From: Candidatus Omnitrophota bacterium
GTDB lineage: Bacteria > Omnitrophota > Gorgyraeia > Zapsychrales > Fredricksoniimonadaceae
DNA: 64,000 nucleotides
Assembly: GCA_963769315.1 (NCBI GenBank)
Contig: CAVYLG010000005.1
Location: 6,075-70,074, forward strand
Reading direction: 5' to 3'
The position numbers and the translations under genes were made by a program. Within the stretch, counting starts at the first letter, position 1. Every line of letters begins with the position of its first letter. The notes under the pieces were generated by a model. The model saw only the letters and a list, made by a program, of their open reading frames with translations. It was not told where the DNA came from and made no database searches. Shown here one piece after another: positions 1 through 64,000 of this stretch.

Positions 1-34
1 TTTAACGGGGTATTCTTTTAGAAAAAAAGCCTTC

Positions 35-1678
35 TTGTCATGGCGAATTCATGCGGTTTCGCTGACATGGTCTGAAGGTGTAGTCCTTGGGGCAGTTGTT
101 TTCATAGCATTGCTTTCGGCTATCATCGCTTTTCAGTGTCCGCCCAATACAGCAGACTCCATGGTCTATCATTTACCGCGGGTGATGTTCTGGGCCCAAA
201 ACGGTTCACTATCAGACTATCCGACACCCATCTTACGCCAGCTGAATTACCCTCCCGGGGCCGAAATCCTTCTGCTTAATCTTTATCTTTTGGCCGGTGA
301 TGACAGATGGCTGAATTTCCTTCAATGGTTTGCGATGATCGGATCGGTTATTGGTGTCAGTGTGCTGGCTAAACGTCTTGGGGCAGGGACACGGGCACAA
401 TTGCTTGCGGCCCTGATTGCCGCGACTGTGCCGATGGGAGTGCTTCAATCCAACAGTACGCAGACAGATTATGTTTTGACTTTTTGGGTAATTTGTACGG
501 CAGTGTTTGTGTGGCGAGCGGTCTTCACAGAGGATAAGGCATCTGTGATATGGACCGGCCTGTCCGTCTCTCTTGCGGTTTTAACAAAAGGCACGGCTTT
601 CATTACTCTTGTGTTTCTTTTCTTTTTATTTTGGAAGGGAAGAAATAAGGACTTTGTTCGCACAACAAAAATTATCGGCATATTGCTCGGGCTGTTAATT
701 CTTTTAAATGTTGGTTATTGGACCAGAAATATGCTGGCCCAGCCGGGGCATGGGATCTTTCCTGAAAATGAAACGGGTCTCCTTGTTGAGCATTTTTGGC
801 CTCAAGGGATCGCGGCTAACACAATCCGCCATGCTGCGCTGCATTTTATGACACCTTTCGACGCCCAAGTACAGGCATTGCATAATTTTGTATTTGCTAT
901 AGAAGACAAATTAGGCGTTGCGCACAACGATGGACGCCTCTTTAGTTATGATCCTTCCCAAGCTTTTAGCGGACATTACGTTTTTAATGAAGATGTCGCG
1001 GCTAATATGCTGCATTTTATCATGGGCACGGTAATGATCTTTATTGCCTTGTTTTTTTGGTCTAAGCAAGAACGGCTTTATGCCGGTTGTGTTTTGGCAG
1101 CATGTATTCTTTTAACCGGTGCTGTCAAATGGCAGCCCTGGGCTTCGCGGTTTCATTTACCTTTGTTTTTACTGGCAGCCCCTCTTATTGGCATTGGAAT
1201 GAACAAAATGCGTGCTTGGGGGTGGGGGATGGGGGCGGTCCTTGTGATTTTCGCGGTCAGTCTTCTGATGACACACAATTTGAGACCGCTTATCGGTAAT
1301 CCTAATATTTTTACGTTCAAAGATAGGCGGATGTGGTATTTTGCTCACATCCAAGACACAACCGGGGCTTACGGCCAAGTTGCGGCGCTCGTCCGGTCTT
1401 TAGGATGCAAAAATATCGGTCTTATCACAGGGCAGGGGAGCTTTGCATATCCGCTTTGGCCGCTGATTTCTCCCGACCGGTCGGTACGATTTTATTACAT
1501 GGATGTGAATAATTTTAGCCGTAGTCTTCATAAAAGGGCCCAAGAGCAGTCATGCCTTATTTTAACGTTAGACAATGAAAAGCCCAGAATGTTGATTTTG
1601 GATGATAAGATGTATCTGGAACTTTGGCAAAACAATCTCTTTCAGCTGTACTCCGCGGCAGATGAAGGAAAAATTTAG
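35..1678 (+). CDS. Polytopic membrane protein, GT-C-type (ArnT/PMT-like) glycosyltransferase candidate; true start may lie upstream of the window
   Basis: 547-aa ORF with more than 10 hydrophobic helices. The early loop NTADSMVYHLPR resembles the first-loop acidic/Tyr motif of GT-C enzymes. The frame has no stop between nt 2 and 35. Confidence 0.45.
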   Translation: MSWRIHAVSLTWSEGVVLGAVVFIALLSAIIAFQCPPNTADSMVYHLPRVMFWAQNGSLSDYPTPILRQLNYPPGAEILLLNLYLLAGDDRWLNFLQWFAMIGSVIGVSVLAKRLGAGTRAQLLAALIAATVPMGVLQSNSTQTDYVLTFWVICTAVFVWRAVFTEDKASVIWTGLSVSLAVLTKGTAFITLVFLFFLFWKGRNKDFVRTTKIIGILLGLLILLNVGYWTRNMLAQPGHGIFPENETGLLVEHFWPQGIAANTIRHAALHFMTPFDAQVQALHNFVFAIEDKLGVAHNDGRLFSYDPSQAFSGHYVFNEDVAANMLHFIMGTVMIFIALFFWSKQERLYAGCVLAACILLTGAVKWQPWASRFHLPLFLLAAPLIGIGMNKMRAWGWGMGAVLVIFAVSLLMTHNLRPLIGNPNIFTFKDRRMWYFAHIQDTTGAYGQVAALVRSLGCKNIGLITGQGSFAYPLWPLISPDRSVRFYYMDVNNFSRSLHKRAQEQSCLILTLDNEKPRMLILDDKMYLELWQNNLFQLYSAADEGKI

Positions 1679-1702
1679 CCAAAGGATATTGGGTCAACTT
1701 TC

Positions 1703-2383
1703 GTGATTAATATCAAAATCGATAAACTGATCCGCAGTCACCGCAAAACCATTGGTTTACAAATAACCAACGACGCGCGCCTGATCGTTCGGGCGCCGCA
1801 TTTCGCATCTGAAGATTTTATCCATAAACTCATCCAACGTAAAGAGTCCTGGATCAAGGCCAAACAAGACTATTTTAAACAACGGCAAAATAAAACCAAG
1901 GTCAGAAAATTTGTTCCCGGTGAAGAATTTTTATTTTTAGGCCAAAGTTATCCCTTGGTTGCGATTGATGATCTTCCAAAAGCGGTGGTTTTTGATAATT
2001 CTTTAAAGATTTCTCAGGTTGTCTTAAAAAACGCCCGGGACCATATAGAATGCTGGTATAAAGCCCAAGCTCTGGAATATATCACCCAAAGGACCGTTTA
2101 TTACACTCAAACAACAGGGTTAAAATATCAATCTATCAGGATTAATAGTGCGTCAACGCGCTGGGGGTCTTGCGGGCATAAAGGCACGCTTAATTTCAGC
2201 TGGAGGCTGATCATGGCGCCGGCAAGTACGGTGGATTATGTCATCATTCATGAGCTGATGCATTTAAAGCAGAAGAACCATTCACGTAAATTCTGGTCAG
2301 AGGTGGCTTTAATGATGCCTGATTACAAGAAAGAAGAGCGTTGGCTTAAACAAAACAACCATTTACTGACTTGGGATGCTTAA
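1703..2383 (+). CDS. YgjP/DUF45-type (M48-like) metal-dependent hydrolase
   Basis: STRWGSCG...LNFSWRL is followed by the HExxH motif IIHELMHL. This is the signature arrangement of DUF45/YgjP proteins. Confidence 0.8.
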   Translation: MINIKIDKLIRSHRKTIGLQITNDARLIVRAPHFASEDFIHKLIQRKESWIKAKQDYFKQRQNKTKVRKFVPGEEFLFLGQSYPLVAIDDLPKAVVFDNSLKISQVVLKNARDHIECWYKAQALEYITQRTVYYTQTTGLKYQSIRINSASTRWGSCGHKGTLNFSWRLIMAPASTVDYVIIHELMHLKQKNHSRKFWSEVALMMPDYKKEERWLKQNNHLLTWDA

Positions 2384-3803
2384 AACTTTTCTTAGTTAAA
2401 TTGTTTAGGATGTTTTGGAGGGTAAAGGCAATAAGAATAAGATGAAGTGGCGCTATAGGAAGCGAGTATCTTTTTAGGACCGTAAAGAACCCATAAACGA
2501 TACTAAAAAATAGAATAAAAAGCAGGGTGCTTAAAGCCATGGGGGCCCGTTTCTTAAATAGAAAGAATGCGGTAAACACAAAAGAACCAATTGTCAAAAA
2601 ATCGACAGTGAGGCCCAACAGAAGATTAAACCAATGGATGGAATATATATTTCCCAACCATTGCGGGTAAATGACGAAGCCTATATTGGTGCCTTCCCAT
2701 AAAAACAATTGAAAAAAACCAATGATATAAAAATATGCGTATTTTAATAGATGTTGAAGAATGGCAAAAAAAGCTCTTTTGATCAGGGTTTCTGAAATAA
2801 CGTCATTAGAAAGTCCTTGTCGGGCCAATTGTTTTTCCTTTTGAGAGCGGATTTCATCTGCGGTGCGGGCGGACCAGTACTCACAAGTTTTAGGAGGGAA
2901 TGAACTTTCACAAAGGTTTAAATCCGGAGCTTGAAATATAGCGCTTAGGTAATAATCCCGACTGAATTCGTCAAGACGCTGCAGGGTACTGCCATAGAAA
3001 TAAGAAGAACCTCTGCCGGTAACAGCGAAATTATTATTACACATTTTGTTAAATGTTTTATACGCGAGTAACGGTGAGTAGTAACCAATGACAAAGAAAA
3101 CCAGAATGGTCATGGCCATTCGTCGGCGTGCCTCATTCTTTTGCATAAAATGAAAGAGTGCTAGAATAACAAAAAATAAAACAAATAATAAAGCTACCCC
3201 TTCGAAGGGGGCTTTTGCCAATGTTGCTATCATGAGCAGTATTCCAAAAAAGCCAGAACGTAACCATAGGTTTTTGCCTTGAAATACAAAAGATTCCCAC
3301 ACTTTATAGAAGGCAATGACCAAGGCAAGAATTATGGGATAGGTAATGATTTCTGACCATAGACTAAAAGCGGTATTGACTATAGCAGGGGAGAACCCAA
3401 AATATAAAAGCACTAAAGCAGAAATGTTCGTGTTGATCTTCAATATTTTAAGTATCTTATAAACTAAAATTTGGGAAATTAATAAAATAAGAATATTAAA
3501 AAATACCAAGATGAGTTGGTAAGATACATTGTTTAGGATTTTTGCTATCGCCATTGAGAATGTAACCAAAGCGATAAAGATGGGTTCACGGGAAAGGCCG
3601 CTTTTAAAATAGGGCAGAAATCCATTTTCTTGAAGGAACCGGGCAGAACTTTCATACCCTATGGCGTCATGAACCATGACCATTTGGGTTGTCAGCGCAA
3701 GGGTGTACCAATACAGAAAGCTCAGAGCAATGACAAATCGGATCCGCAAAGGTGTTTTGTTTGTTTTCGGGGATCGTATGGGGAAAATACGTAAAAATTT
3801 CAT
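2346..3803 (-). CDS. Polytopic membrane protein, GT-C-type glycosyltransferase candidate
   Basis: 485 aa with about 12 hydrophobic helices and the first-loop sequence HDAIGYESSARF. The 3' end overlaps the convergent 1703..2383 gene by 38 nt. Confidence 0.4.
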   Translation of the reverse strand: MKFLRIFPIRSPKTNKTPLRIRFVIALSFLYWYTLALTTQMVMVHDAIGYESSARFLQENGFLPYFKSGLSREPIFIALVTFSMAIAKILNNVSYQLILVFFNILILLISQILVYKILKILKINTNISALVLLYFGFSPAIVNTAFSLWSEIITYPIILALVIAFYKVWESFVFQGKNLWLRSGFFGILLMIATLAKAPFEGVALLFVLFFVILALFHFMQKNEARRRMAMTILVFFVIGYYSPLLAYKTFNKMCNNNFAVTGRGSSYFYGSTLQRLDEFSRDYYLSAIFQAPDLNLCESSFPPKTCEYWSARTADEIRSQKEKQLARQGLSNDVISETLIKRAFFAILQHLLKYAYFYIIGFFQLFLWEGTNIGFVIYPQWLGNIYSIHWFNLLLGLTVDFLTIGSFVFTAFFLFKKRAPMALSTLLFILFFSIVYGFFTVLKRYSLPIAPLHLILIAFTLQNILNNLTKKSFKHPKSVNGCFV

Positions 3804-4542
3804 TGCGCGCTGCCTTCAAGTCGTTTTTTTGATTGTTTTCTTATGGGGGATATTACAATCGATCATTGTCCTTCGAGGAGAAAATTGTCCCATACGTAAT
3901 ATCCTATCGAAGTGTCCATTCATGTCAAATCTTATTTATCAAATTGACCAAACAAAAAGACGTAGTCAAATCTCAACACTCAATTATTTTATCCCTTCAT
4001 TTAAAGAATTATCAAACATTATACAATCCGGGCCTATAAATCCTCTTCCTGATGATTACGTAAAATATTATGAAAAAGTAGCGGAAGTTTTTCCTCAAAT
4101 TCCCGAAAATTATTCCCTTTTGGGGTATTGTTATTATATGGCAGGTGAAAAGGGGGGGGCAATCAAGGCATTTGAAAAAGCCATAGAGCTTAATTCCGTG
4201 AATTTTTGGGCCTTTTATGATTTAGCGATCATTCTTAGAGCACAAGGAGATTACCGGCAATCGATTGTTTTATTATCAAAAGCGGTCGGGCTTAATCCTC
4301 ATGATGTTTTAAACAGCATCTTATCGGCGTTTGTTTATCAACAAATTATACGTTCTGAGGATTTCCATTATGATATACCCGGGTCTTTACATTTAGGCTA
4401 CGCTAAAGCGTTTTATCTTCTGGGCTTGAATTTCCAGTCTTTAGGAAATGCTGAAATGGCACAAAAATTCTTTGCCCAATCCAAGTCACTACTTTCCAAT
4501 AAACCCTTAAGTGAAGATCAGATCTTTGTTCAGATCCTATAG
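3778..4542 (+). CDS. Membrane-anchored TPR-repeat protein
   Basis: ATG at 3778 (MGKIRKNF) is followed by one TM helix. TPR-like repeats include AIKAFEKAIELNSVNFWAFYDLAIILRAQGDYRQSIVLLSKAVGLNP. The ORF-track start at 3676 would overlap the divergent gene much more deeply. Confidence 0.65.
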   Translation: MGKIRKNFIARCLQVVFLIVFLWGILQSIIVLRGENCPIRNILSKCPFMSNLIYQIDQTKRRSQISTLNYFIPSFKELSNIIQSGPINPLPDDYVKYYEKVAEVFPQIPENYSLLGYCYYMAGEKGGAIKAFEKAIELNSVNFWAFYDLAIILRAQGDYRQSIVLLSKAVGLNPHDVLNSILSAFVYQQIIRSEDFHYDIPGSLHLGYAKAFYLLGLNFQSLGNAEMAQKFFAQSKSLLSNKPLSEDQIFVQIL

Positions 4543-4568
4543 AAATAGTTTGAGGATGACCATCCTTA

Positions 4569-4712
4569 ATGTGTATACTTAATTGTGTGCATAAATTGGC
4601 TGATGCACTAATCGCCGCCACCGCTGATATTTACGGTAAAGAGCTTCTCACAGGCAATACGATAAACTACCGGTTTATTCCGGGTTTGGCACTTGAGCCG
4701 TTCCGTATATAA
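4569..4712 (+). pseudogene. C-terminal remnant of a PIN-domain (VapC-like) toxin
   Basis: My translation gives MCILNCVHKLADALIAATADIYGKELLTGNTINYRFIPGLALEPFRI*. The D-A-L-I-A-A-T ... T-x-N ... F ... IPGL pattern is the typical last ~40 aa of VapC. There is no N-terminal part and no antitoxin. Confidence 0.4.
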
Positions 4713-4819
4713 AAACTACTTTCTTTAATTTATATTAACGCCTCGCACCAAAATCCTCCCCCTAAAGGACATTCACAAAAAGTGGCCAAATTCGAAAAAA
4801 TAGGGCATACTTTCTCTAT

Positions 4820-7800
4820 ATGAAAAAGTATTTAAATTTAACTCTTCGCTTCCGCTCAGAGTTAATGTTGAGTGAAATCGAGGCATTAAGAGCTAATATA
4901 GCTTTAGGGCTCATTTTTGTTTTTTTGGTCAATACGCTTGGGCCTCTGCCTTTAGCCCAAGCCCAGGATTTCCATTTGCCTGCGCCAGGGGTGATGATCC
5001 AATTAAGCCCTGAATTCAATCCGCCAATCCTCAAAGGTATCAAAGTCCATCCCGACAATCCTTTTAGGTTCGATTTCATTTTAGATCGTGGTGATTCCCT
5101 TCCCCTTGAAGGGAAGGTAAGAGAGGGGGACCTAAAACAAGAAGCTACTAAACTCATTAAATACTTCCTTGCCTCTTTGACCATTCCCGAACAAGACCTC
5201 TGGGTCAATCTAAGCCCATATGAAAAAAATAGGATCATTCCTCCAAGTTTTGGCTTGACCGAGATGGGGAGAGATTTATTGGCTGAAGACTATATGCTTA
5301 AACAAATAACGGCTTCATTGATTTATCCAGAAGGGGATATTGGCAAAAAATTCTGGAAACGCATATACGAAAAAGCAGCCAAGAAGTATGGGACAACAAA
5401 TATACCTGTTAATACATTTAATAAAGTTTGGATAGTCCCTGAGAAAGCGGTTGTGTATGAGAATGCGAAGGCAGGAACAGCTTACGTTGTCGAAAGCAAA
5501 TTAAAGGTGATGTTAGAGCAAGATTATCTCTCGTTGGCCATGCATGAAGGCATTCAATCCGGGCAAGTACAGAATAGGGACACCAACCAAATAGGCAGCC
5601 AGATTGTACGTGAGATCGTTATTCCCGAATTGACCAAAGAAGTCAATGAAAACAAGAATTTCTTCCAGCTACGGCAGGTATATAACTCACTGATATTGGC
5701 CACGTGGTACAAGAAAAAAATTAAGGACAGTCTTTTAGAGCAGGTGTATGCGGATAAAAACAAGGTGGCCGGAGTCAATATCGACGACCCGAAAGAAACG
5801 CAGAAAATTTATCAGAGATATTTACTGGCGTTTAAGAAGGGAGTTTATAACTACATTAAAGAAGAGGCAATTTCTATCCCCGGTATGCCGAGCAAGGAAC
5901 AGGGAATATTCCCAAGAAAATATTTCTCCGGTGGAGAGAATCTTTCGTCCATCTCCCGAACAGAATTGGTTTTGGATGAAGCAATGGCTACAACTCATAA
6001 GATCGATCTCCCCCAAATCTCATCGGTGAAGCCTGCTTTTTTGTCTGATATTACGGTAGATTTTCAGATGAGTTCACTGCAGCAGAAAAATAAAGCCATG
6101 ATCACGACAAAAAACTTCTTTAAAAGAGATAAAATTGATTGGATCATTGTGGGGCTTTTTGTTGCTGCTCTATCGATGTTGCCGGCTATTAATTTTGAAC
6201 TCAAGCATCAGGGTTATCTGCCGGAATTTATAAAAGAACATCGATTGGGACTGAAAAAATTGCCGATCACCCAACGTTGGTTCACTAATACCCCCAATCC
6301 GACCCTTATTTACGGTGAATTAAATGTTGACCAGGACTTTTACCCATCTAAGCTGAGTAATAATGTTATAAATAATATCTATGTGCTGAATGCAGAAAAA
6401 TTTCATGAAATGGCTTCGGATGACAGTAATATTGATATCTCAAGGTTTGATGGGATCGATTTCAGTGAAAACCCTAAATTAGATCCAAACAATAAGAATG
6501 GTTATTGGGAAAAGGTCCGATCAACTGAGGGAGGTCCAATTTTGGTTAAGCTACGGGATGATGTCTCTATAATACCCATTTACGAAGGCACATTTACCAA
6601 TATGGGCCGTGATAGAATTATATCTATTTTAAAAGAAGCTTCTCATGGTGAAGACGGTCAGTATTTTGATGGGACTAGATCAATTATTCTTCACTTGGGA
6701 AATGCAAAAAACCCGTTTATTCTTGCTCATGAACTTGGTCATCCTTATTGGGAACATGCGTTAGATGATCCTACCCGTCAAGAACTTATTTCTATATACA
6801 GAGATAACAGGTTTGGATTTAGTAAAGTATCTAAATGGGCCTCTGAAAGCAATCACGCTGAAGAAGCCTTTTGTGAAATGTTAATGACGTTGGTTAAAAA
6901 TCCCAAGGACATTAGAGAATTAAATAGCGTTTCCGTACTAAAACCATTTGTTAGGGAGGCATTGAAAGCTTTGTCCTGGAAGAATAGTGAAGGAGTGACG
7001 GTCATAAGGTCATACCACCGCCACGGGGATTTAGTATCGTTTGATGATGTCAAATTACCTAGAGGATTTAATGTAAAGGATGCTATAGCAGCATCAGAAA
7101 AAGGAGCTTATCATACTCAACTAAAATCAGGAGAGAAAAGGTCGGCTGGCGGCTCGCAGGGTGCAAAGAACCGGGCGATGCTCTCACATTCCGATAAAAA
7201 CACGGAGGGCCTTAGAAAATTCGAGGATTTTCTTAAAAAATTAGATGAAGGTTATTTTGACTTTGAAGAAGTTTTGGATGATCCAGAAGCGATCATTTCT
7301 GAGTATGGTTACAATGTTCCCAATTTTAGGAAGTATTTAAATAAAATGGTCAAAAGATTGAGGCCTATTTATAAACGGTATGGGATAGTTATCCCCCCTG
7401 GACAGGTCCAAGCCGGCTATGATGTGTTAGAGGCAGAGCATATACCCGTACAACGGCCTTCAGCAGAAGAAGAAATCGATGGTTTTATAGATTATTTATC
7501 TATCGATTTGGATAGTGGAGAGCCATTTCATTTTGATCTTGTACCCATTGAAGATCTAAGAATTATTGTCGGGGCCAGGACAAAGGAATTCGACGAATTT
7601 TTTGAAGAGCAAAAAAATGTAAGAAAAAGAGGGCAGGAAGATATTCCCCCAATTCGAGCAATCGCTGATAATGTATTCAGGGTGAATTTCGCAAAGCATA
7701 TTTTGGGACTTCAAGATGTGGAACCACTAACCAGGGAGATTGTTAGGCAGAGGGTTGGACAATTAGACGGGATACTTATGCCATATCTACTTCATTCTAT

Positions 7801-8524
7801 CCATCCCGGTTTACTCACCTTAATCGATACAATGCATCACGCGTATCAATTTGCTGGAAGTGTTCTTATTCAATACTTGGATAAGGCTATGAAATCTGAA
7901 ACTATTCAACGAAAAAGAAAGGGTAATCGGGATCGGGTGATGGCAACAGAAATAAAGTATACGGGGCCAAAAGCAGTAAAAGCGGGGTTAAAGAAACGTG
8001 AGAAGGCATTTCTAGAGAACAATGCCACTGCATTGCAAAAAACAAAAGCCGAAGGCGGAGATAAAACATTGTATGAAGCTGCCAAGACTTTTGGTGTGCC
8101 GTTGCCTAGAAAAGCATATGAAGATAATAAACCAACAGAAGAACAAGCAGTGCAAGAATTAATACAATGGGCCATTGGACATAGAGCTAGTGGCATAACA
8201 TCAATAACATCTATAAAATTAAATTCAATCTTAGAAGAATACCCAAAACTTTCGAGAGAAATGGCTGTAAGGGTGCTTTCTTCAGAGGGAATTGGTATTA
8301 AAGACAAAGCTATGGCCAGAACAACTAGTGGCGGTATTGACCTAACTTCAGCGAATATGCATTTTAAGACACAAAATAATGGTAGGGTAATCAAATTCTA
8401 CATGGATCCCGCTATGTTTAAGCAATTGCAAAACGCCCCTGGCTTTGTGCCTGTAATCATAAATATCCAGCCGATGACTAATCTAAGAGAGTTTTTGGGA
8501 TTGAATCAGACATCACAAGCATGA
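4820..8524 (+). CDS. Giant modular secreted protein, family member 1 (conserved N-domain, HExxH zincin-like cargo, C-terminal GGIDL domain)
   Basis: 1234 aa with a signal/anchor sequence ANIALGLIFVFLVNTLGPLPLAQA. The N-domain (about 4970-5940) is shared with 48387..52082 and 59364..62114 (DLWVNLSPYEK, TEMGRDLLAEDYMLKQITASLIYPE, NTFNKVWIVPEKAVVYE, PRKYFSGG). HELGH lies at 6728-6742. The last 64 aa (8330-8521) are shared with two other ORFs. Confidence 0.85.
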   Translation: MKKYLNLTLRFRSELMLSEIEALRANIALGLIFVFLVNTLGPLPLAQAQDFHLPAPGVMIQLSPEFNPPILKGIKVHPDNPFRFDFILDRGDSLPLEGKVREGDLKQEATKLIKYFLASLTIPEQDLWVNLSPYEKNRIIPPSFGLTEMGRDLLAEDYMLKQITASLIYPEGDIGKKFWKRIYEKAAKKYGTTNIPVNTFNKVWIVPEKAVVYENAKAGTAYVVESKLKVMLEQDYLSLAMHEGIQSGQVQNRDTNQIGSQIVREIVIPELTKEVNENKNFFQLRQVYNSLILATWYKKKIKDSLLEQVYADKNKVAGVNIDDPKETQKIYQRYLLAFKKGVYNYIKEEAISIPGMPSKEQGIFPRKYFSGGENLSSISRTELVLDEAMATTHKIDLPQISSVKPAFLSDITVDFQMSSLQQKNKAMITTKNFFKRDKIDWIIVGLFVAALSMLPAINFELKHQGYLPEFIKEHRLGLKKLPITQRWFTNTPNPTLIYGELNVDQDFYPSKLSNNVINNIYVLNAEKFHEMASDDSNIDISRFDGIDFSENPKLDPNNKNGYWEKVRSTEGGPILVKLRDDVSIIPIYEGTFTNMGRDRIISILKEASHGEDGQYFDGTRSIILHLGNAKNPFILAHELGHPYWEHALDDPTRQELISIYRDNRFGFSKVSKWASESNHAEEAFCEMLMTLVKNPKDIRELNSVSVLKPFVREALKALSWKNSEGVTVIRSYHRHGDLVSFDDVKLPRGFNVKDAIAASEKGAYHTQLKSGEKRSAGGSQGAKNRAMLSHSDKNTEGLRKFEDFLKKLDEGYFDFEEVLDDPEAIISEYGYNVPNFRKYLNKMVKRLRPIYKRYGIVIPPGQVQAGYDVLEAEHIPVQRPSAEEEIDGFIDYLSIDLDSGEPFHFDLVPIEDLRIIVGARTKEFDEFFEEQKNVRKRGQEDIPPIRAIADNVFRVNFAKHILGLQDVEPLTREIVRQRVGQLDGILMPYLLHSIHPGLLTLIDTMHHAYQFAGSVLIQYLDKAMKSETIQRKRKGNRDRVMATEIKYTGPKAVKAGLKKREKAFLENNATALQKTKAEGGDKTLYEAAKTFGVPLPRKAYEDNKPTEEQAVQELIQWAIGHRASGITSITSIKLNSILEEYPKLSREMAVRVLSSEGIGIKDKAMARTTSGGIDLTSANMHFKTQNNGRVIKFYMDPAMFKQLQNAPGFVPVIINIQPMTNLREFLGLNQTSQA

Positions 8525-8690
8525 AAGCTGATAAAACACTAAATCAGAGGATTTTCCTATATAGCTACTTTACATAACATATATTATAGGAAGTTAATAG
8601 GGTGAGCTTTGAAGGGCTAAATTTGACTCTTTTTTGCGCCCTTAACTGTCTTTCCCGATCTTTTCGCTTGTTATTCCCACTTTTTTAGAG

Positions 8691-8841
8691 TGTCCTTCCC
8701 GCGAAAGCGGGAATCCAGTCAGGGCCTTAGCTAATCAGCCCCTTCGCCCATTGGGTGTCCTTTCTTGCTGTCCTTCTGTAATATGTCATTGCAAGCCCCG
8801 CATTGGTGTCATTGCGAGGAGCAAAGCGACGAAGCAATCTC
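8691..8841. repeat. Mosaic of short palindromic intergenic repeat units
   Basis: cccgcgaaagcggg lies at 8698-8711. tgtcattgcaagc and tgtcattgcgaggagcaaagcgacgaagcaatctc (8807-8841) recur at 38545, 51121, 56422 and 61409. The ORF 8765..8992 is only a translation of these units. Confidence 0.8.
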
Positions 8842-9047
8842 TTTTACCTTATTTTGTTATTATACCACAAAGCAACCAAATATCACCTATCAAATAACCA
8901 AAACCGCAGCCAACCCCACAACCCACCGAACTTATCCCATAAACACAAAACAAGCGTCCAGATGGGCATTTCTTAGAATGTTGGTGAATTGAGCTTAGAA
9001 TAGCGCTTTAAAGTGATTAATACAAGCTTTTTGAGCGTCAGCAAGAA

Positions 9048-10616
9048 TTATTCAAATTTTATTGGAAATAATTTTATAAGTATTTCTTCAACCAACTTAG
9101 AAAAATTTTCAATCTGTTTGTCAGATATTCCTACTATTGCCCGTTCGTGTATAAACTTACACCTTAAATCATAATAATACTTTATTTTTTTCCAATCATC
9201 AGTGCTAATATTGATATACTTCTTTATTTCTGCATGAACTTTTTCACGACTTTTAAATAATGCTAAAAGATCTTCATTTGAGTACCACTTTCCAGATTCG
9301 TTTACTAGATATTCTTTAAAGGCAATTTCTAATGTGCTATCCAATAAAATTAACGCAATTCTATTTTTTTGTTCCCAATTTTGTCTTACTACTAAATTAC
9401 TTGCGCTAAAACTTTCATAACTTCCTTTAACCCAAGGTTTTTTCTCAAATAAATCTTGATTAAGTTTTGATAATTTTTCATCATAGCTTATTTTTGACTT
9501 CGGTAAAGGAGGTAAAAATGATGTTTTGGCATTTGGAAAATTTTCTACATCCACTGTAGTTATAATCCCTTTTTTATATTTAAATACTTTTTCATCCCAA
9601 TCCCCTTGCCACCTTCTACATAAGGACGCGTAGTCTTTTACAACAGAAACCAACCATTCTCTCAAAGATAAGAATATTTCATTGTTAAAGTTAATGCCAG
9701 ATTTGCTGCTATTCCAAGGCATTAACTTTGCCTTACCTTTTAAATTCACGATGACCCTAGTCAGAGAGATATTAAAATGCGGAATCCCAGCGGCGCCATT
9801 AGAAAAACCGACATAATAATTCTTAAGACTTTTAACAATAAGACGATCATTACAATAAAAATACACGCCGTATTCTCCGGCTGCAGGAGCTGACTCTTGC
9901 GACAATCCAGCAAGCACTTCTACTTTAATTTTTTCTCCTTTAGAAGCAAAAATTGTTCCAATATATCTTCGAGGTTCAAAACCAGGAGGGAATGCCCATT
10001 TTTCAAAACGAATTGAAGAAAGTTTTTCTTGATTAACTGAGATTGATATACCAAAGTTATCAATAAAATTAGCATAAGTTGCGCTTAAATATTTTTTGAG
10101 ACGAGTTTCCGCTTCCTCTGTAATGACATATCTTAATTTTTTTAATTCAATATTGGTTGTGCCTTCAGGAATTTGGTCTACTTCATAATAAGGTAAATTC
10201 CAATCTTCGTTTTCCAACCAAGACTCATCAAAATTAATTTCATAAGTTTTATCTTTTTGATGTCGAGTAATAATTCTTACATCTTGAGCCAAAGCCACTA
10301 CTGCTCTTTTTGTTCCAACACCAAAGATGCCTATGGTTTCATCATTTTCATTATTTCCTGTTTTTCCAGGAGCAATAATGTTAATTAATTCGGTAGAATG
10401 AACTCCCCCAGCATTATCAATAACCATGATTACTTGCTGATCTTTATTTAGAATTATTTCCAAATTAAGTTTTCCAATCTTGCCGTATTTAAACCAAACA
10501 TCTATAGTATTATCGATTAACTCACAAATTGATTTATTTAAATCATAATCAGAAATAATCGACAAGAATAGTCGTTTGGATGGAACAGCTTCTATTGTGC
10601 CTATTTGTTTTTTCAA
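9048..10616 (-). CDS. MORC-like GHKL (HATPase_c_3-type) ATPase with C-terminal HEPN-like domain
   Basis: Bergerat-fold motifs are ELIDNTIDV (ExxxNxxD), VIDNAGGV (DxGxG) and GIFGVGTKRA (GxxGxG). The C-terminal helical domain carries the Rx4H motif RCKFIH (nt 9147-9164). It starts 12 nt after the SIR2 gene stop. Confidence 0.75.
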   Translation of the reverse strand: MKKQIGTIEAVPSKRLFLSIISDYDLNKSICELIDNTIDVWFKYGKIGKLNLEIILNKDQQVIMVIDNAGGVHSTELINIIAPGKTGNNENDETIGIFGVGTKRAVVALAQDVRIITRHQKDKTYEINFDESWLENEDWNLPYYEVDQIPEGTTNIELKKLRYVITEEAETRLKKYLSATYANFIDNFGISISVNQEKLSSIRFEKWAFPPGFEPRRYIGTIFASKGEKIKVEVLAGLSQESAPAAGEYGVYFYCNDRLIVKSLKNYYVGFSNGAAGIPHFNISLTRVIVNLKGKAKLMPWNSSKSGINFNNEIFLSLREWLVSVVKDYASLCRRWQGDWDEKVFKYKKGIITTVDVENFPNAKTSFLPPLPKSKISYDEKLSKLNQDLFEKKPWVKGSYESFSASNLVVRQNWEQKNRIALILLDSTLEIAFKEYLVNESGKWYSNEDLLALFKSREKVHAEIKKYINISTDDWKKIKYYYDLRCKFIHERAIVGISDKQIENFSKLVEEILIKLFPIKFE

Positions 10617-10628
10617 AATTTTTTCTAT

Positions 10629-12245
10629 TTATTTTTTCTGTTTTTGTAAGTCTTTAACTAAGCCCATTACTCCTGAAACCACATCTTTAGCTTCGTTTGC
10701 AGAAATTGATTGAACGCTATGTACAGCAGTATTACGAAGATACATCCATTGCTTAACTTTTTTTTGTATGTTTTCTGGCAATTTACCTCGTTTGGAAGCT
10801 AATGAAAGCAGTGCTAACATTGGAATAAAACGAGCTTCTGGAGTATCAGTATGAGCTACTTGTTTTCGGAGTTCGCTTTCCAATAATGTAAACGCCGAAA
10901 TGACTGCAGCTCGATATGCTCGTATTGAGAGTAAGCGTTGTGGTTCTTCCATTAATGAAGGCTCAAGGGACGTAAAGATATTGCTTAGCCATTTTTCAAT
11001 TCTTCCTAAAAATGTTTTTGGGTCCAGCAATGCATTCCGTTCACGTATCAAATAATCAAATTGTTGAATATCTTTAGGAAGCGACTCGGAATCTTCCACA
11101 ACAATTAATATTCGTGATGGATCAAGTCGTGAGAATGCTAGTTTTAATTCGTAGATTGTATTTTTACTTGAGGCATCAACAACTACTGCTGCTGCTCTAG
11201 AAATTAATGCATCAATCTTGGCGGTAATGTTTTCTCCTGGAGAAATAACTTCTTCAGCTGTTATTGGTACGAGATTTTGACTTTTGACAATTGGAAATAC
11301 TTTGTCCCTATAAAAAGCTTGCAATGAAAATGGAATAGCAAAAAAGCAAAGTCGGGTTGCCGAATTTTCAGGCAAAGACAATTCTTGTAAAGGCTCTTCT
11401 TCAGTAACCTGACTAATTGGAATAATATTTTTACGCACAAAATCTCCTAAATCCTTAAAAGTTTTAGTGAGAGTCTCCTCATAATGATTTTTTGTTCCTG
11501 GCAAATTAATTGGCTTCACTCCCCGTCTTTCATATCTAGCCTGTTCCGGTTGTTTAGCGCCAACAGTTAGGACGTATGCTTGTCTGCGAAGCCTACCAAG
11601 TCGTTCTGAAATAGCTTGCCAAATCATTCGAAAATCTGGATCTTCTAGGCTATAACCAATAAAAATTGGAGTACGAGTAATCATGAGGCTCGAAAGATAA
11701 GTTACCATAAGAGGATATCGACTAATAAAAAGATCATAATCATCTTCTGTGAGTATCATTCGTTGTGGATGATGGATATCGCCATGAAGTTTTATGAGGC
11801 GAACACTAGAATCTTGCGAAGTTATCGACAATTGATCTTCATCAATAATTGGTTGACAATAACGCTGCACCATTTCGTAGGCACGCTCAATGAGAAAATC
11901 AAAATTTGTAGTACATACGATATCAAATTGAAGTTCAGCAAAGGCTTTATGGGCCATTCCTGGACGGGCTTTCCCAACAAGAAGAATATGACGTAATCTT
12001 TCAATTAACTTTGCTCGAGAATAATCATGAGCATATGCGGAAATTGCATCAATTGGACCTGTGTAAGGATAATCTTCAATTTCTTCTGCAAGTTTTCTGC
12101 CCAACTCATCCCAAAGTGGAATTTTTTTCCCTCCTGGTACTATAGCATTCAGAGAAAATCCAGCACCTACAATTGGCAGCCATCTACCTTCAAGAAGATC
12201 TTGAAGTAGTGGTTGAGGAAAATGTTTAAGATGACTTGGAATCAT
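10629..12245 (-). CDS. SIR2-family (SIR2_2-type) protein with a central Rossmann-like module and C-terminal HEPN-like domain
   Basis: SIR2 motifs are LPIVGAGFSLNA, CTTNFDFLIERAY and LIKLHGD. The middle region (CFFAIPFS...AAVVVDASSKNTIYELKLA) looks like a TIR/SLOG-like alpha/beta module (weak call). The C-terminus has RNTAVH (Rx4H) at nt 10719-10736. Confidence 0.8.
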   Translation of the reverse strand: MIPSHLKHFPQPLLQDLLEGRWLPIVGAGFSLNAIVPGGKKIPLWDELGRKLAEEIEDYPYTGPIDAISAYAHDYSRAKLIERLRHILLVGKARPGMAHKAFAELQFDIVCTTNFDFLIERAYEMVQRYCQPIIDEDQLSITSQDSSVRLIKLHGDIHHPQRMILTEDDYDLFISRYPLMVTYLSSLMITRTPIFIGYSLEDPDFRMIWQAISERLGRLRRQAYVLTVGAKQPEQARYERRGVKPINLPGTKNHYEETLTKTFKDLGDFVRKNIIPISQVTEEEPLQELSLPENSATRLCFFAIPFSLQAFYRDKVFPIVKSQNLVPITAEEVISPGENITAKIDALISRAAAVVVDASSKNTIYELKLAFSRLDPSRILIVVEDSESLPKDIQQFDYLIRERNALLDPKTFLGRIEKWLSNIFTSLEPSLMEEPQRLLSIRAYRAAVISAFTLLESELRKQVAHTDTPEARFIPMLALLSLASKRGKLPENIQKKVKQWMYLRNTAVHSVQSISANEAKDVVSGVMGLVKDLQKQKK

Positions 12246-12278
12246 ATAACTCTCTCACACCTATCAAGGTGCTAAATA

Positions 12279-12512
12279 TTAATTTTCCTTATAAAAAATT
12301 CTATTTGGTTTTTTTAAATGATATTTCTTTATATAATTTTCTAAATCAGCTAATGCTTTTTCTTTCGATTCAAAGGAGTCAGTGCTTGTTACTGATTCAA
12401 TTTTACCAGCTTGAAATCCATTTTTAGTTTCATCTTGATCTTTTGTGCAATATAACCATTCCCATCTATTTCCATTGTCAAAAATATTAATAATAACATC
12501 GCTTTTTTTCAT
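12279..12512 (-). CDS. Small hypothetical protein (77 aa) inside the SIR2/HEPN operon
   Basis: Intact ORF, 18 nt downstream of the HEPN gene and 33 nt upstream of the SIR2 gene. Only a faint resemblance to YegP/DUF1508-like small domains. Confidence 0.5.
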   Translation of the reverse strand: MKKSDVIINIFDNGNRWEWLYCTKDQDETKNGFQAGKIESVTSTDSFESKEKALADLENYIKKYHLKKPNRIFYKEN

Positions 12513-12530
12513 TAATTTCTCATTAAATTT

Positions 12531-13328
12531 TTAAGAAATCGTTTTAGTAATTTTTTCTACACCTATAATCAAATCTTCAATCTGATCTTTTGTTGGCTCA
12601 TTCTTTTTATCATGATCACAAAGATTTCTTAAATCACCCAAATGTAGAATAAATCTCCAGCTCGGTAAATCAATCACACTATTATCTTTTAGCGCTTGAT
12701 TATAATCATTAATCGTCGATTTTTTATTTGCAATGCTAATTTTATGATTACCACATACTTGAGATAAATGTTTTTCCAACACAACACCTGTCATCGCTCC
12801 AGCGGCACGTATAAAACCATTTTTATTTAATTCCCTTGCTGCTTTTAATTCTGAATCAAATAAATCTGACTGTATAAGAATTTTGATATCGAATAAGGAG
12901 CTATCAAATCTCTTTTCAACTGACTTTAAAATATTTAGTTGTTGTTTGAATTTTGTAACGGCAGCTTTTGGACCTGCTATTTCATCTAAGCCACGCGTTA
13001 CACTAATTCCATGTAAATAATCTTCAATAACATAACTATCGTTCGTAATTTCCTTTCTTTTTGGCTTTTCATATAATCTAACAAAATCATTAATACGGTC
13101 AGGAAGTAAAAGCTTAATTATCGACAAAGATTCTGAATACCAAGATTGATATTTATTTATAAAACTTGGTATAGATTTGATAAAGGGTTCTGCCTCATCT
13201 TTAAAAATTTTTTTTATTTGAGTTGTAAAATTCTCTGGAAAACATTCATATTGAATAGCATCATAAAGAGCATCACCAAAAGAAATAAGCTTTTTTAAAT
13301 CATTTTTATATTTTTCTAAGTTAGTCAA
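12531..13328 (-). CDS. HEPN-like domain protein (265 aa), first gene of the SIR2/GHKL operon
   Basis: The C-terminal helical domain reads AAGAMTGVVLEKHL...LGDLRNLCDH, with Rx4H at nt 12612-12629. TTG start; a TATAAT-like box lies about 14 nt upstream. Confidence 0.6.
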   Translation of the reverse strand: MTNLEKYKNDLKKLISFGDALYDAIQYECFPENFTTQIKKIFKDEAEPFIKSIPSFINKYQSWYSESLSIIKLLLPDRINDFVRLYEKPKRKEITNDSYVIEDYLHGISVTRGLDEIAGPKAAVTKFKQQLNILKSVEKRFDSSLFDIKILIQSDLFDSELKAARELNKNGFIRAAGAMTGVVLEKHLSQVCGNHKISIANKKSTINDYNQALKDNSVIDLPSWRFILHLGDLRNLCDHDKKNEPTKDQIEDLIIGVEKITKTIS

Positions 13329-13404
13329 TTTATCTATCCCTAATTATATAAATCAAAATTCCCTCTTTTAATATATTCCTATGAACTTAGCCAGTTCCAA
13401 TAAA

Positions 13405-15383
13405 TTATAATACTACAAATCCAATCCCTTTTAAATAATCATAAATAGGGTCATAATATATAGGGCTTCTCGTTGGATCTTGAATATCCCCTTTTGGGAC
13501 AACAATAACCATTCCTTGCCGGGCACGTGTCAATAAGACCCTATAGGCATTCTTAAGATACTCCTTGCGTTCGGGTTTGTTAATAGACAGCCACTTACTT
13601 CCACGAAATGTATGGCTCCCCCACTTATTCCCAAGATATCTAAAATCAGCATCCCAAGTAACACAAACCCAGTCAAGTTCTAGGCCTTGGATATGAAACT
13701 CTGTTGCTACATCTTCAAGATAATACGAAGAACGCACATCTTCCTTATCATCCAAAAACCAATGAATTGGGTCCATGGGTGATTTTACATCTATTGCATG
13801 GGGCTTTAAACGTTCTGCTTGCGAAGATACGACAATCCCGTAACGCTCGGTTCCCCTTGCCTTTTCTCTTAACCACTGTTTTGCTTTCTTTAAATCTCTT
13901 GTTATAACAATTGGATATTTAGAGCTTATTTGTTTTAAGGTTTCCTGTGCTCCTTTAAGGTTTAAATCTAGCATTTGCTTAACTAATAATGAAACATGCT
14001 CTGCGCGAAAGGAACGCATAGATACTGAAAGATGTAAATTATCGCTATAAGTGACATTATTCAGGGAACTCAAGGTTTTAAGAGTTTCTGTTGCCCGATA
14101 TTCCTCATCTGTAAGCCTGGAAGAGATATAAATCTTCCAATGAGAGTATTTCTCCTTTAACGAATTAATCCATTCACTTATACCCGCTTCTCCAGTATTG
14201 ATCTCCTGCCCTCCACCCACTAAACAAACAATGACTGCCCAATCAGAATGGCGATCAAGACAGGATATAAGAAATTCCGGTTCGGATAAGCTAAAGTCTG
14301 GCTTGCCTTTCTTGCGACGCATAAAATCTATTGTTTGTTCCTTATTCCATGCCCGTTGGGCTTCATCAAACAAGGCTACGTGTTCGATAGGCGCTTTAAA
14401 GGCATCAACAAGGCATTCATCTCTAAAGTTATGGACGTTCTGAATGAACATCTTAACTTCTGACATTACTTCGCCTTTTCTTTTTTTACCGCCAAGTTTC
14501 TTAATACGGCTTAAGTTTGTCTCGTGCTAACGCTTCCCTCAAAATTAAAACTAGCGGGCCATTGCCTGACAAAAAGACGCTATACATGTCATTGGATTTG
14601 TCACAATGTTTGGTGGCGATATCTAGACCTACCAAGGTCTTTCCAGCTCCAGGGACACCTGTAACAAAACATATGGATTTCTGATGTTTATCTTTGGAGA
14701 GCTTAATAATGTTGGATATTTCATTTGATGTTTGAGTTAGGTTATAGCTCTTTGCATCATTTCGTGAAATATCTTTAACCGCATGGCCGGCATATAGCGC
14801 CATAGCAGCTTCAACTATGGTAGGAGTTGGGGAATATTGGCCATTTTCCCAATTATTGCTTTCAATAGTATTGCCATCTGCAAGACGCAATACGTTATTA
14901 ATAGCCTCTTCTAGAAGCTTGTTCATTGATTTTGATAGGGAAGAACAGTTTATCGTTCTGAGGTGTTAAAACAACGGTAAAATCCGAACAAATTGCCTGA
15001 GTGGCGATAAGTATGGGGGCTACGTATTGATTATGACTTGTTGCATGGAAGTTCTTAAGATCCAAGGCATAATCTAAGACCTGATCTATGGCATAATTTG
15101 TAAATAGCTTCTCCCCTATTTTAAACTCTAAAACGAAGATGACAGGCCCGATTAATAAGACCACATCAATGCGTTGCCCCATTCTGGGCACTGAATACTC
15201 AAAATATACGGTCCCTTCATAAGACTTTAAGCAATTTCGAAGAATTTCTATCTGTTTGACCCAGGCATCACGCTGGGTTTGTTCTATGGCGAAGTCACTC
15301 TGTGCTGTTAGTTTCCCTAAAACTTCATCGATTGAAAATATTTGGAAGTTCTTTATGGAATCGGAATAGTAGGAGCGTTTCAC
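13405..15383 (-). pseudogene. DUF2075-family nuclease/P-loop NTPase split over three reading frames (no S24 domain)
   Basis: 14898..15383 carries the PD-(D/E)xK-like core RIDVVLLIG...FVLEFKIGEK. 14501..14926 carries the Walker A motif [10 protein letters not shown]. 13405..14466 carries the Walker B motif [10 protein letters not shown] and [16 protein letters not shown]. The three pieces lie in three different frames. Confidence 0.7.
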
Positions 15384-15442
15384 GAAACCCCATCTCTAAT
15401 GGAAAATTTATATCAAATAAACTTAATTAGAAGAAAGCCGAA

Positions 15443-15757
15443 CTATTGTTTTATGTAAGCTTCCGCTGTCTGCTTATAGATTTCAAGGATATCTTGAGCG
15501 CATTCATTGAGACTAACTTCATCCATAAGATTAACAGAAGCAGCAATTTGACCCTCTTCCCTAACTTGATCAAATGCCGTAAACTTTTGCATTAATTTAT
15601 TAAATTTTAATCTAGAATCTTCCGGTAAATCTTTTTCCGGCGTTATATGTATTAAGTCATAAACTGCAATATTAATTAATCGAGTTCTAATATCACTATT
15701 TGATACTAATGATGACATTGCATTAGTTAATTTCTCCCAGCCATATCCATATTTCAT
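15443..15757 (-). CDS. Hypothetical protein (104 aa)
   Basis: Intact ORF between the two DUF2075 genes. No motif recognised. Confidence 0.45.
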   Translation of the reverse strand: MKYGYGWEKLTNAMSSLVSNSDIRTRLINIAVYDLIHITPEKDLPEDSRLKFNKLMQKFTAFDQVREEGQIAASVNLMDEVSLNECAQDILEIYKQTAEAYIKQ

Positions 15758-15824
15758 TGTATACCTCCTTTAATCCTAAAATTCGTTAAGAAATTATATT
15801 CTTATTTCAATTCTCGCAATGACG

Positions 15825-18212
15825 TTAAGAAAGGACTTTTATAAATTCAGCCACAATCATAAACTCCCCTTCTTCCGAATTAGGGATAACAATGGTTTTA
15901 TAAGATGGATTTAAAGGCAGAAGATTGATTTCTTCATGAACCCATGTATCATCTTCACCCTGTCGCTTTTTACTGGTGTATTTCTTAACGGTGTACTTGC
16001 CTCCGGTATCTTGGTCAATAATACTATTATGTTGGACCAAGACGATCTTATTATTACGGCTTCCTACAACCGGTGTGCGGAAAAGACAGTAGCTTCCATC
16101 GGCAATTAACGGCTCCATTGATTTGCCAATGACCTTTGTGACAAACATGTTACGGGTTAAGCGACCAACGTCTTCGGCTTTGATCCAGCCTTCTATTTCG
16201 GCTGAAACTCCTTCTCCAAAATTACCGCAGGCGGCGGCTAAGGTATAAACCGGTAAATATTCTGTATATTCGAGGTTTTTGGGAATAGATTCATGTACTT
16301 TAAGAGAACTTTCTTCTTCCTTGGATATAACATCGGAAAACATGAGCGTTTTATCCTTCAAAGGATCATAGGCCATTCGGGATTGAAAATATTCTTTTGT
16401 ATCTTTATCCATGAAATAAACAAATACCCCCTTATGGGCGCGGGAAAGCAATACCCGATAAACATTTTTTAAATGATTCACCAGGTCTTTATTATTTCTG
16501 GTTACTTGGGTATCGAAGGATTTATCCGGAACGCTTTCCCAAGTTTGCTTTGACTTGTTCCAAACCAGATCATTACCAAAAATTATGCCTATATAATCAA
16601 ATTCAAATCCCTGGGCCGTATAAACTGTGCCGACTTGCTCCATTCCACAGGGATCAGTGGCCCATTTCCAAAACTCCTTTTTGTTTTCCCAGGGCATTTG
16701 AAAATCTCCGATCTTAACATCATTGACCAAGTTGCCATCAGGATTTGGCTCACTCCATGCCCAACAAAAGCCGGCAACCAGCCTTGAATGATTAGGCCTT
16801 AATTCATTCTTCTCTATAATAGTTTTCTTTAAATCTTGGGGAGAATCAAAGATCTTAAATTCCATCTTGGGGTCAAACCTTGCCATATCAATATCCCGTA
16901 TCTCCAAGACTTTATCAAGCCACTGAAGATAGGCATCTGAGCCGGAACAACGGAATTGTGTTTTTAACTCAAATTCAGCGATATTTGATCCCTCAACACC
17001 GATCTTCTTTGCAGTTTCCTTAATTAACGCCACACTACCGATTTCTTTGGGCCTTACAATCTGGTATTCATCCAGGAAAAATATAGATAATTTTGCGGGC
17101 CTTATAAGGTCCTCGACCTGAGGATTCTTTGATCTAAATTTATTAGGAACTGCAAAATCATTGCTATTTGCCCTTATCCTATGGGCTTCATCACAAATCA
17201 AGACATCGAGTTCATTTTCTCCAAGTTGTGTAAAATTAAAAAAGAACTTAAATAAATTGGAAGCCCTTCTGCCTACGATCTTTCGCAAGGTATTAGTAAA
17301 TGCAGATGAGCCTGTGGCATGATAAACAACCTTCCCCTGCCTCATAAGTTCACCCATTACTTCTAAAGCAATGACTGATTTGCCGGTACCTGGCCCACCT
17401 TTTACGATAACAATGGACTTTTGGCCTATTTTTGACAGATGGGTCGCCTTATGCATTATTGCGTTAAATGCTGCTATTTGATCATCTATAAGATTAAAGA
17501 TCTGCTGCTTATGGATCATCTCCCCCGTATGATCGAGCAATCTCTTGGAAGGCCTGGCCGGACTTACTATAAACCGGTTAAAAACCTCAAAACCAGGATC
17601 GTTCTTTAGCCTTTCTTTCAAATACTGGCCTAGATCCTGGACGTCTTCTTTGCTAAATAAGGGGAATGTTTTAATAATCTTGCTAAATTTGGGCAGGCGT
17701 AATACATCTATACCTTGGCGGGAATAGTTATGGCAATAAGCGCAGGAATTTAATTCTGTCGGAGGGTCATCTTGAAATACTTTGAGAAAATCCAGGAGAT
17801 CATAATGGTATCCTTGCACCTGAAGGCAAGGATGAGGCACTTCCTTCTTCCCAAGAAAATCAATAATTACATTACCTTCGTTTTCGCAATCATGGACATG
17901 GTCATTAGACCATTGCTTTAACTCTATCAGTACAACACTATCCTTGTCCCTTAAATCCTTCCCAAAGATCAAAACATCAATTCTTCTTGTTGAATATGGC
18001 AGTTCATATTCGATGATTATCTTATTCTCTTGCAGGCCGGACAAGGTGAATGAATTATTGAGGACATTTAAGGATTGATTCCAGGCCCTATACTCTGACT
18101 CTTGCGGGACCCTATGATAATGCTTTGAATAGGCGAATTTGAGCTTATCTGCTATGCGGTTTTGGAGGACATCGTTGTTAAAGGCGGCTATGGTGTCGTC
18201 GTAAAGCTTCAT
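15825..18212 (-). CDS. DUF2075 nuclease/P-loop NTPase fused to a LexA/UmuD-type S24 peptidase domain (copy 1)
   Basis: Same architecture as 33506..35893 (27 substitutions by my count). The start is set at ATG 18210-18212 (MKLYDD) as in copy 2. The ORF-track extension to 18254 (MPFRRKPESSRKPP) reads through an intergenic repeat. Confidence 0.85.
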   Translation of the reverse strand: MKLYDDTIAAFNNDVLQNRIADKLKFAYSKHYHRVPQESEYRAWNQSLNVLNNSFTLSGLQENKIIIEYELPYSTRRIDVLIFGKDLRDKDSVVLIELKQWSNDHVHDCENEGNVIIDFLGKKEVPHPCLQVQGYHYDLLDFLKVFQDDPPTELNSCAYCHNYSRQGIDVLRLPKFSKIIKTFPLFSKEDVQDLGQYLKERLKNDPGFEVFNRFIVSPARPSKRLLDHTGEMIHKQQIFNLIDDQIAAFNAIMHKATHLSKIGQKSIVIVKGGPGTGKSVIALEVMGELMRQGKVVYHATGSSAFTNTLRKIVGRRASNLFKFFFNFTQLGENELDVLICDEAHRIRANSNDFAVPNKFRSKNPQVEDLIRPAKLSIFFLDEYQIVRPKEIGSVALIKETAKKIGVEGSNIAEFELKTQFRCSGSDAYLQWLDKVLEIRDIDMARFDPKMEFKIFDSPQDLKKTIIEKNELRPNHSRLVAGFCWAWSEPNPDGNLVNDVKIGDFQMPWENKKEFWKWATDPCGMEQVGTVYTAQGFEFDYIGIIFGNDLVWNKSKQTWESVPDKSFDTQVTRNNKDLVNHLKNVYRVLLSRAHKGVFVYFMDKDTKEYFQSRMAYDPLKDKTLMFSDVISKEEESSLKVHESIPKNLEYTEYLPVYTLAAACGNFGEGVSAEIEGWIKAEDVGRLTRNMFVTKVIGKSMEPLIADGSYCLFRTPVVGSRNNKIVLVQHNSIIDQDTGGKYTVKKYTSKKRQGEDDTWVHEEINLLPLNPSYKTIVIPNSEEGEFMIVAEFIKVLS

Positions 18213-18331
18213 TGGGGGCTTTCTTGAAGATTCCGGCTTGCGCCGGAATGGCACAATACAGGTACTGGATTCCCGCTTTCCCCCACAGAAGCCTGGGGGC
18301 AGGCGCGGGAATGACAGTGTTTTGACTTCAT

Positions 18332-18679
18332 TTATAAGCGATTATATTTGGTATGTCTCCCTTTAGCTTTGTGTATGGGGTATTTTAGGGCGTTTTTCTT
18401 CATTTTATTGACCATTGCGCTTTTTAAATCTATTCCTAAATTATCTGCCAATTCAAAAAGATACATAGCCACATCAGCAAGTTCGTCCGAAATTTCGTTT
18501 TTGCAATTTTTCCCATGCTGTTCAACTTCTTTTAGTGATTTCCATTGAAAATGCTCTAACACTTCTGAAGCTTCCAATACCAAAGAAAGTGCCACGTCCT
18601 TATGATTATGAAATTGTTTCCAGTCGCGTTCATCCCTAAATTTCTTTATCTTTTCAGTAATTGTTTTAATTTCATTCAT
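18332..18679 (-). CDS. MazG-like all-alpha nucleotide pyrophosphohydrolase (copy 1)
   Basis: FRDERDWKQFHNHKDVALSLVLEASEVLEHFQW ... SDELADVAMYLFELADNLGIDL is the typical small dimeric MazG-like NTP-PPase pattern. Paralog at 38603..38950. Confidence 0.8.
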   Translation of the reverse strand: MNEIKTITEKIKKFRDERDWKQFHNHKDVALSLVLEASEVLEHFQWKSLKEVEQHGKNCKNEISDELADVAMYLFELADNLGIDLKSAMVNKMKKNALKYPIHKAKGRHTKYNRL

Positions 18680-18732
18680 TTAAACTCTCCCCACCGCTTC
18701 CCTATACTTTGGGGGGTGTAATACTTTGACAT
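18676..18732 (-). CDS. 18-codon mini-ORF, a collapsed (start fused to end) copy of the 39581..40330 nuclease gene, overlapping the MazG-like start by ATGA
   Basis: My translation gives MSKYYTPQSIGKRWGEFK*. The first 8 codons equal the start of 39581..40330 (MSKYYTPQ) and the following codons match its end (Y-R-E-A-A-G-K-R region). Confidence 0.3.
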   Translation of the reverse strand: MSKYYTPQSIGKRWGEFK

Positions 18733-18739
18733 TAGGTCA

Positions 18740-18768
18740 ATTCTACGATAAACGACGGAATATTTAAA
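18740..18768 (-). promoter_or_regulatory. Sigma70-like promoter TTTAAA-N17-TAGAAT placed 7 nt from the ATG (leaderless-type)
   Basis: -10 box at 18740-18745, -35 box at 18763-18768, spacer 17 nt. The same cassette lies upstream of 38950 and 40330. Confidence 0.5.
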
Positions 18769-18870
18769 TAGATTCTTTAGGGCTACCTGACTAATCCTAT
18801 ACCACCCACCGTAACCCTAATTAATTCGGGTTACGCTGGGTAGCAGTAGATATAAAACTACCGAAAATTA

Positions 18871-19149
18871 TTAAAAAATGTAAACGTAGACAGTACGATA
18901 AGAATCGAGATCACCTCCCACGCCGCCTTTCATGTTTTTTTCATTTATGAAATAGGTTTCTATTTCACGCGCATCTGATAAAGAATCAGCGGTCCATTCT
19001 TTCCAGTATTTGGTCGATTCCCCATCATTTTCGTGTTGTTGTTTTCTCTCATCCGGAACATGTGTCAGACCAATGGTCCAAGAAGTATAAGGTGATGATC
19101 CCACCATACCGATAATTGCTTGTTTAATAGATTGTTTATCCATCTTCAT
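18871..19149 (-). CDS. Hypothetical protein (92 aa), possibly a minimal GIY-YIG-like fold
   Basis: The WTIGLTHVPDERKQQH ... AREIETYF ... VYVYIF pattern is only loosely GIY-YIG-like. Confidence 0.35.
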   Translation of the reverse strand: MKMDKQSIKQAIIGMVGSSPYTSWTIGLTHVPDERKQQHENDGESTKYWKEWTADSLSDAREIETYFINEKNMKGGVGGDLDSYRTVYVYIF

Positions 19150-19205
19150 GCCTCCTATTCAATAGAGCAGGTACTGATCCATCATTCGTATCGAAGTCTT
19201 GTTAA

Positions 19206-19403
19206 TTAAGTGAATTTTTTCAAAACTATTCTTTCAGCTGTTATCCAATCTTCAAGTTCGTCACCAGCAGCACCATGACGCTCCAAATATAGTTCATACG
19301 CTTTCAAACGAATAGCATCTTGAATTTCTCGATTCTCATTAATAGTGGCCCGAACAACAGCTTTTCTCCTTGGTAATTTTGTATTATTATTCCCGCTTCC
19401 CAT
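19206..19403 (-). CDS. DUF2934-like small protein
   Basis: IRLKAYELYLERHGAAGDELEDWITAERIV matches the characteristic DUF2934 helix pattern. Confidence 0.55.
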   Translation of the reverse strand: MGSGNNNTKLPRRKAVVRATINENREIQDAIRLKAYELYLERHGAAGDELEDWITAERIVLKKFT

Positions 19404-19423
19404 AAGACCTCCTTGATTGTTAT

Positions 19424-21277
19424 TTATAGACTATACACTTTCAAATCGTTAAGCAAATCTTCATTGACCTTGCAGCCCAGGGATTGTGACTTGCGCACAT
19501 CCTGCCATGCCCTATCATAACGTTTGTTTAAAAAAAATACCACAGCACGGTTGGCATAGACTGTCGCTATCCCTGGATCAATAAGGAGTGCATAGTCATA
19601 ATCTGCCCTGGCCTGGAACAGATCGCCTTTTTCCTGGTACGCGGTCCCTAGGTTATTGTATGCATGGGCAAATTCAGGATTAAATTCAATCGCCTTACTA
19701 TAGTCGGCAATCGCCCGATTTAGATCATGCTTGTCTTGGGAGACTACGCCGAGATTATAATAGACAATTGCGTTATCAGGAACAATAGACAAGGCTTTCT
19801 TATAATCTGCTATGGCAGCGTCGGTCTTACCTTGGTAATAATAAAGGATACCACGGTCATTATAAGCTTGAGCATTGCTGGTATCCAATTCAATGGCTTT
19901 GCTGAAATCCTTTACGGCCAACTGCGGATTCCCTCTGTCGATCTCTGCTACCCCTTGCTGAATCCATCCTTGCGCTCCCGTGATGGCTTTCCCCGGTCGG
20001 GAAGAATTAAAAAAGCTGAAAATAAAAAAGCCTAACACCGCGCAAACGCCGACCTTGGCGACCCAAGCAGGACGGCGCAATGCCTGCCTGCTTAAAACCA
20101 CCATCGGCATCTTGTCCCTTAACGAAAGGAAGTACCGCTCAACGGTGATTGTACTTAAAACACCGCAAGCCAAACTGACTAGACAACAGCCAATAATAAG
20201 CAAAGCTGTGGGGATCTTGCCTACCCACCACGTTGCTAATTGAAAAACCAGGCAGTGCCACAAATAAATACCGTAAGAATTACGACCTATCCACTGCATA
20301 AATTCACGGTGAACCAACAGAGAAACCCCATGATACGAAGCCATAAACAAACAACCGAACATCACATAGCCCAGGGTGTAGAAATACCATGGCCCTAGGT
20401 AAAAGTTCCAATATTTATGAAAAAATAAATAATAGTATCCTATATAACCAACCGCTCCAAATAAATAACCCCATAGCTTCTTCTTGGGCCAATTGGACCA
20501 ATACGGTTCCAATAAAGCCAACATACACCCAAAACATAAACTATCGGAATGATATAACGTTGTCAGAAAAGGAAAAGGAGAATGCAATGGCCATGCGATA
20601 AAGGTTTTACCGGTATCCAAATAATAGCCACGGATCAAGGTGACTGCGGCCATCAGAGCAAAGCATATTCCCAATAAGGCCACCCGTCGGGCTCGCGCCG
20701 AAGGAAAGAGCATATACACAGCAAGGATAACAAGCGGGCAAAAGATATAAAATTGTTCAGTTACGACCAGCGACCAAGTGTGCTCTAGCAACGGGTTACG
20801 GAAAAAATAATTCTGTAAAAAAAACATATACTGAACTGCTTGCTTGGCCAGTACAGCCAATGGCTGAGGATTCTGCCAATCAAATACAAAAAATGAAACT
20901 ACAAGCAAAAGCAAATACGAAGGGTATATTTTCAGGAAGCGACGCAGGTAAAAACGCCCGATGGAAAATCCTTTGCCACTGTCCTTGTCCTTAATCAAAA
21001 TCCTCGTGATGAAAAACCCGCTAAGAACAAAAAATATCTGGACTCCTAGAACGCCTTTAATCTTAAAAAGTCCTCCTTGGACCCATAAATAAAAATCGTT
21101 GGTGTCAATACCTGAAAAATAGCCGGACTTGCTATTTAACCAGTGAAAGACCGTAGTGTTATTGGCCAGCCAACGATTGAGATGGAAATTGAGGCGTACA
21201 TGGTCAGCTAGGACCATGAGGATGGCAACAGCGCGGAAACCGTCCAGAAAAGGATAAGCCCTCTTTTGCACAGACAT
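19424..21277 (-). CDS. Acyltransferase family 3 (OafA-like) membrane protein with C-terminal TPR repeats
   Basis: YPFLDGFRAVAILMVLADH and about 10 TM helices. The C-terminal TPR units include AVKDFSKAIELDTSNAQAYNDRGILYYYQGKTDAAIADYKKAL. Confidence 0.8.
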   Translation of the reverse strand: MSVQKRAYPFLDGFRAVAILMVLADHVRLNFHLNRWLANNTTVFHWLNSKSGYFSGIDTNDFYLWVQGGLFKIKGVLGVQIFFVLSGFFITRILIKDKDSGKGFSIGRFYLRRFLKIYPSYLLLLVVSFFVFDWQNPQPLAVLAKQAVQYMFFLQNYFFRNPLLEHTWSLVVTEQFYIFCPLVILAVYMLFPSARARRVALLGICFALMAAVTLIRGYYLDTGKTFIAWPLHSPFPFLTTLYHSDSLCFGCMLALLEPYWSNWPKKKLWGYLFGAVGYIGYYYLFFHKYWNFYLGPWYFYTLGYVMFGCLFMASYHGVSLLVHREFMQWIGRNSYGIYLWHCLVFQLATWWVGKIPTALLIIGCCLVSLACGVLSTITVERYFLSLRDKMPMVVLSRQALRRPAWVAKVGVCAVLGFFIFSFFNSSRPGKAITGAQGWIQQGVAEIDRGNPQLAVKDFSKAIELDTSNAQAYNDRGILYYYQGKTDAAIADYKKALSIVPDNAIVYYNLGVVSQDKHDLNRAIADYSKAIEFNPEFAHAYNNLGTAYQEKGDLFQARADYDYALLIDPGIATVYANRAVVFFLNKRYDRAWQDVRKSQSLGCKVNEDLLNDLKVYSL

Positions 21278-21317
21278 ATTTTCAGTTTAGTATTAGAACC
21301 CTTGTCCGTTAAACTGT

Positions 21318-22574
21318 CTAAATACTTGGGACCACCTTACTTCTAATGGACAAAAAGTAACGCTCAATGGTGTTGGTGCTTAACACCCCCACCGCTATAC
21401 TTGTCGCAAAACAGCCTAAAATAATCAATTCTATAGGAATTTTGCCGACCCATATTTTCCAAAACTCAAAAACCAGAATCTGCCATATATAAATGCCATA
21501 CGCATGACGTCCAAGCCATTGAAAACTTTTAAGCCGGCTAAAGAAGGAAACCCCATGATACGCTGCAAAAATCAATAGACCAACTGTCAGGTATCCCAAT
21601 GCATACAAATACCATTCGCCCCAATAATAGCTCCAATCTATACGGAAAAATAACTGATAAAATATCGCCATTCCCAAAACCCAAAGGATTGCTCCCCATA
21701 ATTTACTTCTCTTCCAGCTAGACCAATATGGTTCTAATAAAGCCAATAAAGATCCAAAGGAAAACGGGCCCAAATTAGCTGTAATTGTCCAATATGGGGT
21801 GGTCGACTGCAAAGGCCAAGACACCAGGGCGTGTCCTGTTTTCAAACAGTATACCTGTATCAAAAATGATGTAACCATGGACAAAAAACATATGCCAATC
21901 AACATTTTGCGTCTCTCCTGCGCTGCGGGAAAGCTGTGATTCACAGCGAGAATAACCAACGGACAGAAAAAATAAAATTGTTCCAGCGCGACTAAGGACC
22001 AAGTATGTGATAAAAAAGAATTAATGGGAAAATAGTTCTGCATAAACAATAAATGGTAAATGGCTGTCACAATGGTGGTTGTAATCCCATCATGATTTTC
22101 CCATCCATAAATCATAAGGCTTGTCAGCACCATAAGAGCATAACAGGGGTATATCCTAAAAAAACGCCTCTGATAAAAATGGACTACGGAATCCTCGTGG
22201 AGTTCCTTTCGCAACAGGATTCCGGTAATCAAAAAGCCGCTAATCACAAAGAATATTTCTATTCCCAAAATACCCTTCAATTGACTTATAACGTACTCGA
22301 TTCCCTTATAAAATCCGGTTAAATTTATTCCCAACACCTCAAAAGACTTAAAGTATATCCATTTTAGAATCGGCGGGTCTCCTGTGAATAAATAATTAAG
22401 ATTAAAGGTGTCACGCATGTGATGACATAAAATCATAATGAGGGCGATTGCCCGGAAACCATCCAGGAAGGGATAATATTTTTTAGGCAAGCTTGTCTCA
22501 ACCTTGACATGAAGTCTGGTCTTGACAGCCTTCTGCGTTCGAATTAAAACTTCTTTTTCAAATTTTGTTATCAA
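21318..22574 (-). CDS. Acyltransferase family 3 membrane protein (paralog, no TPR)
   Basis: YYPFLDGFRAIALIMILCHH and HTWSLVALEQFYFFCP, collinear with the N-terminal 400 aa of 19424..21277. Confidence 0.8.
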   Translation of the reverse strand: MITKFEKEVLIRTQKAVKTRLHVKVETSLPKKYYPFLDGFRAIALIMILCHHMRDTFNLNYLFTGDPPILKWIYFKSFEVLGINLTGFYKGIEYVISQLKGILGIEIFFVISGFLITGILLRKELHEDSVVHFYQRRFFRIYPCYALMVLTSLMIYGWENHDGITTTIVTAIYHLLFMQNYFPINSFLSHTWSLVALEQFYFFCPLVILAVNHSFPAAQERRKMLIGICFLSMVTSFLIQVYCLKTGHALVSWPLQSTTPYWTITANLGPFSFGSLLALLEPYWSSWKRSKLWGAILWVLGMAIFYQLFFRIDWSYYWGEWYLYALGYLTVGLLIFAAYHGVSFFSRLKSFQWLGRHAYGIYIWQILVFEFWKIWVGKIPIELIILGCFATSIAVGVLSTNTIERYFLSIRSKVVPSI

Positions 22575-22768
22575 TGATTTGGTTAAAAATGATTGAATTA
22601 AAATGTTTTTTAAAACACCCCTATCAATCTAATATATTTATATACATCATGGCTGGATTTATAATGATTTGAAGGTGTCAGGAACTGACATTTTCTACAT
22701 CGCGGATTTCAATAAAATAATCGTGAACAAACCATTGATTTAATGCGGGAGAGTATTAATGAAGATCC

Positions 22769-23149
22769 CTACCTGGCTTTTGAGCAAACAACAGCAGTTA
22801 TCGCTTCTTGAAAGAGCGACCAATCCTTTTCAAGGCGGGGAATTACATATTCTACGCCCAATGATTTAAACTCATTGATCTTATTTTGGCTCGTCAATAG
22901 CCCTGTTTGGACAATGATCGCCAAAGAAGGCCTATGTGATTTTACTTGTCTAACAAGTTCCATACTATCCGCGTCAGGCATAGTGGCCGAAAGGACAACA
23001 ACGTCCGGTTTATTCTCAATGATTGACTCCAGTGCCTTAGCCCCCCGAGGGACCACCACATTATTCTTTAACGTTAAAGATTCAAGGAAACCCACCGTTT
23101 TAGAAACATATACCGGATGCGCGTCAATAATCATAATTTTCGGATTCAT
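22769..23149 (-). CDS. Stand-alone receiver-like domain, degenerate (pseudo-receiver)
   Basis: CheY-like length and pattern. Ser sits at the phospho-acceptor position (DVVVLSATMPD versus CheY VISDWNMP) and there is no Lys at the K109-equivalent (YVIPRL). Confidence 0.65.
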   Translation of the reverse strand: MNPKIMIIDAHPVYVSKTVGFLESLTLKNNVVVPRGAKALESIIENKPDVVVLSATMPDADSMELVRQVKSHRPSLAIIVQTGLLTSQNKINEFKSLGVEYVIPRLEKDWSLFQEAITAVVCSKAR

Positions 23150-23871
23150 GTCTTCCTCTGTTTTTGTTGATGTTGAAAGCGATAGGCACTAGGGTTTTCT
23201 TTAACATACTTTTTAAAAGCGCGCATAAAAGATTCAGGATTTTCATAACCAAGTTGATACGCGATTTCACTGACATCTAAAGAAGAATGTTTTAATAAAT
23301 CCATGGCCTTCTCCATCCGGATTTTTAATTTATAACCTCTAAAACCATGCTTTTCATATTTTGTAAAAAGCCGGCCTACATATTGAACAGAAAGACACAT
23401 TTCTTGCGCGATAAATCCCAAAGAAGCATTGGTATAATTGCGCTGGATGAATTGTCGTATGCGCTCAACCTGGTTTTGAGGATCACGGGAAAATGGGTCT
23501 ACGCGGGACTTTTCTCTAAGGATTGCCTTGACCCGTCCCCTTAACTCATTTACATCAAATGGTTTTTCAACATAATCATCCGCGTGAAGACGTAATGATT
23601 CCACAACAATATCCTGCCCGCCATGAGCGGTCATAATCATTACTGCCAATTCTTTCTTAACCCGCCTAAGCGATTCTAATAACTCAATCCCATTAAGACC
23701 TTTCATGCGCACGTCTACAATCGCCAGCTTGATCTCATTAGGGCGCAACAAATAATCTAAAGCTTTTTGCGCGTCCAGAAATGGGATCAATTGATATTCA
23801 AACAAAACTTCTTTTAGGCTTTGATGGACACGATGATCATCATCCACGACTACGATCTTCTCTGAAATCAT
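23146..23871 (-). CDS. Response regulator with AraC-type HTH output
   Basis: The receiver domain reads VVVDDDH ... AIVDVRMKGLNGIELL ... KPF. The C-terminal AraC HTH includes EIAYQLGYENPESFMRAFKK. Confidence 0.85.
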   Translation of the reverse strand: MISEKIVVVDDDHRVHQSLKEVLFEYQLIPFLDAQKALDYLLRPNEIKLAIVDVRMKGLNGIELLESLRRVKKELAVMIMTAHGGQDIVVESLRLHADDYVEKPFDVNELRGRVKAILREKSRVDPFSRDPQNQVERIRQFIQRNYTNASLGFIAQEMCLSVQYVGRLFTKYEKHGFRGYKLKIRMEKAMDLLKHSSLDVSEIAYQLGYENPESFMRAFKKYVKENPSAYRFQHQQKQRKT

Positions 23872-25666
23872 AAGATTTTCCTATTGAAACTTTATCAACA
23901 AAAACAGGCAAAAGCACCCGAAAGGTCACCATTTTTCCTGTTTGATTCACCACTTCCAGATGACCATTATGCTTTTGAACAATGTCACGGCAAATAGCCA
24001 GCCCCAGGCCTAAACCTGTTTCCTTGGTCGTAAAAAATGGATCGAAAATCCGCTCTAAATTCCCCGGAGCAATCCCTTCACCTGAATTTGTCACTTCAAA
24101 ACCAACAACCGAATTTTGTTTTGTATCAATCGCGGAAAAAGTGCGCACCACAATCTCTCCACCACTTGGAGTTGCCTCAAAAGCATTGGCAATTAAATTA
24201 ACGACCACTTGTTTAATTTTTGGTTCATCAGCCAAAGCTAAAAGATTTTCATTGGCGATTTGTACTTGAAAAGACACCGTCTGATCCATTTTCAATTTAG
24301 CCAAATAAGTTTCCTCTTTGACAACTTCGTTAATATTGACAACGACTAGTTCCAAAGGCATCTGCTCTCGCGCAAAATCCATCATATTACGTAACATCGA
24401 ATTCCAACTGTCTAATTCCTTGGCAATCGTATCTGTCGCATCCTTGACAAAAGCCTTCTCTTTATGGCGTTGAGGGATCAATTGTACAAAGGTTTTAATT
24501 AATACCAATGAGTTCTTCAGCTCATGCGCGATACTGGCCGCAGATTTCCCGACAATGGACAATCTCTCCACCTGACGGGCTTTTTTCAATTCCAAAGTCA
24601 TATGATTAAAAGAGTGTTTCAAACGATTGATCTCATCGCGACGGCGAATCGGCAAAGACACAGATAAATCTCCTTGGGCTAGGCGTCGTGTGGCTTGAAT
24701 CATTTCATTCACCGGCTGACTCATCCATTGAGCAATGATAAAACTAATTAACGCTGCCGCAAAAACACTAAATAGGATTAAAATCCACGAATGATAATCC
24801 CAAATTCTTAAAAAAGAAAATGCCTCTGTGTATGGTTGGGCTATAATTAACCCCCAATGTAAAGAAATTATCGGTGAAAAAGCGATGATCCATTTGTGCT
24901 GGTCAGGATCAAGCTCTATCCGGCTGTCACTTTGGCCCTGACGTAATTCACTAATCACCTGGGGATGGCTAAATATATCGTTTTTAAGGACTTTCTTTTT
25001 ATCCGGATATGCCAGGATATGCCCATCCTGGTCAATCAAAATGGCGTAACTTTGCGGTCCAAATTGGATTTGATCAACCACATCCCAAATACCGCGCAGA
25101 TTATATTCAGCGATCAACATCCCTTCAACCTTGCCGTAACGGCGGATAGGCACGGCCATATCCATCACAGGCATATGATCTGAGGCGATACGTACTTTTG
25201 AAATACAATGGTCCTGATTGCGCGCGCAGTCCAGCAGGTCAATTTGCGTCTTTTGGGCCATTGGCTGACCTAAATCGGAACAGGCAATAGAATTTCCTGT
25301 TAAATCCACTGAACAAATATGACGTAAAAAAGGATACTTTAATGATAACTCAACGATCGCGGTTTCCTGCCGCCAGGTTTCCGCGTGTAAAACACCTAAA
25401 ATAGATGCTGTGGCATCCAGCGCCTGATAAGCCCCAACATATTCTTTAACAACTTCACCGGTCGCGTGAAGGGCGATTTGCTTTAAATCCCGACTTACCG
25501 TCTCCTCCATTGTCTTTTGGCTATTATTAATAAGGAGTGACCCTAGAATAACCAAGGGGACTATCATCAGCCCTAAAAGGATAAGGAAAATCTGTTGCCA
25601 TAATCGCCTGGGGAAGCCACTGTTGTATTCGCATAGGAACCTAAAGGGGTTATTTAAATTGTTCAT
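23840..25666 (-). CDS. Sensor histidine kinase (Cache-like sensor, HAMP, HisKA, HATPase)
   Basis: Two TM segments flank a periplasmic domain ([14 protein letters not shown]). The HAMP region reads [12 protein letters not shown], the H-box [10 protein letters not shown], and the N/G boxes [10 protein letters not shown] and GLGLGLAI. Confidence 0.85.
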
Positions 25667-27360
25667 TGATATAGTCTACTATAAAGGCCTACTTGATTCA
25701 AAAGATAACCGTGGTCCCCTTGTTGGACAATATGGCCATCATCAAGCACCACCACACAATCCACATCCATAATGCTGGAAAAACGGTGGGCTACCACCAA
25801 AATAGTAGATTCGGGGCAAAAACTTCGGATATTTTTCTGTACTTGATTTTCTGTTATCGCGTCTAAAGCACAGGTAGCTTCATCTAAGAATAAAACCCGG
25901 GGCCTTCTTACCAACGCACGGGCTAAAGACACACGTTGACGCTGGCCCACGGATAATTTTAAACCCTTTTCACCTATATAGGTATCATACCCTTGAGGCA
26001 TTTGGGCAATAAACTCATCCGCGCATGCGGCTTGGGCAGCTTGACGCATCTGTTCCTGGCTGGCATGATGATTGCCTAACAGGATATTGTCTTTGATGGT
26101 CCCGCTAAAGGTATAATCATCTTGCAAAACTACTCCGATTTGCCGGCGATACGCCTGCAGATCCAACTTCCGCAAATCATGGCCATCAACCAAAATCGGA
26201 CCCGCGAAGGGATCATAAAAACGCAATAATAACTGAAGCAAGGTTGTTTTGCCTGCTCCGCTTTCTCCTACAATACCCACTGTTTGTCCCGCGGATACTT
26301 GCCAATCAAGGCCTTTGATGACCATGGATCCTTGCTCATAACCAAAATATACCTCTTTAAAAATAAATTGTCCCTTCAAATCATTGAATATTATATTCGG
26401 GCCGCTGGCTGCAGGGGAATGCTCCCGTAAAGATAAAAATTCTTCGATTTTTTGCATGGCACTGGAAGCCTCCTGGAAACTGACTTGCAAATTCCCTAAA
26501 CGCATGATAGGTCCTAATAACATGAGCCAATACATATAAAACGCAACCAGGGTTCCCACGCTCATATGCCCTTGGCTAACCGCCATCCCTCCCGCCAATA
26601 AAATAATAATGATCACCAGGTTATTGACCATATCCATCATGCTTGTCAAATGGACACCAAAGGCATAATTAGATTGACTTGCCTTTGAAAGCCCTGTCTG
26701 TAAAGATTCAAAATGTTTTTGGAGATACTCCTCCAGGGCCATGGCGCGCACCAGGGACAAGGCTTGTAAAATTTCACTCACATGATGGAGCATCTGCCCA
26801 TTGATATCCTGCAGCTTCGAATAACCTGCCTTAAGATCAGGCAATACCCTCATGCATAACCAAACCAGACAGGTATAATCAATGTCACAGCCAAGGCCAG
26901 CCATTTGTCCAAAAACCATAAAATTCCCGTTAACAACAATATGTTCATCACCGCGATCACCCCTTCCAACGCTTCATTGGACAGGAATCGGCGCACACAA
27001 TCCACGTCAGTTGTTAAACGTGTGAGGACAACAGAATATTCCATCTTCCTAAAACACAAGAGAGATAGTTTTTGGATCTGCGCATAAATTCCCTCGCGCA
27101 GATTTTCCATGATCCGCTGGGAAAAACTATAGGTATTCTTTTTAACGATTATTTGTAAGAAAGAACGGAGGGTAACAACCAGTAATAAACCAATACCTAT
27201 AGGTATTGATAAAGACATGGGCTGATGATGGCTGATGCGGTCAAGGTAAATCTTGATGATCCATGGCCAGATATACGAGAAGGAGATTGACAACACAGGA
27301 CCCAGCAAAAAGAGAAACACACAGCCATGGGGATTGCCGCCATACGCGATTCAAGATCAT
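25663..27360 (-). pseudogene. ABC exporter (fused TMD-NBD, MsbA-like) with at least two frame disruptions
   Basis: Walker [10 protein letters not shown], signature LSVGQRQR and Walker B VLFLDEA lie in 25663..26919. The TMD lies in 26850..27320 in another frame. The likely true start, ATG 27358-27360 with GAGGAG 5 nt upstream, is in a third frame. Confidence 0.7.
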
Positions 27361-27380
27361 GAGACTCCTCATTAATATTA

Positions 27381-28863
27381 CTAAATAGTATGCAAGAGAG
27401 GTGCCATTTCCTTAATGTCCGTATTGGAAATTCGGCCGGAAAATTTTTTTTGCAGATGGTCCTGATATTCCTGTTTAATGATTTCAGGGGCCATCTTGTT
27501 TAAATATGGTTTATGGCAGATGGGGGTACGGAAATTCTGGTTTTTTAAAAATGAAGAAAGCCGGCATCCTCCTGAACACATCGGCATATAGGTGCAATCC
27601 TGCGGGCATTGATTAAAGACATCAAGGTGAATGAAGGTCTGGTGCTGTTGATTATACTCATTGTCTTTGACATGTCCGGTGGACAATTCCGGGTGCCCGA
27701 GCATGGAATTGCATTTAAAAATACGCCCTTGCTGATCAACAGTACACTCCTGCTTCATCGCGCGTCACCGGACAAACAGAGGTGGACATACCGCTTTTCA
27801 TCTCCAGCCCATAACTGATCATCAATTCCCTGATCTTGCGGTTGGCCTGCACTAAAGAATCGTCTTCGTAATTGCACGCACAATGGGATTTTGGATTTTT
27901 TCCGTTTCCCCTTTAGGCCCTAAGGTCGCATGGATGGGTGAAAAAATAAAACGCCCCAGTTTATTTAAAATCCCTTTTTCTTTACAATACGCGAAAAATT
28001 TCTCTATATGCCGTATGTTTCCCTTATCAAAACTGACAGAAATCCCAATGGGCAATTTTTCACAAGAAGCGATGATATTCTTCATGATGACTTCAAAGGT
28101 ACTGCCTCCGCCGCGCAAAGGACGGTGTTTGTCATGGTCTTCCCCGACGCCATCCACAGAAATACGCACTTGCTTTAAGCCCAATGTCATATAACGATCC
28201 ACCAATTCAGGGGTCATCAAGTATCCATTGGTTTGCATCATAAATTTAAATCCAATGCCCACGGCTTTCGCACCAGGCCTTCATGGAAGTGGCAATATAT
28301 TCAAGAATGGGCTTATTAAGTAAAGGCTCTCCCCCATAAAAATTCAAATATAGGCTGCGATAACCCAATTTAAGGATCTTGGATTTAATCCAGTCCATGG
28401 TTTGTTCGGCGGTTTCCATGGTCATTTTCTCATTGACCCGTGGAACTTTCTTCAAAACAATACACGCATTTAAAATTGCAGGCAAAGGTGGTCAAAATAG
28501 TCATAAAAAGGACTTGGTATTGACGCTATATTTGATTTGATCCATATGGCGCTTTAAGCCTGGTTAAAATCTTCTTGCTCATCAGTCGCTAAAATACCCT
28601 GATTTATGCAATTGTATAATTTCATCGGCATATTGAAAACGCAGATGAAAATAATCGGGGTGGTCAAAATGATCAATAAGAGCTTTTAGCTCATCGTTGA
28701 TTTTGACCATGGCTTGAGAACGGGTATTGTAGAGCAAAGATTCGCCAGGGGTTAGGATAATCAGGGATAATAATGGTATGAAAAGAAAATTGCATGAGCA
28801 CCTCAGGGGTTTGGGGAGTTCAAAAAATACACCGGGGAGATTGACCCCCGGCATATTTGGCAT
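27381..28863 (-). pseudogene. Radical-SAM/SPASM peptide-maturase-type gene broken into at least 4 frames
   Basis: My translation of 28440-28510 gives MTILTTFACNFKCVYCFEE (CxxxCxxC). The following pieces are LNFYGGEPLL (28246..28485), ISVDGVGEDHDKHR (27852..28262) and a SPASM Cys cluster CPQDCTYMPMCSGGC (27381..27758). The N-terminal LYNTRSQAMVKINDEL piece lies in 28582..28920. Confidence 0.65.
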
Positions 28864-28871
28864 GGATTCAT

Positions 28872-28973
28872 TCAGGCTCTGGAGACATGAATACTCTGTG
28901 AACCCGGTGGCCAGCAGCAATTTAAGGCGGCCATTTGATTAATATCATCTGTACCATAATTAATGATTTCCAT
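28872..28973 (-). CDS. Unannotated 33-codon ORF with a consensus SD, a candidate precursor peptide of the decayed rSAM locus
   Basis: My translation gives MEIINYGTDDINQMAALNCCWPPGSQSIHVSRA*. AAGGAGG lies 7 nt upstream of the ATG (28971-28973). It ends 8 nt before a Met of the rSAM N-terminal fragment. It could instead be a frame-shifted N-terminus of that gene. Confidence 0.3.
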   Translation of the reverse strand: MEIINYGTDDINQMAALNCCWPPGSQSIHVSRA

Positions 28974-29035
28974 GTTTTTACCTCCTTTCATTAATAATAA
29001 ACCACTTCTTTATCAAATAGTCCGGCATATAATCA

Positions 29036-30643
29036 TTAAAAAAATCTTCTGTAGTTGCCTACCCTTGAGGAAACAACGCTATATATAACGGGAAAAAATA
29101 AAAAACATGCTGGCTGGTCTTCACAAACTAAAGAATGTATTTTTTGATAGACCTTAACGCGTTGCTTCTCATCCTTGGTGCTGAGCCCCTGTTCAAAAAC
29201 TGGTCCACTCTTTATTTTGATATTCCCATAACCGCCCAAATTCACTAGAAGATGAATACCAACTATATGCAATATCCGATGGATCATAACTACTTCCTAA
29301 AAACATCCTCAACCACATTTGTGGTTTAACCCGCGCCAGATAATCTTTGGTCAATTGGTTTTCATCATCATAAAATACAATTTTTAAACCTATGCCTACT
29401 TCGGATAATTGTTGACGTAAAACAATGGCCATTTGACGGTAATACGAACTATTGCGATTGACCAGCATGGTCAAAACTAATGGCTTCCTCTTTTTTCTTA
29501 AAAAGACCTTCCTCATCTATGTCCATCCAGCCTAACTGATTCAATATATTTTGGCTCTTAAAGGATTATAGGAAGCAGGTTCAACTTCTTTATTAACCCA
29601 AGGCGATTGCGGATAAAAAGGGCCATTGCTTTCCACCCCATCAATACCTGCCTCCCGCATTAAGGCTTTACGATCCACGGCATAATTAAGGCATGGCGTA
29701 ACTCACGATCATTTAAAATAGGATCATGAAGATTATAGATAATCGCAAAATAAAACCCTGTGGGAATTGATACGTTTTAAATGACGGATCTTTACTTAAT
29801 ACTTCATAATCCTTTTGGTTTAAGAATATCAACAAAATCCACTTCTCCTCGCATTAGCGCGGCCCATAAAGACGAATTGTCCTTATAAACCTTGATCACA
29901 ATCTTGTCTAAAAAAGGACGGCCTTCAAAATAAGCATTATTGGCCATCAGCGTTATTTCATTGTGTTACACGATCCCAAGATTGAAACAAAACGAAACGG
30001 TCCTGTTCCTACCGGAAAATAATTATGAATGTTGGCAGACAAATTGGTGATCTTATACAAATGTCTGGGAAAATTTCGCGAGCCAATTTAATAAAGAAAT
30101 CTGGAAAGGCTTTTGAAGCAAAATAATGCAGTATGGTATATCGGTCAATCACTTCCATACGATTTACCAATTCCAGAATCAGTACGCCAAGATGATTGAT
30201 TTAATGGATCACTGGAATAGCTTCAAGAGTAAATTTGACATCCTCTGCGGTACATTCAATCCCATCATGAAAATAAACATGCGGATAAAGATAAAATGTA
30301 TACTCCAATCCGTCTGCAGAAATATCCCAAGATCGGGCAAGGCCAGGCACAATATGACCATGCTGATCAATACGTACTAAGTGAATCAAATATAAGGCTT
30401 AACAACGGAAGCAGAAACACTATGTGAGGTCAAAACAGGATTAATAATTGTCGGCGGATTAACGGTGCCCCATACCAATGTCCCTCCATATCGAGAATCG
30501 TTCTTTTGAGGAGCAGGGTGAATATCTTTAAAATAATGGCTTAGACGATTAAAATACTGAGGAGCTTTATTTGACATAACCACCATGGCAGATATGAGGA
30601 GAATGGTAAATAAAATCCTGGTGATTAAAAACGTAAGGCGCAT
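29036..30643 (-). pseudogene. Family-5 (DppA/OppA-like) solute-binding protein gene fragmented into many frames
   Basis: The signal peptide plus GGTLVWGTVNPPTIINP lie in 30386..30643. VRIDQHGHIVPGLARSWDISADGLEYTFYLYPHVYFHDG lies in 30201..30389. C-terminal pieces lie in 29193..29516 and 29036..29287. The middle part survives only as ORFs shorter than 60 aa. Confidence 0.65.
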
Positions 30644-30730
30644 TTAATTATTTAACTTTTGTAGAATAACAATGTTGTTGGTATTTAAAAATGACCTAAA
30701 GATGGCTTAAACTGACATTTTAATACATTA

Positions 30731-32581
30731 TTAAAATGTCAATGAAAAGCCGCCTTCTATATAACGTCCGGGATAAGGGAAAGAGGGGTCAAGCCAGTAT
30801 TTACTGTTTGTAATATTATGAAGATTAAGGAAAAGTTCCAAATCTGTATTTTTATAAATATTCTTAAAATCCTGGGTCAATTTAATATCAAACATTGGCT
30901 TACGGTCATTAGCTTGTGAAGGCTCTGCCAATGACCGGCTGTAATAACCTTCCAAATTAGCCCCAAAACCAAAACTGGTCTTATAGTGCGTCCCCCATTT
31001 AAACGCTTCCCTGCTAATATTGGGGTCACGTACCAAAGATTTGGTTTGGACATCAATGGGATTATTAAATTCCCCGCTTGTATATACAGACCATGGCGCT
31101 GTTATTTGATAATCAAGCCTCGCCTGCCCGCCCTCTCTCCTAAGTTTATCAACATTAACGTAAGTGCCGGTAAAAGTCGAGGGGTCAAACTCAAATTCTA
31201 ATCCATTTTTCACTTCGCTATAATACCCTTCCAAAGAAGCGGTTAAAGGTTTGATTGGTTTAAAAGAAAACCCCATATCATAACTTAGCGCTCGTTCTGC
31301 TTTTAGATTTGGATTGGGCGCCACAAAAAGAGAAGGGTTACTATTATTTATCCATAAAAGTGGCGGCGCGTTAAAAACGCGGCTTGCCCGTAATCGAAAA
31401 ATGGCATCATCCCAGGGCAAATGATAGACCCCGCCTAAACTCGGGCTTAATTGGTCCCCAAAATGGGTATTATTATCAAAACGCACGCCTGGCTCAATAT
31501 CAAAATCCCCTATTGTCCAGACATCATTGATAAACGGCGATTCCATCGCAATGCTCTCAGACTTACTCAAATAAGTGCCGTATTTAATGATATGCCAATC
31601 AAAATCTGATCCGGTTGTCAGCACATTATCAGCGTTTATTTGATGGTTGCCTACTATGCTTATCCCCTGATACATATCACGGCCGTCACCCGGAGAATAA
31701 TAGGGCTGCATTGCGCCTGAGGTAGAATCAAATGTATTCAATGAAACTGTCTGATCATTGTATTTGTATGTTAACTGCCAATGACTTTCGCCTTTATCCA
31801 GTTGAACATTGGCCTGGCCGTAACGGGTAATATAGGGTTGTTTGAAAATAAGGCCATCCGTCGGACCATAGGTTAGTTGAGACCCGCTATAACCATAAGA
31901 GGCATTGAATTTAACAGAATCGTTAAAAATGTAAGAGACCTTGGTATAATTTTTGGTCTCTTGGGTAAGGCTCTGGGCCAAGTTCCCCCCCGAATGTAAA
32001 AAGCTTCCCATGGATATGAAACCAAAATTTCCAATACCCCCTGAAACATCCAAACTATTTTTCGTTTCTCCATACTGCCCGAATGTTGAGGTTAAAGTAG
32101 CCTGTGGTTTTTGCCCTACCCCCGTCGATTTTGTAATGACATTGATAACGCCCCCCAAGCTGGAACCCCAGGCACTGGAGTCCCCGCCGCGGATGACTTC
32201 AACGCGATCGACATCTGCCAATGGAATTTCACTCAAATTAGCTTGGCCGGATAACTGATTATTAAAAGGAATACCATCAACCATGACCAAAACCTGACGT
32301 GAGGAAGCCCCTCGCATAGAAACAGAACTTGCTTGTCCAAACGGCCCTGAAGGTTCTATGGAAATACCAGGCATATAATTTAATGCTTCAGCCAGATTCT
32401 GGGCAGGCAGATCTTGCAGATCATCTTGAGTATAAACACTCATTGACTGGGCAGTATGGTCCATCGAAAAACCCGACCGGTTGGCAGTGACTACGATAGG
32501 TTCCAAATCAGTACTATATTGTTGGGCAAAAGTTAAGGCTGGCAGGGTTAAAATAAAAATTGATATAAAAAGTAATATCAT
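30731..32581 (-). CDS. TonB-dependent outer-membrane receptor
   Basis: It has a signal peptide, a TonB box/plug (EPIVVTANR, RVEVIRGGDSSAWGS), a long beta-barrel and a terminal aromatic residue (GGFSLTF). Confidence 0.85.
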   Translation of the reverse strand: MILLFISIFILTLPALTFAQQYSTDLEPIVVTANRSGFSMDHTAQSMSVYTQDDLQDLPAQNLAEALNYMPGISIEPSGPFGQASSVSMRGASSRQVLVMVDGIPFNNQLSGQANLSEIPLADVDRVEVIRGGDSSAWGSSLGGVINVITKSTGVGQKPQATLTSTFGQYGETKNSLDVSGGIGNFGFISMGSFLHSGGNLAQSLTQETKNYTKVSYIFNDSVKFNASYGYSGSQLTYGPTDGLIFKQPYITRYGQANVQLDKGESHWQLTYKYNDQTVSLNTFDSTSGAMQPYYSPGDGRDMYQGISIVGNHQINADNVLTTGSDFDWHIIKYGTYLSKSESIAMESPFINDVWTIGDFDIEPGVRFDNNTHFGDQLSPSLGGVYHLPWDDAIFRLRASRVFNAPPLLWINNSNPSLFVAPNPNLKAERALSYDMGFSFKPIKPLTASLEGYYSEVKNGLEFEFDPSTFTGTYVNVDKLRREGGQARLDYQITAPWSVYTSGEFNNPIDVQTKSLVRDPNISREAFKWGTHYKTSFGFGANLEGYYSRSLAEPSQANDRKPMFDIKLTQDFKNIYKNTDLELFLNLHNITNSKYWLDPSFPYPGRYIEGGFSLTF

Positions 32582-32810
32582 AATTTTTTCTAAAGAAATA
32601 GGAAGGGAACCAGTCTAACATCAAAAAATCTTTATGCATACAAGTAATGTTTTCGGCCATTTCTCCTTCCTTTTTTAAACAACCAAGATCCCCTTCTCTA
32701 CTTATCATAATTCTCGTTATAAACCGAATGAAGACGCATCAAGAAATACCTTTCGAAACCTCAATTAATTCGGGTTACGCTGAATAACACAAGATTAAGG
32801 ATTCTTGATT

Positions 32811-33509
32811 TTATTCTATTTTATCACGTTTATTTAAATTGTGCCTTGCACACATTAGCTGAATATTCTCAGCTGTAATGGATGCCCCTCCTTTAGAAAA
32901 TGGGATATCATGATCGAAATGTAGGTTATCATTTGAGCCACAAACCACACACTTACCTTTATCCCGCTTCCAAACAGCCAATTTGACATCGGTGGGAATA
33001 AGACGGTTGTGCTCTAAATCTTTTGGGGGTGCTTCTCCTTTTTTATTATCATTTTCATCGGTAATTTTTAGTCTGAATTTAAAAACCTTCCTTTTGCCTT
33101 CAACCTGTTCCCAAGCATCAACAAGTTTAAAAATTCCAGAATATGTCCAGATACCATCTCGAATCTTTTCATAAACCTTAACAGGTTCTGCTGAGGCCTT
33201 TTTGGTTTTATACGCTTCGGCAGCCTTGAAAAACTTACCATTTTCAGTTAGGCCACCGAATGGTGTAAGCCTAGGTTGATCAATATCCTTTGGATTTTTC
33301 TTTAATCCTTTATATTTAGGAACATCATGTCCCTCATAAATTAAAACCTTCCCATTTTCCTCTACCCTATCTGCATAAGGAGCATTCATTCTCAAACTCA
33401 TTAATATGACGCTCAGCCCACCTTTTAAACGAAAATTCATACCTCGCTGAAGGTTCACTCCTTCATGTTGACACATTGTTAAATATGAAATAATATCTCC
33501 AGGCTTCAC
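32811..33509 (-). CDS. HNH endonuclease with an N-terminal ~170-aa putative (modified-)DNA reader domain; type IV restriction-like
   Basis: The C-terminal HNH motif reads CVVCGSNDNLHFDHDIPFSKGGASITAENIQLMCARHNLNKRDK. The N-terminal domain (GMNFRLKGGLSVILMS...VLIYEGHD) resembles reader domains fused to HNH in modification-dependent nucleases. The start overlaps the upstream stop as ATGA. Confidence 0.75.
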   Translation of the reverse strand: MKPGDIISYLTMCQHEGVNLQRGMNFRLKGGLSVILMSLRMNAPYADRVEENGKVLIYEGHDVPKYKGLKKNPKDIDQPRLTPFGGLTENGKFFKAAEAYKTKKASAEPVKVYEKIRDGIWTYSGIFKLVDAWEQVEGKRKVFKFRLKITDENDNKKGEAPPKDLEHNRLIPTDVKLAVWKRDKGKCVVCGSNDNLHFDHDIPFSKGGASITAENIQLMCARHNLNKRDKIE

Positions 33510-35893
33510 TGAATAACCTTTATAAATTCAGCAACAACCATAAACCCGCCTTCTTCAGAATTAGGGATAACAATGGGCTTATAAGATGGATTTAATGGTA
33601 GAAGACTGATTTCTTCATGAACAAACGTATCGTCTTCGCCTTGGCGCTTTTTACTGGTATATTTCTTAACGGTATACTTGCCTCCAGTATCTGGATCCAT
33701 AATGCTATTATGTTGGACCAAAACGATCTTATTATTGCGGCTTCCTACAACCGGTGTACGGAATAGGCAATAGCTTCCATCGGCAATTAACGGCTCCATT
33801 GATTTACCAATAACCTTTGTGACAAACATGTTACGGTTTAAGCGGCCAACGCCTTCGGCTTTGATCCAGCCTTCTATTTCGGCTGAAGCCCCTTCACCAA
33901 AATTACCGCAGGCGGCGGCTAATGTATAAACCGGTAAATATTCTGTATATTCGAGGTTTTTGGGGATAGATTCATGGATTTTAATAGAGCTTTCATCTTC
34001 CTTGGATATAACATCGGAAAACATAAGCGTTTTATCCTTCAAGGGATCATAGGCCATTCGGGATTGAAAATATTCTTTAGTATCTTTATCCATGAAATAA
34101 ACAAAAACTCCCTTATGAGCACGGGAAAGCAATACCCGATAAACATTTTTTAAATGATTCACCAGGTCTTTGTTATTTCTGGTTACTTGGGTATCGAACG
34201 ATTTATCCGGAACGCTTTCCCAAGTTTGTTTTGACTTGTTCCAAACCAGATCATTACCGAAAATTATGCCTATATAATCAAATTCAAACCCTTGGGCTGT
34301 ATAAACTGTGCCGACTTGCTCCATTCCACAGGGATCAGTCGCCCATTTCCAAAACTCCTTCTTATTTTCCCAGGGCATTTGAAAATCTCCGATCTTCACA
34401 TCATTAACTAAGGTGCCATCAGGATTTGGCTCACTCCAAGCCCAGCAAAAGCCGGCAACCAGCCTTGAAGAATTGAGTCTTAATGCGTTCTTCTCTATGA
34501 TGGCCTTCCTTAAATCTTGGGGAGAATCAAAGATCTTAAATTCCATCTTGGGGTCAAATCTTGCCATATCGATATCCCGTATCTCCAAGACTTTATCAAG
34601 CCACTGAAGAAAGGCATCTGAGCCAGAACAACGAAATTGTGTTTTTAGCTCAAATTCAGCGATATTTGATCCCTCAACACCGATTTTCTTTGCAGTTTCC
34701 TTAATTAGAGCCACACTGCCGATTTCTTTGGGCCTTACAATCTGGTATTCATCCAGGAAAAATATAGATAATTTTGCAGGCCTTATAAGATCCTCGACCT
34801 GAGGATTCTTTGACCTAAATTGATTAGGAACGGCAAAATCATTGCTATTGGCCCTTATCCTATGGGCTTCATCACAGATCAAGACATCAAGTTCATTTTC
34901 TCCAAGTTGGGTAAAATTAAAAAAGAACTTAAATAAATTGGAAGCCCTTCTGCCTACAATCTTTCGCAAGGTATTAGTAAATGCAGATGAGCCTGTGGCA
35001 TGATAAACAACCTTCCCCTGCCTCATAAGTTCACCCATTACCTCTAAAGCAATGACTGATTTGCCGGTACCTGGCCCGCCTTTTACGATAACAATGGACT
35101 TTTGGCCTATCTTTGACAGATGGGTCGCCTTATGCATTATTGCGTTATAGGCCGCTATTTGGTCATCTATTAGATTAAAGATCTGCTGCTTATGGATCAT
35201 CTCCCCCGTATGATCGAGCAACCTTTTGGAAGGCCTGGCCGGACTTACTATAAAGCGGTTAAAAACCTCAAAACCGGGATCGTTCTTTAGTCTTTCTTTT
35301 AAATACTGGCCTAGATCCTGGACGTCTTCTTTACTAAATAAGGGGAATGTTTTAATAATCTTGCTGAATTTGGGCAGACGTAATACATCTATGCCTTGGC
35401 GGGAATAGTTATGGCAATAAGCGCAGGAATTTAATTCTGTCGGAGGGTCATCTTGAAATACTTTAAGAAAATCCAGGAGATCATAATGGTATCCTTGCAC
35501 CTGAAGGCAAGGATGAGGTACTTCCTTCTTCTCTAGAAAATCAATAATTACATTTCCTTCATTTTCGCAATCATGGACATGGTCATTAGACCATTGCTTT
35601 AACTCTATTAATACAACACTATCCCTGTCCCTTAAATCCTTCCCAAATATCAATACATCAATTCTTCTTGTTGAATATGGCAGTTCATATTCGATGATTA
35701 TCTTATTCTCTTGCAGACCGGACAAGGTGAATGAATTATTGAGGACATTTAAGGATTGATTCCAGGCCCTATACTCTGACTCTTGCGGGGTCCTGTGATA
35801 ATGCTTTGAATAGGCAAATTTGAGCTTATCCGCTATACGGTTTTGGAGGACATCGTTGTTAAAGGCGGCTATGGTGTCATCATATAGCTTCAT
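33506..35893 (-). CDS. DUF2075 nuclease/P-loop NTPase fused to a LexA/UmuD-type S24 peptidase domain (copy 2)
   Basis: The PD-(D/E)xK-like core reads IIIEYELP..RRIDVLIF..VVLIELKQW. Walker A is VKGGPGTGKS and Walker B is VLICDEAHR. SF1-like motifs are VYTAQGFEFDYIGIIF and VYRVLLSRAHKG. The S24 domain has LPVYTLAAACGNFGEG, GKSMEPLIADGSYCLF and GGKYTVKKY. Confidence 0.85.
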   Translation of the reverse strand: MKLYDDTIAAFNNDVLQNRIADKLKFAYSKHYHRTPQESEYRAWNQSLNVLNNSFTLSGLQENKIIIEYELPYSTRRIDVLIFGKDLRDRDSVVLIELKQWSNDHVHDCENEGNVIIDFLEKKEVPHPCLQVQGYHYDLLDFLKVFQDDPPTELNSCAYCHNYSRQGIDVLRLPKFSKIIKTFPLFSKEDVQDLGQYLKERLKNDPGFEVFNRFIVSPARPSKRLLDHTGEMIHKQQIFNLIDDQIAAYNAIMHKATHLSKIGQKSIVIVKGGPGTGKSVIALEVMGELMRQGKVVYHATGSSAFTNTLRKIVGRRASNLFKFFFNFTQLGENELDVLICDEAHRIRANSNDFAVPNQFRSKNPQVEDLIRPAKLSIFFLDEYQIVRPKEIGSVALIKETAKKIGVEGSNIAEFELKTQFRCSGSDAFLQWLDKVLEIRDIDMARFDPKMEFKIFDSPQDLRKAIIEKNALRLNSSRLVAGFCWAWSEPNPDGTLVNDVKIGDFQMPWENKKEFWKWATDPCGMEQVGTVYTAQGFEFDYIGIIFGNDLVWNKSKQTWESVPDKSFDTQVTRNNKDLVNHLKNVYRVLLSRAHKGVFVYFMDKDTKEYFQSRMAYDPLKDKTLMFSDVISKEDESSIKIHESIPKNLEYTEYLPVYTLAAACGNFGEGASAEIEGWIKAEGVGRLNRNMFVTKVIGKSMEPLIADGSYCLFRTPVVGSRNNKIVLVQHNSIMDPDTGGKYTVKKYTSKKRQGEDDTFVHEEISLLPLNPSYKPIVIPNSEEGGFMVVAEFIKVIQ

Positions 35894-35991
35894 TGGGGGG
35901 TTTCTCTATAAGGGCTCAGGATGACAATAACTGATATTAGGTAAGATTACTGCTTTTAAAGCTTTACGGCAAGCTTTTTAATACAGAGAGA

Positions 35992-36900
35992 CTACGCAGG
36001 CAGCCAGGAAAGCAGCCATTGCTTTTCATGATGAGATAATGAAGAGTCCTTGACGCTATGCGGGGATGGCCAGCAGATAAAATTACAGCCTAAATTGCGG
36101 CCTAAAAGATAGGCATTATATAAATACTCGTAAGTCCATCTGACCCATTGATGGGTTTTGTAGAATTCTGACACCCTTTCCTTCCGGCCTGCTTGAGCTA
36201 AAGCTTCATTCATAATGTTGACGTTATCGTCCATGGGATTTAAGACTTCAGAGAAGACTTCAACGGGTTCAAGGGGTGCTATTTCCTGTAGAACTTCTTC
36301 TGCAACCTTCAAGGAATGAAAAGGCATTACCGGTGCTATGGCCACATAGACCGGAATGCCCCTTTGAGCAGCTTGGGCAAGCATTTTAAGCCTTCTGGAA
36401 GGTGCCGAGGCTTTGGGTTCCAAAATCCTTGCTAATTTATCATCCAAATACGGTAAAGAAGTCCCCAGCAGTACTTGATCCGGATATCGTTCTAAAATGT
36501 CAAAATCACGTTCTACTAAAGCTGATCGCGTCTGTATTCGGATAGTATGGCCGGCTTCCAAAACAAGCTGTAATATTTGCCGGGTTATTTTAAGCTTGGC
36601 TTCAATAGGACTATAACAATCTGTTAAAAAACTTAAAAGAACCATTCCCCTACCCCACTTGGTAGCATTTCTATGAGGATCAAAAGTTTTAAGTTCAGCC
36701 TCCAGGCGGGTAATGAGATTTTCTTTAGGAAAAATATATTTCCCCCAATCCCGTTGGCTATGGCCATTATTAATGAATTTGACACCGGGCATGGCCGGGC
36801 AATAGCAGTGTTTGCAGCCGTGTTCACAGCCGATATAGGGATTAATCACCCAGTCGCCGAGTTTCTTTTTCCAGAGTTTGGATTCTGAAATGATGGCCAT
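35992..36900 (-). CDS. Radical SAM protein of the SplB/COG1533 (DNA-photolyase-like) type
   Basis: INPYIGCEHGCKHCYC (CxxxCxxC). Collinear COG1533-like motifs follow: LSFLTDCYSPIE, IRIQTRSALVERDFDIL, ILEPKASAPSRRLKML and GIPVYVAIAPVMP. Confidence 0.7.
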   Translation of the reverse strand: MAIISESKLWKKKLGDWVINPYIGCEHGCKHCYCPAMPGVKFINNGHSQRDWGKYIFPKENLITRLEAELKTFDPHRNATKWGRGMVLLSFLTDCYSPIEAKLKITRQILQLVLEAGHTIRIQTRSALVERDFDILERYPDQVLLGTSLPYLDDKLARILEPKASAPSRRLKMLAQAAQRGIPVYVAIAPVMPFHSLKVAEEVLQEIAPLEPVEVFSEVLNPMDDNVNIMNEALAQAGRKERVSEFYKTHQWVRWTYEYLYNAYLLGRNLGCNFICWPSPHSVKDSSLSHHEKQWLLSWLPA

Positions 36901-36909
36901 ATTGTTATT

Positions 36910-37725
36910 CTAAAACAACTCCCATTGACCTTGTTCATCTTTTTTAGATATTTTCTGCCAATAATCAAGCCCTCTAGGATGCTTGGAAGCAAATAATAAA
37001 AAATACATTGGGGCGTTCTTGGTGTTCTTGACAGGTATATCGCGATGCTCGACAGTCCCATAGTCAAGGTCTCGAATACGCGACTTATATATTTCAACAA
37101 TATCTTTCGCTTCTTTCCCATCCAATTTAGATATATCAAAATCAGTCCCTAAAAATCGCGCTAGTTTAGAACTTTTTCCTTGACCGCGATATATCTCCAA
37201 ATTTCTTTTGAGATCCATTCCATGCTGAATATTAATCAATAAATCAACACCATTAGAAACCTTAGATAATGCTTTAATAGTCTCAAAATGAATATCAATA
37301 TCCGTCGGATCAATAAATACCAGATTTAAATTACCTGAAGGTATTTGACGAATGACCTCATTAATACATTCATTTGAATCATTTTGAATATGTATAATTG
37401 ATGCGCTTTTAGGAGAATTAATGCATCGCTTTTTTAATGCTTCCATCAAGACAGGAGTTTCTTCAACGAAAATATATTTACTAAAATCATGCTGAAGAGC
37501 AATTAACGGAGACCCATCTTCTTCAAGTCCTGTTTTTTCGATTAAACACCGTCCTGGCCCTGCAAAAAGGTCTACGAAGGTCAGCCGCCCGGGCCATTTC
37601 TTTCCCATACCGGTGGTAAAGATTTTAGCGTATTCTCTGAGATAATAATGTTTTCTTTTGATCCAGATACCACTTGGACGGACAGCTAATCCATCAATTT
37701 TTGAAAGGACTATTTCTTTAGGCAT
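36910..37725 (-). CDS. tcmP: Three-Cys-motif partner protein (TcmP-like) with an MTase-like DLFAGPG motif
   Basis: GIWIKRKHYYLREYAKIF...LTFVDLFAGPGR matches my recollection of the TcmP family N-terminus. It ends 9 nt before the CxxxCxxC protein gene. Confidence 0.55.
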   Translation of the reverse strand: MPKEIVLSKIDGLAVRPSGIWIKRKHYYLREYAKIFTTGMGKKWPGRLTFVDLFAGPGRCLIEKTGLEEDGSPLIALQHDFSKYIFVEETPVLMEALKKRCINSPKSASIIHIQNDSNECINEVIRQIPSGNLNLVFIDPTDIDIHFETIKALSKVSNGVDLLINIQHGMDLKRNLEIYRGQGKSSKLARFLGTDFDISKLDGKEAKDIVEIYKSRIRDLDYGTVEHRDIPVKNTKNAPMYFLLFASKHPRGLDYWQKISKKDEQGQWELF

Positions 37726-37817
37726 GAGCTCCCCCTTGTTTGAAAAGTGAATGCAATTGCGCCTTGGGGGAAAGGCATTTTTATATAATATCCTTGAGGG
37801 AAGGATGTTTAAAAGAA

Positions 37818-38264
37818 TTATACTTTAAACGCAGAAATGGTCAATCGTGATTTTTTATGGTCATCAGCATATTGTATGGCTAATTTTTTAGATTCTTCTA
37901 TGTTATTTCCTTTAGCAACCAGATAACCATACATGCCTAAAACAGTTGAATCTTTTTTGATAAAGAAATTATAACTATTTACTTTAAATGGCTGAGTATC
38001 CTTTTTTAACGTTATTGTACCGCCAACATCAGGATATGAATAAATAGCTACTCTGCTTGCAGTATCATAAATTTCTTTTAACTCTTCAATATCTATATCT
38101 TGATACCCCTGTTTATGAAGCTCATTGACAATTTGATTTAAAGATACTGCTATTATTTTAGGATTAAACCATTTTTGTCTATAATCATCTTGTGCTTTTT
38201 TAATTAAATTATTAGTTAATCTCCAGCCTTGCCTACTCAAAATGCTTTTTTCTTGTTTTGTCAT
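37818..38264 (-). CDS. Hypothetical protein (148 aa)
   Basis: Intact ORF 92 nt upstream of the TcmP-like gene. No motif recognised. Confidence 0.45.
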   Translation of the reverse strand: MTKQEKSILSRQGWRLTNNLIKKAQDDYRQKWFNPKIIAVSLNQIVNELHKQGYQDIDIEELKEIYDTASRVAIYSYPDVGGTITLKKDTQPFKVNSYNFFIKKDSTVLGMYGYLVAKGNNIEESKKLAIQYADDHKKSRLTISAFKV

Positions 38265-38465
38265 AAAAATCCCCCAAATTTATTTATAAGGGATCTTTGA
38301 TCAAATCAAATAAAAAGTCAAATAAATTATTCAGTGTTCTGGATTCCCCCTAAAGGGGGCCTATCGGCCGCTTTCGCGGGAATGACAAGCGAAACCCCCT
38401 TCGCGCCAGAGAAAAACCACCGTTGGATTCGACTCAAGGGTTGGCAGAAAAAACACTTAACTTAT

Positions 38466-38580
38466 CTCACCCCCACCTAACCTCCCCCTTCAAGGGGGAG
38501 GAATTAATATTTTTCCCCATCAAGGGGGAGGAATATAATGGTAAGAGATTGCTTCGTCGCTTCGCTCCTCGCAATGACAC
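38466..38580. repeat. Intergenic repeat mosaic (families D and A)
   Basis: ctcacccccacctaacctcccccttcaagggggaggaat (38466-38503) recurs at 44528-44566. ttccccatcaagggggaggaat lies at 38513-38534. gagattgcttcgtcgcttcgctcctcgcaatgacac lies at 38545-38580. Confidence 0.8.
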
Positions 38581-38602
38581 TGCGGAGGTTCTCTCTGACA
38601 TT

Positions 38603-38950
38603 CTATAAGCGATTATATTTGGTATGCCTCCCTTTAGCTTTGTGTATGGGGTATTTTAGGGCGTTTTTCTTCATTTTATTGGCCATGGCCTTGGGGAGGT
38701 CTATTTTTAGATTATCGGCCAATTCGAATAAATACATGGCTACATCGGCTAATTCATCGGAGAGTTCGTCTTTGTTGTTTTTGCCGTGCTCTTCGACTTC
38801 TTTCGGGGATTTCCATTGGAAATGCTCTAATACTTCTGTCGCTTCTAACACTAAGGACAGGGCTAGGTCTTTGTGGTTATGGAACTGTTTCCAGTCGCGG
38901 GCGTCGCGGAAGGCCTTGATCTTTGCGGTTAGCTGTTTTATTTCGGACAT
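38603..38950 (-). CDS. MazG-like all-alpha nucleotide pyrophosphohydrolase (copy 2)
   Basis: 115 aa. By my count 17 of 115 positions differ from 18332..18679. Confidence 0.8.
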   Translation of the reverse strand: MSEIKQLTAKIKAFRDARDWKQFHNHKDLALSLVLEATEVLEHFQWKSPKEVEEHGKNNKDELSDELADVAMYLFELADNLKIDLPKAMANKMKKNALKYPIHKAKGRHTKYNRL

Positions 38951-38956
38951 TTGATA

Positions 38957-38985
38957 ATTCTACGCCTAACGGGGGGAAATTTAAA
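38957..38985 (-). promoter_or_regulatory. Sigma70-like promoter TTTAAA-N17-TAGAAT placed 6 nt from the ATG (leaderless-type)
   Basis: -10 box at 38957-38962, -35 box at 38980-38985, ATG at 38948-38950. The flanking AAAGAATCTATTTAAAT is shared with 18763-18780. Confidence 0.5.
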
Positions 38986-39071
38986 TAGATTCTTTGGAGA
39001 GGGCCCAAAAAGTCAATGTGTCCCGGTTTTTTGAAATTCCATATACCCCTCCTACCCAACCTTATAGATAA

Positions 39072-39224
39072 TCACTGCTTAAACTTTTTCCCGCACTTAG
39101 GGCACTCGACCTCATTATCAAAAAATAAACTACATGGCACATCGGCTCCGCAATACGGACATTTCACCGTGTCCGCACCCATTACAAAGTCGTATTCCCA
39201 AAAATCATCCAAGTCATCATTCAT
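39072..39224 (-). CDS. Unannotated 50-aa zinc-ribbon protein
   Basis: My translation gives MNDDLDDFWEYDFVMGADTVKCPYCGADVPCSLFFDNEVECPKCGKKFKQ*, with CPYC..(17)..CPKC. It lies 33 nt downstream of 39258..39506. Confidence 0.5.
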   Translation of the reverse strand: MNDDLDDFWEYDFVMGADTVKCPYCGADVPCSLFFDNEVECPKCGKKFKQ

Positions 39225-39257
39225 AAAATCCCCTACTTCTCCTAATCTCCCGCCCTT

Positions 39258-39506
39258 CTACTTCACCAACTTATTGTAAAGCCAGGCAAAAATAGCACAT
39301 CCAATGCCGGCATCTACAAAAGCCCAGACCGCGCCGATAATACTGCCGACAACACTCGCGGAGTACCCGAGATAGAAATTCCCAAGCAATGCCACAAACT
39401 TGCCGCAATAACCGCAACCCATAGCCGAAAGACCCATTATAAATATACCGGCGCTCCAAAGGATTCCGCCGGCCAAACCAAAAGCTTTTATGTCGAGTTT
39501 TAACAT
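39258..39506 (-). CDS. Small Gly-rich membrane protein (82 aa, 2-3 TM helices)
   Basis: Hydrophobic segments are GLAGGILWSAGIFIMGLSAMG and VVGSIIGAVWAFVDAGIGCAIFAWLY. Confidence 0.55.
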   Translation of the reverse strand: MLKLDIKAFGLAGGILWSAGIFIMGLSAMGCGYCGKFVALLGNFYLGYSASVVGSIIGAVWAFVDAGIGCAIFAWLYNKLVK

Positions 39507-39580
39507 ATCTGTTCCCCCTTACTTATCATATTCCTCACTATGTCCTGTAACTACAATTACAGGAATTGATTATGTCTATT

Positions 39581-40330
39581 TTATCTCTTCCCCGCCGCTT
39601 CCCTATACTGACAAAACTGACAATCTTCCCCTGATTCCGGCATTTGGTCCGACTGCAAACAAGCATAAAGATCTTTAATTGCTCCATCCACCCAAGAATC
39701 ATTACCTTCATAAGGGATCAAACTGATCTCAAAATCCAGCCTGTTCTCAAAAGCTTCCCTATCAGTCAAACCATTGCAATACACAAAATAACCTTGGGTC
39801 TGCACTTTAAAGCCATTCTTGCGAAACAACCACTGATATATTTCCATCTGGCGCCTATAACCGAGCTGCCAGTCAGCATCAATCCCCATCTCACCATCCT
39901 TGGACGTGGCTTTATAATCCACGATGATCAATTCCTTTTGACTGTTCTGCCAGACATCATCTACCCCTCCGGTTAAAAGCAGATTAGTGCCCGGATAGGC
40001 ATAGGTGATGCCTCCGCTTAAAGCATTGCGCCATTCGTCCATTTGCGGATGGTTAAAGGGTATCGCATCAAGGCCGGCTTCCTTCATCAAAGGATGGGCT
40101 TGGGCCTTGGCCCTATATATATCAAACTCTTTCTTTAAAAGCTTATCTACGGCTGAATTAAGGTTAAAAGGAAAGCCCGGAGGCTGCGGGATGCCTAAAC
40201 GCCTGTCTAAATAGAAGCATTTGGGACAATTGAGGAATAGATCAATCTTTGAGCGGCTTATACGGAAAGGCTTGGCGGAGTCCGGGTCGTAAATATTACG
40301 TGTACGTTGGGGGGTGTAATATTTGGACAT
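39581..40330 (-). CDS. PD-(D/E)XK nuclease, Cas4/RecB-like with Cys cluster
   Basis: N-terminal Cys residues lie in LNCPKCFYLD. The core is GGVDDVW...LIIVDYKAT with YRRQMEIYQWL (QxxxY). C-terminal Cys residues lie in CLQS...CQFCQY. Confidence 0.75.
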   Translation of the reverse strand: MSKYYTPQRTRNIYDPDSAKPFRISRSKIDLFLNCPKCFYLDRRLGIPQPPGFPFNLNSAVDKLLKKEFDIYRAKAQAHPLMKEAGLDAIPFNHPQMDEWRNALSGGITYAYPGTNLLLTGGVDDVWQNSQKELIIVDYKATSKDGEMGIDADWQLGYRRQMEIYQWLFRKNGFKVQTQGYFVYCNGLTDREAFENRLDFEISLIPYEGNDSWVDGAIKDLYACLQSDQMPESGEDCQFCQYREAAGKR

Positions 40331-40336
40331 TACGTA

Positions 40337-40365
40337 ATTCTAACTTAGGTTGGCCGAGCAAGCAA
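40337..40365 (-). promoter_or_regulatory. Sigma70-like promoter TTGCTT-N17-TAGAAT placed 6 nt from the ATG (leaderless-type)
   Basis: -10 box at 40337-40342, -35 box at 40360-40365, ATG at 40328-40330. Confidence 0.45.
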
Positions 40366-40476
40366 TAGGGAATATTTGTACGCCAAAGGGCGGGTTTGGA
40401 CAAGGTGAAATTACGCAGGCAGCCAGGAAAACGGGCATTTCTTTTGCAGATCAGGGGGAAAAGAGAAAATTATCTC

Positions 40477-40746
40477 TTATGCAAGCTGACCGGTTAAATA
40501 TTTATGCAGAACACTTGCAACCAGAGTCTGATAGGGCATTCCCTCTCTAATGGCTTTCGATTTCAAATTAAAAAAATCCCGTTTCGTCAATCTGATGTTA
40601 ATACGGGCGTCTTTTCTTAAAGTTTCACGGGCGGATTCTTTAAGGCGAAGTATTTCCTTATCCCGGTTTTTAACCGACTTCCATTCGCCACGCTCAACCG
40701 ATGCTATTAGTTCTTTTTCTTCTTTTTTAGTCATTGTTGTTCTCAT
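40477..40746 (-). CDS. brnA: BrnA-like (CopG/RHH) antitoxin
   Basis: LIASVERGEWKSV...INIRLTKRDFFNLKSKAIREGMPYQTLVASVLHKYLTG. The start overlaps the toxin gene stop. Confidence 0.65.
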   Translation of the reverse strand: MRTTMTKKEEKELIASVERGEWKSVKNRDKEILRLKESARETLRKDARINIRLTKRDFFNLKSKAIREGMPYQTLVASVLHKYLTGQLA

Positions 40747-41021
40747 TAGTTGTCTCCTAGATATTCTTTGGTAAATTCCCTGCTTGGGAAAATCGTTATT
40801 AAATGTATAACTTTTTCATCCTCAATACACGGAACAGCATAGGCGTAACCATTGACATTAACAACAAGGATCCTTTGGTGCGCATATTTAATCTTATTAG
40901 GATGCTCAATATCATCTAATAAAAATCCCTCTTCAATTTTTATGACAATATCCTCAAAACAAATGCCTCTTTCTTTTTCCAACGACCTGCTTTTTTTATC
41001 GTCCCAGTCAAAAGGTTTCAT
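40746..41021 (-). CDS. brnT: BrnT-like toxin
   Basis: FDWDDKKSRSLEKERGICFEDIV...LITIFPSREFTKEY. Confidence 0.6.
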   Translation of the reverse strand: MKPFDWDDKKSRSLEKERGICFEDIVIKIEEGFLLDDIEHPNKIKYAHQRILVVNVNGYAYAVPCIEDEKVIHLITIFPSREFTKEYLGDN

Positions 41022-41102
41022 ATCACTCCATTTAAAGTATAGTCTATTGTGTGCCTATTGTCAATACTCCTTAAGATACAATAGAAAGGGTTATTTCATT
41101 TA

Positions 41103-41145
41103 GGGAGAATTTATGTGAGATCCTTGGGGGAAGGATTGATTAAGA
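41103..41145. repeat. 43-bp perfect direct repeat, left copy, flanking the HigB/A-like cassette
   Basis: gggagaatttatgtgagatccttgggggaaggattgattaaga is identical (43/43) to 41941-41983. It contains the family C hairpin atccttgggggaaggat. Confidence 0.9.
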
Positions 41146-41249
41146 TTACTGCTTTTAAGGCGTTACGGCAAGCATTTTGTAATGGAAGGATGTTCTTTAA
41201 GAGATCCCTGCCTGCCGGCAGGCAGGCTTCGCTCAGGATGATAGTTATA

Positions 41250-41537
41250 TTAAGAAATTGCTTCTAAAACTGCTTTTGGATTGGTGTTAGCGATCTTTAA
41301 AAGCACTTGGGCAGGACCTTCCGGTACACAACGCCCCTGTTCCCAATTCTGTAATGTATTAACACTGATATGGAAGGCCGAGGCAAATTGATTTTGAGAC
41401 AACCCCAACTGAAGACGGATTTTACGGACATTAGCAGGGGTATACCGGAAAACTCGCGAAGGCTTTCGCTGGCCGCGCATATATTCCCCGGCATGTTTGA
41501 TACTTTCAATTAATTCATTAAATTGTTTATCTTTCAT
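41250..41537 (-). CDS. XRE-type HTH antitoxin (HigA/COG2944-like)
   Basis: VRKIRLQLGLSQNQFASAFHISVNTLQNWEQGRCVPEGPAQVLLKI. It overlaps the toxin gene stop by 4 nt. Confidence 0.75.
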   Translation of the reverse strand: MKDKQFNELIESIKHAGEYMRGQRKPSRVFRYTPANVRKIRLQLGLSQNQFASAFHISVNTLQNWEQGRCVPEGPAQVLLKIANTNPKAVLEAIS

Positions 41538-41857
41538 CTTAAATACTCCTTTGTCATTTTAGCTAATATTTTTAACTGTTCCTTGCTCAAATCTTCCCGC
41601 TCACTCTTGGGATATATATAAATCATCAAGATTTCCTCATGATCCAACCAAAGGTAATAAATGATCCGAACTCCTCCGCTTTTACCTTTATCTTTAAATC
41701 CCCAACGTAATTTTCTAAGCCCATGCCCGTGCGGGATAATATCCCCTTTGCGCGGGTTTTTGGTAAGCTCCTCTTGTATCTTTCGGTATTCATCATCATT
41801 CAAATTTTCTACTACCCATTTGGTAAAATAAGAAAATTCTATAAATTGCATATTCAT
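41534..41857 (-). CDS. RelE/HigB-superfamily toxin (COG4737-like)
   Basis: FIEFSYFTKW...GDIIPHGHGLRKLRWGFKDKGKSGGVRIIYY...IYPKSEREDLSKEQ. Confidence 0.7.
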   Translation of the reverse strand: MNMQFIEFSYFTKWVVENLNDDEYRKIQEELTKNPRKGDIIPHGHGLRKLRWGFKDKGKSGGVRIIYYLWLDHEEILMIYIYPKSEREDLSKEQLKILAKMTKEYLR

Positions 41858-41940
41858 CCTTCACGGTTAGAGTATACGCTATTAGCGTATGGTTGTCAAG
41901 TTAATGAAATTAACTTGATGCTTGGGGGAAGCTGGATTGT

Positions 41941-41983
41941 GGGAGAATTTATGTGAGATCCTTGGGGGAAGGATTGATTAAGA
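41941..41983. repeat. 43-bp perfect direct repeat, right copy
   Basis: Identical to 41103-41145. Confidence 0.9.
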
Positions 41984-42182
41984 AAATTATACTTGAGCAT
42001 TTTGTTGACGTCAACAAAATGGTTTTGGCTCCCTTGAGATTTTAAAAGCCATTGCGAAGCGAAACCCCCGCCGCACCAGAGAAAAACCAGCGTTGGGTTC
42101 ATCTGAAAGGGTTGGTAAAAAAATGACACTTATTGAACTCCCCTAGCCCCTCTTTAAAAAAAGAGGGGAATAATATGCTTAT

Positions 42183-42243
42183 CTCTCCCCCACCGCTTCC
42201 CTATACGTTGGGGGGTGTAATATTTGGATATTACGTAATTCTA
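42183..42243 (-). pseudogene. Second collapsed (start fused to end) copy of the 39581..40330 nuclease gene with its -10 box; ATG mutated to ATA
   Basis: The minus strand reads TAGAATTACGTAATATCCAAATATTACACCCCCCAACGTATAGGGAAGCGGTGGGGGAGAG. The fusion junction (..GTATAGGG..) is the same as at 18676..18732. Confidence 0.6.
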
Positions 42244-42346
42244 ACTTAGGTTTGCCGAGCAAGCAATAGGGAATATTTTTACGTCAAATGGCGGGAAAGA
42301 TAAATAGAATATTTGGAAGAGGGTTGTTCCTGGGATTGATAAGAGC

Positions 42347-42374
42347 TTGACAGGGTAAAGCTAAATGATATAAT
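42347..42374 (+). promoter_or_regulatory. Consensus sigma70 promoter TTGACA-N16-TGaTATAAT
   Basis: TTGACA at 42347-42352 and TATAAT at 42369-42374, preceded by TG at 42366-42367 (extended -10). Confidence 0.65.
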
Positions 42375-42380
42375 TTAATT

Positions 42381-42499
42381 GCATCACGATGAGAGGTCAA
42401 CCAAAAGGGTGAGTCCTGCGGCTATGCCTCTCGTTTGAAATCAATCACGATGAGAGGTCAACCAAAGGGGTGAGTCCCGTGGCTATGCCTCTCTTTTTT
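42381..42499 (+). ncRNA. Candidate ~120-nt small RNA made of two tandem 61-nt structured repeats, ending in a stem plus U-tract
   Basis: Unit 1 spans 42383-42443 and unit 2 spans 42444-42499. Each has an outer stem GAGAGG..CCUCUC enclosing two small hairpins. Unit 2 ends in cctctctttttt. No ORF. The 3' end lies 6 nt from the stop of the convergent NYN gene. Confidence 0.4.
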
Positions 42500-42505
42500 A
42501 TTACC

Positions 42506-42988
42506 TTAATACGCTAATTCCTCTCTTTGTTCATTCAAAAAAGTTATATCTGTTCCAAATTTCTTTAAAAGTGAAGAATATTTATTTTGGTTTGGAATCA
42601 GCAATCTTTCCAACTTACTTTTCATTTTTAAATATTCAATCAGGCAATAGAAATCCCCATCCCCTGTCACGATCACCGCTTTATGATAATTACCCCACTC
42701 GATCATAGCATGAAGCACTAGTTCTGCGTCAACATTACCCTTCACTTTGCCAGCTTTAAGATCAAGTGTTGGCTTGAACACCAAAATATAGCCTTGTTGT
42801 TGCAAGCTTGTGTATAGCGTTTGTTGTGTAGCAATATAACCAATAAATATAAACGCTTTAGTGACCTTATATTTATGCTTAAGATATATGCGAAAATGTT
42901 TGTAATCAAGCCGCCAACCTTGATCCCTGATGGACAGATTTAAATTTTGGCTATCGATAAAAGCATAATTGTTGACAAATTCCCCCAT
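42506..42988 (-). CDS. NYN/LabA-like (PIN-like) ribonuclease domain protein
   Basis: YAFIDSQNLN...GNVDAELVLHAMIE...AVIVTGDGDFYCLIEYL. The start is set at ATG 42986-42988, with AGGAG 7 nt upstream. Confidence 0.75.
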   Translation of the reverse strand: MGEFVNNYAFIDSQNLNLSIRDQGWRLDYKHFRIYLKHKYKVTKAFIFIGYIATQQTLYTSLQQQGYILVFKPTLDLKAGKVKGNVDAELVLHAMIEWGNYHKAVIVTGDGDFYCLIEYLKMKSKLERLLIPNQNKYSSLLKKFGTDITFLNEQREELAY

Positions 42989-43316
42989 GGAAACGCTCCT
43001 TGTGATGGTGCTTGAGCGCTGGGGGTGGCGCAGGTTTAAGATCAACTACTTTCAGTTTGGAGGTAACAGGCATACCGTGAAAGCTGGATATCTTCAATAA
43101 TTCGTTGAGTACCTGAACCTATGGAGACCATTTTGTCCACTTGGACGAAATGGCCTATGATTCTTTGTTAATAAAGGAAATTAATAATAAAAAGCGGCGA
43201 GGGATGTTGCGGTCAGTGTGCTTCTTTACTTATTTTCCATCTTTACGTTGTGAAGTCAAATAAAATGTGTAGTACAATATACCTTAAGATTCTTCGCTGC
43301 GCTCAGAATGACGGTT

Positions 43317-44160
43317 TTATTTTCCATACGGTCGGGACCAATACTTCAATTTTATCTTCCTTACCTTTGTCCCCTTCCTAAAATGATCAGCAAGCTGACT
43401 TATGATATACCAGAATTCTTTTTCTGTCAGATCTTGTTTCATGGCATTGACCATTCTGGATGTGATCACCAATCTTCTTGGATCATTGGGTATCCAATGG
43501 TCAAAAGTCAAATACCAAGGGCTATGCTCGTTAAACAAATCCAGTTCCATGCCCGTATAATAACAAACAAATCCGTACTTTCGCAGATAGTCAAAGACGG
43601 CTTCTTTTGTCTTTGGGCTATAGCGTTCCGCGATCAATCGTTTAGCGACAGTGGAGCACCTTGGACAGAATTTATGCCATCTTGATGGGGTCGGCCGCCC
43701 GCATATATAACAACGCCTGCCTGTCTTAGAGGTACAAGATAATCTATACCAATAAATGAGCCTTCTTTTTTTGACCTTAGTATGTTTCCTTCGATGATCA
43801 TCCAGTTGAAGGACATAATACCTAAATTCCTTTTGGGAAAGATCCTGCTTCATATCATTCACCAGCGCCGCACAGATCACTATTTTACGAGGATCACCCG
43901 GGATCCAATGGTCGAAATCACAATACCAAGGGCTCTGTATCATCCTCTAATTCCAAAGCCACATCGGAGTAGTTACATCTATATCCGTACTTATGGATAT
44001 AACCCAGGACGCCTTTTCGGGCCTTTGGAGAGAATTTCTTCCTATACATCCGGCGTATTGTTTTGAAACAGTTACGGCAATAAGGAGACCGGGGAGAAAA
44101 TACTTTTTTGCCGCAGACACGACATTTTGTGTAAAGCCTGTAGGTTAAGAGGGGTTTCAT
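43317..44160 (-). pseudogene. Two tandem Zn-ribbon + HNH-like modules, fused in frame to each other; the first module is frame-shifted
   Basis: Module A is CRVCGKK..CRNC...(frameshift near 43925-43945)...SPWYCDFDHWIPGDPRKIVICAALVNDMKQDL. Module B is CYICGRP..CPRC...SPWYLTFDHWIPNDPRRLVITSRMVNAMKQDL. There is no stop between A and B. Confidence 0.5.
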
Positions 44161-44198
44161 TTGAGAGATTGCTTTGCTGCTTTGGGTAAAATTGGCCC

Positions 44199-44504
44199 TT
44201 AATGCATCTTATCAACAAATACAATGCTTAATGTAATACTTATATAAACGATACCGGCAAAAAATGCAATGAGGCTCCATTTATTTATTTGGGAGACCTT
44301 CCCTACTCTCAAGAGAACGTACCCAATGAGCACATTAGCTAGTGCCCACAAAACATTGACCATTGGAGATGACAATCCTTTGCCCGGCGGAATTGCAAAA
44401 GGAGAAGGGAAACTGTCACCGGATATCCCGTGTACGAAATGTGGAATAGCGTTAGTTAAAAAACTACCGGCGAAAAAGCAAGCTAGATAGTGATACCATT
44501 TCAT
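44199..44504 (-). CDS. Small membrane protein (101 aa, 3 TM helices)
   Basis: Hydrophobic profile only. Confidence 0.5.
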   Translation of the reverse strand: MKWYHYLACFFAGSFLTNAIPHFVHGISGDSFPSPFAIPPGKGLSSPMVNVLWALANVLIGYVLLRVGKVSQINKWSLIAFFAGIVYISITLSIVFVDKMH

Positions 44505-44622
44505 AAGGCCTCCTAGACAGTGGGGATCTCACCCCCACCTAACCTCCCCCGTCAAGGGGGAAGAATATGACTTAACTGAACTCCCCTAACCCCTCTTTAA
44601 TTATGTGGACACAATTGCTTTC

Positions 44623-45123
44623 TTAATTTATTATTTTATTTTTCATAAGCATGTGTTGAATCAGGGCTTCGTTAGATTGGTGTAATCGTCTGGAAGTCTC
44701 CCTGGCAATATTAAGAATCAGTAAGCCGAATAATTCTTTATCTGTTTCATAGATGTTTAATAATTTACTTGGTTCCAAGACAATTAATTCAGTTGGTCTT
44801 ACAACCAATGCGTTTGAGGAATGGGTTAGAATTCCAATAACCGAAGTCTCCCCAAAGCAGTCACCTTCCTTAAAAGAAATCAGCTCCAAAAACAGGCTAT
44901 TATCTTCAAATATCATCTTCACTTCGCCCTGTTTGATGATATAAATGTTGCTAAGAGCTTCCCCCCTTTTATATATGAACTCGCCTTTTTCGTACTTGAT
45001 GGTCTTTAATAATTTACAAATCTTCTCAAGTTGTGAGTTGCTTAATCCGTCAAAGACAGTTATTTTCTTTAAAAACGGCCAGACTTCTTCAACATTTAAT
45101 ATCGGGGAGTATGTTTTATCCAT
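44623..45123 (-). CDS. Stand-alone cyclic-nucleotide-binding (cNMP/Crp-like) domain protein, no HTH
   Basis: FDGLSNSQLEKICKLLKTIKYEKGEFIYKRGE...IYIIKQGEVKM...GDCFGETSVIG. Confidence 0.75.
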   Translation of the reverse strand: MDKTYSPILNVEEVWPFLKKITVFDGLSNSQLEKICKLLKTIKYEKGEFIYKRGEALSNIYIIKQGEVKMIFEDNSLFLELISFKEGDCFGETSVIGILTHSSNALVVRPTELIVLEPSKLLNIYETDKELFGLLILNIARETSRRLHQSNEALIQHMLMKNKIIN

Positions 45124-45259
45124 AATCCATCCACCAGATTCATTCCTGCACCAATACCCCTTTAGCTCTCACTAAACATCTTTTCCCGCTTTGTTTTTAA
45201 TAATAGACCATTTCCCTGATTTGAACAAGGCCAAAAAGTTGAGGTGCTAAATTGGCATA

Positions 45260-47572
45260 TCAAGTTGTTAAAAGGGCTCGAATTTCTTGCTTTGGCTGAC
45301 CGGCTGGTTCCTGGTTTAACCCTAAAATTAACGGCAGGTTGGTTACGGGTGTCATTTGACGGATGGTAAACGTAGCTCCGGTCACTTGCGCGGTATCGAT
45401 TTCGGTACCGTTAAAATTAAACTTAAAATCTTCTCCCTGCTTTTTAACCTGCATACTCATCTGGGCCGGGTTTAAATCAATACCACCAAGGTCTGACTTT
45501 CTCTGTTCCAATACATTCATCGCTTGATTCGGTCCCCAATCGGAAAATAATCGTTCTCTATTATTAAATCGGGAATGATTTATTAGATCCTTAAGGTAAA
45601 CTTTTGCATTTAAGTAATAACGTCTTTTTGCATCATCATATAGGGCCTGCCTTCTATACTCATTAAGAGTAATAGAACTTCTGAAAAATAATGAGATTAT
45701 ATTTTCTTGTCTGTGACCAACCATGATGCTTTCATTTTTATCAATCGCGTCGTATAAATCCTGAAATATTTTTAGTATATCTGCTGTATTAGGATTTCTA
45801 TTACCCGCAAGAAACCTTTTTTGTAATGCTCGCTTTTCTTCTGAGTCCCAATGAGTATATGGGCTAACAAACAAATTTATCTGTCCGTCCGGAAAAAATA
45901 ATAGTTGAATAAAGTCGTTAATGGCCTCTCGAACGGCAAATAACATTACATCAGAAGGCCCTTCAATCTCATGTAAGATTTCCTCAAATAATGTAAGATG
46001 CGGGTTGTGGTTTGCCTCTTCAGCAATGATCACAAATTTTGATGCATCTGCAGGAAGGCCAAATTTAGCTAATAAATCTTTTTCACTGATCTTAAAGTAT
46101 TCGGCCCATCCATGCAATTCACCTTCTAAAAAAGCTGTTCCATTTAACTGACGATCAGACAAAAACTTCCAAGCAAAATCCCCCCTCCTTGCTATCACAA
46201 TAAACACGTGTTCTTCCCTGGCTAATTTTAATATACTCGCTACGCTTGGTATCCCTAGGATTTCACCACCTTTCATCAAATCTTGGATTTCCTGATCAGA
46301 ATTCATCGCCCTATCCGCTGGCCTTACTTTTTTATCTTTTCCCATTAACAAAGACCAACGTCTTAAAATCTCGCCAATATAAACTAATCGGATTTCTTCC
46401 CCCCTTATATATGCTTTAATTTTTGTTTTAAACTGCTCATCTCTTTCATCATTACCCGCTAGCGCATTAATCATCTCATAATCCTTCGCCAAACTTTCGG
46501 GGGCAATATGGTGATAAAACTGAAAAGACCTCTTAGCAGGATCATCCTCGGTAAATGCTTTCAAAACATCATTAACTGACTTGGAACGATTAAAAGGATA
46601 GATATTAACTCTCAAATATCTTATGATTTCTTTCTTAAATTCAGCGAGTTTCATCGTTCGTAGTTTCTTGGCTAAAGCCTCATCCTCAGAATTTGAATAA
46701 CCATTCTGGGCTTGAAAAAGTAATTCCTCCGCAAAAGCCCAGAAATCCTGTTCTTTAATTTTCTTCCTAACTTTATCCCAAACTCTAACTTTAAATATAC
46801 CTTTCGGATATTTTTGAAGCATACGTTCCTTAAAAACTTGATACGATTCACCCTGAGGATTCCGAAGCGCCTTCATCGCCCCATCCGTTGATCCAGAATT
46901 TGAAGACTGCGCGTTGCCTTCAGAAGGTATCGGCATCCGATCGGCTTTGACCCACAAAGTTGTTGTAAGATCCCTTTGTCCTTCCGGTCCCGAGACCTTG
47001 CCGCGATTGTATTCAAGTCGAAACGGCCTCTCGGATATGGCCAAATTGCGCACCTCATTGAATGCCCGATTACCGCCAGAATAAAACCCGCGCTCACCTC
47101 TTGCATTCCTTATGATCCTTCCCCAATCAAATTCCCCAATTGAAATTTGATGAATCGCCACACGGACGATCGCAGAACCATTAGATAATGGATATGCCCA
47201 ATAGGTAATATCAATAGGGGCATGAGAATCTTTGAAACGCGGCACATCATAAAAACCGGCATTATGGGTAAGCTCAGAAACAAGAGCTAAGAACTGTGTA
47301 TAATCGTCTCTTATTTGGAAAGAATCTTTAAAAAAACGCCCTTCAATATTCTTCCAATCGTGATGTTCAACTTGCGTTATGCCTTCAAACTTTATCTTGA
47401 AAACATTCTGGGGAACAGTCCCTTCTTTGAGTTGAAGTAGATCAGCATGTTTTGATATTTCCACGCGGTCCCCCTCTATGACCACATTCATCGCCGCATC
47501 CGCAACCTGTTTACCCAATAGCTGATCCATTTTGTCATCGTACCAGACAAAAGCACCATCAATATTGCTCAA
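45260..47572 (-). CDS. Large protein carrying the family C-terminal GGIDL domain but no N-domain or signal peptide; probably the distal part of the broken upstream giant gene
   Basis: 770 aa with only a TTG start (no ATG, no obvious SD). The last 75 aa (45263-45487) align with the C-termini of 4820..8524 and 59364..62114. It contains two copies of the DGAM/DRAM linker. Confidence 0.65.
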   Translation of the reverse strand: MSNIDGAFVWYDDKMDQLLGKQVADAAMNVVIEGDRVEISKHADLLQLKEGTVPQNVFKIKFEGITQVEHHDWKNIEGRFFKDSFQIRDDYTQFLALVSELTHNAGFYDVPRFKDSHAPIDITYWAYPLSNGSAIVRVAIHQISIGEFDWGRIIRNARGERGFYSGGNRAFNEVRNLAISERPFRLEYNRGKVSGPEGQRDLTTTLWVKADRMPIPSEGNAQSSNSGSTDGAMKALRNPQGESYQVFKERMLQKYPKGIFKVRVWDKVRKKIKEQDFWAFAEELLFQAQNGYSNSEDEALAKKLRTMKLAEFKKEIIRYLRVNIYPFNRSKSVNDVLKAFTEDDPAKRSFQFYHHIAPESLAKDYEMINALAGNDERDEQFKTKIKAYIRGEEIRLVYIGEILRRWSLLMGKDKKVRPADRAMNSDQEIQDLMKGGEILGIPSVASILKLAREEHVFIVIARRGDFAWKFLSDRQLNGTAFLEGELHGWAEYFKISEKDLLAKFGLPADASKFVIIAEEANHNPHLTLFEEILHEIEGPSDVMLFAVREAINDFIQLLFFPDGQINLFVSPYTHWDSEEKRALQKRFLAGNRNPNTADILKIFQDLYDAIDKNESIMVGHRQENIISLFFRSSITLNEYRRQALYDDAKRRYYLNAKVYLKDLINHSRFNNRERLFSDWGPNQAMNVLEQRKSDLGGIDLNPAQMSMQVKKQGEDFKFNFNGTEIDTAQVTGATFTIRQMTPVTNLPLILGLNQEPAGQPKQEIRALLTT

Positions 47573-47652
47573 AACATTCAGGTAATTTCCTGTTACAATC
47601 CGCCGCGGATATTGAGTACTAACATTCCCTTACCATCATCACATCCCTCAAA

Positions 47653-48421
47653 TTATCCAACCTGAAAGAATCTCTCCCCGAACTTCTGTGATGAAAGTTC
47701 TGCGCCAACGCGTCCATTTCCGACGGCAAAATCGTAATGCCCCCTAAATCCACATGACTCCAATCCTCGTGGCGTATGGCATTCTGGTTCTTTCCACGAA
47801 TAACAACCCTTGCGTTTCTTGATCAATCCATTAAGGAAGCTATAATCTTTTCTCATGTTAAGAATCGTCTGCCCCCTATATCTAACGACGCTTTCGGCGT
47901 CCTTTATAACTAAGATATACTCGGGATGTTTCTTTTGAAATACCAGCATCTCATCTCTATATTGAGCTTCCGCTTTGAAGGCCACCTTACCCAATTCTCG
48001 GCTAATCTCTCCTTGGCCAATACTCATCATTTTGTTTACGAGCAGCATGCCATTTTAAATCTAATTCGCGATATTCCGGCCAGTCCTTATATCCCGTAGC
48101 TTCTTCGACAGATTCAACAACAAGGACCGGTAATCGGTACGATCCGTAACCAATAGCCATCAATTGGTGACCGAAATCATCTTTTTGGTAGCTGAGTGTC
48201 TTATACTGAGCAAACCTTGGCACATCATCGGGGTTACCTAAATTGATCGTTCTCGACTGAAGAACATAAACCTGTCCGTCATTCTTAGAGGATGCCAACT
48301 CTATTTGCTGAACGCCGTAAATTCCTTCGATCTTGGCTGCTGTTTCTCCAAACTGCGAAAGGATCCCCCGCACTCGATCATCGAGTTCATTCTTCTCCAA
48401 CACGTGCGCCTTTTTTATCAT
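47653..48421 (-). pseudogene. Frame-shifted continuation of 48387..52082 (rest of the PPDK_N-like ATP-binding domain and beyond)
   Basis: 48002..48421 continues the PEP-utilising/PPDK_N-like domain after a frame change at an A6 run (48411-48416). 47653..48048 lies in yet another frame. Confidence 0.55.
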
Positions 48422-51400
48422 AAGCGATCACGCCACCGGTTTCGTTGCCTTCCTGACCGCGCATTTGATAATGAATCAACATTTTATTCGAGTCATGAGT
48501 GTCCGACGTAACGAACATCCCAAAAACATCCACATCGATCTGCTCCATAATGACCGTATTCATCGCGTTGGGATCAAAATCAACGATCTTCAACGCCTTT
48601 CGGTATTCTTGAACACGATAACGATCCCTTGCCATAGCCACAATCTCCTCGTAAGCTTTTTCAACGCTTTTCGGCTCCTGTTCCTCAAGCCAATCTTCTT
48701 CTCCACCTTCTTTCTTAGAAATTTCTGCTTCAGTCAAAACTGAAATATTCCCATAACTATCAAATATTCCCGAATACGAGTGCTTTTTACCCTCTTCAGG
48801 GTGAGCACTTCGTACGATCACCGGCCTCTTCAAGCTATCAAATGCTTGACGCAGTTGATCATCAATAACAAGCTTCCCACTTCCGTTACTTTTTATTACA
48901 AAAAATTTTGGAACATTAAAGCCAGCTTGTTTTAACCAAATAAGTTTTTCTGGCTTTTCTCCTAAATTCTCTGGGATAGCTCCTTGAATATTATCGGGGG
49001 AAATGATTTTTTGCTCAGAATTCATCGCCCCATCCGCAGGCAAAACCTTCATAATTTCAGTGGCTAGTGCATCATAATTTCGCTTTGATGGCTCAGGAAG
49101 CAAAACGTTGATACCAAATATGTCTGATGCTTTTATTATTCTATCTGCTTTATCTTGATCCATTTGAAGCTCGGCATAATTATCATTGAAACGATCATTT
49201 AACCTTCCAGTATTTAATTTAAAAGATTGGATATCCCTATCAAATGAAGAATTAATGATAATGCTGACAGGAATAAAACCAAGTTTAATATCTGCTGCTG
49301 AAGCATATACTTCTGGCTTACCTTTGTAAGCCCGCCTCGGAGGTTCAGGGTAATAAGAAGCGCTAGCCTGCAAAACTCCACCGCTATCAAAGTATGCTAT
49401 AACACCACCATCTGCCCGAATAGAAAATCGAGGATCTTTAATTAATCTGCTAGCAATATTAGACTTTCCTGTACCAGGCATCCCTGTAATTAAAATATTT
49501 TTATTCGTTCTATGGTCATAAATTAAATTCCCATGAATCGAAAACATATCGAAGCCTTTTATAATATCCAAAGCCCGTCTCACTGCAGGAATGAGGCGGT
49601 AACCAACCCTTTCCTGTCTCTTGAGTTCAGTTACTTCAAACATGTTTTCCTCTGGAGTTAGGTACAAAAAAATCTCATTGGGGTCAGTAATGGGAGTATC
49701 CAACATTTCCACATCAGCCTTCATCGCCCCATCCGCTTTCCCTGCCGATTGTTGAGTTAACTCGTTGGCATTAAGCTCCATTTTCTGAGACAATAATTTA
49801 TCAACATCGTTTGCCAACCAACTCTTAAGTGTTGGGCCAAACCCAGGGATTTTGAATTCAGCTTTAAGAAATTCCAGAAATTCTTTCTTCTTCTGAAAGG
49901 TTCTATCCTTAATTTTACTTTTAATGTCCGCAATAAGACTAGCCACATTAAATCCTGCATTGTTGCGCTTAATTTCATCGCTAACCCGCTGCTTGATAAC
50001 ATCTTCCCAATCAATTTCACCAATGCGACTCCATTTTATATTTTCTGCATCCGCTAAAGGTTTGGAATCAATATCGCCCGTTGGCACCACCACGCGGTCA
50101 GCCTGCTTCGCCCTTGGTGTCTGATTTCTACTGCCATCAACTGCAGAGGGGGCTATTGTATATTCATATAACGTACAAGCCTCCACATTGGGGTTTGAGG
50201 TTATTGAAAATGTTCTGTGTCTTAATAAACTTAAACCATCAAATTGAACAGGATTGTATTTGTTTTGACGCAATATGATCAATTTAGTTTCTTTTTTAAG
50301 ACCACCTCTCGCCTTACGCATCTGCTCACTAAATTTTTGAATAAATTCCTGAGCGTTATGAGTGGGCTCAGGATAATAAAGATAGACAACATCATATCTA
50401 CTGAAGTCGACGTCGCTGGAAAATATATCTCCTTTTTTTAAATTAACTTTTGATACTGTCTGTTTTAACGATGATAAGTCCTCTGGCGCAAGAATTTTTT
50501 GGAACTCGCTCTTACCCAAATTTCTTAAAAAAAGATCGCTTATAAGTTGTCCTATAGAAAAAGGCTTCTCTGCCTGTTCCATACCCTCAACGGAAAAACC
50601 CCGCGCTGCCAGTCTATAAGCAAACATCCCGTCACCTGAGCCAAAATCAAAAACTTTGGCACCTTCTTTGAGATCTGCAAAATTCACAAATTCATCCAAA
50701 ACCTCGGGAAGGGTTTCTTCAAATTTGCCATATTCTACAGGCATAGACTCGGTTAATTCCACCACATTGCTCCCCGGTGTTTGTTTGGCATATCCCATGC
50801 CTAGGTAAATTTGTATATATAGATTTTGTATAATTCTTTCAACGACAGGATTCCTCGCAGATGTCATAGCCATATCCGTTACAACATCTGTTAAACGTTT
50901 TTCAACATCAGCAATCGCTGCCCTATCTACTTTCGCTGGCCCCACAGCAATAATGGCTGCATCCATATATTCACCTATCACTCCCCCCGAAAAATATTTC
51001 CTCGGGATGCCTTCATTGGTAATAGGATCGGGCTCTTCTTTGATATAGTTATAAACACCTTTTTTGAAGGCTTGGAGGTATTGGCTGTAGATCATTTCGA
51101 CATCACTGGTTGTTCTTTTAGAGATTGCTTCGTCAGTCGCTACGCTCCTTCCTCGCAATGACACAGTGGGCTTAACACCTTCAATTTTATTTTTATCCGC
51201 ATAAACTTTATTGAGGATGCTGTCCTTGATTTTCTTTTTATACCAAGTGGCCAAAATAAGCGAATAAAAGACCTGGCGCAGTTGGGCGAAATTTTTGCCT
51301 TCGTTGACTTCCTTGTTTAAAGCGGGGATGACGATTTCGCGAACTATTTGGGAACCGATAGCATTGATACCTCCAAAACTCCCCCTAGCCCCCTCTTTAT

Positions 51401-52082
51401 AAAAAAGAGGGGGAACGTGTTTTTGTAATGCTAAATAATCTTGTTCAAGCATAACTTTCAAATGATTCTCCAAAACAAACGCTGTTCCTCCGTTTTCATA
51501 CACAACCGCCTTCTCAGGGACTATCCAGACTTTATTGAAGGTATTAATAGGGATATTCGTTGTCCCATATTTGGCTTGGGCTTGAGCATATACCTTCTGC
51601 CAAAACTCCTTGCCTAGTTGACTTTCGGGATAAATTATTGAGGCGGTGATTTGTTTCAGGAGATAATCTTCTGCCAAGAGGTCACGGCCCATTTCCGTCT
51701 GGCCGAATTCTTGCGGCACTATACGGTCTTTTTCATAAGGAGAAAGATTGACCCAAAGGTCTTTTTCAGGGATGGTTAATGAAGCCAGAAAATATTTAAT
51801 TAACTTAGAAGATTCACTTTTAAGTTTTTCTTGGCTTAAGCTGGTTTCGCCTCTATCTACAAAAAAATGAAAACGGAAAGGATTCTGCGGGTCCAGCTTT
51901 ATTCCTTTAAGTACTGCCGGACTAAAAGCTGGACTTAAGGCCACCATATGGCCTGGCGCAGGTAAACGAAACTCCGCGTCTGCCGAGCAAGCAATAGGGC
52001 AAATAGGCCCAAACGAATTGGCCAAAAAGGCAAAAATGAGCCCTAGGGCTATATTAGCTCTTAGATTTAAATGCATTTTCAT
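48387..52082 (-). CDS. Giant modular secreted protein, family member 2 (N-domain; SAM-MTase-like, HprK-like P-loop and PPDK_N-like cargo); 3' part frame-broken
   Basis: It has a signal/anchor sequence ANIALGLIFAFLANSFGP and the shared N-domain. The MTase motif I is KVFDFGSGDGMFAYRL. The P-loop NILITGMPGTGKSNIASRLIKDPRFSIRADGG resembles HPr kinase. LKQAGFNVPKFFVI...VRSAHPEEGKKHSYSGIFDS resembles the PPDK/PEP-synthase ATP-binding domain. Confidence 0.8.
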   Translation of the reverse strand: MKMHLNLRANIALGLIFAFLANSFGPICPIACSADAEFRLPAPGHMVALSPAFSPAVLKGIKLDPQNPFRFHFFVDRGETSLSQEKLKSESSKLIKYFLASLTIPEKDLWVNLSPYEKDRIVPQEFGQTEMGRDLLAEDYLLKQITASIIYPESQLGKEFWQKVYAQAQAKYGTTNIPINTFNKVWIVPEKAVVYENGGTAFVLENHLKVMLEQDYLALQKHVPPLFYKEGARGSFGGINAIGSQIVREIVIPALNKEVNEGKNFAQLRQVFYSLILATWYKKKIKDSILNKVYADKNKIEGVKPTVSLRGRSVATDEAISKRTTSDVEMIYSQYLQAFKKGVYNYIKEEPDPITNEGIPRKYFSGGVIGEYMDAAIIAVGPAKVDRAAIADVEKRLTDVVTDMAMTSARNPVVERIIQNLYIQIYLGMGYAKQTPGSNVVELTESMPVEYGKFEETLPEVLDEFVNFADLKEGAKVFDFGSGDGMFAYRLAARGFSVEGMEQAEKPFSIGQLISDLFLRNLGKSEFQKILAPEDLSSLKQTVSKVNLKKGDIFSSDVDFSRYDVVYLYYPEPTHNAQEFIQKFSEQMRKARGGLKKETKLIILRQNKYNPVQFDGLSLLRHRTFSITSNPNVEACTLYEYTIAPSAVDGSRNQTPRAKQADRVVVPTGDIDSKPLADAENIKWSRIGEIDWEDVIKQRVSDEIKRNNAGFNVASLIADIKSKIKDRTFQKKKEFLEFLKAEFKIPGFGPTLKSWLANDVDKLLSQKMELNANELTQQSAGKADGAMKADVEMLDTPITDPNEIFLYLTPEENMFEVTELKRQERVGYRLIPAVRRALDIIKGFDMFSIHGNLIYDHRTNKNILITGMPGTGKSNIASRLIKDPRFSIRADGGVIAYFDSGGVLQASASYYPEPPRRAYKGKPEVYASAADIKLGFIPVSIIINSSFDRDIQSFKLNTGRLNDRFNDNYAELQMDQDKADRIIKASDIFGINVLLPEPSKRNYDALATEIMKVLPADGAMNSEQKIISPDNIQGAIPENLGEKPEKLIWLKQAGFNVPKFFVIKSNGSGKLVIDDQLRQAFDSLKRPVIVRSAHPEEGKKHSYSGIFDSYGNISVLTEAEISKKEGGEEDWLEEQEPKSVEKAYEEIVAMARDRYRVQEYRKALKIVDFDPNAMNTVIMEQIDVDVFGMFVTSDTHDSNKMLIHYQMRGQEGNETGGVIAYDKKGARVGEE
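51121..51164. repeat. Family A palindromic repeat inserted in frame inside the 48387..52082 CDS
   Basis: gagattgcttcgtcagtcgctacgctccttcctcgcaatgacac is translated as ..VSLRGRSVATDEAIS... It is absent from the same position in the two paralogs. Confidence 0.8.
51388..51426. repeat. Family B palindromic repeat inserted in frame inside the 48387..52082 CDS
   Basis: actccccctagccccctctttataaaaaagagggggaac is translated as VPPLFYKEGARGS. The same element is intergenic at 42135-42168, 44578-44600 and 54313-54349. Confidence 0.8.
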
Positions 52083-52135
52083 ATATAAGATAAAGGATAT
52101 ACTACTTTTTATAATTGTGCCAATTTTTGTGTTTC

Positions 52136-52170
52136 GGAGAATTATGGGGAATTATGGGGAATTATGGGGA
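52136..52170. repeat. 10-bp tandem repeat (attatgggga x3 plus a partial unit) in the 5' region of the giant gene
   Basis: ggaga attatgggga attatgggga attatgggga, located 54-88 nt upstream of the ATG at 52082. Confidence 0.85.
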
Positions 52171-52231
52171 CACAATACTTATCCCTTTAAAATCCTTGGG
52201 GGAAGGATTAATTAGGATAAGATTAGACCTT

Positions 52232-52951
52232 TTAGGGTTTTACGCAAGGGTTTTGATACTTTGCGGGAGATGGAATACCGATATCAACTACCACATGCCG
52301 GCCTGAGTAAAAAGCCCCTTGTTTTTTAAAAAAACCTCTCTTTAGGGCACTAAAGGTCACAGTCAGGTGGGCTTTGATGCAAATACAATAGATTTCCCCG
52401 GTAGTCCCATTTAATCCTGATGGGACATCAACTGCAACCACATACGAACTCCGGAAATTGATGGCATGGATAATCCCGTAGTACGGCTCTTGAATAGGAC
52501 GATTTAGCCCTACCCCAAAAATAGCATCCACAATAAGATCTGCTGATTGAATGGATTTCTTAAAAGCAGGATCCAACACATAAACAGGCTTCACACTGAT
52601 CCCTAAGTTCTTTGCCACGCGATAATTGACCAAGGCATCTGTTTTAAGATCTGTGACACTCCCTGCTAAGAAAATACGCGGTTTTAGGCCCCAGTTAAAG
52701 AGATATCGGGCAGCTACAAAACCATCCCCTCCGTTATTACCTGTCCCGCAGACAATCACGACAGAGGGCTTTTTCCGGGCTTTTAGCTTCTTATATATCT
52801 CCTGGGCCACTCCGCGGCCGGCATTTTCCATCAACGCCAAAGACGGAATACTGATCTTTTCTATGGCCCAACGGTCTAATTCTTGAATTTCCGATACAGT
52901 TAATGTTTTAAAAAAAGAATTGTGTTTAATTTCCGTCATTAACGTAAGCAT
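52232..52951 (-). CDS. nnrE: NAD(P)H-hydrate epimerase (YjeF N-terminal domain only)
   Basis: LMENAGRGVAQEI...VVIVCGTGNNGGDGFVAARYL...DAIFGVGLNRP. No fused dehydratase domain. Confidence 0.75.
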   Translation of the reverse strand: MLTLMTEIKHNSFFKTLTVSEIQELDRWAIEKISIPSLALMENAGRGVAQEIYKKLKARKKPSVVIVCGTGNNGGDGFVAARYLFNWGLKPRIFLAGSVTDLKTDALVNYRVAKNLGISVKPVYVLDPAFKKSIQSADLIVDAIFGVGLNRPIQEPYYGIIHAINFRSSYVVAVDVPSGLNGTTGEIYCICIKAHLTVTFSALKRGFFKKQGAFYSGRHVVVDIGIPSPAKYQNPCVKP

Positions 52952-53534
52952 CTTTCCAATATTTTGTGCCGTGCACAGTCGCTTGTAATGCCAGACCGCT
53001 TTCGGTTAATTGGTAAATCCTCAATCCGGGCGCGATGGCAAGGGCCCCGCTCATGGCAGCACCTGTATCTCCACCCTTAAAGGCAGCGTCAGACTCTCCG
53101 CCAAAACTCCAACCGCTATTGATGAATTTATCCAGGACTTCTTTATTATCAAAAATAAATACGGCCCGAAAATCCTTGACCCCCAGACCTAATCCTAAAC
53201 CACCCTGCGCCATACGCATAAAGGTATCTTTACCGCCGAAAAGTCCGTTTTCATGGACTATCCCCCGTCCCGCTGTCACACTGGCGAAGATCAAATTCAC
53301 ATTTAAGCTCGTAAAGGTGGCATATCCTTTAGCATGCTCGATCTCTCGACGCGCCTGAGGCTGTAATTGATAAAGTTCATTGAGGGTTTGGTCCCTTCGA
53401 TAACGCAAATAATCGCGCCATTGGGCCGGTGTATTGGGCTTCATATTGACATCAGCATTAGCCGTCATCGGAAAAATTAATGAACTTAATAAAAATAATA
53501 TCCATAATCGCTTCTGCATTTTTACCTCCCCCAA
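52926..53534 (-). CDS. Secreted SYLF/DUF500 (Ysc84-like) domain protein
   Basis: It has a signal peptide. GGLGLGLGVKDFRAVFIF...SFGGESDAAFKGGDTGAA...LALQATVHGTKYWKD. Family call from memory only. Confidence 0.45.
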   Translation of the reverse strand: MGEVKMQKRLWILFLLSSLIFPMTANADVNMKPNTPAQWRDYLRYRRDQTLNELYQLQPQARREIEHAKGYATFTSLNVNLIFASVTAGRGIVHENGLFGGKDTFMRMAQGGLGLGLGVKDFRAVFIFDNKEVLDKFINSGWSFGGESDAAFKGGDTGAAMSGALAIAPGLRIYQLTESGLALQATVHGTKYWKDAYVNDGN

Positions 53535-53539
53535 TGGTG

Positions 53540-54271
53540 TTAGTTACAAATACCTAAATATTTCCCTGTAAGATGAATTGTTTGATTCATGTGTTTATTT
53601 ATCATATTTGTTTGTGACGTCGCATCCCCTTCCAGGGAATCTCCATTATAAGTCACATAACCATTACTATCTGTAGTTTCTTGGCCGGCAAGTGCAGTCA
53701 TAGTGCATGTCACGTTGTAATGTACGGTATTCCCATTAACTTTATGGGTCTCCTGACAAGACTTCCTATCATTTCCGAATGGAAATGGAATTTGATTTGT
53801 AATGCATAAAGTCATTGTTGTCGTAAATCCTTGAGAGCTGATATCCGTATTAGCCGGCATATATTTCTTCATTGTTTCCTTCATTTCCGGGGACAAATTA
53901 TTCATCGCATTAGCAATTTCCGACTGCCCTTCCAACTTGGTCGTCATGGTTATAGACCATTTCCCTACTTTAATACCTTCAGTTTTTGCCGAATTAATGA
54001 TGGGATTATTTTCATTATTATTGACTCTTTCATTAATCGAGGCTTGTTTGACGTCTACAAGACCGTTACCTCGATTAATGCTTTTAATTCTATCTAAATA
54101 ATAGGTCAAAGTTATCCCTGAAGATTCAAGTTTTATATACTTATCTGTTTGTTCTGTTATCTTACCTTCAACGGTGTTACCGTTTAACAATATTACAGTA
54201 TCGGCGTAAGCCGGCATCAAAACCAATACGCTCAATAAAAACATCCCCAATAAAAAGATCCTTTTATTCAT
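53540..54271 (-). CDS. Secreted hypothetical protein, C-terminal half DUF3617-like
   Basis: It has a signal peptide. Spaced Cys residues (MTLCITNQ, KSCQETHKVNGNTVHYNVTC, LGIC) follow a pattern reminiscent of DUF3617. Confidence 0.45.
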   Translation of the reverse strand: MNKRIFLLGMFLLSVLVLMPAYADTVILLNGNTVEGKITEQTDKYIKLESSGITLTYYLDRIKSINRGNGLVDVKQASINERVNNNENNPIINSAKTEGIKVGKWSITMTTKLEGQSEIANAMNNLSPEMKETMKKYMPANTDISSQGFTTTMTLCITNQIPFPFGNDRKSCQETHKVNGNTVHYNVTCTMTALAGQETTDSNGYVTYNGDSLEGDATSQTNMINKHMNQTIHLTGKYLGICN

Positions 54272-54460
54272 AGCTTAGATGTGCCAGACAGATATTGAAT
54301 CCATAAAATTATGAGCTCCCCTAACCCCTTCTTTATAATAAAGAGGGGGATTAAAACCACTCATTATAATAAAGAGGGAAAATTAAACTGCAATAAGATT
54401 CTTTGCTTTGCTCAGAATAACGGGGATGTTAAAATAATAATGCAGTTCTAAGGGGTCATT

Positions 54461-54919
54461 ATGCTAAACGGATTTAAAAGGATAATCTTATTTTCTGCCC
54501 TTCCTTTGCTAATAATATGCCCGACCACTTCCTTGGCATGGCATGATTATACTTATGATGGGGATTGGAATTATCACGGGAGCGGCCGGGACCATCCCTA
54601 TTCAGATTATATCGATCGATATTATTATATTGGGTATGCTGATTATTCCACGCCTGGACCGAATTATGTTGATTGGTCCTCTTATATTAATAATGTAACT
54701 CCCCCTGCTATTACACCCGTACCGGCACAACTAATTACGCAAGCACCAGCGGCACCTGCTCCTCAACCCAATGAATATACCGTTAATATCCCTAATGACC
54801 ATGGAGGTTACACAGCCGTTGTCATCAAAAGATCAGGGAATGGATATACCGGCCCCCAAGGGGAATATTACCCTGAATTCCCTAAGGTCTTTCAATTAAA
54901 AATTATGTATGGGAAATAA
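54461..54919 (+). CDS. Secreted Tyr/Asp/Pro-rich hypothetical protein
   Basis: Signal peptide and low-complexity composition. No motif recognised. Confidence 0.5.
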   Translation: MLNGFKRIILFSALPLLIICPTTSLAWHDYTYDGDWNYHGSGRDHPYSDYIDRYYYIGYADYSTPGPNYVDWSSYINNVTPPAITPVPAQLITQAPAAPAPQPNEYTVNIPNDHGGYTAVVIKRSGNGYTGPQGEYYPEFPKVFQLKIMYGK

Positions 54920-54954
54920 AGGTGACGGACACATTTATTTTGTCACCTTTATTT
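54914..54954. terminator. 13-bp perfect inverted repeat between convergent genes (bidirectional terminator candidate)
   Basis: aaataaaggtgac (54914-54926) pairs with gtcacctttattt (54942-54954) and is followed by tt. A related hairpin aaaggtgtccgtcaccttt lies near 62266-62290. Confidence 0.5.
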
Positions 54955-55425
54955 TTAGAAAGGCGGTAGTAGCTGGTCCATCCCACCAAAAGAAGAAACT
55001 ACATCTTTATGGACAAGATAATACAAAACAATAATCCCGGATAGAAAAGCAAAGAGAAAAGGAAGCCAAACTCCAGGGGTAATTTGATTGGCTTGAAAAT
55101 ATGAAAAGATAAAACTTGCGTTAAACAATAATAAGAGCAGAAATAAAATAATAATAAGTGAACTGCCTAAAATACAAATCACTAAGCTAAAGAAAAGGAT
55201 CTTCCAGCACAATTTACTCAAATTAACGAAACCTACACTAACCCAGATAAACCCAACTCCGAATATAGCCAAAGATGCCCAAGGCAACCATTTGCTGAAA
55301 TCTTGGCTGAAAATACTCGCAGGATTGTTAATAACGACACTGATAACTGAGAATACAATATAAATTCCTAGAATAAAAGAATAGAAGGCAATGGGGATAA
55401 TCGTTGTGGAGTTTATTTCGTCCAT
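54955..55425 (-). CDS. Membrane protein (156 aa, 4 TM helices)
   Basis: Hydrophobic profile only. Confidence 0.5.
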   Translation of the reverse strand: MDEINSTTIIPIAFYSFILGIYIVFSVISVVINNPASIFSQDFSKWLPWASLAIFGVGFIWVSVGFVNLSKLCWKILFFSLVICILGSSLIIILFLLLLLFNASFIFSYFQANQITPGVWLPFLFAFLSGIIVLYYLVHKDVVSSFGGMDQLLPPF

Positions 55426-55456
55426 AATTCCTCTTCTAAATTCCTCTTTTGAAAGA

Positions 55457-56164
55457 CTAACACTTCAGCATTTCCATGTCAATTTTATTCATAGAAAAAG
55501 AATGCTGACAACGTGTTCTTTTGTCAATCACCCTGACTGCACAATTTTGACAGTCGGGTTTGGACTGACATACACAAGAACCATGATGGTCAATTAAAGC
55601 ATGGTATTCATTATATAAATAGACATCTTCCGGAAGGTTTTGCATAAAAGACTTTCTGATTTCATCATAAGTTTTCATGCCATTTAAAAGACCATACCTC
55701 TGCAGGAATCTTTTCGTGTATGCGTCCGACACAAACGAAGGTTTTCTGCCCGCGTAAAGCAAAATACAGTCTGCGGTTTCCTGCCCTATCCCCCTTATCT
55801 TTAACAACTGACCCCTTAAATCGTCCATTTCTTCATTAAACAGCCTGTCTAATGAGCCGCCGTACTTCTTAATCAAAAAAGAACTGAATGCTTTTAAGTT
55901 ATGGGCTTTTTGGTTGTAAAACCTCGAACTTTTTATTTGATCTGCTATTTCTTTGTGGCTTGCCGCAACAATTGCCTCAGGAGAAAGCAATCCGGCTTTC
56001 TTTAAATTAATGACAGCCTTTTTGGCATTGCTCCAGGACACGTTTTGGGTAAGCACAGCCCCTGCTATAACCTCAAACCTTGTCCTTGCCGGCCACCACT
56101 TTCTGGGGCCATAGCGGTCTAACAATCTCTGAAATATTTTAAGGTGTATGTTTTTTGAATTCAT
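55457..56164 (-). CDS. Endonuclease III-related HhH-GPD protein (COG2231-like) with C-terminal Cys cluster
   Basis: RKWWPARTRFEVIAGAVLTQNVSWSNA, IRGIGQETADCILLYA and CVCQSKPDCQNCAV. The start is set at ATG 56162-56164 (MNSKNIHL); the ORF-track extension looks spurious. Confidence 0.7.
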   Translation of the reverse strand: MNSKNIHLKIFQRLLDRYGPRKWWPARTRFEVIAGAVLTQNVSWSNAKKAVINLKKAGLLSPEAIVAASHKEIADQIKSSRFYNQKAHNLKAFSSFLIKKYGGSLDRLFNEEMDDLRGQLLKIRGIGQETADCILLYAGRKPSFVSDAYTKRFLQRYGLLNGMKTYDEIRKSFMQNLPEDVYLYNEYHALIDHHGSCVCQSKPDCQNCAVRVIDKRTRCQHSFSMNKIDMEMLKC

Positions 56165-56421
56165 TATATTTACAAAGTAAAATTGCCAATAGGCATGGTA
56201 TGGGTAAAATAAGGGATAAATCGTATTCGCCTTTGGTCTTAAATACATATAGGCATATCAAGAGAAACGAAATAAACCAAACGAGTTTTCTTAAAATATG
56301 CAACTTAAAACCATCACAAAAACAAAACCCCACAAAAAGAGTGTATAGACTAAGCGCTAAAAATTGCATAAATAATGTTTTGTCCATAATTGCCTCAATT
56401 AGTTCGAGTTACGTTGGGTAA

Positions 56422-56532
56422 AAGATTGCTTCGGTCCTCATGGCCCTCATACCGGACACTCGCAGTTGCTCGCCGGACACTCACAGTTGTTCGTCGGCAT
56501 AAATGGATACGCCAGCCTCCTCGCAATGACAC
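56422..56532. repeat. Expanded family A repeat with an internal duplicated insert
   Basis: aagattgcttcgg ... cctcctcgcaatgacac brackets two copies of cggacactc(g/a)cagttg(c/t)tcg(c/t)cgg. It abuts the stop of the SRAP gene. Confidence 0.7.
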
Positions 56533-57191
56533 TATATCTCCAATGGCTTTATGATTTCCTCCGAATTATTCGTCGGTGAATTAATCAATGTACTTATCGG
56601 ATACGCATCCATCTTTTCCGCAGGATAGCTTCTAAGCATAGGTAAAATATAATTAATAGGGGTATCTTGCAGCCATTTAGATTCATCTTCAGGATCTAAA
56701 ATGACCGGCATACGGTCATGGATACCGGCCACTAATTTATTAGAGGGGGTAGTAATTATACTAAAGGAATAAAATTGTTTCTCCCCTTCTCCCCAGGAAT
56801 CCCAAATACCGGCAAAGGCAAAGGGCTCTTCGTTCTTTAAAAAAATCCTGTAGGGGGTCTTTTTATCAGCCTTTCTTTGCCACTCATAAAACCCGTCGGA
56901 CAAAACCAGACACCTCTTTGATTTAATTAAACGTTTATAGGTCGGTTTCTCTAAAATTGTCTCTGCCCTGGCGTTGATCATACTGTATGAAGTCTTCTCT
57001 TCTTTGGACCATGAGGGAACAAGGCCAAAACGAGCCAGAGCTAATTCATTTGGGAAAGTATTTAAAATGACCGGAGCATCTTGTTGCGGGGCTATGTTAA
57101 AAAGAAGGGGTAAATGATCAGGGACCCTTTCTAAATTAAACCTTTTTTGAATATCCTGCTTGGATTTAGTTTGGGAAAAACGGCCGCACAT
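56532..57191 (-). CDS. yedK: SOS-response-associated peptidase (SRAP/YedK family) abasic-site processing protein
   Basis: MCGRFSQ N-terminus with the catalytic Cys2. Collinear SRAP motifs are NARAETI, RCLVLSDGFYEW and FAFAGIWD. Confidence 0.85.
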   Translation of the reverse strand: MCGRFSQTKSKQDIQKRFNLERVPDHLPLLFNIAPQQDAPVILNTFPNELALARFGLVPSWSKEEKTSYSMINARAETILEKPTYKRLIKSKRCLVLSDGFYEWQRKADKKTPYRIFLKNEEPFAFAGIWDSWGEGEKQFYSFSIITTPSNKLVAGIHDRMPVILDPEDESKWLQDTPINYILPMLRSYPAEKMDAYPISTLINSPTNNSEEIIKPLEI

Positions 57192-58480
57192 TAAATTTTT
57201 ATCTCTAAAAGTTCATCCCATCTCGTCGTATAACGCTTTGATTTATGCGACTGCTTCATATACCAAGGCTTGCCTAAGCCTTCCGCCGCAAAAAATAACT
57301 GCCCGCTATTACCTGAACGGTTATGCCCATCCAATACCTTCATCAAGCGCTGATTCGTACTTTGGGCATAAACAGGCTCAAATAAATCCTGTTGGGCCAA
57401 ACTCTCATCTGAAAAATTCGTTAACATGACACCACAGCTCTTATAACGGTAGCCTTGCTTGTATATCTTTGATAAAAGCCTCTTGGCTATCCCGACTAAT
57501 TGCGGCGTATAGGCCGTTGGCGGTGTAATATCGATGCTGGCTGAATTGCGGTAATAGCGTCCTTTAAACGGATTCGTTTCAATAAAAACCTGAATATACC
57601 CGGCAACCGAACCCTGATATCTCACTTTCTCTGAAGCCTTGGAAACATAAGCTGAGATAGCCTCCTCCATTTCATCTAAACTGTTTACTTCGTGGCCAAA
57701 AGTCCGGGAAGTAACAATAGCCTTCTTATTTGGTTGTATTTCTTCAAACGTTATCGTGGGCGTCCCTCCCAATTCCATGACCGTACGCAATGTCATGACC
57801 GTTAAATGTTTCTTGATCCACTCCTCCGGCGCATTCTTTAACTGTAAGGCATTGGTGATGCCATGACGGTTCAAAAATAAAGCCTTTTCATGCCCTATTC
57901 CCCAAATTTCCCTGACCGGGGTCTTTTCAAGCCAGTGATCAATGTCTTTTTCATCAGTAAAACAAAATACCCCGCCCATCCTGGGATTACCTTTGGCAAT
58001 ATGATTGGCTACCTTGGCCAAGGTCTTGGTTGGGGCAATACCAACGGAAACAGGAATACCTGTTTGTTCTTTAACTGCACTCCTGATCTTTCTGCCATAA
58101 GGCAAATACCCGTAATTTTCAAAACCTTCCAAAGACAAAAAAGCTTCATCAATCGAATAGATCTCTAAATTAGGGGTAAAAGAAGATAAAACAGACATTA
58201 CCCTGCCGGACATGTCCCCATACAACACAAAATTCGCCGAGAAGACTTTAACATCATGCCGTTTAACCAGTTCTTCGCATTTGAAGATAGGGGCTCCCAT
58301 AGCTATACCCACATCTTTGGCTTCCTGAGAACGTGAAATAGCGCATCCGTCGTTATTAGATAAAACGACTACAGGTTTATTCTTAAGGGCAGGGTTAAAC
58401 GCTCTTTCGCAGGACACATAAAAGCTGTTGCAGTCAACGAGGGCAAAAACTTTTTTCATATTTTTATTTAACAAAATCAA
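57191..58480 (-). CDS. umuC: Y-family translesion DNA polymerase, UmuC-like
   Basis: [48 protein letters not shown] is nearly collinear with the E. coli UmuC N-terminus. Confidence 0.85.
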
Positions 58481-58872
58481 CCTTTGTATTGCTCGTCGGT
58501 GACCTTTTCCATCCAGTCAACCGCTTTGCCATTAAGTTGTTCCTGAATGGCGATGTGAGTCATGGCCCTGGTTGGTGTTGCGCCATGCCAATGCTTTTCG
58601 TGGGGCGCGAAGGAGATTACATCGCCCGGCCGGATATCTTCGATGAGGCCTCCCCAACGCTGCGCACGCCCTAAACCCGCGATTACGATCAAAATCTGAC
58701 CCAACGGGTGCGTATGCCATGCTGTTCGAGCGCCCGGCTCGAAGGTAACACTGGCGCCCACAACGCGCGCAGGAGCGTTTGCCTGGAACAAGGGGTCAAC
58801 GCGCACCGTACCGGTAAAATACTCCGCTGGGCCTTTGGCAGAAGGCTGTGAGCCGCTTCTTTTGATTTCCAT
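58477..58872 (-). CDS. Cupin-domain protein, compositionally foreign (GC-rich)
   Basis: [20 protein letters not shown]...[19 protein letters not shown]. Line 58561-58620 has 35/60 G+C by my count. The stop overlaps the umuC start (ATGA) and the start lies 16 nt after the umuD stop. Confidence 0.8.
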
Positions 58873-58888
58873 ATTTTGATTCCTTCCC

Positions 58889-59317
58889 TTACACCGAATG
58901 GATCACATGGATCACAACTCCCCACACTTCAAAATCCATACCGTCTTTTATTTCCATCGGGGAATACTTCGGGTTCTCTGAGATCAAGAATAACTTATCT
59001 TTATTTTTACTGATCCTCTTAACGGTAAAATCCCCGTTAACAACCGCGACAATAATGCGTTTATCTTTAGGCTCAAGGGAACGGTCAACAATAAGAATAT
59101 CGCCGGAGCTTATCCCGGCCCCCACCATAGAATCCCCTTTGACCTTAACAAAAAATGTTGAGGCCGGGTGTTTGATGAGGTGCTCGTTTAAATCCAACTT
59201 TTTATCTAAATAATCTTCTGCCGGCGATGGGAAACCGGCTTTGATGCGGGACAGGTAAAGCGGCAAGGGTTGTTTGATAGCAGTATCAGCTTTGAAGATT
59301 TCAACGACCTTGGTCAT
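58889..59317 (-). CDS. umuD: UmuD-like S24 LexA-family peptidase
   Basis: [22 protein letters not shown]...[22 protein letters not shown]...[10 protein letters not shown]. Confidence 0.85.
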
Positions 59318-59363
59318 TGCGTAATTGTACTCTTAACCCCAAATTTGAACAAGTTTAAAAACT

Positions 59364-62114
59364 TTATGGGCTGGTTTGCAGATGGGAAAATAACGGCGTC
59401 TGGCTGGCGGGTTTGATGGAAAGGATAACAGGATCTAAGCCTTCGATATTGCTTAGCTGGGCCAGGTCCTGCTGGGCCAATGGAAGGACCACCCCTTTGC
59501 CGTCGCGTTTGATAAGCATGGACAGATTGGCGGAGTTTAAGTCAATACCGCCGTTTATCATCGCCGCGTTTGAGTCGATACCACCTCGAACTTTAGTCCG
59601 CTTCCATTTTGGAGTCGTCCAATTCTTATCAGTTTGAAGTCTGTCCATACGTGGATTCGTAGGCTCTCGCTCGTCTGGTTCCCCTAGTCTAGAGCCTCTT
59701 AGGTTCCTTATAAAGGCCCCACGACCGGATCCTTTTCTCTCTTGCGACCTCATCGCCTGGTTAACTCTGATTTTATCCGCAATGGCTTGTAAAGATTCGG
59801 TTTCATTAGGCCTAAGATCCGATAAAGCCAACGGTCGTGGATCCACATACCTTCTAAAAGCTGCCACATATGTATCTTTAGCTCTTTTCTGTATGATTTG
59901 AGAAGAAGTCCCATTAAGTTGCCCCATCATGGAAAGAAGCTCCCCATAAACATTATTATTTATTCGATACGTTGGATCTAAAGCTTTAAAAATATTAGGC
60001 TCAAAGACTTCTTTCCCGGTAGAATATTTATGAAGATATGTTGTAACTAAACCCGCTGTTAAATACCATGTTGCTCCATTCCCAATTCCATCCAATGCAG
60101 TTAAATACTTCCATAATTGCGGATGGACATTGTCCCGCATTGCGAACAAACGCGCTATGAATAAGGATAGGGTCTCATATTTAACCAATTCATCCAGTAT
60201 TAACTTGGGATCTGCCGTTGGGAAAGAGCGTCTAACAAGCTCATTGACCCTAAATTCTATCCCCCGTAAAAGATTGTTTTGCTCCCTGGTGAGTCCCCCC
60301 AGTGCCTGTATATTAAAATAATTTGTATTGGGGTCATTAACAGTTCTGATAATCCTGTCCCTTTCAATGTCAAGGGATGGTAAAAATATAATCCCGTAAG
60401 GATCCTCATGGGACTCCCAGCTTCTCCACACTTCATCATACGGTATTGGGAATGGTGAAACATTGCTCGTTAAAAAGATCGAAAAATTCTTGCCTTCGAC
60501 TTTATATGTCTTATGACCTGTGATTTTAAGTAAAGCAATTTTTCTATTTCCAGGATGGCTTAAAAGTTCACTATTTAAACTCACCAAGGATATAACTAAA
60601 TACCCCCGAGGGATCAAAACTTTGTTCAATTCCCGAAGAATTGATTGCACTTCATCAACAAAATCTGAATTTCTCCCTATAGCAGCTATTGGGTCAGCTA
60701 TTATGCTTTGTACAATATTATGAAATTCATCATCATATGTTCTTTCAATAGGCAATAAAAGATCATCTATTTTATTGCCTAAAGTGGCGCTAGGTAATTG
60801 ACTTTTGAAATGATCAACCGCTTTTCTTATTTCTGAAGTTTGTGCAGCATTAAAAGATCCCCTCCTTCCCGCATTTAAAGGGGATGGGCGACTGGCTTTT
60901 GCAGTCATCGGCACCCTCACCGCTGCTCTTGCCCTATACATAGCAACTGTGGCAACTTCATCTCGGGGCAGGTCGTTTCTTTCTGCCTGAATTCCTAGAG
61001 CATCACTGCGTGTTATCTGAACGATTTTATGGCCAAATGCCAACATAGCCTGACTGTAATTACCAGACCCACCCGAAAAATATTTTCTTGGGACCGTCTC
61101 ATTGGTGTATTTATCCACATCTTCTTTAATAAAATTAAACACACCTTTTTTGTATGCCTTTAAGTATTGCCTGTAAATTTCTTCATTTGTTTTAGGGTCC
61201 TGGTCAACACCTTTGACTTTGGCTTTATTGGCGTAAATTTGCCCCAACAACGATTCCCTTAGTTCGCGCTTAAACCAAGTGGCCAAAAGCATTCCACTGT
61301 ACACCTGCCTTAAAGCCGCAAAATTCTTGTCTTCATTGACTTCACGTTGTAATTCAGGAAGGACGATTTGACGCACGATTTTGCTTCCTAAAGCGTTGAT
61401 GTTGGAAAGAGATTGCTTCGTCGCTACGCTCCTCGCAATGACACCGGAAGCAATGCCTGAATGCTTTTGCAAGGACAAATAATCCTCTTCCAACATTACC
61501 CGTAAATGGTTCCTTAAAATATAGGCGGTATTGCCTTTTTCATAAATGAGCGCGTCATCAGGAAGGATCCATACCTTATTAAAGGTATTCACCGGAATAT
61601 TAGTTGTGCCATATTGTTGCTGGGCTTTTGCATAAACTGTACTCCAGAATTTTTTACCTAAATTATCTTCCGGATATATTAAAGAAGCGGTAATTTGCTT
61701 GAGCATATAATCCTGGGCCAAAAGGTCACGGCCCATTTCAGTCTTGCCAAAGTCATCTTTGATGATGCGGTCTTTTTCATACGGTGAAAGATTTACCCAT
61801 TGATTATCATCAGGGATCGCAAGCGAAGCTAAAAAATATTTTGTAAGTTTGGTATACTCCTCTTTTTTTTGTGGATCTGTCAACGGCTTGTCACCCTTAT
61901 AAATAATAAAGTCAAATTTAAGAGGGTCCTCGGGATGTACCACTATTCCTTTTAAATAAGCAGGCGTAAACTCAGGGCTTAAAGGCACCATGACGCCCGG
62001 TTTGGGCATATAAGGCATCGGATCGATCCGGGCAAAAACCGGCGCATGGATCGATGAGCCTATAAAACTCACCACCAAAATTGAAACAATAATTTTGCGT
62101 GTTTGTTTAAGCAT
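59364..62114 (-). CDS. Giant modular secreted protein, family member 3 (N-domain + C-terminal GGIDL domain)
   Basis: 916 aa with a signal peptide and the shared N-domain (QWVNLSPYEKDRII, TEMGRDLLAQDYMLKQITASLIYPE, PRKYFSGG). The last 62 aa (59367-59552) form the GGIDL domain. Confidence 0.85.
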   Translation of the reverse strand: MLKQTRKIIVSILVVSFIGSSIHAPVFARIDPMPYMPKPGVMVPLSPEFTPAYLKGIVVHPEDPLKFDFIIYKGDKPLTDPQKKEEYTKLTKYFLASLAIPDDNQWVNLSPYEKDRIIKDDFGKTEMGRDLLAQDYMLKQITASLIYPEDNLGKKFWSTVYAKAQQQYGTTNIPVNTFNKVWILPDDALIYEKGNTAYILRNHLRVMLEEDYLSLQKHSGIASGVIARSVATKQSLSNINALGSKIVRQIVLPELQREVNEDKNFAALRQVYSGMLLATWFKRELRESLLGQIYANKAKVKGVDQDPKTNEEIYRQYLKAYKKGVFNFIKEDVDKYTNETVPRKYFSGGSGNYSQAMLAFGHKIVQITRSDALGIQAERNDLPRDEVATVAMYRARAAVRVPMTAKASRPSPLNAGRRGSFNAAQTSEIRKAVDHFKSQLPSATLGNKIDDLLLPIERTYDDEFHNIVQSIIADPIAAIGRNSDFVDEVQSILRELNKVLIPRGYLVISLVSLNSELLSHPGNRKIALLKITGHKTYKVEGKNFSIFLTSNVSPFPIPYDEVWRSWESHEDPYGIIFLPSLDIERDRIIRTVNDPNTNYFNIQALGGLTREQNNLLRGIEFRVNELVRRSFPTADPKLILDELVKYETLSLFIARLFAMRDNVHPQLWKYLTALDGIGNGATWYLTAGLVTTYLHKYSTGKEVFEPNIFKALDPTYRINNNVYGELLSMMGQLNGTSSQIIQKRAKDTYVAAFRRYVDPRPLALSDLRPNETESLQAIADKIRVNQAMRSQERKGSGRGAFIRNLRGSRLGEPDEREPTNPRMDRLQTDKNWTTPKWKRTKVRGGIDSNAAMINGGIDLNSANLSMLIKRDGKGVVLPLAQQDLAQLSNIEGLDPVILSIKPASQTPLFSHLQTSP
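61409..61444. repeat. Family A palindromic repeat inserted in frame inside the 59364..62114 CDS
   Basis: gagattgcttcgtcgctacgctcctcgcaatgacac is translated as GVIARSVATKQSLS. It occupies the same loop that holds the family B element in 48387..52082. Confidence 0.8.
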
Positions 62115-62363
62115 ATTTTTGTTGATCTAAAAGAAAATGGAAGTCATTCTCTCTCTTTCCACAGAAATATGAATCCCTTCTTAAAGGGTGCCATATTAAT
62201 AACTGGCTGTCAAGGCAACCAGATATAAATATAAGTTTAGATATGGATTAGACAAATAAAGGTAAATAAAGGTGTCCGTCACCTTTATTTTAAGATCCTT
62301 GGGGGAAGGATGAATTGCAAGGATTATACTTTGCTTCGCTTAGGATAAGAATAATCTTACGCC

Positions 62364-62768
62364 CTACTTTTTCTTGGGGACCGGCTTCTTCTTCCCAATG
62401 GGCTTTTTTACTGTAACAGCCTTCTTCTTTCTTTTAACCTCTGGTTCCAAAATATTAATTTGAGGTTTAGCATCGACTTTTATCCCTGATAAGCTGATCA
62501 CTTTACGACGAGAAAAGCAATCTTGGCAATATACCGCCCGGTCCGGACTAGGCTTAAAGGGAATAGAACATTCTTTCTTGCAATCCGCGCAAATCGCCAT
62601 ATGCATCACCCGACGATTAGTATTAACAGGAATTTTGGGGGATGGCTTCGCTTCAAGTAGAGATCGATGAATTAAAGTGTCTACCTTCTTGTCGAGCATA
62701 GTAAGAAGGGCCTGTATTTTATTAATTAACTCCAACATATCTGTTTCATTCTTAGAAGCTTGTTTCAT
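62364..62768 (-). CDS. CxxC-x17-CxxC zinc-binding protein with Lys-rich tail
   Basis: CADCKKECSIPFKPSPDRAVYCQDCF has exactly 17 residues between the two CxxC pairs. The C-terminus reads KKKAVTVKKPIGKKKPVPKKK. Confidence 0.6.
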   Translation of the reverse strand: MKQASKNETDMLELINKIQALLTMLDKKVDTLIHRSLLEAKPSPKIPVNTNRRVMHMAICADCKKECSIPFKPSPDRAVYCQDCFSRRKVISLSGIKVDAKPQINILEPEVKRKKKAVTVKKPIGKKKPVPKKK

Positions 62769-62817
62769 GATTATCCCCCGTTTAGAAAATGTTTATCCTA
62801 CTTTGCAATGACACTCA

Positions 62818-63570
62818 TCAAAGATTCACACCACCGGAGACTTCGATGCGCTGGCCGTTGATCCAACGATTGTCATCGGACAACAGAGAAGCGACAACGC
62901 CGCCGATATCATCAGGCAATCCGACACGTCCCAAAGCGGTTTGTGAGGCAATGGATTTATTTAATTCTTTATTGTCCCGCACAACGCCGCCCCCGAAATC
63001 GGTTTCAATAGCACCGGGCGCAACAACGTTTACGGTGATTTTACGTGGCCCCAGTTCCTTGGCCATGTACCGAGTGAGCGTCTCGATGCCCCCTTTCATG
63101 GTGCCATAAGCAGCACGGCCGGGTAAAGAATACCGGGTCAGACCTGAGGAAATGTTGATAATAGCTCCCCCGTCTTTGATAAGGCCAAGCAGTTTTTGGG
63201 TCAAAAAGAACGGCGCCTTCAAATGAATGTTCATGAGTTGGTCGAACTGCTCCTGGGTTGTTTCCATAAATGTAGCATAGATCCCAATGCCGGCGTTATT
63301 GACAAGGGAATCGAAATTACTACGCTCCCAGTTCTTTTTCAGGACATCCGCAACGTTTTTCGTGAAAGCATCAAAAGAATTAATTTTGGAAACATCAAGC
63401 TGGAGAGCCGCGGCCTTGCGTCCCAGCTTTTTAATTTGAGTAACGACTTCTTGGGCTTCGGACTGCTTGGTATTGTAAGTTAAAATAATGTCATGGCCTT
63501 TTTGAGCCAAATGTAAGGACATGCTTTTTCCCAATCCCCTGCTTCCACCGGTAATAAGAGCTATTTTCAT
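62818..63570 (-). CDS. SDR-family oxidoreductase
   Basis: ALITGGSRGLGKSM (TGxxxGxG), NNAG and the S...YxxxK signature (YGTMKGG). Confidence 0.85.
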   Translation of the reverse strand: MKIALITGGSRGLGKSMSLHLAQKGHDIILTYNTKQSEAQEVVTQIKKLGRKAAALQLDVSKINSFDAFTKNVADVLKKNWERSNFDSLVNNAGIGIYATFMETTQEQFDQLMNIHLKAPFFLTQKLLGLIKDGGAIINISSGLTRYSLPGRAAYGTMKGGIETLTRYMAKELGPRKITVNVVAPGAIETDFGGGVVRDNKELNKSIASQTALGRVGLPDDIGGVVASLLSDDNRWINGQRIEVSGGVNL

Positions 63571-64000
63571 AAATGATTCCTTTCTACTGCGATCTTTTTC
63601 CCCAACTCAATAGCTTGCTTACGAACACCGGGCTGCTTAACAATATCCCCGGATACTCCCGCGTTCTTAACGACCAGGGAAGCATATCTCATTCCCGTGT
63701 ATTCTGCTGTCAATTGAAAAGGTTTCTCAAAAACATCAAACCCCACGTCTTCGTAGCCGCTCCCTAAAAAAACAAATGTCTTGCCCTTAAGCGGAGTTTC
63801 CATGGTATTGGCCGCGTTATCCCATTTATAAAGGGAAAACATCCTGTCCATCACAGCTTTTAACTGACTGCTTGCGCCATAAAAGTAAAGAGGCGAGGAC
63901 ATCACAATCACATCCGCCTGGGGAAAACGGGCCACAGCATCACTGACTTCATCCTTAATAACACAGCGATACGCAGCTCTTTTTTGACAAACACGACAGG
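63567..64000 (-). CDS. Flavodoxin-like NAD(P)H-dependent FMN reductase / iron-sulfur flavoprotein-like, 5'-truncated by the window end
   Basis: ADVIVMSSPLYFYGASSQLKAVMDR. My translation shows the frame stays open to nt 64000 and encodes ..CRVCQKRAAYRCV.. upstream of the ORF-track start. Confidence 0.6.
   Translation of the reverse strand, partial: CRVCQKRAAYRCVIKDEVSDAVARFPQADVIVMSSPLYFYGASSQLKAVMDRMFSLYKWDNAANTMETPLKGKTFVFLGSGYEDVGFDVFEKPFQLTAEYTGMRYASLVVKNAGVSGDIVKQPGVRKQAIELGKKIAVERNHL

Follow-up and report, generated by a model that had tools for sequence, protein, structure and literature searches.

Four open reading frames are arranged head to tail on the minus strand of the window, the 64,000-nucleotide stretch of Candidatus Omnitrophota DNA analyzed here. 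They encode proteins of 265 aa (13328-12531, TTG start), 77 aa (12512-12279), 538 aa (12245-10629) and 522 aa (10616-9048, TTG start), and the intergenic gaps are 18, 33 and 12 nt. These sizes and gaps agree with those of the initial annotation, as do the positions of the Rx4H motifs given below. The GC content of the block is 0.325 against 0.406 in the remaining window, which makes the block the lowest of all 4281-bp stretches there (mean 0.398, sd 0.021). The AT-rich character noted earlier, including the count of 13 G+C at 9061-9120, was reproduced. The GC contents of the individual genes are 0.286 (265-aa), 0.248 (77-aa), 0.374 (538-aa) and 0.310 (522-aa), and this inequality was counted in favor of the independence of the genes. 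Downstream of the block and on the same strand are a fragmented PDC-S41 helicase (pseudogene), a NERD-helicase-S24 fusion and a MazG-like gene, in line with the earlier remark that defense-type genes follow. The block appears to form one end of a defense island of about 10 kb.

A promoter-like site (TTAAAA, a 17-nt spacer and TATAAT; 13343-13371, minus strand), which is a consensus match only, precedes the start of the 265-aa gene by 15 nt. No other strong match was found inside the block or upstream of it. Two minus-strand sites scored 10/12, the second being located downstream of the block at 8886-8859, and shuffling predicts at least as many such sites as occur in the region. Between the four genes, the minus strand has no terminator-like site. 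The tight spacing on one strand, the shared low GC content, the lack of an internal terminator and the single leading promoter-like match suggest that the four genes are probably co-transcribed here. It may therefore be possible that their products cooperate in this organism.

The 265-aa protein is composed of a helical N-terminal domain without a family match (residues 1-149, nt 12882-13328) and a DUF4145-like C-terminal HEPN domain (residues ~150-265, nt 12534-12881) with the motif RNLCDH at 12612-12629. E185, R234, N235 and H239 are invariant in its family (28 sequences), 9 members of which match Pfam HEPN (best E 9e-6) and 8 of which match DUF4145. The family is large and crosses phyla (4135 homologues, 57-68 % identity). 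(Pro)phage contigs are a frequent location: members are present on 36 IMG/VR viral contigs, with terminase, Dam-like methylase and lysozyme genes close by.

The 538-aa protein begins with a SIR2 domain of the SIR2_2/ThsA-like NADase type (11406-12245, residues 1-280; Pfam SIR2_2, 3e-27). The motifs GAGFS, TTNFD and KLHGD reported initially were recovered, and the residues N114, D116 and H154 do not vary among 30 family members. The ThsA1 model of PADLOC matched the protein at 1e-32, spanning only model positions 6-230 of 478, and ThsA chains in the PDB matched the SIR2 domain at 1e-14 to 3e-16. The central module, previously described as Rossmann-like, is of the TIR type (10956-11378, residues ~290-430), resembling CAP12/Pycsar effectors or nucleoside deoxyribosyltransferases; Pfam TIR_2 was matched by 6 of the 30 members and CAP12-PCTIR_TIR by 4 (best E 1.2e-5). 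R298, C300, F301, F302, P305, P336, G337, R350 and E366 are invariant in this domain. The C-terminal HEPN domain (10632-10943, residues ~435-538) carries RNTAVH at 10719-10736, with E456, R504, N505 and H509 invariant in the same 30 sequences. Its Pfam matches in these members are Hypoth_Ymh (7), RiboL-PSP-HEPN (6), HepT-like (5) and DUF4145 (4). At least 1196 matches at about 50 % identity were found for the family, including those from Methanobacterium and Bathyarchaeota. No published name was found for a single chain combining SIR2, TIR-like and HEPN domains.

The 522-aa protein starts with a GHKL (Bergerat-fold) ATPase domain (10122-10616, residues 1-165; Pfam HATPase_c_3, 5e-11). The best PDB match of the profile is MORC4 (E 3e-4). 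Of the GHKL motifs assigned to it at first, E32xxxN36xxD39 and G96xxG99xG101 are present, while the supposed DxGxG box actually reads DNAGG (D67, G70, G71). E32, N36, D39, D67, G71, G96, G99 and G101 are invariant in the family (31 sequences). The domain is followed by an S5-type or Hsp90-middle-like transducer region (9435-10121, residues 166-394), as indicated by an AlphaFold2 (AF2) model and Foldseek. The proposed likeness to MORC is borne out: the signature GVYFYCNDRLI (residues 250-260, nt 9837-9869), defined according to Iyer 2008 (PMC2292703), occurs in 30 of the 31 homologues compared with 0.6 % of shuffled sequences. The transducer region also contains an invariant PWNSSKS loop, in which K305 is a candidate lysine finger. 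In the full-length model (pLDDT 78.6), the best 50 Foldseek matches listed were all Hsp90, TRAP1 or GRP94 (E 1e-13 to 1e-11), most of these alignments covering ~370-425 columns across the N-terminal and middle domains.

The C-terminal region of the 522-aa protein (9051-9434, residues 395-522; RCKFIH at 9147-9164) was modeled as six helices with a pLDDT of 90. The ten best Foldseek PDB matches of this model were all HEPN structures, with E-values of only 0.04-0.5; they included 2hsb (TM 0.65), the sacsin HEPN domain 3o10 (TM 0.59), HepT and YutE. E430, R485 and H490 are invariant in the 31 sequences. These matches of the predicted structure support the assignment of the region to the HEPN type. 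The protein is thus a MORC-signature GHKL and S5 ATPase fused to HEPN, a fusion type known in silico since 2013, when GHKL paraMORC-HEPN fusions were described in restriction-modification neighborhoods and likened to PrrC and RloC (PMC3710099). The family, with members from Euryarchaeota to Bradyrhizobium, comprises at least 1674 matches at 55-60 % identity.

Each large protein joins a different N-terminal module to a C-terminal HEPN domain. A bare Rx4H pattern is not rare, since other such strings (e.g. RPGMAH, RLIKLH and RIITRH) occur in the same proteins. The C-terminal Glu and Rx4H are invariant in 28-31 homologues of each large protein. There is good support for the HEPN identity of the C-termini in the 265-aa and 538-aa proteins, although HEPN-family Pfam matches of the window proteins themselves fell below the gathering thresholds. 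In hhalign, the C-terminus of the 538-aa protein aligned with that of the 265-aa protein at a probability of 87 % (E 4e-6). The GHKL protein's C-terminus reached 33 % with the former, the Glu, Arg and His residues being aligned with each other, and 10 % with the latter. As judged from these alignments, the three domains are related at the superfamily level only. They are not close paralogues, whereas the initial annotation had called them paralogous.

That annotation had read the four genes as a single dedicated system, in which a HEPN-mediated hetero-oligomer would link the GHKL protein, as an ATP-driven sensor, to NADase and RNase effectors. The gaps of 12-33 nt, the single strand, the common low GC content and the absence of internal terminator-like sites would fit such a system, as would three HEPN-type C-termini with intact Rx4H, HEPN domains being known to dimerise (PMC13017515). 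The gene set is uncatalogued in PADLOC v2, in agreement with the view that it is not a named system. The distant relation of the HEPN domains argues against one dedicated system, and we found nothing in support of the hetero-oligomer.

Among 80 loci anchored on the SIR2 gene, the 265-aa and 77-aa genes were found in none and the GHKL gene in one. The 80 GHKL-anchored loci had none of the other three genes; only 31 of these loci reach 2 kb or more on each side, many metagenome loci being short. The 40 loci around the 265-aa gene had none of its three companions either. A tblastn search over 213 loci gave GHKL only in 87, SIR2 only in 84, the 265-aa gene only in 40, the 77-aa gene only in 1 and GHKL with SIR2 in 1. 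No two block genes occur together in the 212 loci from other organisms, except in a Thermoanaerobaculia MAG (L060), where the GHKL gene adjoins a SIR2 homologue at a distance of 68 nt in the order reverse to that in the window. Around the SIR2 homologue most similar to that of the window (79 % identity; L006/L016), none of the other genes was found. Each large gene was found solitary between housekeeping or unrelated genes; the 265-aa gene, for example, stands alone amid housekeeping genes in L010, L011 and L013. Neighbor clustering revealed no conserved partner gene for any family, the nearest neighbors differing in size and orientation. The one-system model is thus largely refuted by the synteny test that the annotation itself had put forward, and we consider it very unlikely.

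It is worth noting that the exception in L060 could be read as a facultative partnership, in which the MORC-HEPN and SIR2-TIR-HEPN proteins act alone in most hosts and gain a function, such as shared activation, when adjacent. The two adjacencies are in opposite order, with protein identity of only 43-45 % between them. A few GHKL homologues also adjoin TIR-like genes (L004, L116, L159); in L116 the neighbor is a stand-alone protein (2178-3284, minus strand) matched by the HMM of the 538-aa middle domain at 1.8e-10. The C-terminal extension found in some paraMORC families varies, being a predicted nuclease in paraMORC3 and a TIR domain in paraMORC4, and this TIR domain can alternatively be encoded by an adjoining gene (Iyer 2008, PMC2292703). 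The GHKL gene is, however, present in only 1 of the 67 SIR2 loci having at least 2 kb upstream, and the SIR2 gene in 0 of the 80 GHKL loci. Since the window was chosen for its adjacency, it cannot be counted as an independent observation. Chance packing of two residents of defense islands could account for this rate, and the partnership seems unlikely.

The 77-aa protein (12279-12512, minus strand), encoded by the most AT-rich of the four genes, has only 7 homologues among 1.8 billion representative proteins, all short and 37-54 % identical. Its gene lies immediately 3' of the predicted RNase gene with a gap of 18 nt, and its homologues elsewhere adjoin unrelated genes: one for a transmembrane protein (L174), one for an NYN RNase (L214-L217), and a Peptidase_C14 gene with an overlapping SLFN_AlbA_2 gene. 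As several of these neighbors are putative toxins or effectors, the 265-aa and 77-aa proteins might be regarded as a toxin-antitoxin-like or effector-regulator pair. The 77-aa gene was not found, however, in any of the 200 loci around the three large genes, including the 40 of its supposed partner, which is solitary in the three loci named above; the family sizes, 7 short representatives against more than 4000 matches, also speak against a pair. We regard this pairing as quite unlikely.

Since the large genes come from three separate, highly conserved families that each span phyla (50-68 % identity), and since each is solitary elsewhere, the block likely consists of three autonomous single-gene immunity candidates and a small ORF, and not of a dedicated multi-gene system. 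The domain identities, the conserved residues and the absence of synteny are shown here; the defensive role of the three families is inferred from their context, and the activities and triggers suggested here for the block proteins are predictions. The 265-aa protein is comparable to RAZR, a single gene whose DUF4145 HEPN has been proven to act as an abortive-infection RNase (PMC13017515). RAZR/PD-T7-4 and the Abi proteins of HEPN type serve as the model for the most likely function of the 265-aa protein, that of an RNase triggered by phage that stops translation, with the helical N-terminal domain as the presumed sensor.

The 538-aa chain would hold three potential effector or sensor modules. 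Depletion of NAD+ is the most likely role of its SIR2 domain. The TIR-like domain, which occupies the position held by SLOG in ThsA, may bind or process a nucleotide, and the HEPN domain could provide homo-dimerisation, RNase activity or both. In the 522-aa protein, ATP-driven dimerisation of the GHKL heads might join or release two HEPN domains, forming a composite Rx4H RNase site. The protein would then work in a manner analogous to that of the anticodon nucleases PrrC and RloC. Genes near its homologues encode BglII-type restriction enzymes (7), DNA methylases, PemK (3), DUF4145 proteins (3) and CAP12-type TIR proteins (2).

The four genes at 9048-13328 were recovered in the ORF list on the minus strand as the 265-aa ORF (13328-12531), the 77-aa ORF (12512-12279), the 538-aa ORF (12245-10629) and the 522-aa ORF (10616-9048), with intergenic gaps of 18, 33 and 12 nt, exactly as described in the initial annotation. 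The block was also more AT-rich than its surroundings, as had been noticed: its GC content was 0.325 against 0.406 in the remaining window, the lowest value among same-sized stretches across the window (mean 0.398, sd 0.021), and bases 9061-9120 indeed contained 13 G+C. Gene by gene inside the block, the GC content ranged from 0.248 to 0.374. A mobile-element border could not be demonstrated, and there was no tRNA gene within the window.

The initial annotation had proposed that the four genes form one dedicated system, in which a HEPN-mediated hetero-oligomer couples sensing by the GHKL ATPase to NADase or RNase activity. The tight gene packing in the window speaks for such cooperation. The minus-strand scan points in the same direction, with no terminator-like site found between the four genes and a promoter-like match (10/12) just upstream of the first gene; the promoter and terminator scans were overall at chance level, and an operon is therefore not established by them. 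We then compared the four window proteins by tblastn with 213 fetched loci, among them 80 SIR2-anchored loci from species-representative genomes, 80 GHKL-anchored loci from metagenomes and 39 loci from viral contigs. The GHKL gene occurred alone in 87 loci, the SIR2 gene in 84, the 265-aa gene in 40 and the 77-aa gene in 1, and two genes were found together in 1. Since only 1 of the 212 external loci contained two of the genes and none contained three or four, the set is therefore not syntenic elsewhere, and the full hetero-oligomer model is most improbable. The block is probably a segment of a defence island with three independent candidates, each a single gene with a HEPN fusion, together with one rare small ORF. 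On this reading, the apparent operon with its three HEPN tails results from packing within the defence island and is not a new multi-gene system, a useful warning when systems are sought by gene context.

Each of the three large families was strongly conserved across phyla in the sequence searches. In spot checks of long contigs, the GHKL gene stood alone in L001, L003 and L004, and the SIR2 gene was found without its block partners in L006, L008 and L009. The closest relative of the SIR2 protein (79 % identity, in L006) is encoded alone, and the SIR2 gene of L008 is wedged between genes of lipoate and acyl-CoA metabolism. The 265-aa gene was likewise alone, amid housekeeping genes, in L010, L011 and L013. 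Clustering of neighbouring ORFs revealed no conserved partner gene for any of the families, the nearest neighbours varying in size and orientation. HMMs of the three C-termini, of the middle domain of the SIR2 protein and of the N-domain of the 265-aa protein were run against all neighbouring ORFs, and no paralogous HEPN neighbours were detected besides those in locus L060 and one split SIR2 gene.

L060 (94-3089; a Thermoanaerobaculia MAG, DATIOS010000203.1) is the sole other locus in which a GHKL-HEPN gene adjoins a SIR2-TIR-HEPN gene. The GHKL gene, cut by the contig end, precedes the SIR2 gene with a gap of 68 nt, the reverse of the order in the window, and XdhC and CoxE housekeeping genes come after the pair. 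This second, independent adjacency would be in line with a facultative partnership of the MORC-HEPN and SIR2-TIR-HEPN genes, as would the few GHKL homologues that adjoin TIR-like genes (L004, L116 and L159). The adjacency was observed, however, in only 1 of 67 SIR2 loci whose upstream flank was long enough, and in 0 of 80 GHKL loci, a rate compatible with a chance meeting of two defence-island residents. We consider the partnership unlikely. Its mechanistic form, a facultative module in which ATP-dependent clamping by the MORC head would control both the SIR2 NADase and the HEPN RNase through HEPN-HEPN heterodimers, is very unlikely; it counts at least two independent assemblies with opposite gene order, the window and L060. 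If true, such a module would wire defence proteins together via a shared RNase dimer interface. We return to the reading of the block as independent single-gene candidates and treat the proteins separately below, after their common C-terminal domain.

The Rx4H string that had been reported in the C-terminus of each of the three large proteins was found in its place. Since Rx4H strings are also present elsewhere in the same proteins, the bare string says little, and conservation is decisive. In the alignments of homologues, E456, R504, N505 and H509 were invariant in the SIR2 family (n = 30), E430, R485 and H490 in the GHKL family (n = 31), and E185, R234, N235 and H239 in the 265-aa family (n = 28). 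The C-terminal Arg and His are thus conserved in the homologues of all three proteins, together with an upstream Glu. In Pfam, DUF4145 matched the window 265-aa and 538-aa proteins weakly (E values of 0.023 and 0.014, under the gathering score), and the window GHKL protein gave no match to the curated HEPN-clan profiles. Member by member, several HEPN-clan families recurred: the 265-aa family matched HEPN in 9 of 28 proteins (best E value 9e-6), DUF4145 in 8 (best 9e-4) and HEPN_Apea in 6. The SIR2 family matched Hypoth_Ymh in 7 of 30, RiboL-PSP-HEPN in 6, HepT-like in 5 and DUF4145 in 4, and a single GHKL family member (1/31) matched a HEPN-clan family, RiboL-PSP-HEPN.

In profile-profile comparison, the C-termini of the SIR2 and 265-aa families aligned over 97 columns with a probability of 87 % and an E value of 4e-6, the Glu, Arg and His being in register. 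The corresponding probabilities for the GHKL C-terminus were 33 % against the SIR2 C-terminus and 10 % against the 265-aa C-terminus. Because of this greater divergence, residues 395-522 of the GHKL protein were modelled separately, and it is for this C-terminus alone that the all-alpha HEPN fold was examined by a model. The AF2 model (pLDDT 90) consisted of six helices. Its ten best PDB matches were all HEPN structures, with TM scores up to 0.65 and an E value of 0.04 at best; they included AF_0298 (2hsb, TM 0.65), HI0074, HepT, YutE and the HEPN domain of sacsin (3o10), the last being among the five best. The three tails described as paralogous are accordingly HEPN domains at the superfamily level, but they are not close paralogues, the GHKL C-terminus being the distant one.

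The gene set had not been recognised as a named system, and none of the three large proteins belongs to one in PADLOC v2: no match was obtained for the GHKL, 265-aa and 77-aa proteins, and in the SIR2 protein the SIR2 domain alone was matched. NCBIfam gave no name to any of the four block proteins, and PHROGs yielded solely families without known function. The families themselves are very large, with at least 1674 matches at 55-60 % identity for the GHKL protein (Euryarchaeota, Omnitrophota, Acidobacteria and Bradyrhizobium), at least 1196 at about 50 % identity for the SIR2 protein and 4135 at about 60 % identity for the 265-aa protein. The 31 GHKL-HEPN homologues, drawn from archaea and numerous bacterial phyla, had a mean column identity of 75 %; for the 28 homologues of the 265-aa protein it was 73 %. 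Such conservation is unusually high for defence-island genes and implies that they spread widely and recently by horizontal transfer while strongly constrained. The analysis singles out three families of very large size and unusual conservation that are absent from PADLOC v2, each of which is a compact single-gene candidate for defence studies. It is the size and unusual conservation of these families, together with the SIR2-TIR-HEPN architecture, that make the block of interest, and not the operon.

The GHKL ATPase assignment of the 522-aa protein is supported by HATPase_c_3, which matched 31 of 31 family members in Pfam. The ExxxNxxD and GxxGxG boxes that had been pointed out are real and invariant (n = 31), but the box read as DxGxG is actually DNAGG, which is itself invariant. 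The full-length AF2 model had a pLDDT of 78.6, and its 50 best listed matches were all Hsp90, TRAP1 or GRP94 structures (E values from 1e-13 to 1e-11), mostly aligned over about 370-425 columns that cover the N-terminal and middle domains. On the basis of the model, an S5-fold domain is predicted to follow the GHKL domain. By sequence profile, the best PDB match was MORC4 (3e-4). Iyer et al. (2008) define the MORC family by the S5-domain motif GhXhhpXXRhl (PMC2292703). The corresponding signature, GVYFYCNDRLI, was found at residues 250-260, and it was present in 30 of 31 homologues compared with 0.6 % of shuffled sequences; since the motif is short and degenerate, this is supportive, not decisive. 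The alignment also contained an invariant PWNSSKS loop, in which K305 is a candidate basic finger. The NCBIfam model of a sacsin N-terminal ATP-binding-like domain matched residues 29-115 with an E value of 8.6e-6 and 26 bits against a cut-off of 50.

These features fit the class, described in silico, of GHKL paraMORC ATPases with a C-terminal HEPN domain. In such a protein, ATP-driven dimerisation of the MORC heads would position two HEPN domains, and the dimerisation would form, or break, a composite Rx4H site. The paraMORC-HEPN fusions occur in restriction-modification neighbourhoods, and a functional analogy with the anticodon nucleases PrrC and RloC has been proposed for them (PMC3710099). 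Among the GHKL-anchored loci (L094-L173), a BglII-type restriction endonuclease was the nearest neighbour 7 times. A cluster of DNA methylases also recurred; of the 12 loci that contain it, 11 are GHKL loci. Examples of these most recurrent neighbours are found in L163 (4093-4662) and L102 (5781-6725). Most GHKL loci contained neither, and no restriction-modification gene adjoins the 522-aa gene in the window. The BglII-type enzymes and methylases beside the homologues are consistent with the published paraMORC association with restriction-modification. Toxin-antitoxin and other defence genes were also found among the neighbours. The TIR-like genes that adjoin a few GHKL homologues recall paraMORC4, whose TIR domain may come from a neighbouring gene instead (Iyer et al., 2008; PMC2292703).

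HEPN-like motifs were also seen in genes directly downstream of some GHKL-HEPN homologues. The gene in L170 (2662-3432) encodes a RAZR-like protein with a zinc ribbon and DUF4145 (3.8e-11), and those in L119 (1762-2187), L146 (2993-4045) and L137 (3782-4525) contain Rx4-5H strings. The idea that the GHKL gene is routinely flanked by HEPN genes was dropped as a general rule, since DUF4145 was found by Pfam in just 3 of 109 nearest neighbours.

In the literature searched, the combination of GHKL and HEPN was found only in the 2013 HEPN survey and in papers on sacsin. Like the published paraMORC- and MORC-HEPN proteins (PMC3710099, PMC2292703), the 522-aa family shows a sporadic distribution across phyla, restriction-modification neighbours at some of its homologues (BglII-type enzymes and methylases) and the same proposed PrrC/RloC logic of an ATPase gating an RNase. 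It differs in that the window protein carries the MORC-specific S5 motif beyond the paraMORC features and that in structure it matches the N-terminal plus middle domains of Hsp90 best, not MORC structures. In addition, the published fusions use the Ymh HEPN family (PF09509), whereas no member of the GHKL family matched Hypoth_Ymh at E ≤ 0.1 (n = 31). MORC-HEPN is therefore one variant of an architecture known from earlier computational work. Sacsin also joins an Hsp90-like ATPase with a middle domain to a HEPN domain. Unlike the 522-aa protein, sacsin, at 4579 aa, contains three SRRs as well as ubiquitin-like and DnaJ domains, and the catalytic motif is missing from the human sacsin HEPN, whereas R485 and H490 are invariant in the GHKL family. 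The likeness of MORC-HEPN to a single sacsin repeat joined to the sacsin HEPN is one of architecture only. How a GHKL clamp controls an RNase could be learned from MORC-HEPN, a question that also concerns the HEPN domain of eukaryotic sacsin, which is still unexplained.

In the 538-aa protein, the SIR2 motifs were present as reported, and N114, D116 and H154 were invariant (n = 30). The SIR2 domain matched the PADLOC model of ThsA1 (1e-32, with model positions 6-230 of 478 alone aligned) and ThsA chains in the PDB (about 1e-15). The central module, described as Rossmann-like, turned out to be TIR-like: TIR_2 matched 6 of 30 and CAP12-PCTIR_TIR 4 of 30 family members in Pfam (best E value 1.2e-5), and E366, in the context '…DxS…YE…', was invariant in this domain. 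The HMM of the middle domain also matched a stand-alone protein beside a GHKL homologue (L116:2178-3284, minus strand; 1.8e-10), whose sole Pfam match was a weak one to Nuc_deoxyrib_tr (E value 0.0035).

ThsA has the SIR2 domain closest to that of the 538-aa protein, whose family retains the catalytic Asn, Asp and His without exception, and in both proteins a Rossmannoid nucleotide-type domain follows SIR2. This second domain is TIR-like in the 538-aa protein and SLOG in ThsA, and the third domain, HEPN, is found neither in ThsA nor in DSR1/DSR2. Assignment to Thoeris as ThsA fails because the protein has no C-terminal SLOG (STALD) domain and no ThsB (TIR) gene adjoins it in the window. In the literature searched, the coverage of which was incomplete, neither a name nor a description was found for the combination of SIR2, TIR-like and HEPN domains. 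NAD+ depletion by the SIR2 domain is the most likely activity of the 538-aa protein; a nucleotide may be bound or processed by the TIR-like domain, and the HEPN domain would provide homo-dimerisation and possibly RNase activity. In L077, a 416-aa TIR_2/ThsB-like protein (9647-10897; 1.5e-21) is encoded 40 nt downstream of a SIR2-TIR-HEPN homologue. At 4 of 80 SIR2-anchored loci, a member of this protein cluster is encoded no more than 3 kb from the SIR2 gene; the cluster was also found in one GHKL locus. A minority of the SIR2-TIR-HEPN genes may be paired in a Thoeris-like manner.

Over its first 149 residues, the 265-aa protein matched no family and has a single cysteine (C29), and the family profile gave no meaningful match among PDB sequences. 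The family was found on 36 viral or proviral contigs of IMG/VR (L175-L210), often near the contig end, with terminase, Dam-like methylase, lysozyme and helicase genes as neighbours; the GHKL family was present on 2 IMG/VR contigs and the SIR2 family on 1. No match to the 265-aa protein was obtained by tblastn in GenBank records of isolated phages. RAZR, a small N-domain joined to a DUF4145 HEPN domain, is a proven single-gene abortive-infection RNase that is activated by phage protein assemblies (PMC13017515). Like RAZR/PD-T7-4 and HEPN-type Abi proteins, the 265-aa protein is encoded by a single gene, combines a small N-domain with a DUF4145-like HEPN domain that has the conserved Arg and His, and belongs to a family carried on mobile elements and (pro)phages. 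The N-domain, however, is a Cys4 zinc finger in RAZR/PD-T7-4, whereas in the 265-aa protein it is helical and has no Cys4 zinc ribbon. Membership in RAZR/PD-T7-4 fails because the N-terminal zinc finger is missing. By analogy, the 265-aa protein seems to resemble RAZR/PD-T7-4 in logic and is predicted to be an abortive-infection RNase, and as such it is a predicted new member of the known DUF4145-like single-gene RNases.

The 77-aa protein had just seven short homologues among 1.8 billion representative proteins. These adjoin a transmembrane protein, a NYN RNase, or a pair of Peptidase_C14 and SLFN_AlbA_2 genes, and at loci elsewhere they never lie beside the 265-aa or SIR2 families. Because of these varied effector-type neighbours, the 77-aa protein may be an accessory of varied effector genes. 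The homologues in L214-L217 (5001-5246) lie 150 nt downstream of the NYN-domain RNase gene, and on the ENA contig of the homologous protein P0363 the homologue lies between the Peptidase_C14 gene and the overlapping SLFN_AlbA_2 gene. Two long proteins, P0364 (577 aa) and P0369 (627 aa), contain seven and four copies, respectively, of a repeat unit that is matched by residues 17-45 of the 77-aa protein.

Upstream of the block, three consecutive minus-strand ORFs of 161, 141 and 353 aa (13405-15383) matched the PADLOC model PDC-S41, a DUF2075/Schlafen-group-3 helicase, at positions 1-155, 156-291 and 303-651, respectively. They appear to represent a candidate defence helicase that has become a pseudogene through a frameshift or an interruption. 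The minus-strand region at 15825-18679 encodes an 809-aa fusion in which a Schlafen-group-3 helicase (1e-83) is combined with a NERD-like domain and, at the C-terminus, with an S24 (LexA-like) peptidase. A 104-aa ORF downstream of it (15443-15757) had no match, and upstream there is a 115-aa MazG-like protein. With the fusion and its two adjoining ORFs, the defence island reaches to about 18.7 kb.

Follow-up and report, generated by a model that had tools for sequence, protein, structure and literature searches.

A 795-aa protein encoded on the minus strand (33506..35893) of a 64,000-nt stretch of an Omnitrophota contig, hereafter the window, joins a PD-(D/E)xK-like nuclease core and a DUF2075/Schlafen SF1B helicase to a complete S24 domain of the LexA type in one polypeptide. 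The S24 subtype is a promiscuous, mobile C-terminal cassette, and the conserved operon partner of the fusion family is a DCTPP1-like MazG protein, a putative dCTP pyrophosphatase, not the HNH nuclease encoded beside the fusion in the window. If the cassette cleaves itself, this more likely switches DNA cleavage off rather than on. The literature search retrieved no published description of a DUF2075-S24 fusion, in line with the sequence-only reading, which knew of no described defence system with this fusion, and an architecture search recovered more than 110 clusters of such proteins, making the fusion neither rare nor unique.

Architecture of the DUF2075-S24 fusion

The open reading frames originally proposed at 33506..35893 (795 aa) and 32811..33509 (232 aa) are both present on the minus strand, and the three-part architecture of the longer one was borne out by Pfam, an AF2 model (pLDDT 81) and Foldseek. 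Residues 265-602 (34088..35101, minus strand) match SLFN-g3_helicase/DUF2075 (PF09848, E 1.6e-82). The Walker A (GGPGTGKS, K278) and Walker B (DEAH, D341 and E342) motifs are invariant in 65 homologues, and the modelled core resembles SLFN11 (7zel, E 1.4e-11, the best match), RecD2 (3gpl), Dda (3upu) and Upf1. In the N-terminal core (residues ~60-165; 35399..35716, minus strand), the model places beta-strands at 64-69, 78-85 and 91-102, and E68, D79, E97-x-K99 and Q100 are invariant in 65 homologues and 17 diverse sequences. Profile and PDB searches with this core gave nothing significant, the nearest hits being sub-threshold matches to NERD (10/17 members) and single sub-threshold matches to PDDEXK_9 and Endonuc_Holl. 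The earlier assignment to the PD-(D/E)xK nucleases is supported by the residue pattern and these sub-threshold hits, and is considered probable. Natural orthologues that lack the S24 domain measure ~615 aa and share 60-67% identity with the fusion. The spread of the family across bacteria and archaea is patchy and HGT-like.

A predicted disordered linker (residues 616-635; 33989..34048, minus strand; pLDDT <50) separates the helicase from the S24 domain (residues ~650-795; 33509..33946, minus strand). Here, the suspected S24 fold was recovered both by Pfam, with Peptidase_S24 (PF00717) matching residues 682-780 at 35.4 bits (gathering cut-off 23.3), and by Foldseek, which aligned the modelled domain with the LexA catalytic domain (1jhe_A, E 5.2e-6, TM 0.68 on target). 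The codon positions that had been given for Ser698 (33800-33802), Lys743 (33665-33667) and the putative scissile pair Cys662-Gly663 (33905-33910) are arithmetically correct. Both dyad residues are invariant in 113/113 full-length homologues and in 22/22 distant genome loci. In addition, the domain surpasses the helicase core in conservation (62% vs 39% in locus L023, 57% vs 36% in L043) and, judged by its sequence, it is complete and under selection. With LexA, UmuD and lambda CI (MEROPS S24) it has in common the fold, the Ser-Lys dyad, the 'LLP.N..(F/Y).PI' strand, a C-terminal position after a flexible linker and an (Ala/Cys)-Gly bond ~36 residues ahead of the Ser, the 36-residue spacing in the fusion agreeing with LexA and UmuD. 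Its cargo sets it apart from them: in place of an HTH that binds DNA or the arm of UmuD, it is joined to a nuclease-helicase of ~660 aa (or to a restriction enzyme). Compared with E. coli LexA, it also has two insertions. A further difference is a subclade of the fusion family in which Ala-Thr or Ala-Ser replaces Ala-Gly at the cleavage site (44/113 close homologues); these proteins keep the dyad, but their cleavage may be poor or absent. In the AF2 model, residues 658-665, which hold the scissile bond, form a helix and not a strand that docks into the active site. Since fold, dyad and scissile site are all present, RecA*-type autoproteolysis of the fusion can reasonably be supposed.

The MazG partner and other neighbouring genes

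A MazG-like NTP pyrophosphohydrolase of the DCTPP1/RS21-C6 type is encoded directly upstream of the fusion at 21/22 close loci and 15/20 distant S24-positive loci, and in 38/58 S24-less loci, so that the recurrence of MazG raised by the sequence-only reading is answered positively. In the window, the gene for the fusion indeed occurs twice within a defence island, as had been noted: tblastn and blastn place copy 1 at 15825..18212 (minus strand), with all key residues kept, 96.7% aa and 94.1% nt identity to the flagged copy 2, and 109 synonymous and 27 nonsynonymous codon differences. The MazG gene of copy 1 (18332..18679, minus strand; PF12643, E 5.9e-19) occupies the canonical site directly upstream and is 82% identical in nucleotides to 38599-38899. 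At copy 2, MazG (38603..38950, minus strand; PF12643, E 4e-18) is displaced 2.7 kb upstream by an inserted block (35992..38264) recognised through NCBIfam and PADLOC PDC-M41A. On the minus strand, this block consists of a radical SAM gene (35992..36900, rSAM PA0069/mobile-pair-B-like), a TcmP gene (36910..37725, TIGR04474) and a 148-aa ORF (37818..38264); it is absent between MazG and the fusion gene at copy 1 and related loci, and is probably a separate candidate defence module. DCTPP1 (6sqw, E 8e-20), a dCTP pyrophosphatase of the all-alpha MazG type, can be aligned with the whole of the MazG partner, in which the acidic motifs that bind metal are retained; the partner, however, is a bacterial protein of 115 aa, and its action on dCTP is putative. 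None of the PADLOC models matches it. Nucleotide-depleting defences are known, including dCTP deaminase and dGTPase, and by analogy the role of the partner in immunity may be the removal of dCTP or modified dCTP. Downstream of copy 1 lies a divergent DUF2075 gene, 'b' (13405..15383, minus strand), on which PF09848 matches two fragments; it is split over three frames and is probably a pseudogene. Intact collinear orthologues of 'b' occur at L088, L089, L083, L001, L101 and other loci, and 'b' is a recurrent downstream partner of the fusion gene elsewhere.

The 232-aa protein (32811..33509, minus strand) had been taken for a component of the same module. Its domain assignment was upheld: the C-terminal HNH domain scores 26.1 bits against a Pfam cut-off of 21.4, and the N-terminal domain has an SRA fold by Foldseek (SUVH5 SRA, E 1.9e-7; also UHRF1, MspJI and ScoMcrA), with SAD_SRA reaching 27.6 bits in Pfam, below the GA of 30.7. 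The fusion stop overlaps its start by 4 nt, although the overlap is GTGA, with a GTG start, and not ATGA as first read. Its membership of the module did not hold, given that the gene is found beside the fusion at 0/80 genome loci, at 0/22 distant loci and in 4/22 close relatives from metagenomes, in one of them on the opposite flank of the operon; this adjacency is seen only in some Omnitrophota relatives. A three-gene system in which the helicase loads or translocates, the HNH protein cuts and the S24 domain gates both would account for the overlap, for the same gene order in L084/L105, L085/L086, L087 and L098, and for an HNH gene next to MazG in L108, loci which indicate that the association recurs at 63-87% identity in two arrangements. 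Such a system is nevertheless very improbable, as the HNH gene is missing from all genome loci, from 18/22 close metagenome loci and from copy 1, while more than 7,900 standalone family members are spread over many phyla and the downstream slot is otherwise empty or holds a second DUF2075 gene or TcmP. The protein is probably a modification-dependent (Type IV-like) restriction enzyme in its own right and a lineage-restricted neighbour. The SRA reader and C-terminal HNH are common to Type IV enzymes of this kind (the SRA+HNH part of ScoMcrA, the MspJI-type reader); unlike these, it is a minimal two-domain member of a very large, highly conserved family, and its specificity is putative.

Defence setting and direction of the proposed switch

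PADLOC detected PDC-S41, AbiO and Nhi matches in the window, the AbiO and Nhi models falling on the helicase region of the fusion. Nhi (S. epidermidis SERP2475) and Nhi-like proteins join a nuclease to DUF2075 and protect against phage (bioRxiv 776245; bioRxiv 2022.05.11.491447). As in the fusion, the chain runs from an N-terminal PD-(D/E)xK-type nuclease through a DUF2075 SF1B helicase to a C-terminal domain that varies, and both types of gene reside in defence islands. Nhi and the fusion show no significant full-length similarity, however, and PADLOC matches its Nhi model to part of the protein (E 9e-13); Nhi ends in a glyoxalase/bleomycin-resistance-like domain instead of an S24 autopeptidase, and no conserved operon partner resembling MazG/DCTPP1 has been reported for it. 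By analogy, the 795-aa protein may be a Nhi-like single-polypeptide defence effector with an anti-phage role.

The homologous helicase of human SLFN11 (Schlafen group 3) offers a second comparison, although SLFN11 has an AlbA_2 RNase core in place of a PD-(D/E)xK-like nuclease and no S24 domain. DNA damage brings SLFN11 to the ssDNA of stressed forks, a conceptual parallel to a bacterial DUF2075 enzyme coupled to ssDNA and RecA. S24 domains are classical SOS components, and MazG and the fusion could accordingly serve SOS-regulated repair or replication-stress housekeeping, like UmuD processing or SLFN11 at stressed forks; one locus (L083) does sit among housekeeping genes. We regard this as highly unlikely in view of the patchy spread, the duplication inside one island, the anti-phage activity of the closest characterised architecture, the restriction enzymes among other cassette hosts, and neighbours that include TA modules, SIR2, Abi, methylases and Dsr1 (raw occurrence, not enrichment).

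The same S24 subtype was found in 2,387 representative clusters, C-terminal on HsdR-like, Type ISP/IIG, AlwI, LlaJI, DpnI, Mrr, HNH, GIY-YIG and other DNA-cleaving enzymes (host domains ResIII/SNF2, Type_ISP_C, Eco57I, N6_Mtase, RE_AlwI, RE_LlaJI, HNH_4, GIY-YIG, T1RH-like_C, DpnI_C and Mrr_cat). Every one of these hosts targets DNA, and among them are several R-M enzymes that are active constitutively and carry a methylase in the same chain. Ser and Lys are invariant in 74/74 cassette proteins of other architectures, and the scissile pair is (A/C)-G in 68/74 (92%), with AAA, AAC, VAA or IAA as the predicted C-termini after cleavage. The S24 domain might instead be structural, either a LexA-like dimerisation module, proposed because a double-strand break needs two nuclease heads, or a tether to RecA-coated ssDNA, with cleavage slow or irrelevant. 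UmuD'2 binds RecA filaments, LexA dimerises through its C-terminal domain, cleavage of both strands takes two molecules for many cassette hosts (IIS, IIG, ISP), and the canonical P1' Gly is missing from the 44 homologues described above. Yet a purely structural domain needs neither the dyad nor the scissile pair, and their retention makes this role improbable.

The sequence-only reading had not chosen between switching on and switching off. The distribution of the cassette across restriction enzymes favours an off-switch, that is, autoimmunity control, since constitutively active R-M enzymes with a fused methylase would need damping, not activation. Tentatively, we propose that RecA*-triggered self-cleavage disables a Nhi-like nuclease-helicase as a built-in form of restriction alleviation. 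The fusion would normally work in a two-gene operon with the MazG pyrophosphatase; when RecA-ssDNA filaments build up in the host through DNA damage or recombinational repair, the cassette would cut its own Cys662-Gly663 bond, free the dimerising S24 domain and leave a nuclease-helicase with ...LAAAC as its C-terminus. For most relatives, cleavage would produce ...AAA or ...VAA, a LexA/ssrA-like tail, and a three-residue resemblance suggests that it may act as a degron. The enzyme would be disabled by loss of dimerisation, by ClpXP-type degradation or by both, shielding the host chromosome, and the SRA-HNH enzyme would have settled beside the operon in one lineage. Cleavage of LexA uncovers latent signals for ClpX, according to a paper that cites Neher 2003 for this (PMC10584840). 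Precedents are the damage-induced proteolytic alleviation of HsdR (PMC11109961, PMC12707154) and a Lon-dependent removal of HsdR (bioRxiv 2024.10.21.619520). In such Type I alleviation (ClpXP on EcoKI HsdR; Lon-dependent HsdR loss in P. aeruginosa), damage to host DNA or its under-modification leads to the post-translational, proteolytic inactivation of a restriction enzyme that translocates DNA; there, a separate host protease recognises stalled complexes, whereas the fusion would carry its own autopeptidase, coupled to RecA* by analogy.

In the opposite direction, the S24 domain could hold the nuclease-helicase inactive by dimerisation or occlusion until RecA filaments, or the phage recombinase/ssDNA filaments of phage replication, trigger autocleavage and release an active ~660-aa enzyme that destroys phage (perhaps host) DNA. 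The S24-less orthologues, presumably active, resemble the predicted product 1-662, so that activation fits them equally well; the disordered linker ahead of the S24 domain and the action of Nhi on phage replication intermediates, a stage rich in ssDNA, also agree with it. Activation is rather unlikely, however, because the cassette also sits on Type IIG/ISP (fused methylase) and HsdR-like enzymes, which must cut incoming dsDNA before any RecA* signal and must methylate constitutively. Their known biology is damage-induced alleviation, not induction, and an SOS-activated nuclease would hit the host just when its chromosome is gapped. Taken with the off-switch that we tentatively favour, the fusion and the spread of its cassette suggest an undescribed coupling of DNA-cutting immunity to a DNA-damage signal.

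Domain architecture and the LexA-type tail

Both minus-strand open reading frames, of 795 aa (33506..35893) and 232 aa (32811..33509), are present in the window, and the residue-to-nucleotide coordinates given for the 795-aa protein by the sequence-only reading are correct; the ATGA overlap that it described between the stop of the first gene and the start of the second is GTGA, with a GTG start codon. The helicase domain matches the full length of the Schlafen group-3/DUF2075 model in Pfam (PF09848, residues 265-602, E 1.6e-82), its Walker A (GGPGTGKS) and Walker B (DEAH) motifs are invariant and its best structural matches in a Foldseek search of the PDB are the SF1B helicases SLFN11, RecD2, Dda, Upf1 and nsp13. 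Profile, Walker motifs and fold all place it in the DUF2075/Schlafen group-3 branch of SF1B. An AlphaFold2 model computed with 65 homologues as input (mean pLDDT 81) shows three bodies, with a predicted disordered linker at residues 616-635 followed by a beta-rich C-terminal domain. The three-part plan proposed for this protein is upheld by Pfam and Foldseek for the DUF2075 and S24 parts, and both gene copies of the window carry the fusion.

Within the N-terminal domain, E68, D79, E97-x-K99 and Q100 are invariant and lie on three consecutive strands, with a beta-beta-beta topology in the model. Its Pfam similarities are all below threshold (NERD in 10 of 17 members, and also PDDEXK_9 and Endonuc_Holl), each of them belonging to the PD-(D/E)xK superfamily, and this domain found no match among PDB sequences, whether it was queried as a single sequence or as a profile HMM. 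The proposed PD-(D/E)xK core therefore stands as regards the invariant E/D/ExK residues and falls short as regards an above-threshold profile or PDB match; since both of the latter are missing, the domain is described as probably a PD-(D/E)xK-type nuclease. The combination of a nuclease with DUF2075 resembles the organisation of Nhi and 'Nhi-like' proteins, which act against phage and have a variable C-terminal domain as well (bioRxiv 776245, 2022.05.11.491447). The PADLOC models PDC-S41, AbiO and Nhi each match parts of the 795-aa protein: the Nhi model (E 9.3e-13) over positions 162-370 of 470 only, and the candidate PDC-S41 better (1.3e-22), this match being partial too. Judged from its sequence, the protein may be regarded as an effector of the Nhi-like kind to which a new regulatory module has been added, with a putative anti-phage role.

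The C-terminal tail matches Peptidase_S24 in Pfam (PF00717, residues 682-780, 35.4 bits against a gathering cut-off of 23.3) and the catalytic domain of LexA in Foldseek (1jhe_A, E 5.2e-6, target-normalised TM 0.68, 25% identity), and it is modelled at a pLDDT of ~85. Queried against PDB sequences, the full protein and the S24 domain gave marginal matches only (LexA at E 0.06-0.3), so that the fold is assigned from Pfam and Foldseek. In the tail profile, 'FVAKVvGKSMEP' is aligned to 'FLLRVSGMSMKD' of LexA and 'EIvLsPlNkeFkdIvl' to 'KVELLPENSEFKPIVV'. Alignment by MAFFT against LexA of E. coli equates Ser698 (GKSMEP) with Ser119 (GMSM) and Lys743 (TVKK) with Lys156 (TVKR), and sets 'LPVYTLAAAC/G' against 'LPLVGRVAA/G'; the putative scissile pair, Cys662-Gly663, lies 36 residues N-terminal of Ser698. 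Thus, the tail combines the S24 profile, the Ser-Lys dyad, an Ala/Cys-Gly bond ~35 residues before the serine and the LexA fold.

Conservation bears on the same residues. Ser698 and Lys743 are invariant in all 113 full-length homologues, and at genome loci they are kept in 22 of 22, down to an overall identity of 33%. The P1 residue is alanine in 100 of the 113 homologues and cysteine in 13, and the scissile pair is Ala-Gly in 69 and Cys-Gly in 13 (glycine at P1' in 82). Variants with another P1' residue (Ala-Thr, 31 minus overlap, plus Ala-Ser) total 44/113; this subclade (P0018-P0057 and other homologue proteins) keeps the dyad, shows a 2-residue insertion before a conserved GW and may consist of slow- or non-cleaving variants or have an altered specificity. 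The S24 fold and the Ser/Lys dyad, both put forward in the sequence-only reading, are thus supported, and since the tail has every sequence and fold feature required for autoproteolysis, self-cleavage is predicted.

Distribution of the fusion and its genomic neighbours

The claim that the gene occurs twice was also confirmed: copy 1 lies at 15825..18212 on the minus strand and is 96.7% identical to copy 2, the 33506..35893 gene, at the amino acid and 94.1% at the nucleotide level, the duplicated DNA being essentially the gene alone. The two copies are set apart by 109 synonymous and 27 nonsynonymous codon differences, with every key residue kept, and hence both are under purifying selection. 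Proteins that join PF00717 to PF09848 at >=54% identity fall into more than 110 clusters, which come from Omnitrophota, Elusimicrobiota, Nitrospira and Syntrophaceae; more distant copies are known from Bacteroidales (among them the cultured Parabacteroides segnis BX2 and Bacteroidales F22), Bacillota, Verrucomicrobia and an Enterobacteriaceae MAG. Interleaved with them, at 60-67% identity, are orthologues of ~615 aa that do not carry the S24 domain, which are common in DPANN and other archaea. That the fusion arose as an assembly or frameshift error is ruled out by the two copies in the window, the number of clusters, the continuous reading frame and purifying selection. The fusion gene of Halomonas sp. 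PA16-9 (L147, NZ_CP040452.1 1652241-1654627) carries a frameshift immediately ahead of the S24 domain.

The sole neighbour to recur across 80 genome loci is a MazG-like gene (115 aa) located directly upstream on the same strand, with a gap of 0-54 nt. It is adjacent in 15/20 S24-positive and 38/58 S24-less genome loci and in 21 of 22 close metagenomic S24-positive loci, which answers in the affirmative whether MazG recurs near homologues; adjacency on the same strand with a gap below 60 nt, taken as the mark of an operon, was found for MazG-like and DUF2075 genes both with and without S24. The encoded protein matches PF12643 (E 4e-18), is homologous over its full length to dCTP pyrophosphatase 1 (DCTPP1/RS21-C6; 6sqw, E 8e-20) and conserves the metal-binding motifs ExxExxE and ExAD at >=90% in 64 sequences. 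Copy 1 has its MazG-like gene (18332..18679, minus strand) in the canonical position directly upstream. The paralogue belonging to copy 2 (38603..38950, minus strand; 82% nucleotide identity) is separated from the fusion gene by a 2.7-kb block, in which a radical SAM gene (CxxxCxxC; PA0069/'mobile pair B'-like), a TcmP gene (TIGR04474; PADLOC PDC-M41A) and a 148-aa ORF occupy 35992..38264 on the same strand. In Halomonas and the Enterobacteriaceae MAG (L022), the MazG-like gene lies downstream of the fusion rather than upstream, and three loci (L022, L031 and L068) have a common ~530-aa TPR-like upstream gene in its place. A two-gene unit of a DCTPP1-like pyrophosphatase and an Nhi-like nuclease-helicase is thus defined, previously unreported and widespread in bacteria and archaea. 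Judging by the sequence of the partner, dCTP or modified dCTP may be removed as DNA is degraded, and the unit hints at an editing of the nucleotide pool that cooperates with DNA degradation in defence.

Several different genes occupy the slot downstream of the fusion. The 232-aa protein scores above the cut-off for HNH (26.1 bits) and just under it for SAD_SRA (27.6 bits, cut-off 30.7) in Pfam, and its N-terminal domain has the SRA fold in Foldseek (SUVH5 SRA, E 1.9e-7, TM 0.62-0.68; UHRF1, MspJI and ScoMcrA were found too). The reader-type domain and HNH C-terminus ascribed to this protein were therefore both recovered, and an SRA-fold reader of modified cytosine with an HNH catalytic motif is the hallmark of Type IV SRA-HNH enzymes. 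The family of the 232-aa protein has more than 7,900 standalone members of ~230 aa in many bacterial phyla and archaea. Its proposed coupling to the fusion in one module is not conserved: SRA-HNH was found beside the fusion in 0/80 genome loci, is absent beside copy 1 and occurs in 4/22 close metagenome loci, in one of them in another position. A complete lack of association is likewise ruled out by recurrence in closer Omnitrophota relatives, to which it is confined. GCA_041649995.1 has MazG, DUF2075-S24 (63% identity) and SRA-HNH (73% identity) in this order; the loci L085/L086 share the 4-nt overlap of the window, L087 and L098 carry SRA-HNH directly downstream of the fusion, and L108 carries it upstream of MazG. 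We read SRA-HNH as a putative modification-dependent restriction enzyme in its own right, which has come to lie next to the operon repeatedly without being part of it; that the DCTPP1-like partner and this neighbour share a cytosine-modification theme is speculation. The slot can also hold a second DUF2075 gene, a divergent one (DUF2075b), or TcmP with or without the radical SAM gene. The former, downstream of copy 1 (13405..15383, minus strand), is split over three frames (161 + 141 + 353 aa) and is intact in L088, L089, L083, L001 and L101, L088 and L089 being collinear (93% identity); the tandem of DUF2075-S24 and DUF2075b occurs in ~10 loci, with a Macro-domain gene next in L083. The split gene is probably a pseudogene or a sequencing error. 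Since TcmP (with or without radical SAM) immediately follows the DUF2075 gene of L102, L103 and L122 and is inserted at copy 2, the pair is repeatedly co-located with the DUF2075 family.

Defence genes are present among homologue neighbours in a PADLOC tally, which is raw and has no background rate. A search for promoters and terminators between 32.4 and 39.4 kb of the window performed no better than shuffled sequence, and hence no operon boundaries are claimed. Next to copy 1, a ThsA/Dsr-like SIR2 gene (PF13289; PADLOC ThsA 1e-32, Dsr2) adjoins a HATPase_c_3 (MORC/sacsin-like) ATPase at 9048..12245 on the minus strand, possibly a two-gene defence pair. Further minus-strand genes encode a Cas4-like PD-(D/E)xK nuclease (39581..40330), a RelE toxin (41534..41857), an NYN RNase (42506..43045) and a cNMP-binding protein (44623..45123). 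Intergenic repeat families of ~40-90 nt and 88-100% identity are located at junctions between defence modules, with spans of ~40 nt (35942-35982, 41141-41183, 38539-38580, 61403-61444, 8806-8843, 38464-38504, 44526-44566) or longer (18685-18745, 42183-42243, 40303-40394, 42204-42295). One repeat falls within the 98-nt gap that immediately precedes DUF2075-S24, another just upstream of the MazG-like gene of copy 1, and one family forms a GC-rich hairpin of about -18 kcal/mol. They are possibly REP/MITE-like elements, or else terminators or promoters in common use, marking the seams of insertions. Three large ORFs at 4820..8524 (plus), 48387..52082 (minus) and 59364..62114 (minus), of 1234, 1231 and 916 aa, have ~74%-identical DNA segments in common and only weak methyltransferase or PADLOC mad2 matches, forming an uncharacterised paralogous family.

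The S24 cassette as a candidate regulator of DNA-cleaving enzymes

A profile of the S24 domain alone retrieved 2,387 representative clusters, 517 of them at E<=1e-30, in which this cassette sits almost always at the extreme C-terminus of proteins of 150 to 1,878 aa. Among 74 representatives of at least 300 aa each, PF00717 was matched in 72, and the accompanying Pfam domains were ResIII (14), DUF2075 (11), Type_ISP_C (11), Eco57I (5), DEAD, MZB and N6_Mtase (4 each), RE_AlwI, HNH_4 and SWI2_SNF2 (3 each), Methylase_S and GIY-YIG (2 each) and RE_LlaJI, RE_endonuc, MmeI_Mtase, DUF3427 and SLFN_AlbA_2 (once each). Individual architectures were confirmed, and fragments add S24 fusions to HsdR C-terminal (T1RH-like_C), DpnI_C, Mrr_cat and TnsA-like domains. 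P0273 (747 aa) is a DUF2075-S24 protein with an N-terminal GIY-YIG nuclease instead of PD-(D/E)xK, and P0278 (1878 aa), a DEAD/Helicase_C/MZB/REase_MTES_1575 protein, ends in the same cassette. The serine and lysine are invariant in 74/74 and an (A/C)-G scissile pair is present in 68/74; the predicted new C-terminal triplet is AAA in 45, AAC in 18, IAA in 4 and VAA in 3. In distant fusions, the S24 domain is more conserved than the helicase core (62% versus 39% identity in L023, 57% versus 36% in L043 and 53% versus 35% in L056), as one would predict for a domain that has to match a universal partner, RecA for example.

RecA-ssDNA filaments stimulate the self-cleavage of S24 domains, and a flexible linker joins the domain here to many kinds of DNA-cleaving immunity enzymes. 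If RecA* triggers the cassette, the carrier enzyme would be shut off intrinsically, through loss of the dimerisation required for two-strand cleavage and/or through exposure of a ClpX-type AAA/VAA tail. In LexA, cleavage splits off the dimerisation domain and exposes latent ClpX signals, and the N-terminal fragment is degraded (PMC10584840, in the part citing Neher et al., 2003). After DNA damage, proteolysis of HsdR alleviates Type I restriction (PMC11109961, PMC12707154), and the loss of HsdR in P. aeruginosa is Lon-dependent (bioRxiv 2024.10.21.619520). Cleavage might instead turn the enzyme on, and the predicted product does resemble the natural S24-less enzymes; yet activation is hard to generalise, because the carriers include R-M enzymes with a methylase in the same chain, which have to work on DNA as it enters, ahead of any signal of damage, and we consider it unlikely. 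A mainly structural or targeting role would accommodate the 44/113 homologues with Ala-Thr or Ala-Ser at the cleavage site but sits poorly with an invariant Ser/Lys dyad, and appears more unlikely still. A RecA*-triggered off-switch is preferred since a safety shut-off fits all carrier enzymes, and is proposed tentatively, at a little short of an even chance. Slightly more tentative is the wider proposal that the LexA-type cassette is a general, unrecognised regulator of prokaryotic DNA-cleaving immunity, coupling self-destruction to RecA* upon chromosome damage across Nhi-like, HsdR-like, Type ISP/IIG, IIS, DpnI, Mrr and other enzymes in ~2,400 sequence clusters.

Database labels for such fusions exist (one name at JGI is 'DUF2075 family protein/SOS-response transcriptional repressor LexA') and PADLOC already includes DUF2075 candidates. 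A literature search, not exhaustive, found no description of DUF2075 with S24, MazG with DUF2075, S24 with restriction or LexA-like domains with R-M, in keeping with the earlier remark that no described defence system with this fusion was known to its author; a 2025 review of R-M biology mentions neither an S24/LexA-type domain on restriction or defence nucleases nor a MazG-DUF2075 pair. How DNA-cutting immunity spares its own host during damage and repair is a long-standing question, solved to our knowledge for few Type I enzymes only, via ClpXP or Lon. If the off-switch holds true, the S24 cassette would amount to intrinsic, portable restriction alleviation: an in-built RecA-responsive self-cleaving domain would be a simple answer to that question, linking SOS and immunity at the protein and not the transcriptional level, and would concern thousands of enzymes beyond this gene. 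Should the switch activate the enzyme instead, it would represent a new kind of infection or damage sensor.

Follow-up and report, generated by a model that had tools for sequence, protein, structure and literature searches.

The window analysed in this study is a stretch of 64 kb (64,000 nucleotides) of DNA from a Candidatus Omnitrophota bacterium, and all positions without a locus name refer to it. In this window, a consensus promoter and two RNA units on the plus strand face a gene for a LabA-like NYN nuclease on the minus strand. The features of the locus are as follows:

42347-42352, plus strand: -35 hexamer TTGACA, found by promoter scan and conserved at homologous loci
42366-42374, plus strand: extended -10 element TGaTATAAT, found by promoter scan, with a 16-nt spacer after the -35 TTGACA
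42381-42441, plus strand: RNA unit 1, from its fold and a covariance-model match (61.3 bits, E 1e-13)
42383-42389, plus strand: 5' tail AUCACGA of unit 1
42391-42397 paired with 42426-42432, plus strand: basal helix of unit 1, from the fold
42401-42402 paired with 42420-42421, plus strand: 2-bp helix of unit 1, from the fold
42406-42408 paired with 42415-42417, plus strand: apical helix of unit 1, from the fold
42442-42502, plus strand: RNA unit 2, from its fold and a covariance-model match (78 bits, E 4e-18)
42444-42450, plus strand: 5' tail AUCACGA of unit 2
42452-42458 paired with 42487-42493, plus strand: basal helix of unit 2, from the fold
42462-42464 paired with 42480-42482, plus strand: middle helix of unit 2, from the fold
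42467-42469 paired with 42476-42478, plus strand: apical helix of unit 2, from the fold
42494-42499, plus strand: terminator U-tract of unit 2, which ends in CCUCUCUUUUUU
42506-42508, minus strand: stop codon of the NYN gene, 6 nt from the RNA U-tract
42506-42988, minus strand: NYN (LabA-like, PF01936) nuclease gene, 160 aa, start MGEF, from Pfam and the start of relatives

An earlier note, made from the letters of this DNA, had named the promoter as its best sigma70 match. Our scan of both strands of the 64-kb window agreed with this, and 42347-42374 was the sole 12/12 match to the sigma70 hexamers. From the spacing between the -10 element and AUCAC in relatives, the transcription start was placed at about 42381-42383. 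The two tandem 61-nt units described in the same note were recovered by Tandem Repeats Finder (61-nt period, 1.9 copies, 42383-42497), and a degenerate 42-mer of the unit had 2 matches against 0 expected. Its description of an outer stem enclosing two small hairpins had to be corrected, and each unit folds into one nested coaxial hairpin with a 7-bp basal, a 2-3-bp middle and a 3-bp apical helix. Unit 1 ends without a U-tract (CCUCUCGUUUGAAAUCA) and is followed by the linker GUUUGAAAUCA to unit 2. Thus, both units should be on one RNA of about 120 nt. We infer transcription of this small RNA from the conserved promoter and terminator; a look through RNA-seq and metatranscriptome runs yielded none that contains a locus tested here.

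Inside the units, three positions differ, namely a42406/g42467, t42417/c42478 and c42419/t42480. The first two exchange the A-U pair 42406-42417 of unit 1 for the G-C pair 42467-42478 of unit 2, and the third leads to an extra A-U pair in unit 2. The number of substitutions and the swap from A-U to G-C had been given correctly before, but with coordinates 3 nt too high. In the wider family described below, the equivalent of pair 42406-42417 is G-C in 116 of 118 members, and A-U is found solely in unit 1 of this window.

The convergent gene had been taken for an NYN gene with its stop codon 6 nt from the U-tract of unit 2, and both the distance (42494-42499 to 42506-42508) and the domain were confirmed. 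Its product matches PF01936 (LabA/DUF88-like) with an E value of 8e-14 and 52.7 bits, against a gathering cut-off of 24.2. The reading frame is open upstream as far as a TTG at 43045; the start is most likely the MGEF at 42988, because the 160-aa relatives start there. The acidic residues D12, D87, D110 and D112, presumably the catalytic residues, as in NYN domains generally, are invariant among the 15 NYN relatives compared. An AF2 model of the protein (pLDDT 83) was searched with Foldseek, and it matched the NYN protein VPA0982 (2QIP; E 6e-8, TM 0.77) and also the NYN endoribonuclease domain of MARF1. According to this model, the predicted fold of the protein is that of an NYN (PIN-like) endoribonuclease.

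Read-through of the NYN transcript is plausible, since only a poor U-tract, AUCGUGAUUC, comes after the hairpin on the NYN strand. The 5' leader of the NYN gene (42989-43100, minus strand; the same region in L001-L008) is alike in the closest relatives only. It includes two short hairpins (a CGGUUUCCCCAAACCG-like one and GCGCCACCCCCAGCGC) and then an AAGGAG ribosome-binding site. In addition, the CACCCC loop of this leader is complementary to GGGGUG of the window RNA, without covariation in the relatives.

Hundreds of uncultured bacteria, spread over many phyla, have the NYN-RNA pair as well. A pattern made from the conserved 5' half of the RNA (ACGATGAGNGNNNANCCAAAGGG) was searched in a species-representative genome collection, and at least 119 loci were found. 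Among the matches listed, 8 were chance matches inside genes, and the others were true RNA copies in MAGs of Omnitrophota, Planctomycetota, Chloroflexota/Dehalococcoidia, Elusimicrobiota, Nitrospirota, Patescibacteria, Armatimonadota, Actinomycetota and a few Proteobacteria. No match was found in the GenBank plasmid and phage collections, and the sole match of the pattern scan of IMG/VR arose by chance inside a coding sequence. The earlier note had also suggested an Rfam scan. It was run, and no Rfam 15 family matched the window at the gathering threshold or the stretch 42200-42600 at E <=10. The RNAs of L027, L064 and L198 likewise gave no Rfam 15 match at E <=1, including DUF3800-I to -XI, drum and skipping-rope.

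A single unit of this RNA is about 55 nt long and is a terminator-ended hairpin, with the consensus (G)AAUCACGAUGAGAGGCUAUCCAAAGGGUUCCGUCCCGCGGUAAUGCCUCUCUUUUUU. At its 5' end, about 10 unpaired nt form a tail. Then come a basal helix, an internal loop and an apical helix capped by a loop of 6 nt, and the unit ends in a U-tract. Representatives of 14 sequence classes with unrelated helices (for instance GAGAGGC, GGUAGGU, GAAAAG, GGGGG and GGGAG) all have this one architecture (Z-scores from -1.7 to -5.3). The shortest of their apical stems have 3+2 bp around an internal loop, and the longest is a continuous 10-bp helix. The promoter of the family is conserved as TTGACA-17-TATAMT. TTGACA itself is present in 86 of 143 distinct upstream regions, and 129 of the 143 match the promoter at 9 or more of 12 positions. 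In most loci, the -10 hexamer ends 8-9 nt ahead of AUCAC; the tail thus lies at the 5' end of the RNA or within 1-3 nt of it. Furthermore, two positions have G-U pairs (in 42 and 31 sequences), which would become A-C mismatches if the opposite strand were the one transcribed. They fit the promoter strand only, which is therefore the functional strand.

Some copies depart from this form. In an Omnitrophica copy (L050:104-186), a palindrome of 16 nt (CCUGCCUGCAGGCAGG) is inserted into the apical loop, which lengthens the hairpin and leaves the remaining structure undisturbed. Meanwhile, two loci include pairs of RNA copies less than 1 kb apart (L006:3480-4507, 961 nt; L066:7057-7457, 334 nt), which suggests tandem or decayed duplicate NYN-RNA modules.

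The linkage of RNA and NYN gene was counted from both sides. In all of eight NYN relatives examined (70-93% identity), the RNA lies straight after the NYN stop on the opposite strand, with a TTGACA/TATAMT promoter and a U-tract. A metagenome sample of 80 loci was chosen by protein (59-76% identity), and 76 of these have DNA beyond the stop. A covariance-model match was found 0-20 nt past the NYN stop in 72 of the 76, and the remaining four (L198, L210, L218 and L219) have a diverged RNA of equal fold, which was missed by the model and is obvious by inspection. The RNA is also present in both IMG/VR viral contigs that encode NYN. In total, it was found in 86 of 86 NYN-side loci (8 + 76 + 2), a sample of one subfamily at about 59% identity or more, and more distant NYN proteins may be without the RNA. 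It is convergent with NYN in 75 of the 76 metagenome loci, and 0-35 nt separate its U-tract from the NYN stop.

Two kinds of loci among these deserve a separate description. On the two IMG/VR contigs (L221 and L222, predicted to be viral, 21 and 35 kb long), the NYN-RNA pair is complete, and in one of them the basal helix is fully compensated (GGCUGGC/GCCAGCC). At L151 (1975-2100), the promoter-plus-RNA cassette is inverted about 20 nt past the stop, so it is co-directional with an intact NYN gene (67% identity); it is the one such case in 76. This locus is a natural test case of trans versus cis-antisense action.

On the RNA side, we counted 101 copies with at least 620 nt downstream among the matches listed. 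The NYN gene is intact beside 64 of them, frameshifted beside 4, left as fragments only beside 12, and absent beside 21; about 37% of these listed copies are without an intact NYN. The fragments beside the 12 copies are mostly the C-terminal end, still joined to the RNA. At NYN-less copies, the next gene is AbiEii, DUF3800, RadC, def, HigA, HicA or RelE. Orphan RNAs with consensus promoter and sequence were seen at L027 and L064 (next to DUF3800), L023 and L053 (AbiEii-like), and L059 and L106 (RadC). Meanwhile, no NYN without the RNA was seen among the 86 NYN-side loci with readable downstream DNA. By these counts, the linkage is strict one way only: the RNA outlasts the loss of NYN, and the opposite was never seen. 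A toxin and its antidote would be expected to show such an asymmetry. Furthermore, the variant classes of RNA and NYN diverge together.

The structure of the RNA was examined in two alignments. The first was a MAFFT alignment of 118 distinct copies, whose 5' half was fixed by the search pattern. In this alignment, 99.5% of cells can pair, compared with 51-70% when the partners are slid as a control, and 33 cells have double changes where shuffles give 6.7. Three pairs of the basal helix show exchanges among G-C, A-U and G-U. The second alignment was made of loci picked by the NYN protein alone and fitted to a covariance model from the first, so that it leans towards the structure; it has compensatory changes at 11 of 12 pairs, and none of 500 shuffles reaches the observed values. 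The covariation check on homologous loci that had been proposed earlier is therefore in favour of the structure.

The most conserved element of the RNA is the tail A-U-C-A-C-(G/C)-A, which is 94-100% conserved among 66 distinct NYN-selected RNAs. At 60-70% amino-acid identity of NYN, the four-fold sites are 27% identical and thus saturated, but the RNA is 74% and the tail 97% identical. This points to strong selection on both the structure and the sequence of the RNA. As judged from these comparisons of homologous loci, the RNA family is shown to be real, structured and under strong purifying selection. Thus, the idea of a non-coding, structured and independently promoted small RNA linked to NYN has held up, as indicated by the conserved promoter, the covariation and the 86 of 86 NYN-side loci.

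The tandem form is rare. Two-unit loci were found in 3 of about 180 loci examined (this window, L001 and L092), and the others have a single unit. The NYN of L001 is 93% identical to that of the window, and L092 comes from an Omnitrophota MAG with an NYN of 80% identity. All three loci have a promoter-less linker of 11-14 nt and have lost the U-tract of the first unit, which predicts a dimeric transcript. The unit cores are identical in L001, differ at 3 positions in the window, and are quite different in L092, in the apical hairpins. This divergence indicates that the two-unit state is old or recurrent in the lineage. The tandem is a derived, lineage-specific feature and not a hallmark of the family. 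Accordingly, what is conserved beside NYN homologues is the RNA unit (86 of 86 NYN-side loci) and not the two-unit repeat, which the earlier note had expected to be conserved there.

The NYN-RNA pairs often have neighbours such as toxin-antitoxin and restriction-modification genes, SNF2 helicases, AbiEii, RadC and Bro-N. In this window, the neighbours include HigB/RelE-HTH and BrnT/BrnA-like pairs and a PD-(D/E)XK nuclease. Among the neighbourhoods compared, no conserved protein partner of the pair was found. The sequences upstream of NYN are alike solely among the closest relatives, and the gene upstream varies (the C-terminal part of an SNF2-type helicase, an N6-methyltransferase, RadC, Bro-N and others). 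The end of this upstream gene is often a few bases from the NYN start, and NYN is probably without its own promoter in many loci. The gene contents of these neighbourhoods show a mobile, defence-island context of the module. In about 10 loci (L164, L165, L180, L181, L195, L076, L077, L111, L051 and L056), a large SNF2-type helicase gene lies 1-9 nt ahead of NYN, and the helicase products end in ...GPREVILSEYLVSK. In these loci, NYN and a helicase of the restriction or defence type may share a transcript.

Several other explanations of the RNA were tried and rejected. A mini-ORF (AUG AGA GGU..., MRGQPKG*) stops at codons 4, 8, 12 or later. Its frame is shifted by 1-nt changes of loop length and by the 16-nt insertion of L050, and the AUG is absent from distant variants; the loop-length changes, the insertion and the in-frame stops at differing places exclude a conserved peptide. 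An integron attC site does not fit, for inspection by eye shows no R'/R'' core (GTTRRRY), and the conservation of the sequence is much too high. A hammerhead or other ribozyme, a k-turn and a T-loop were rejected, with no Rfam match and with the core motifs absent by eye. A 3' UTR element on the NYN strand is contradicted by the G-U pairs, the promoter and the U-tract, which all point to the plus strand. Finally, CCGCGGUAAU(G/A)C in many members (consensus about 35-47; window 42476-42488) equals the 530 loop of 16S rRNA over 10-12 nt, and the tail GAUCAC matches the beginning of the 16S 3' end. Since these positions are variable among family members, mimicry of either 16S element is probably a coincidence.

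We propose that the RNA is the antidote of an NYN toxin in a mobile defence-island module, probably by binding of the protein rather than by antisense pairing, and we hold this reading with about even confidence. The module would consist of two genes, a LabA-like NYN (PIN-like) ribonuclease and a dedicated small RNA with strong constitutive transcription. In this RNA, the invariant AUCAC(G/C)A would lie in a free 5' tail of about 10 nt, and the extended hairpin behind the tail would double as the terminator of the RNA. It would bind NYN directly, and its 5' tail on a hairpin would resemble a flap-type substrate. A 5' single strand on a hairpin is the kind of junction recognised by PIN/FEN-like nucleases. 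NYN would be held inactive as long as the RNA is continuously made. When the supply of RNA stops, by loss of the module or by phage shut-off of host transcription, the nuclease would be released. This logic would be type III-like, with a different toxin fold and gene layout. In the lineage of this window, the RNA gene would have been duplicated in tandem and the first terminator disabled, giving a transcript of about 120 nt with two antidote units. To our knowledge, LabA-like NYN proteins are not established toxins.

The earlier note had called the RNA antitoxin-like. The pattern of losses fits this (NYN never without the RNA, the RNA often without NYN), but the tandem repeat cannot be the defining trait, since it is found in 3 of about 180 loci. 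For the antidote route, direct binding of NYN is more likely than antisense, because the unpaired bases of the tail and loop are near-invariant, no conserved complementarity was found between the tail and the NYN mRNA, orphan RNAs persist, and the cassette of L151, a single case, is inverted.

A fuller version of the antidote reading can be given, which we regard as possible and consider tentative. Here, the RNA of about 55 nt, with its AUCAC(G/C)A flap on a hairpin, would occupy the NYN active site as a pseudo-substrate and would represent a new class of RNA antidote that is neither type I nor type III. The module would be a mini-cassette of about 600 bp without an NYN promoter of its own, spread via defence islands and some phages through at least 10 bacterial phyla, and in one Omnitrophota lineage a two-unit precursor would be processed to monomers.

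An antidote that acts by protein binding alone would not need the near-universal convergent layout, in which the RNA abuts the stop; this layout fits cis-antisense action. In such a type I-like system, a terminator-less NYN transcript would read through the RNA gene, the RNA would pair with its 3' UTR from the tail and loop, and the duplex would be cleaved (for example by RNase III), so that the NYN mRNA would be destabilised. The geometry agrees with this (75 of 76 metagenome loci convergent, stop 0-35 nt from the U-tract), the NYN strand has no good terminator of its own (AUCGUGAUUC), and txpA/RatA, bsrG/SR4 and par of pAD1 have an equal geometry. However, cis-antisense pairing needs no conservation of sequence, yet the unpaired bases are near-invariant across phyla while synonymous sites are saturated. 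Furthermore, the pair is intact at L151 although the RNA cassette is inverted there, orphan RNAs stay intact beside unrelated genes, and the toxin would be a 160-aa enzyme and no small membrane peptide. Complementarity of the RNA to the NYN mRNA exists only if this mRNA reads through the RNA gene. None is conserved to the NYN 5' region or coding sequence among the loci compared, and trans-antisense to the 5' UTR or coding sequence was rejected, as the 7-mer match of the window is common only to the closest relative. The inversion of L151 and the strong conservation of unpaired bases seem to argue against antisense pairing as the main mechanism, and we consider this explanation unlikely.

More doubtful still is a ribonucleoprotein effector, in which the RNA would be an obligatory cofactor, activator or specificity element of NYN and not its inhibitor. 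An NYN that merely needs the RNA would also never be found without it, as in the 86 NYN-side loci; the co-divergence of the RNA and NYN variant classes is in line with a cofactor, and the invariant 5' tail could be a recognition or guide element. However, a cofactor should decay after loss of NYN, and the roughly 37% of RNA copies without an intact NYN among the matches listed keep the consensus promoter, tail and hairpin. In addition, an invariant 7-nt tail is no programmable guide. We therefore give this explanation a low probability.

Very improbable, finally, is an independent element linked to NYN by co-transfer, which could be a regulator of other genes in trans, a promoter-terminator unit that insulates its surroundings, or a site where island genes insert. 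Orphan copies beside AbiEii, DUF3800, RadC, def, HigA, HicA and RelE genes could be cited for it, and so could the terminator-ended motifs of unknown function that go with a single protein domain (Weinberg et al. 2017, PMC5737381). However, the RNA lies directly at the NYN stop in all 86 NYN-side loci, the NYN remnants by orphan copies show secondary loss of NYN, and a plain terminator would not retain invariant unpaired bases.

If the RNA indeed checks the NYN nuclease, RNA-antitoxin systems would gain both a toxin fold and a gene layout that are new. The very large group of small LabA-like NYN proteins (more than 8,000 close relatives in one search) would also receive a first function. The pair is widespread in uncultured phyla (Omnitrophota, Planctomycetota, Chloroflexota, Elusimicrobiota, Nitrospirota and Patescibacteria), is easily synthesised and is directly testable in E. 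coli, and the invariant 5' tail and the covarying hairpin are clear mutational targets. A full-text search of the literature (open-access papers and bioRxiv) found no paper on an NYN nuclease with an RNA partner, and the pair looks like an undescribed module of a nuclease and an RNA antidote.

The module can be compared with several known systems. Weinberg et al. (2017, PMC5737381) described DUF3800-I to -XI, drum and skipping-rope as highly conserved structured RNAs with Rho-independent terminators, each tied to one nearby-encoded protein domain in either orientation, in many phyla and with unknown function. Our RNA is similarly terminator-ended and tied to one domain, and two orphan copies (L027 and L064) adjoin DUF3800 genes. 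However, it has no Rfam match to them, and its partner is NYN, which is absent from PMC5737381.

Among the toxin-antitoxin systems, VapBC and other type II systems with PIN domains also have a PIN-like metal-dependent RNase toxin in a small addiction or defence module. Unlike in VapBC, the genes beside NYN include no conserved protein antitoxin, those upstream differ between loci, and the conserved partner is an RNA. The type I systems txpA/RatA and bsrG/SR4 of B. subtilis and par (Fst/RNA II) of E. faecalis resemble our module in that a small convergent RNA with a strong constitutive promoter ends at or over the 3' end of the toxin gene, and the terminator region is common to both genes. However, their toxin is a small hydrophobic peptide (less than about 60 aa), whereas the NYN protein is a soluble nuclease of 160 aa. 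In addition, our RNA overlaps the coding sequence by 0-3 nt at most, its sequence is conserved far past the need of antisense pairing, and one locus is inverted.

The type III systems (ToxIN, CptIN, TenpIN and AbiQ/antiQ) share more with the module: an endoribonuclease with a dedicated, structured and abundantly made RNA (the abundance here being predicted from the promoter), a small mobile module and a defence context. The window RNA is moreover a tandem repeat on one predicted precursor, and this makes its lineage the most reminiscent of type III antitoxin arrays. The earlier note had leaned on this likeness, which does not extend to membership. The fold is NYN/PIN-like instead of the Kid/MazF-like fold of ToxN/AbiQ. 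The RNA is single-copy in about 98% of loci, in contrast to a tandem array of short repeats, and it has its own consensus promoter and lies downstream and convergent, whereas type III RNA lies upstream in the same operon with a terminator before the toxin. By analogy, the NYN-RNA module would work most like a type III toxin-antitoxin system, yet its features place it outside types I, II and III, and there is a fair chance that it is a class of its own among nuclease modules with an RNA antidote.
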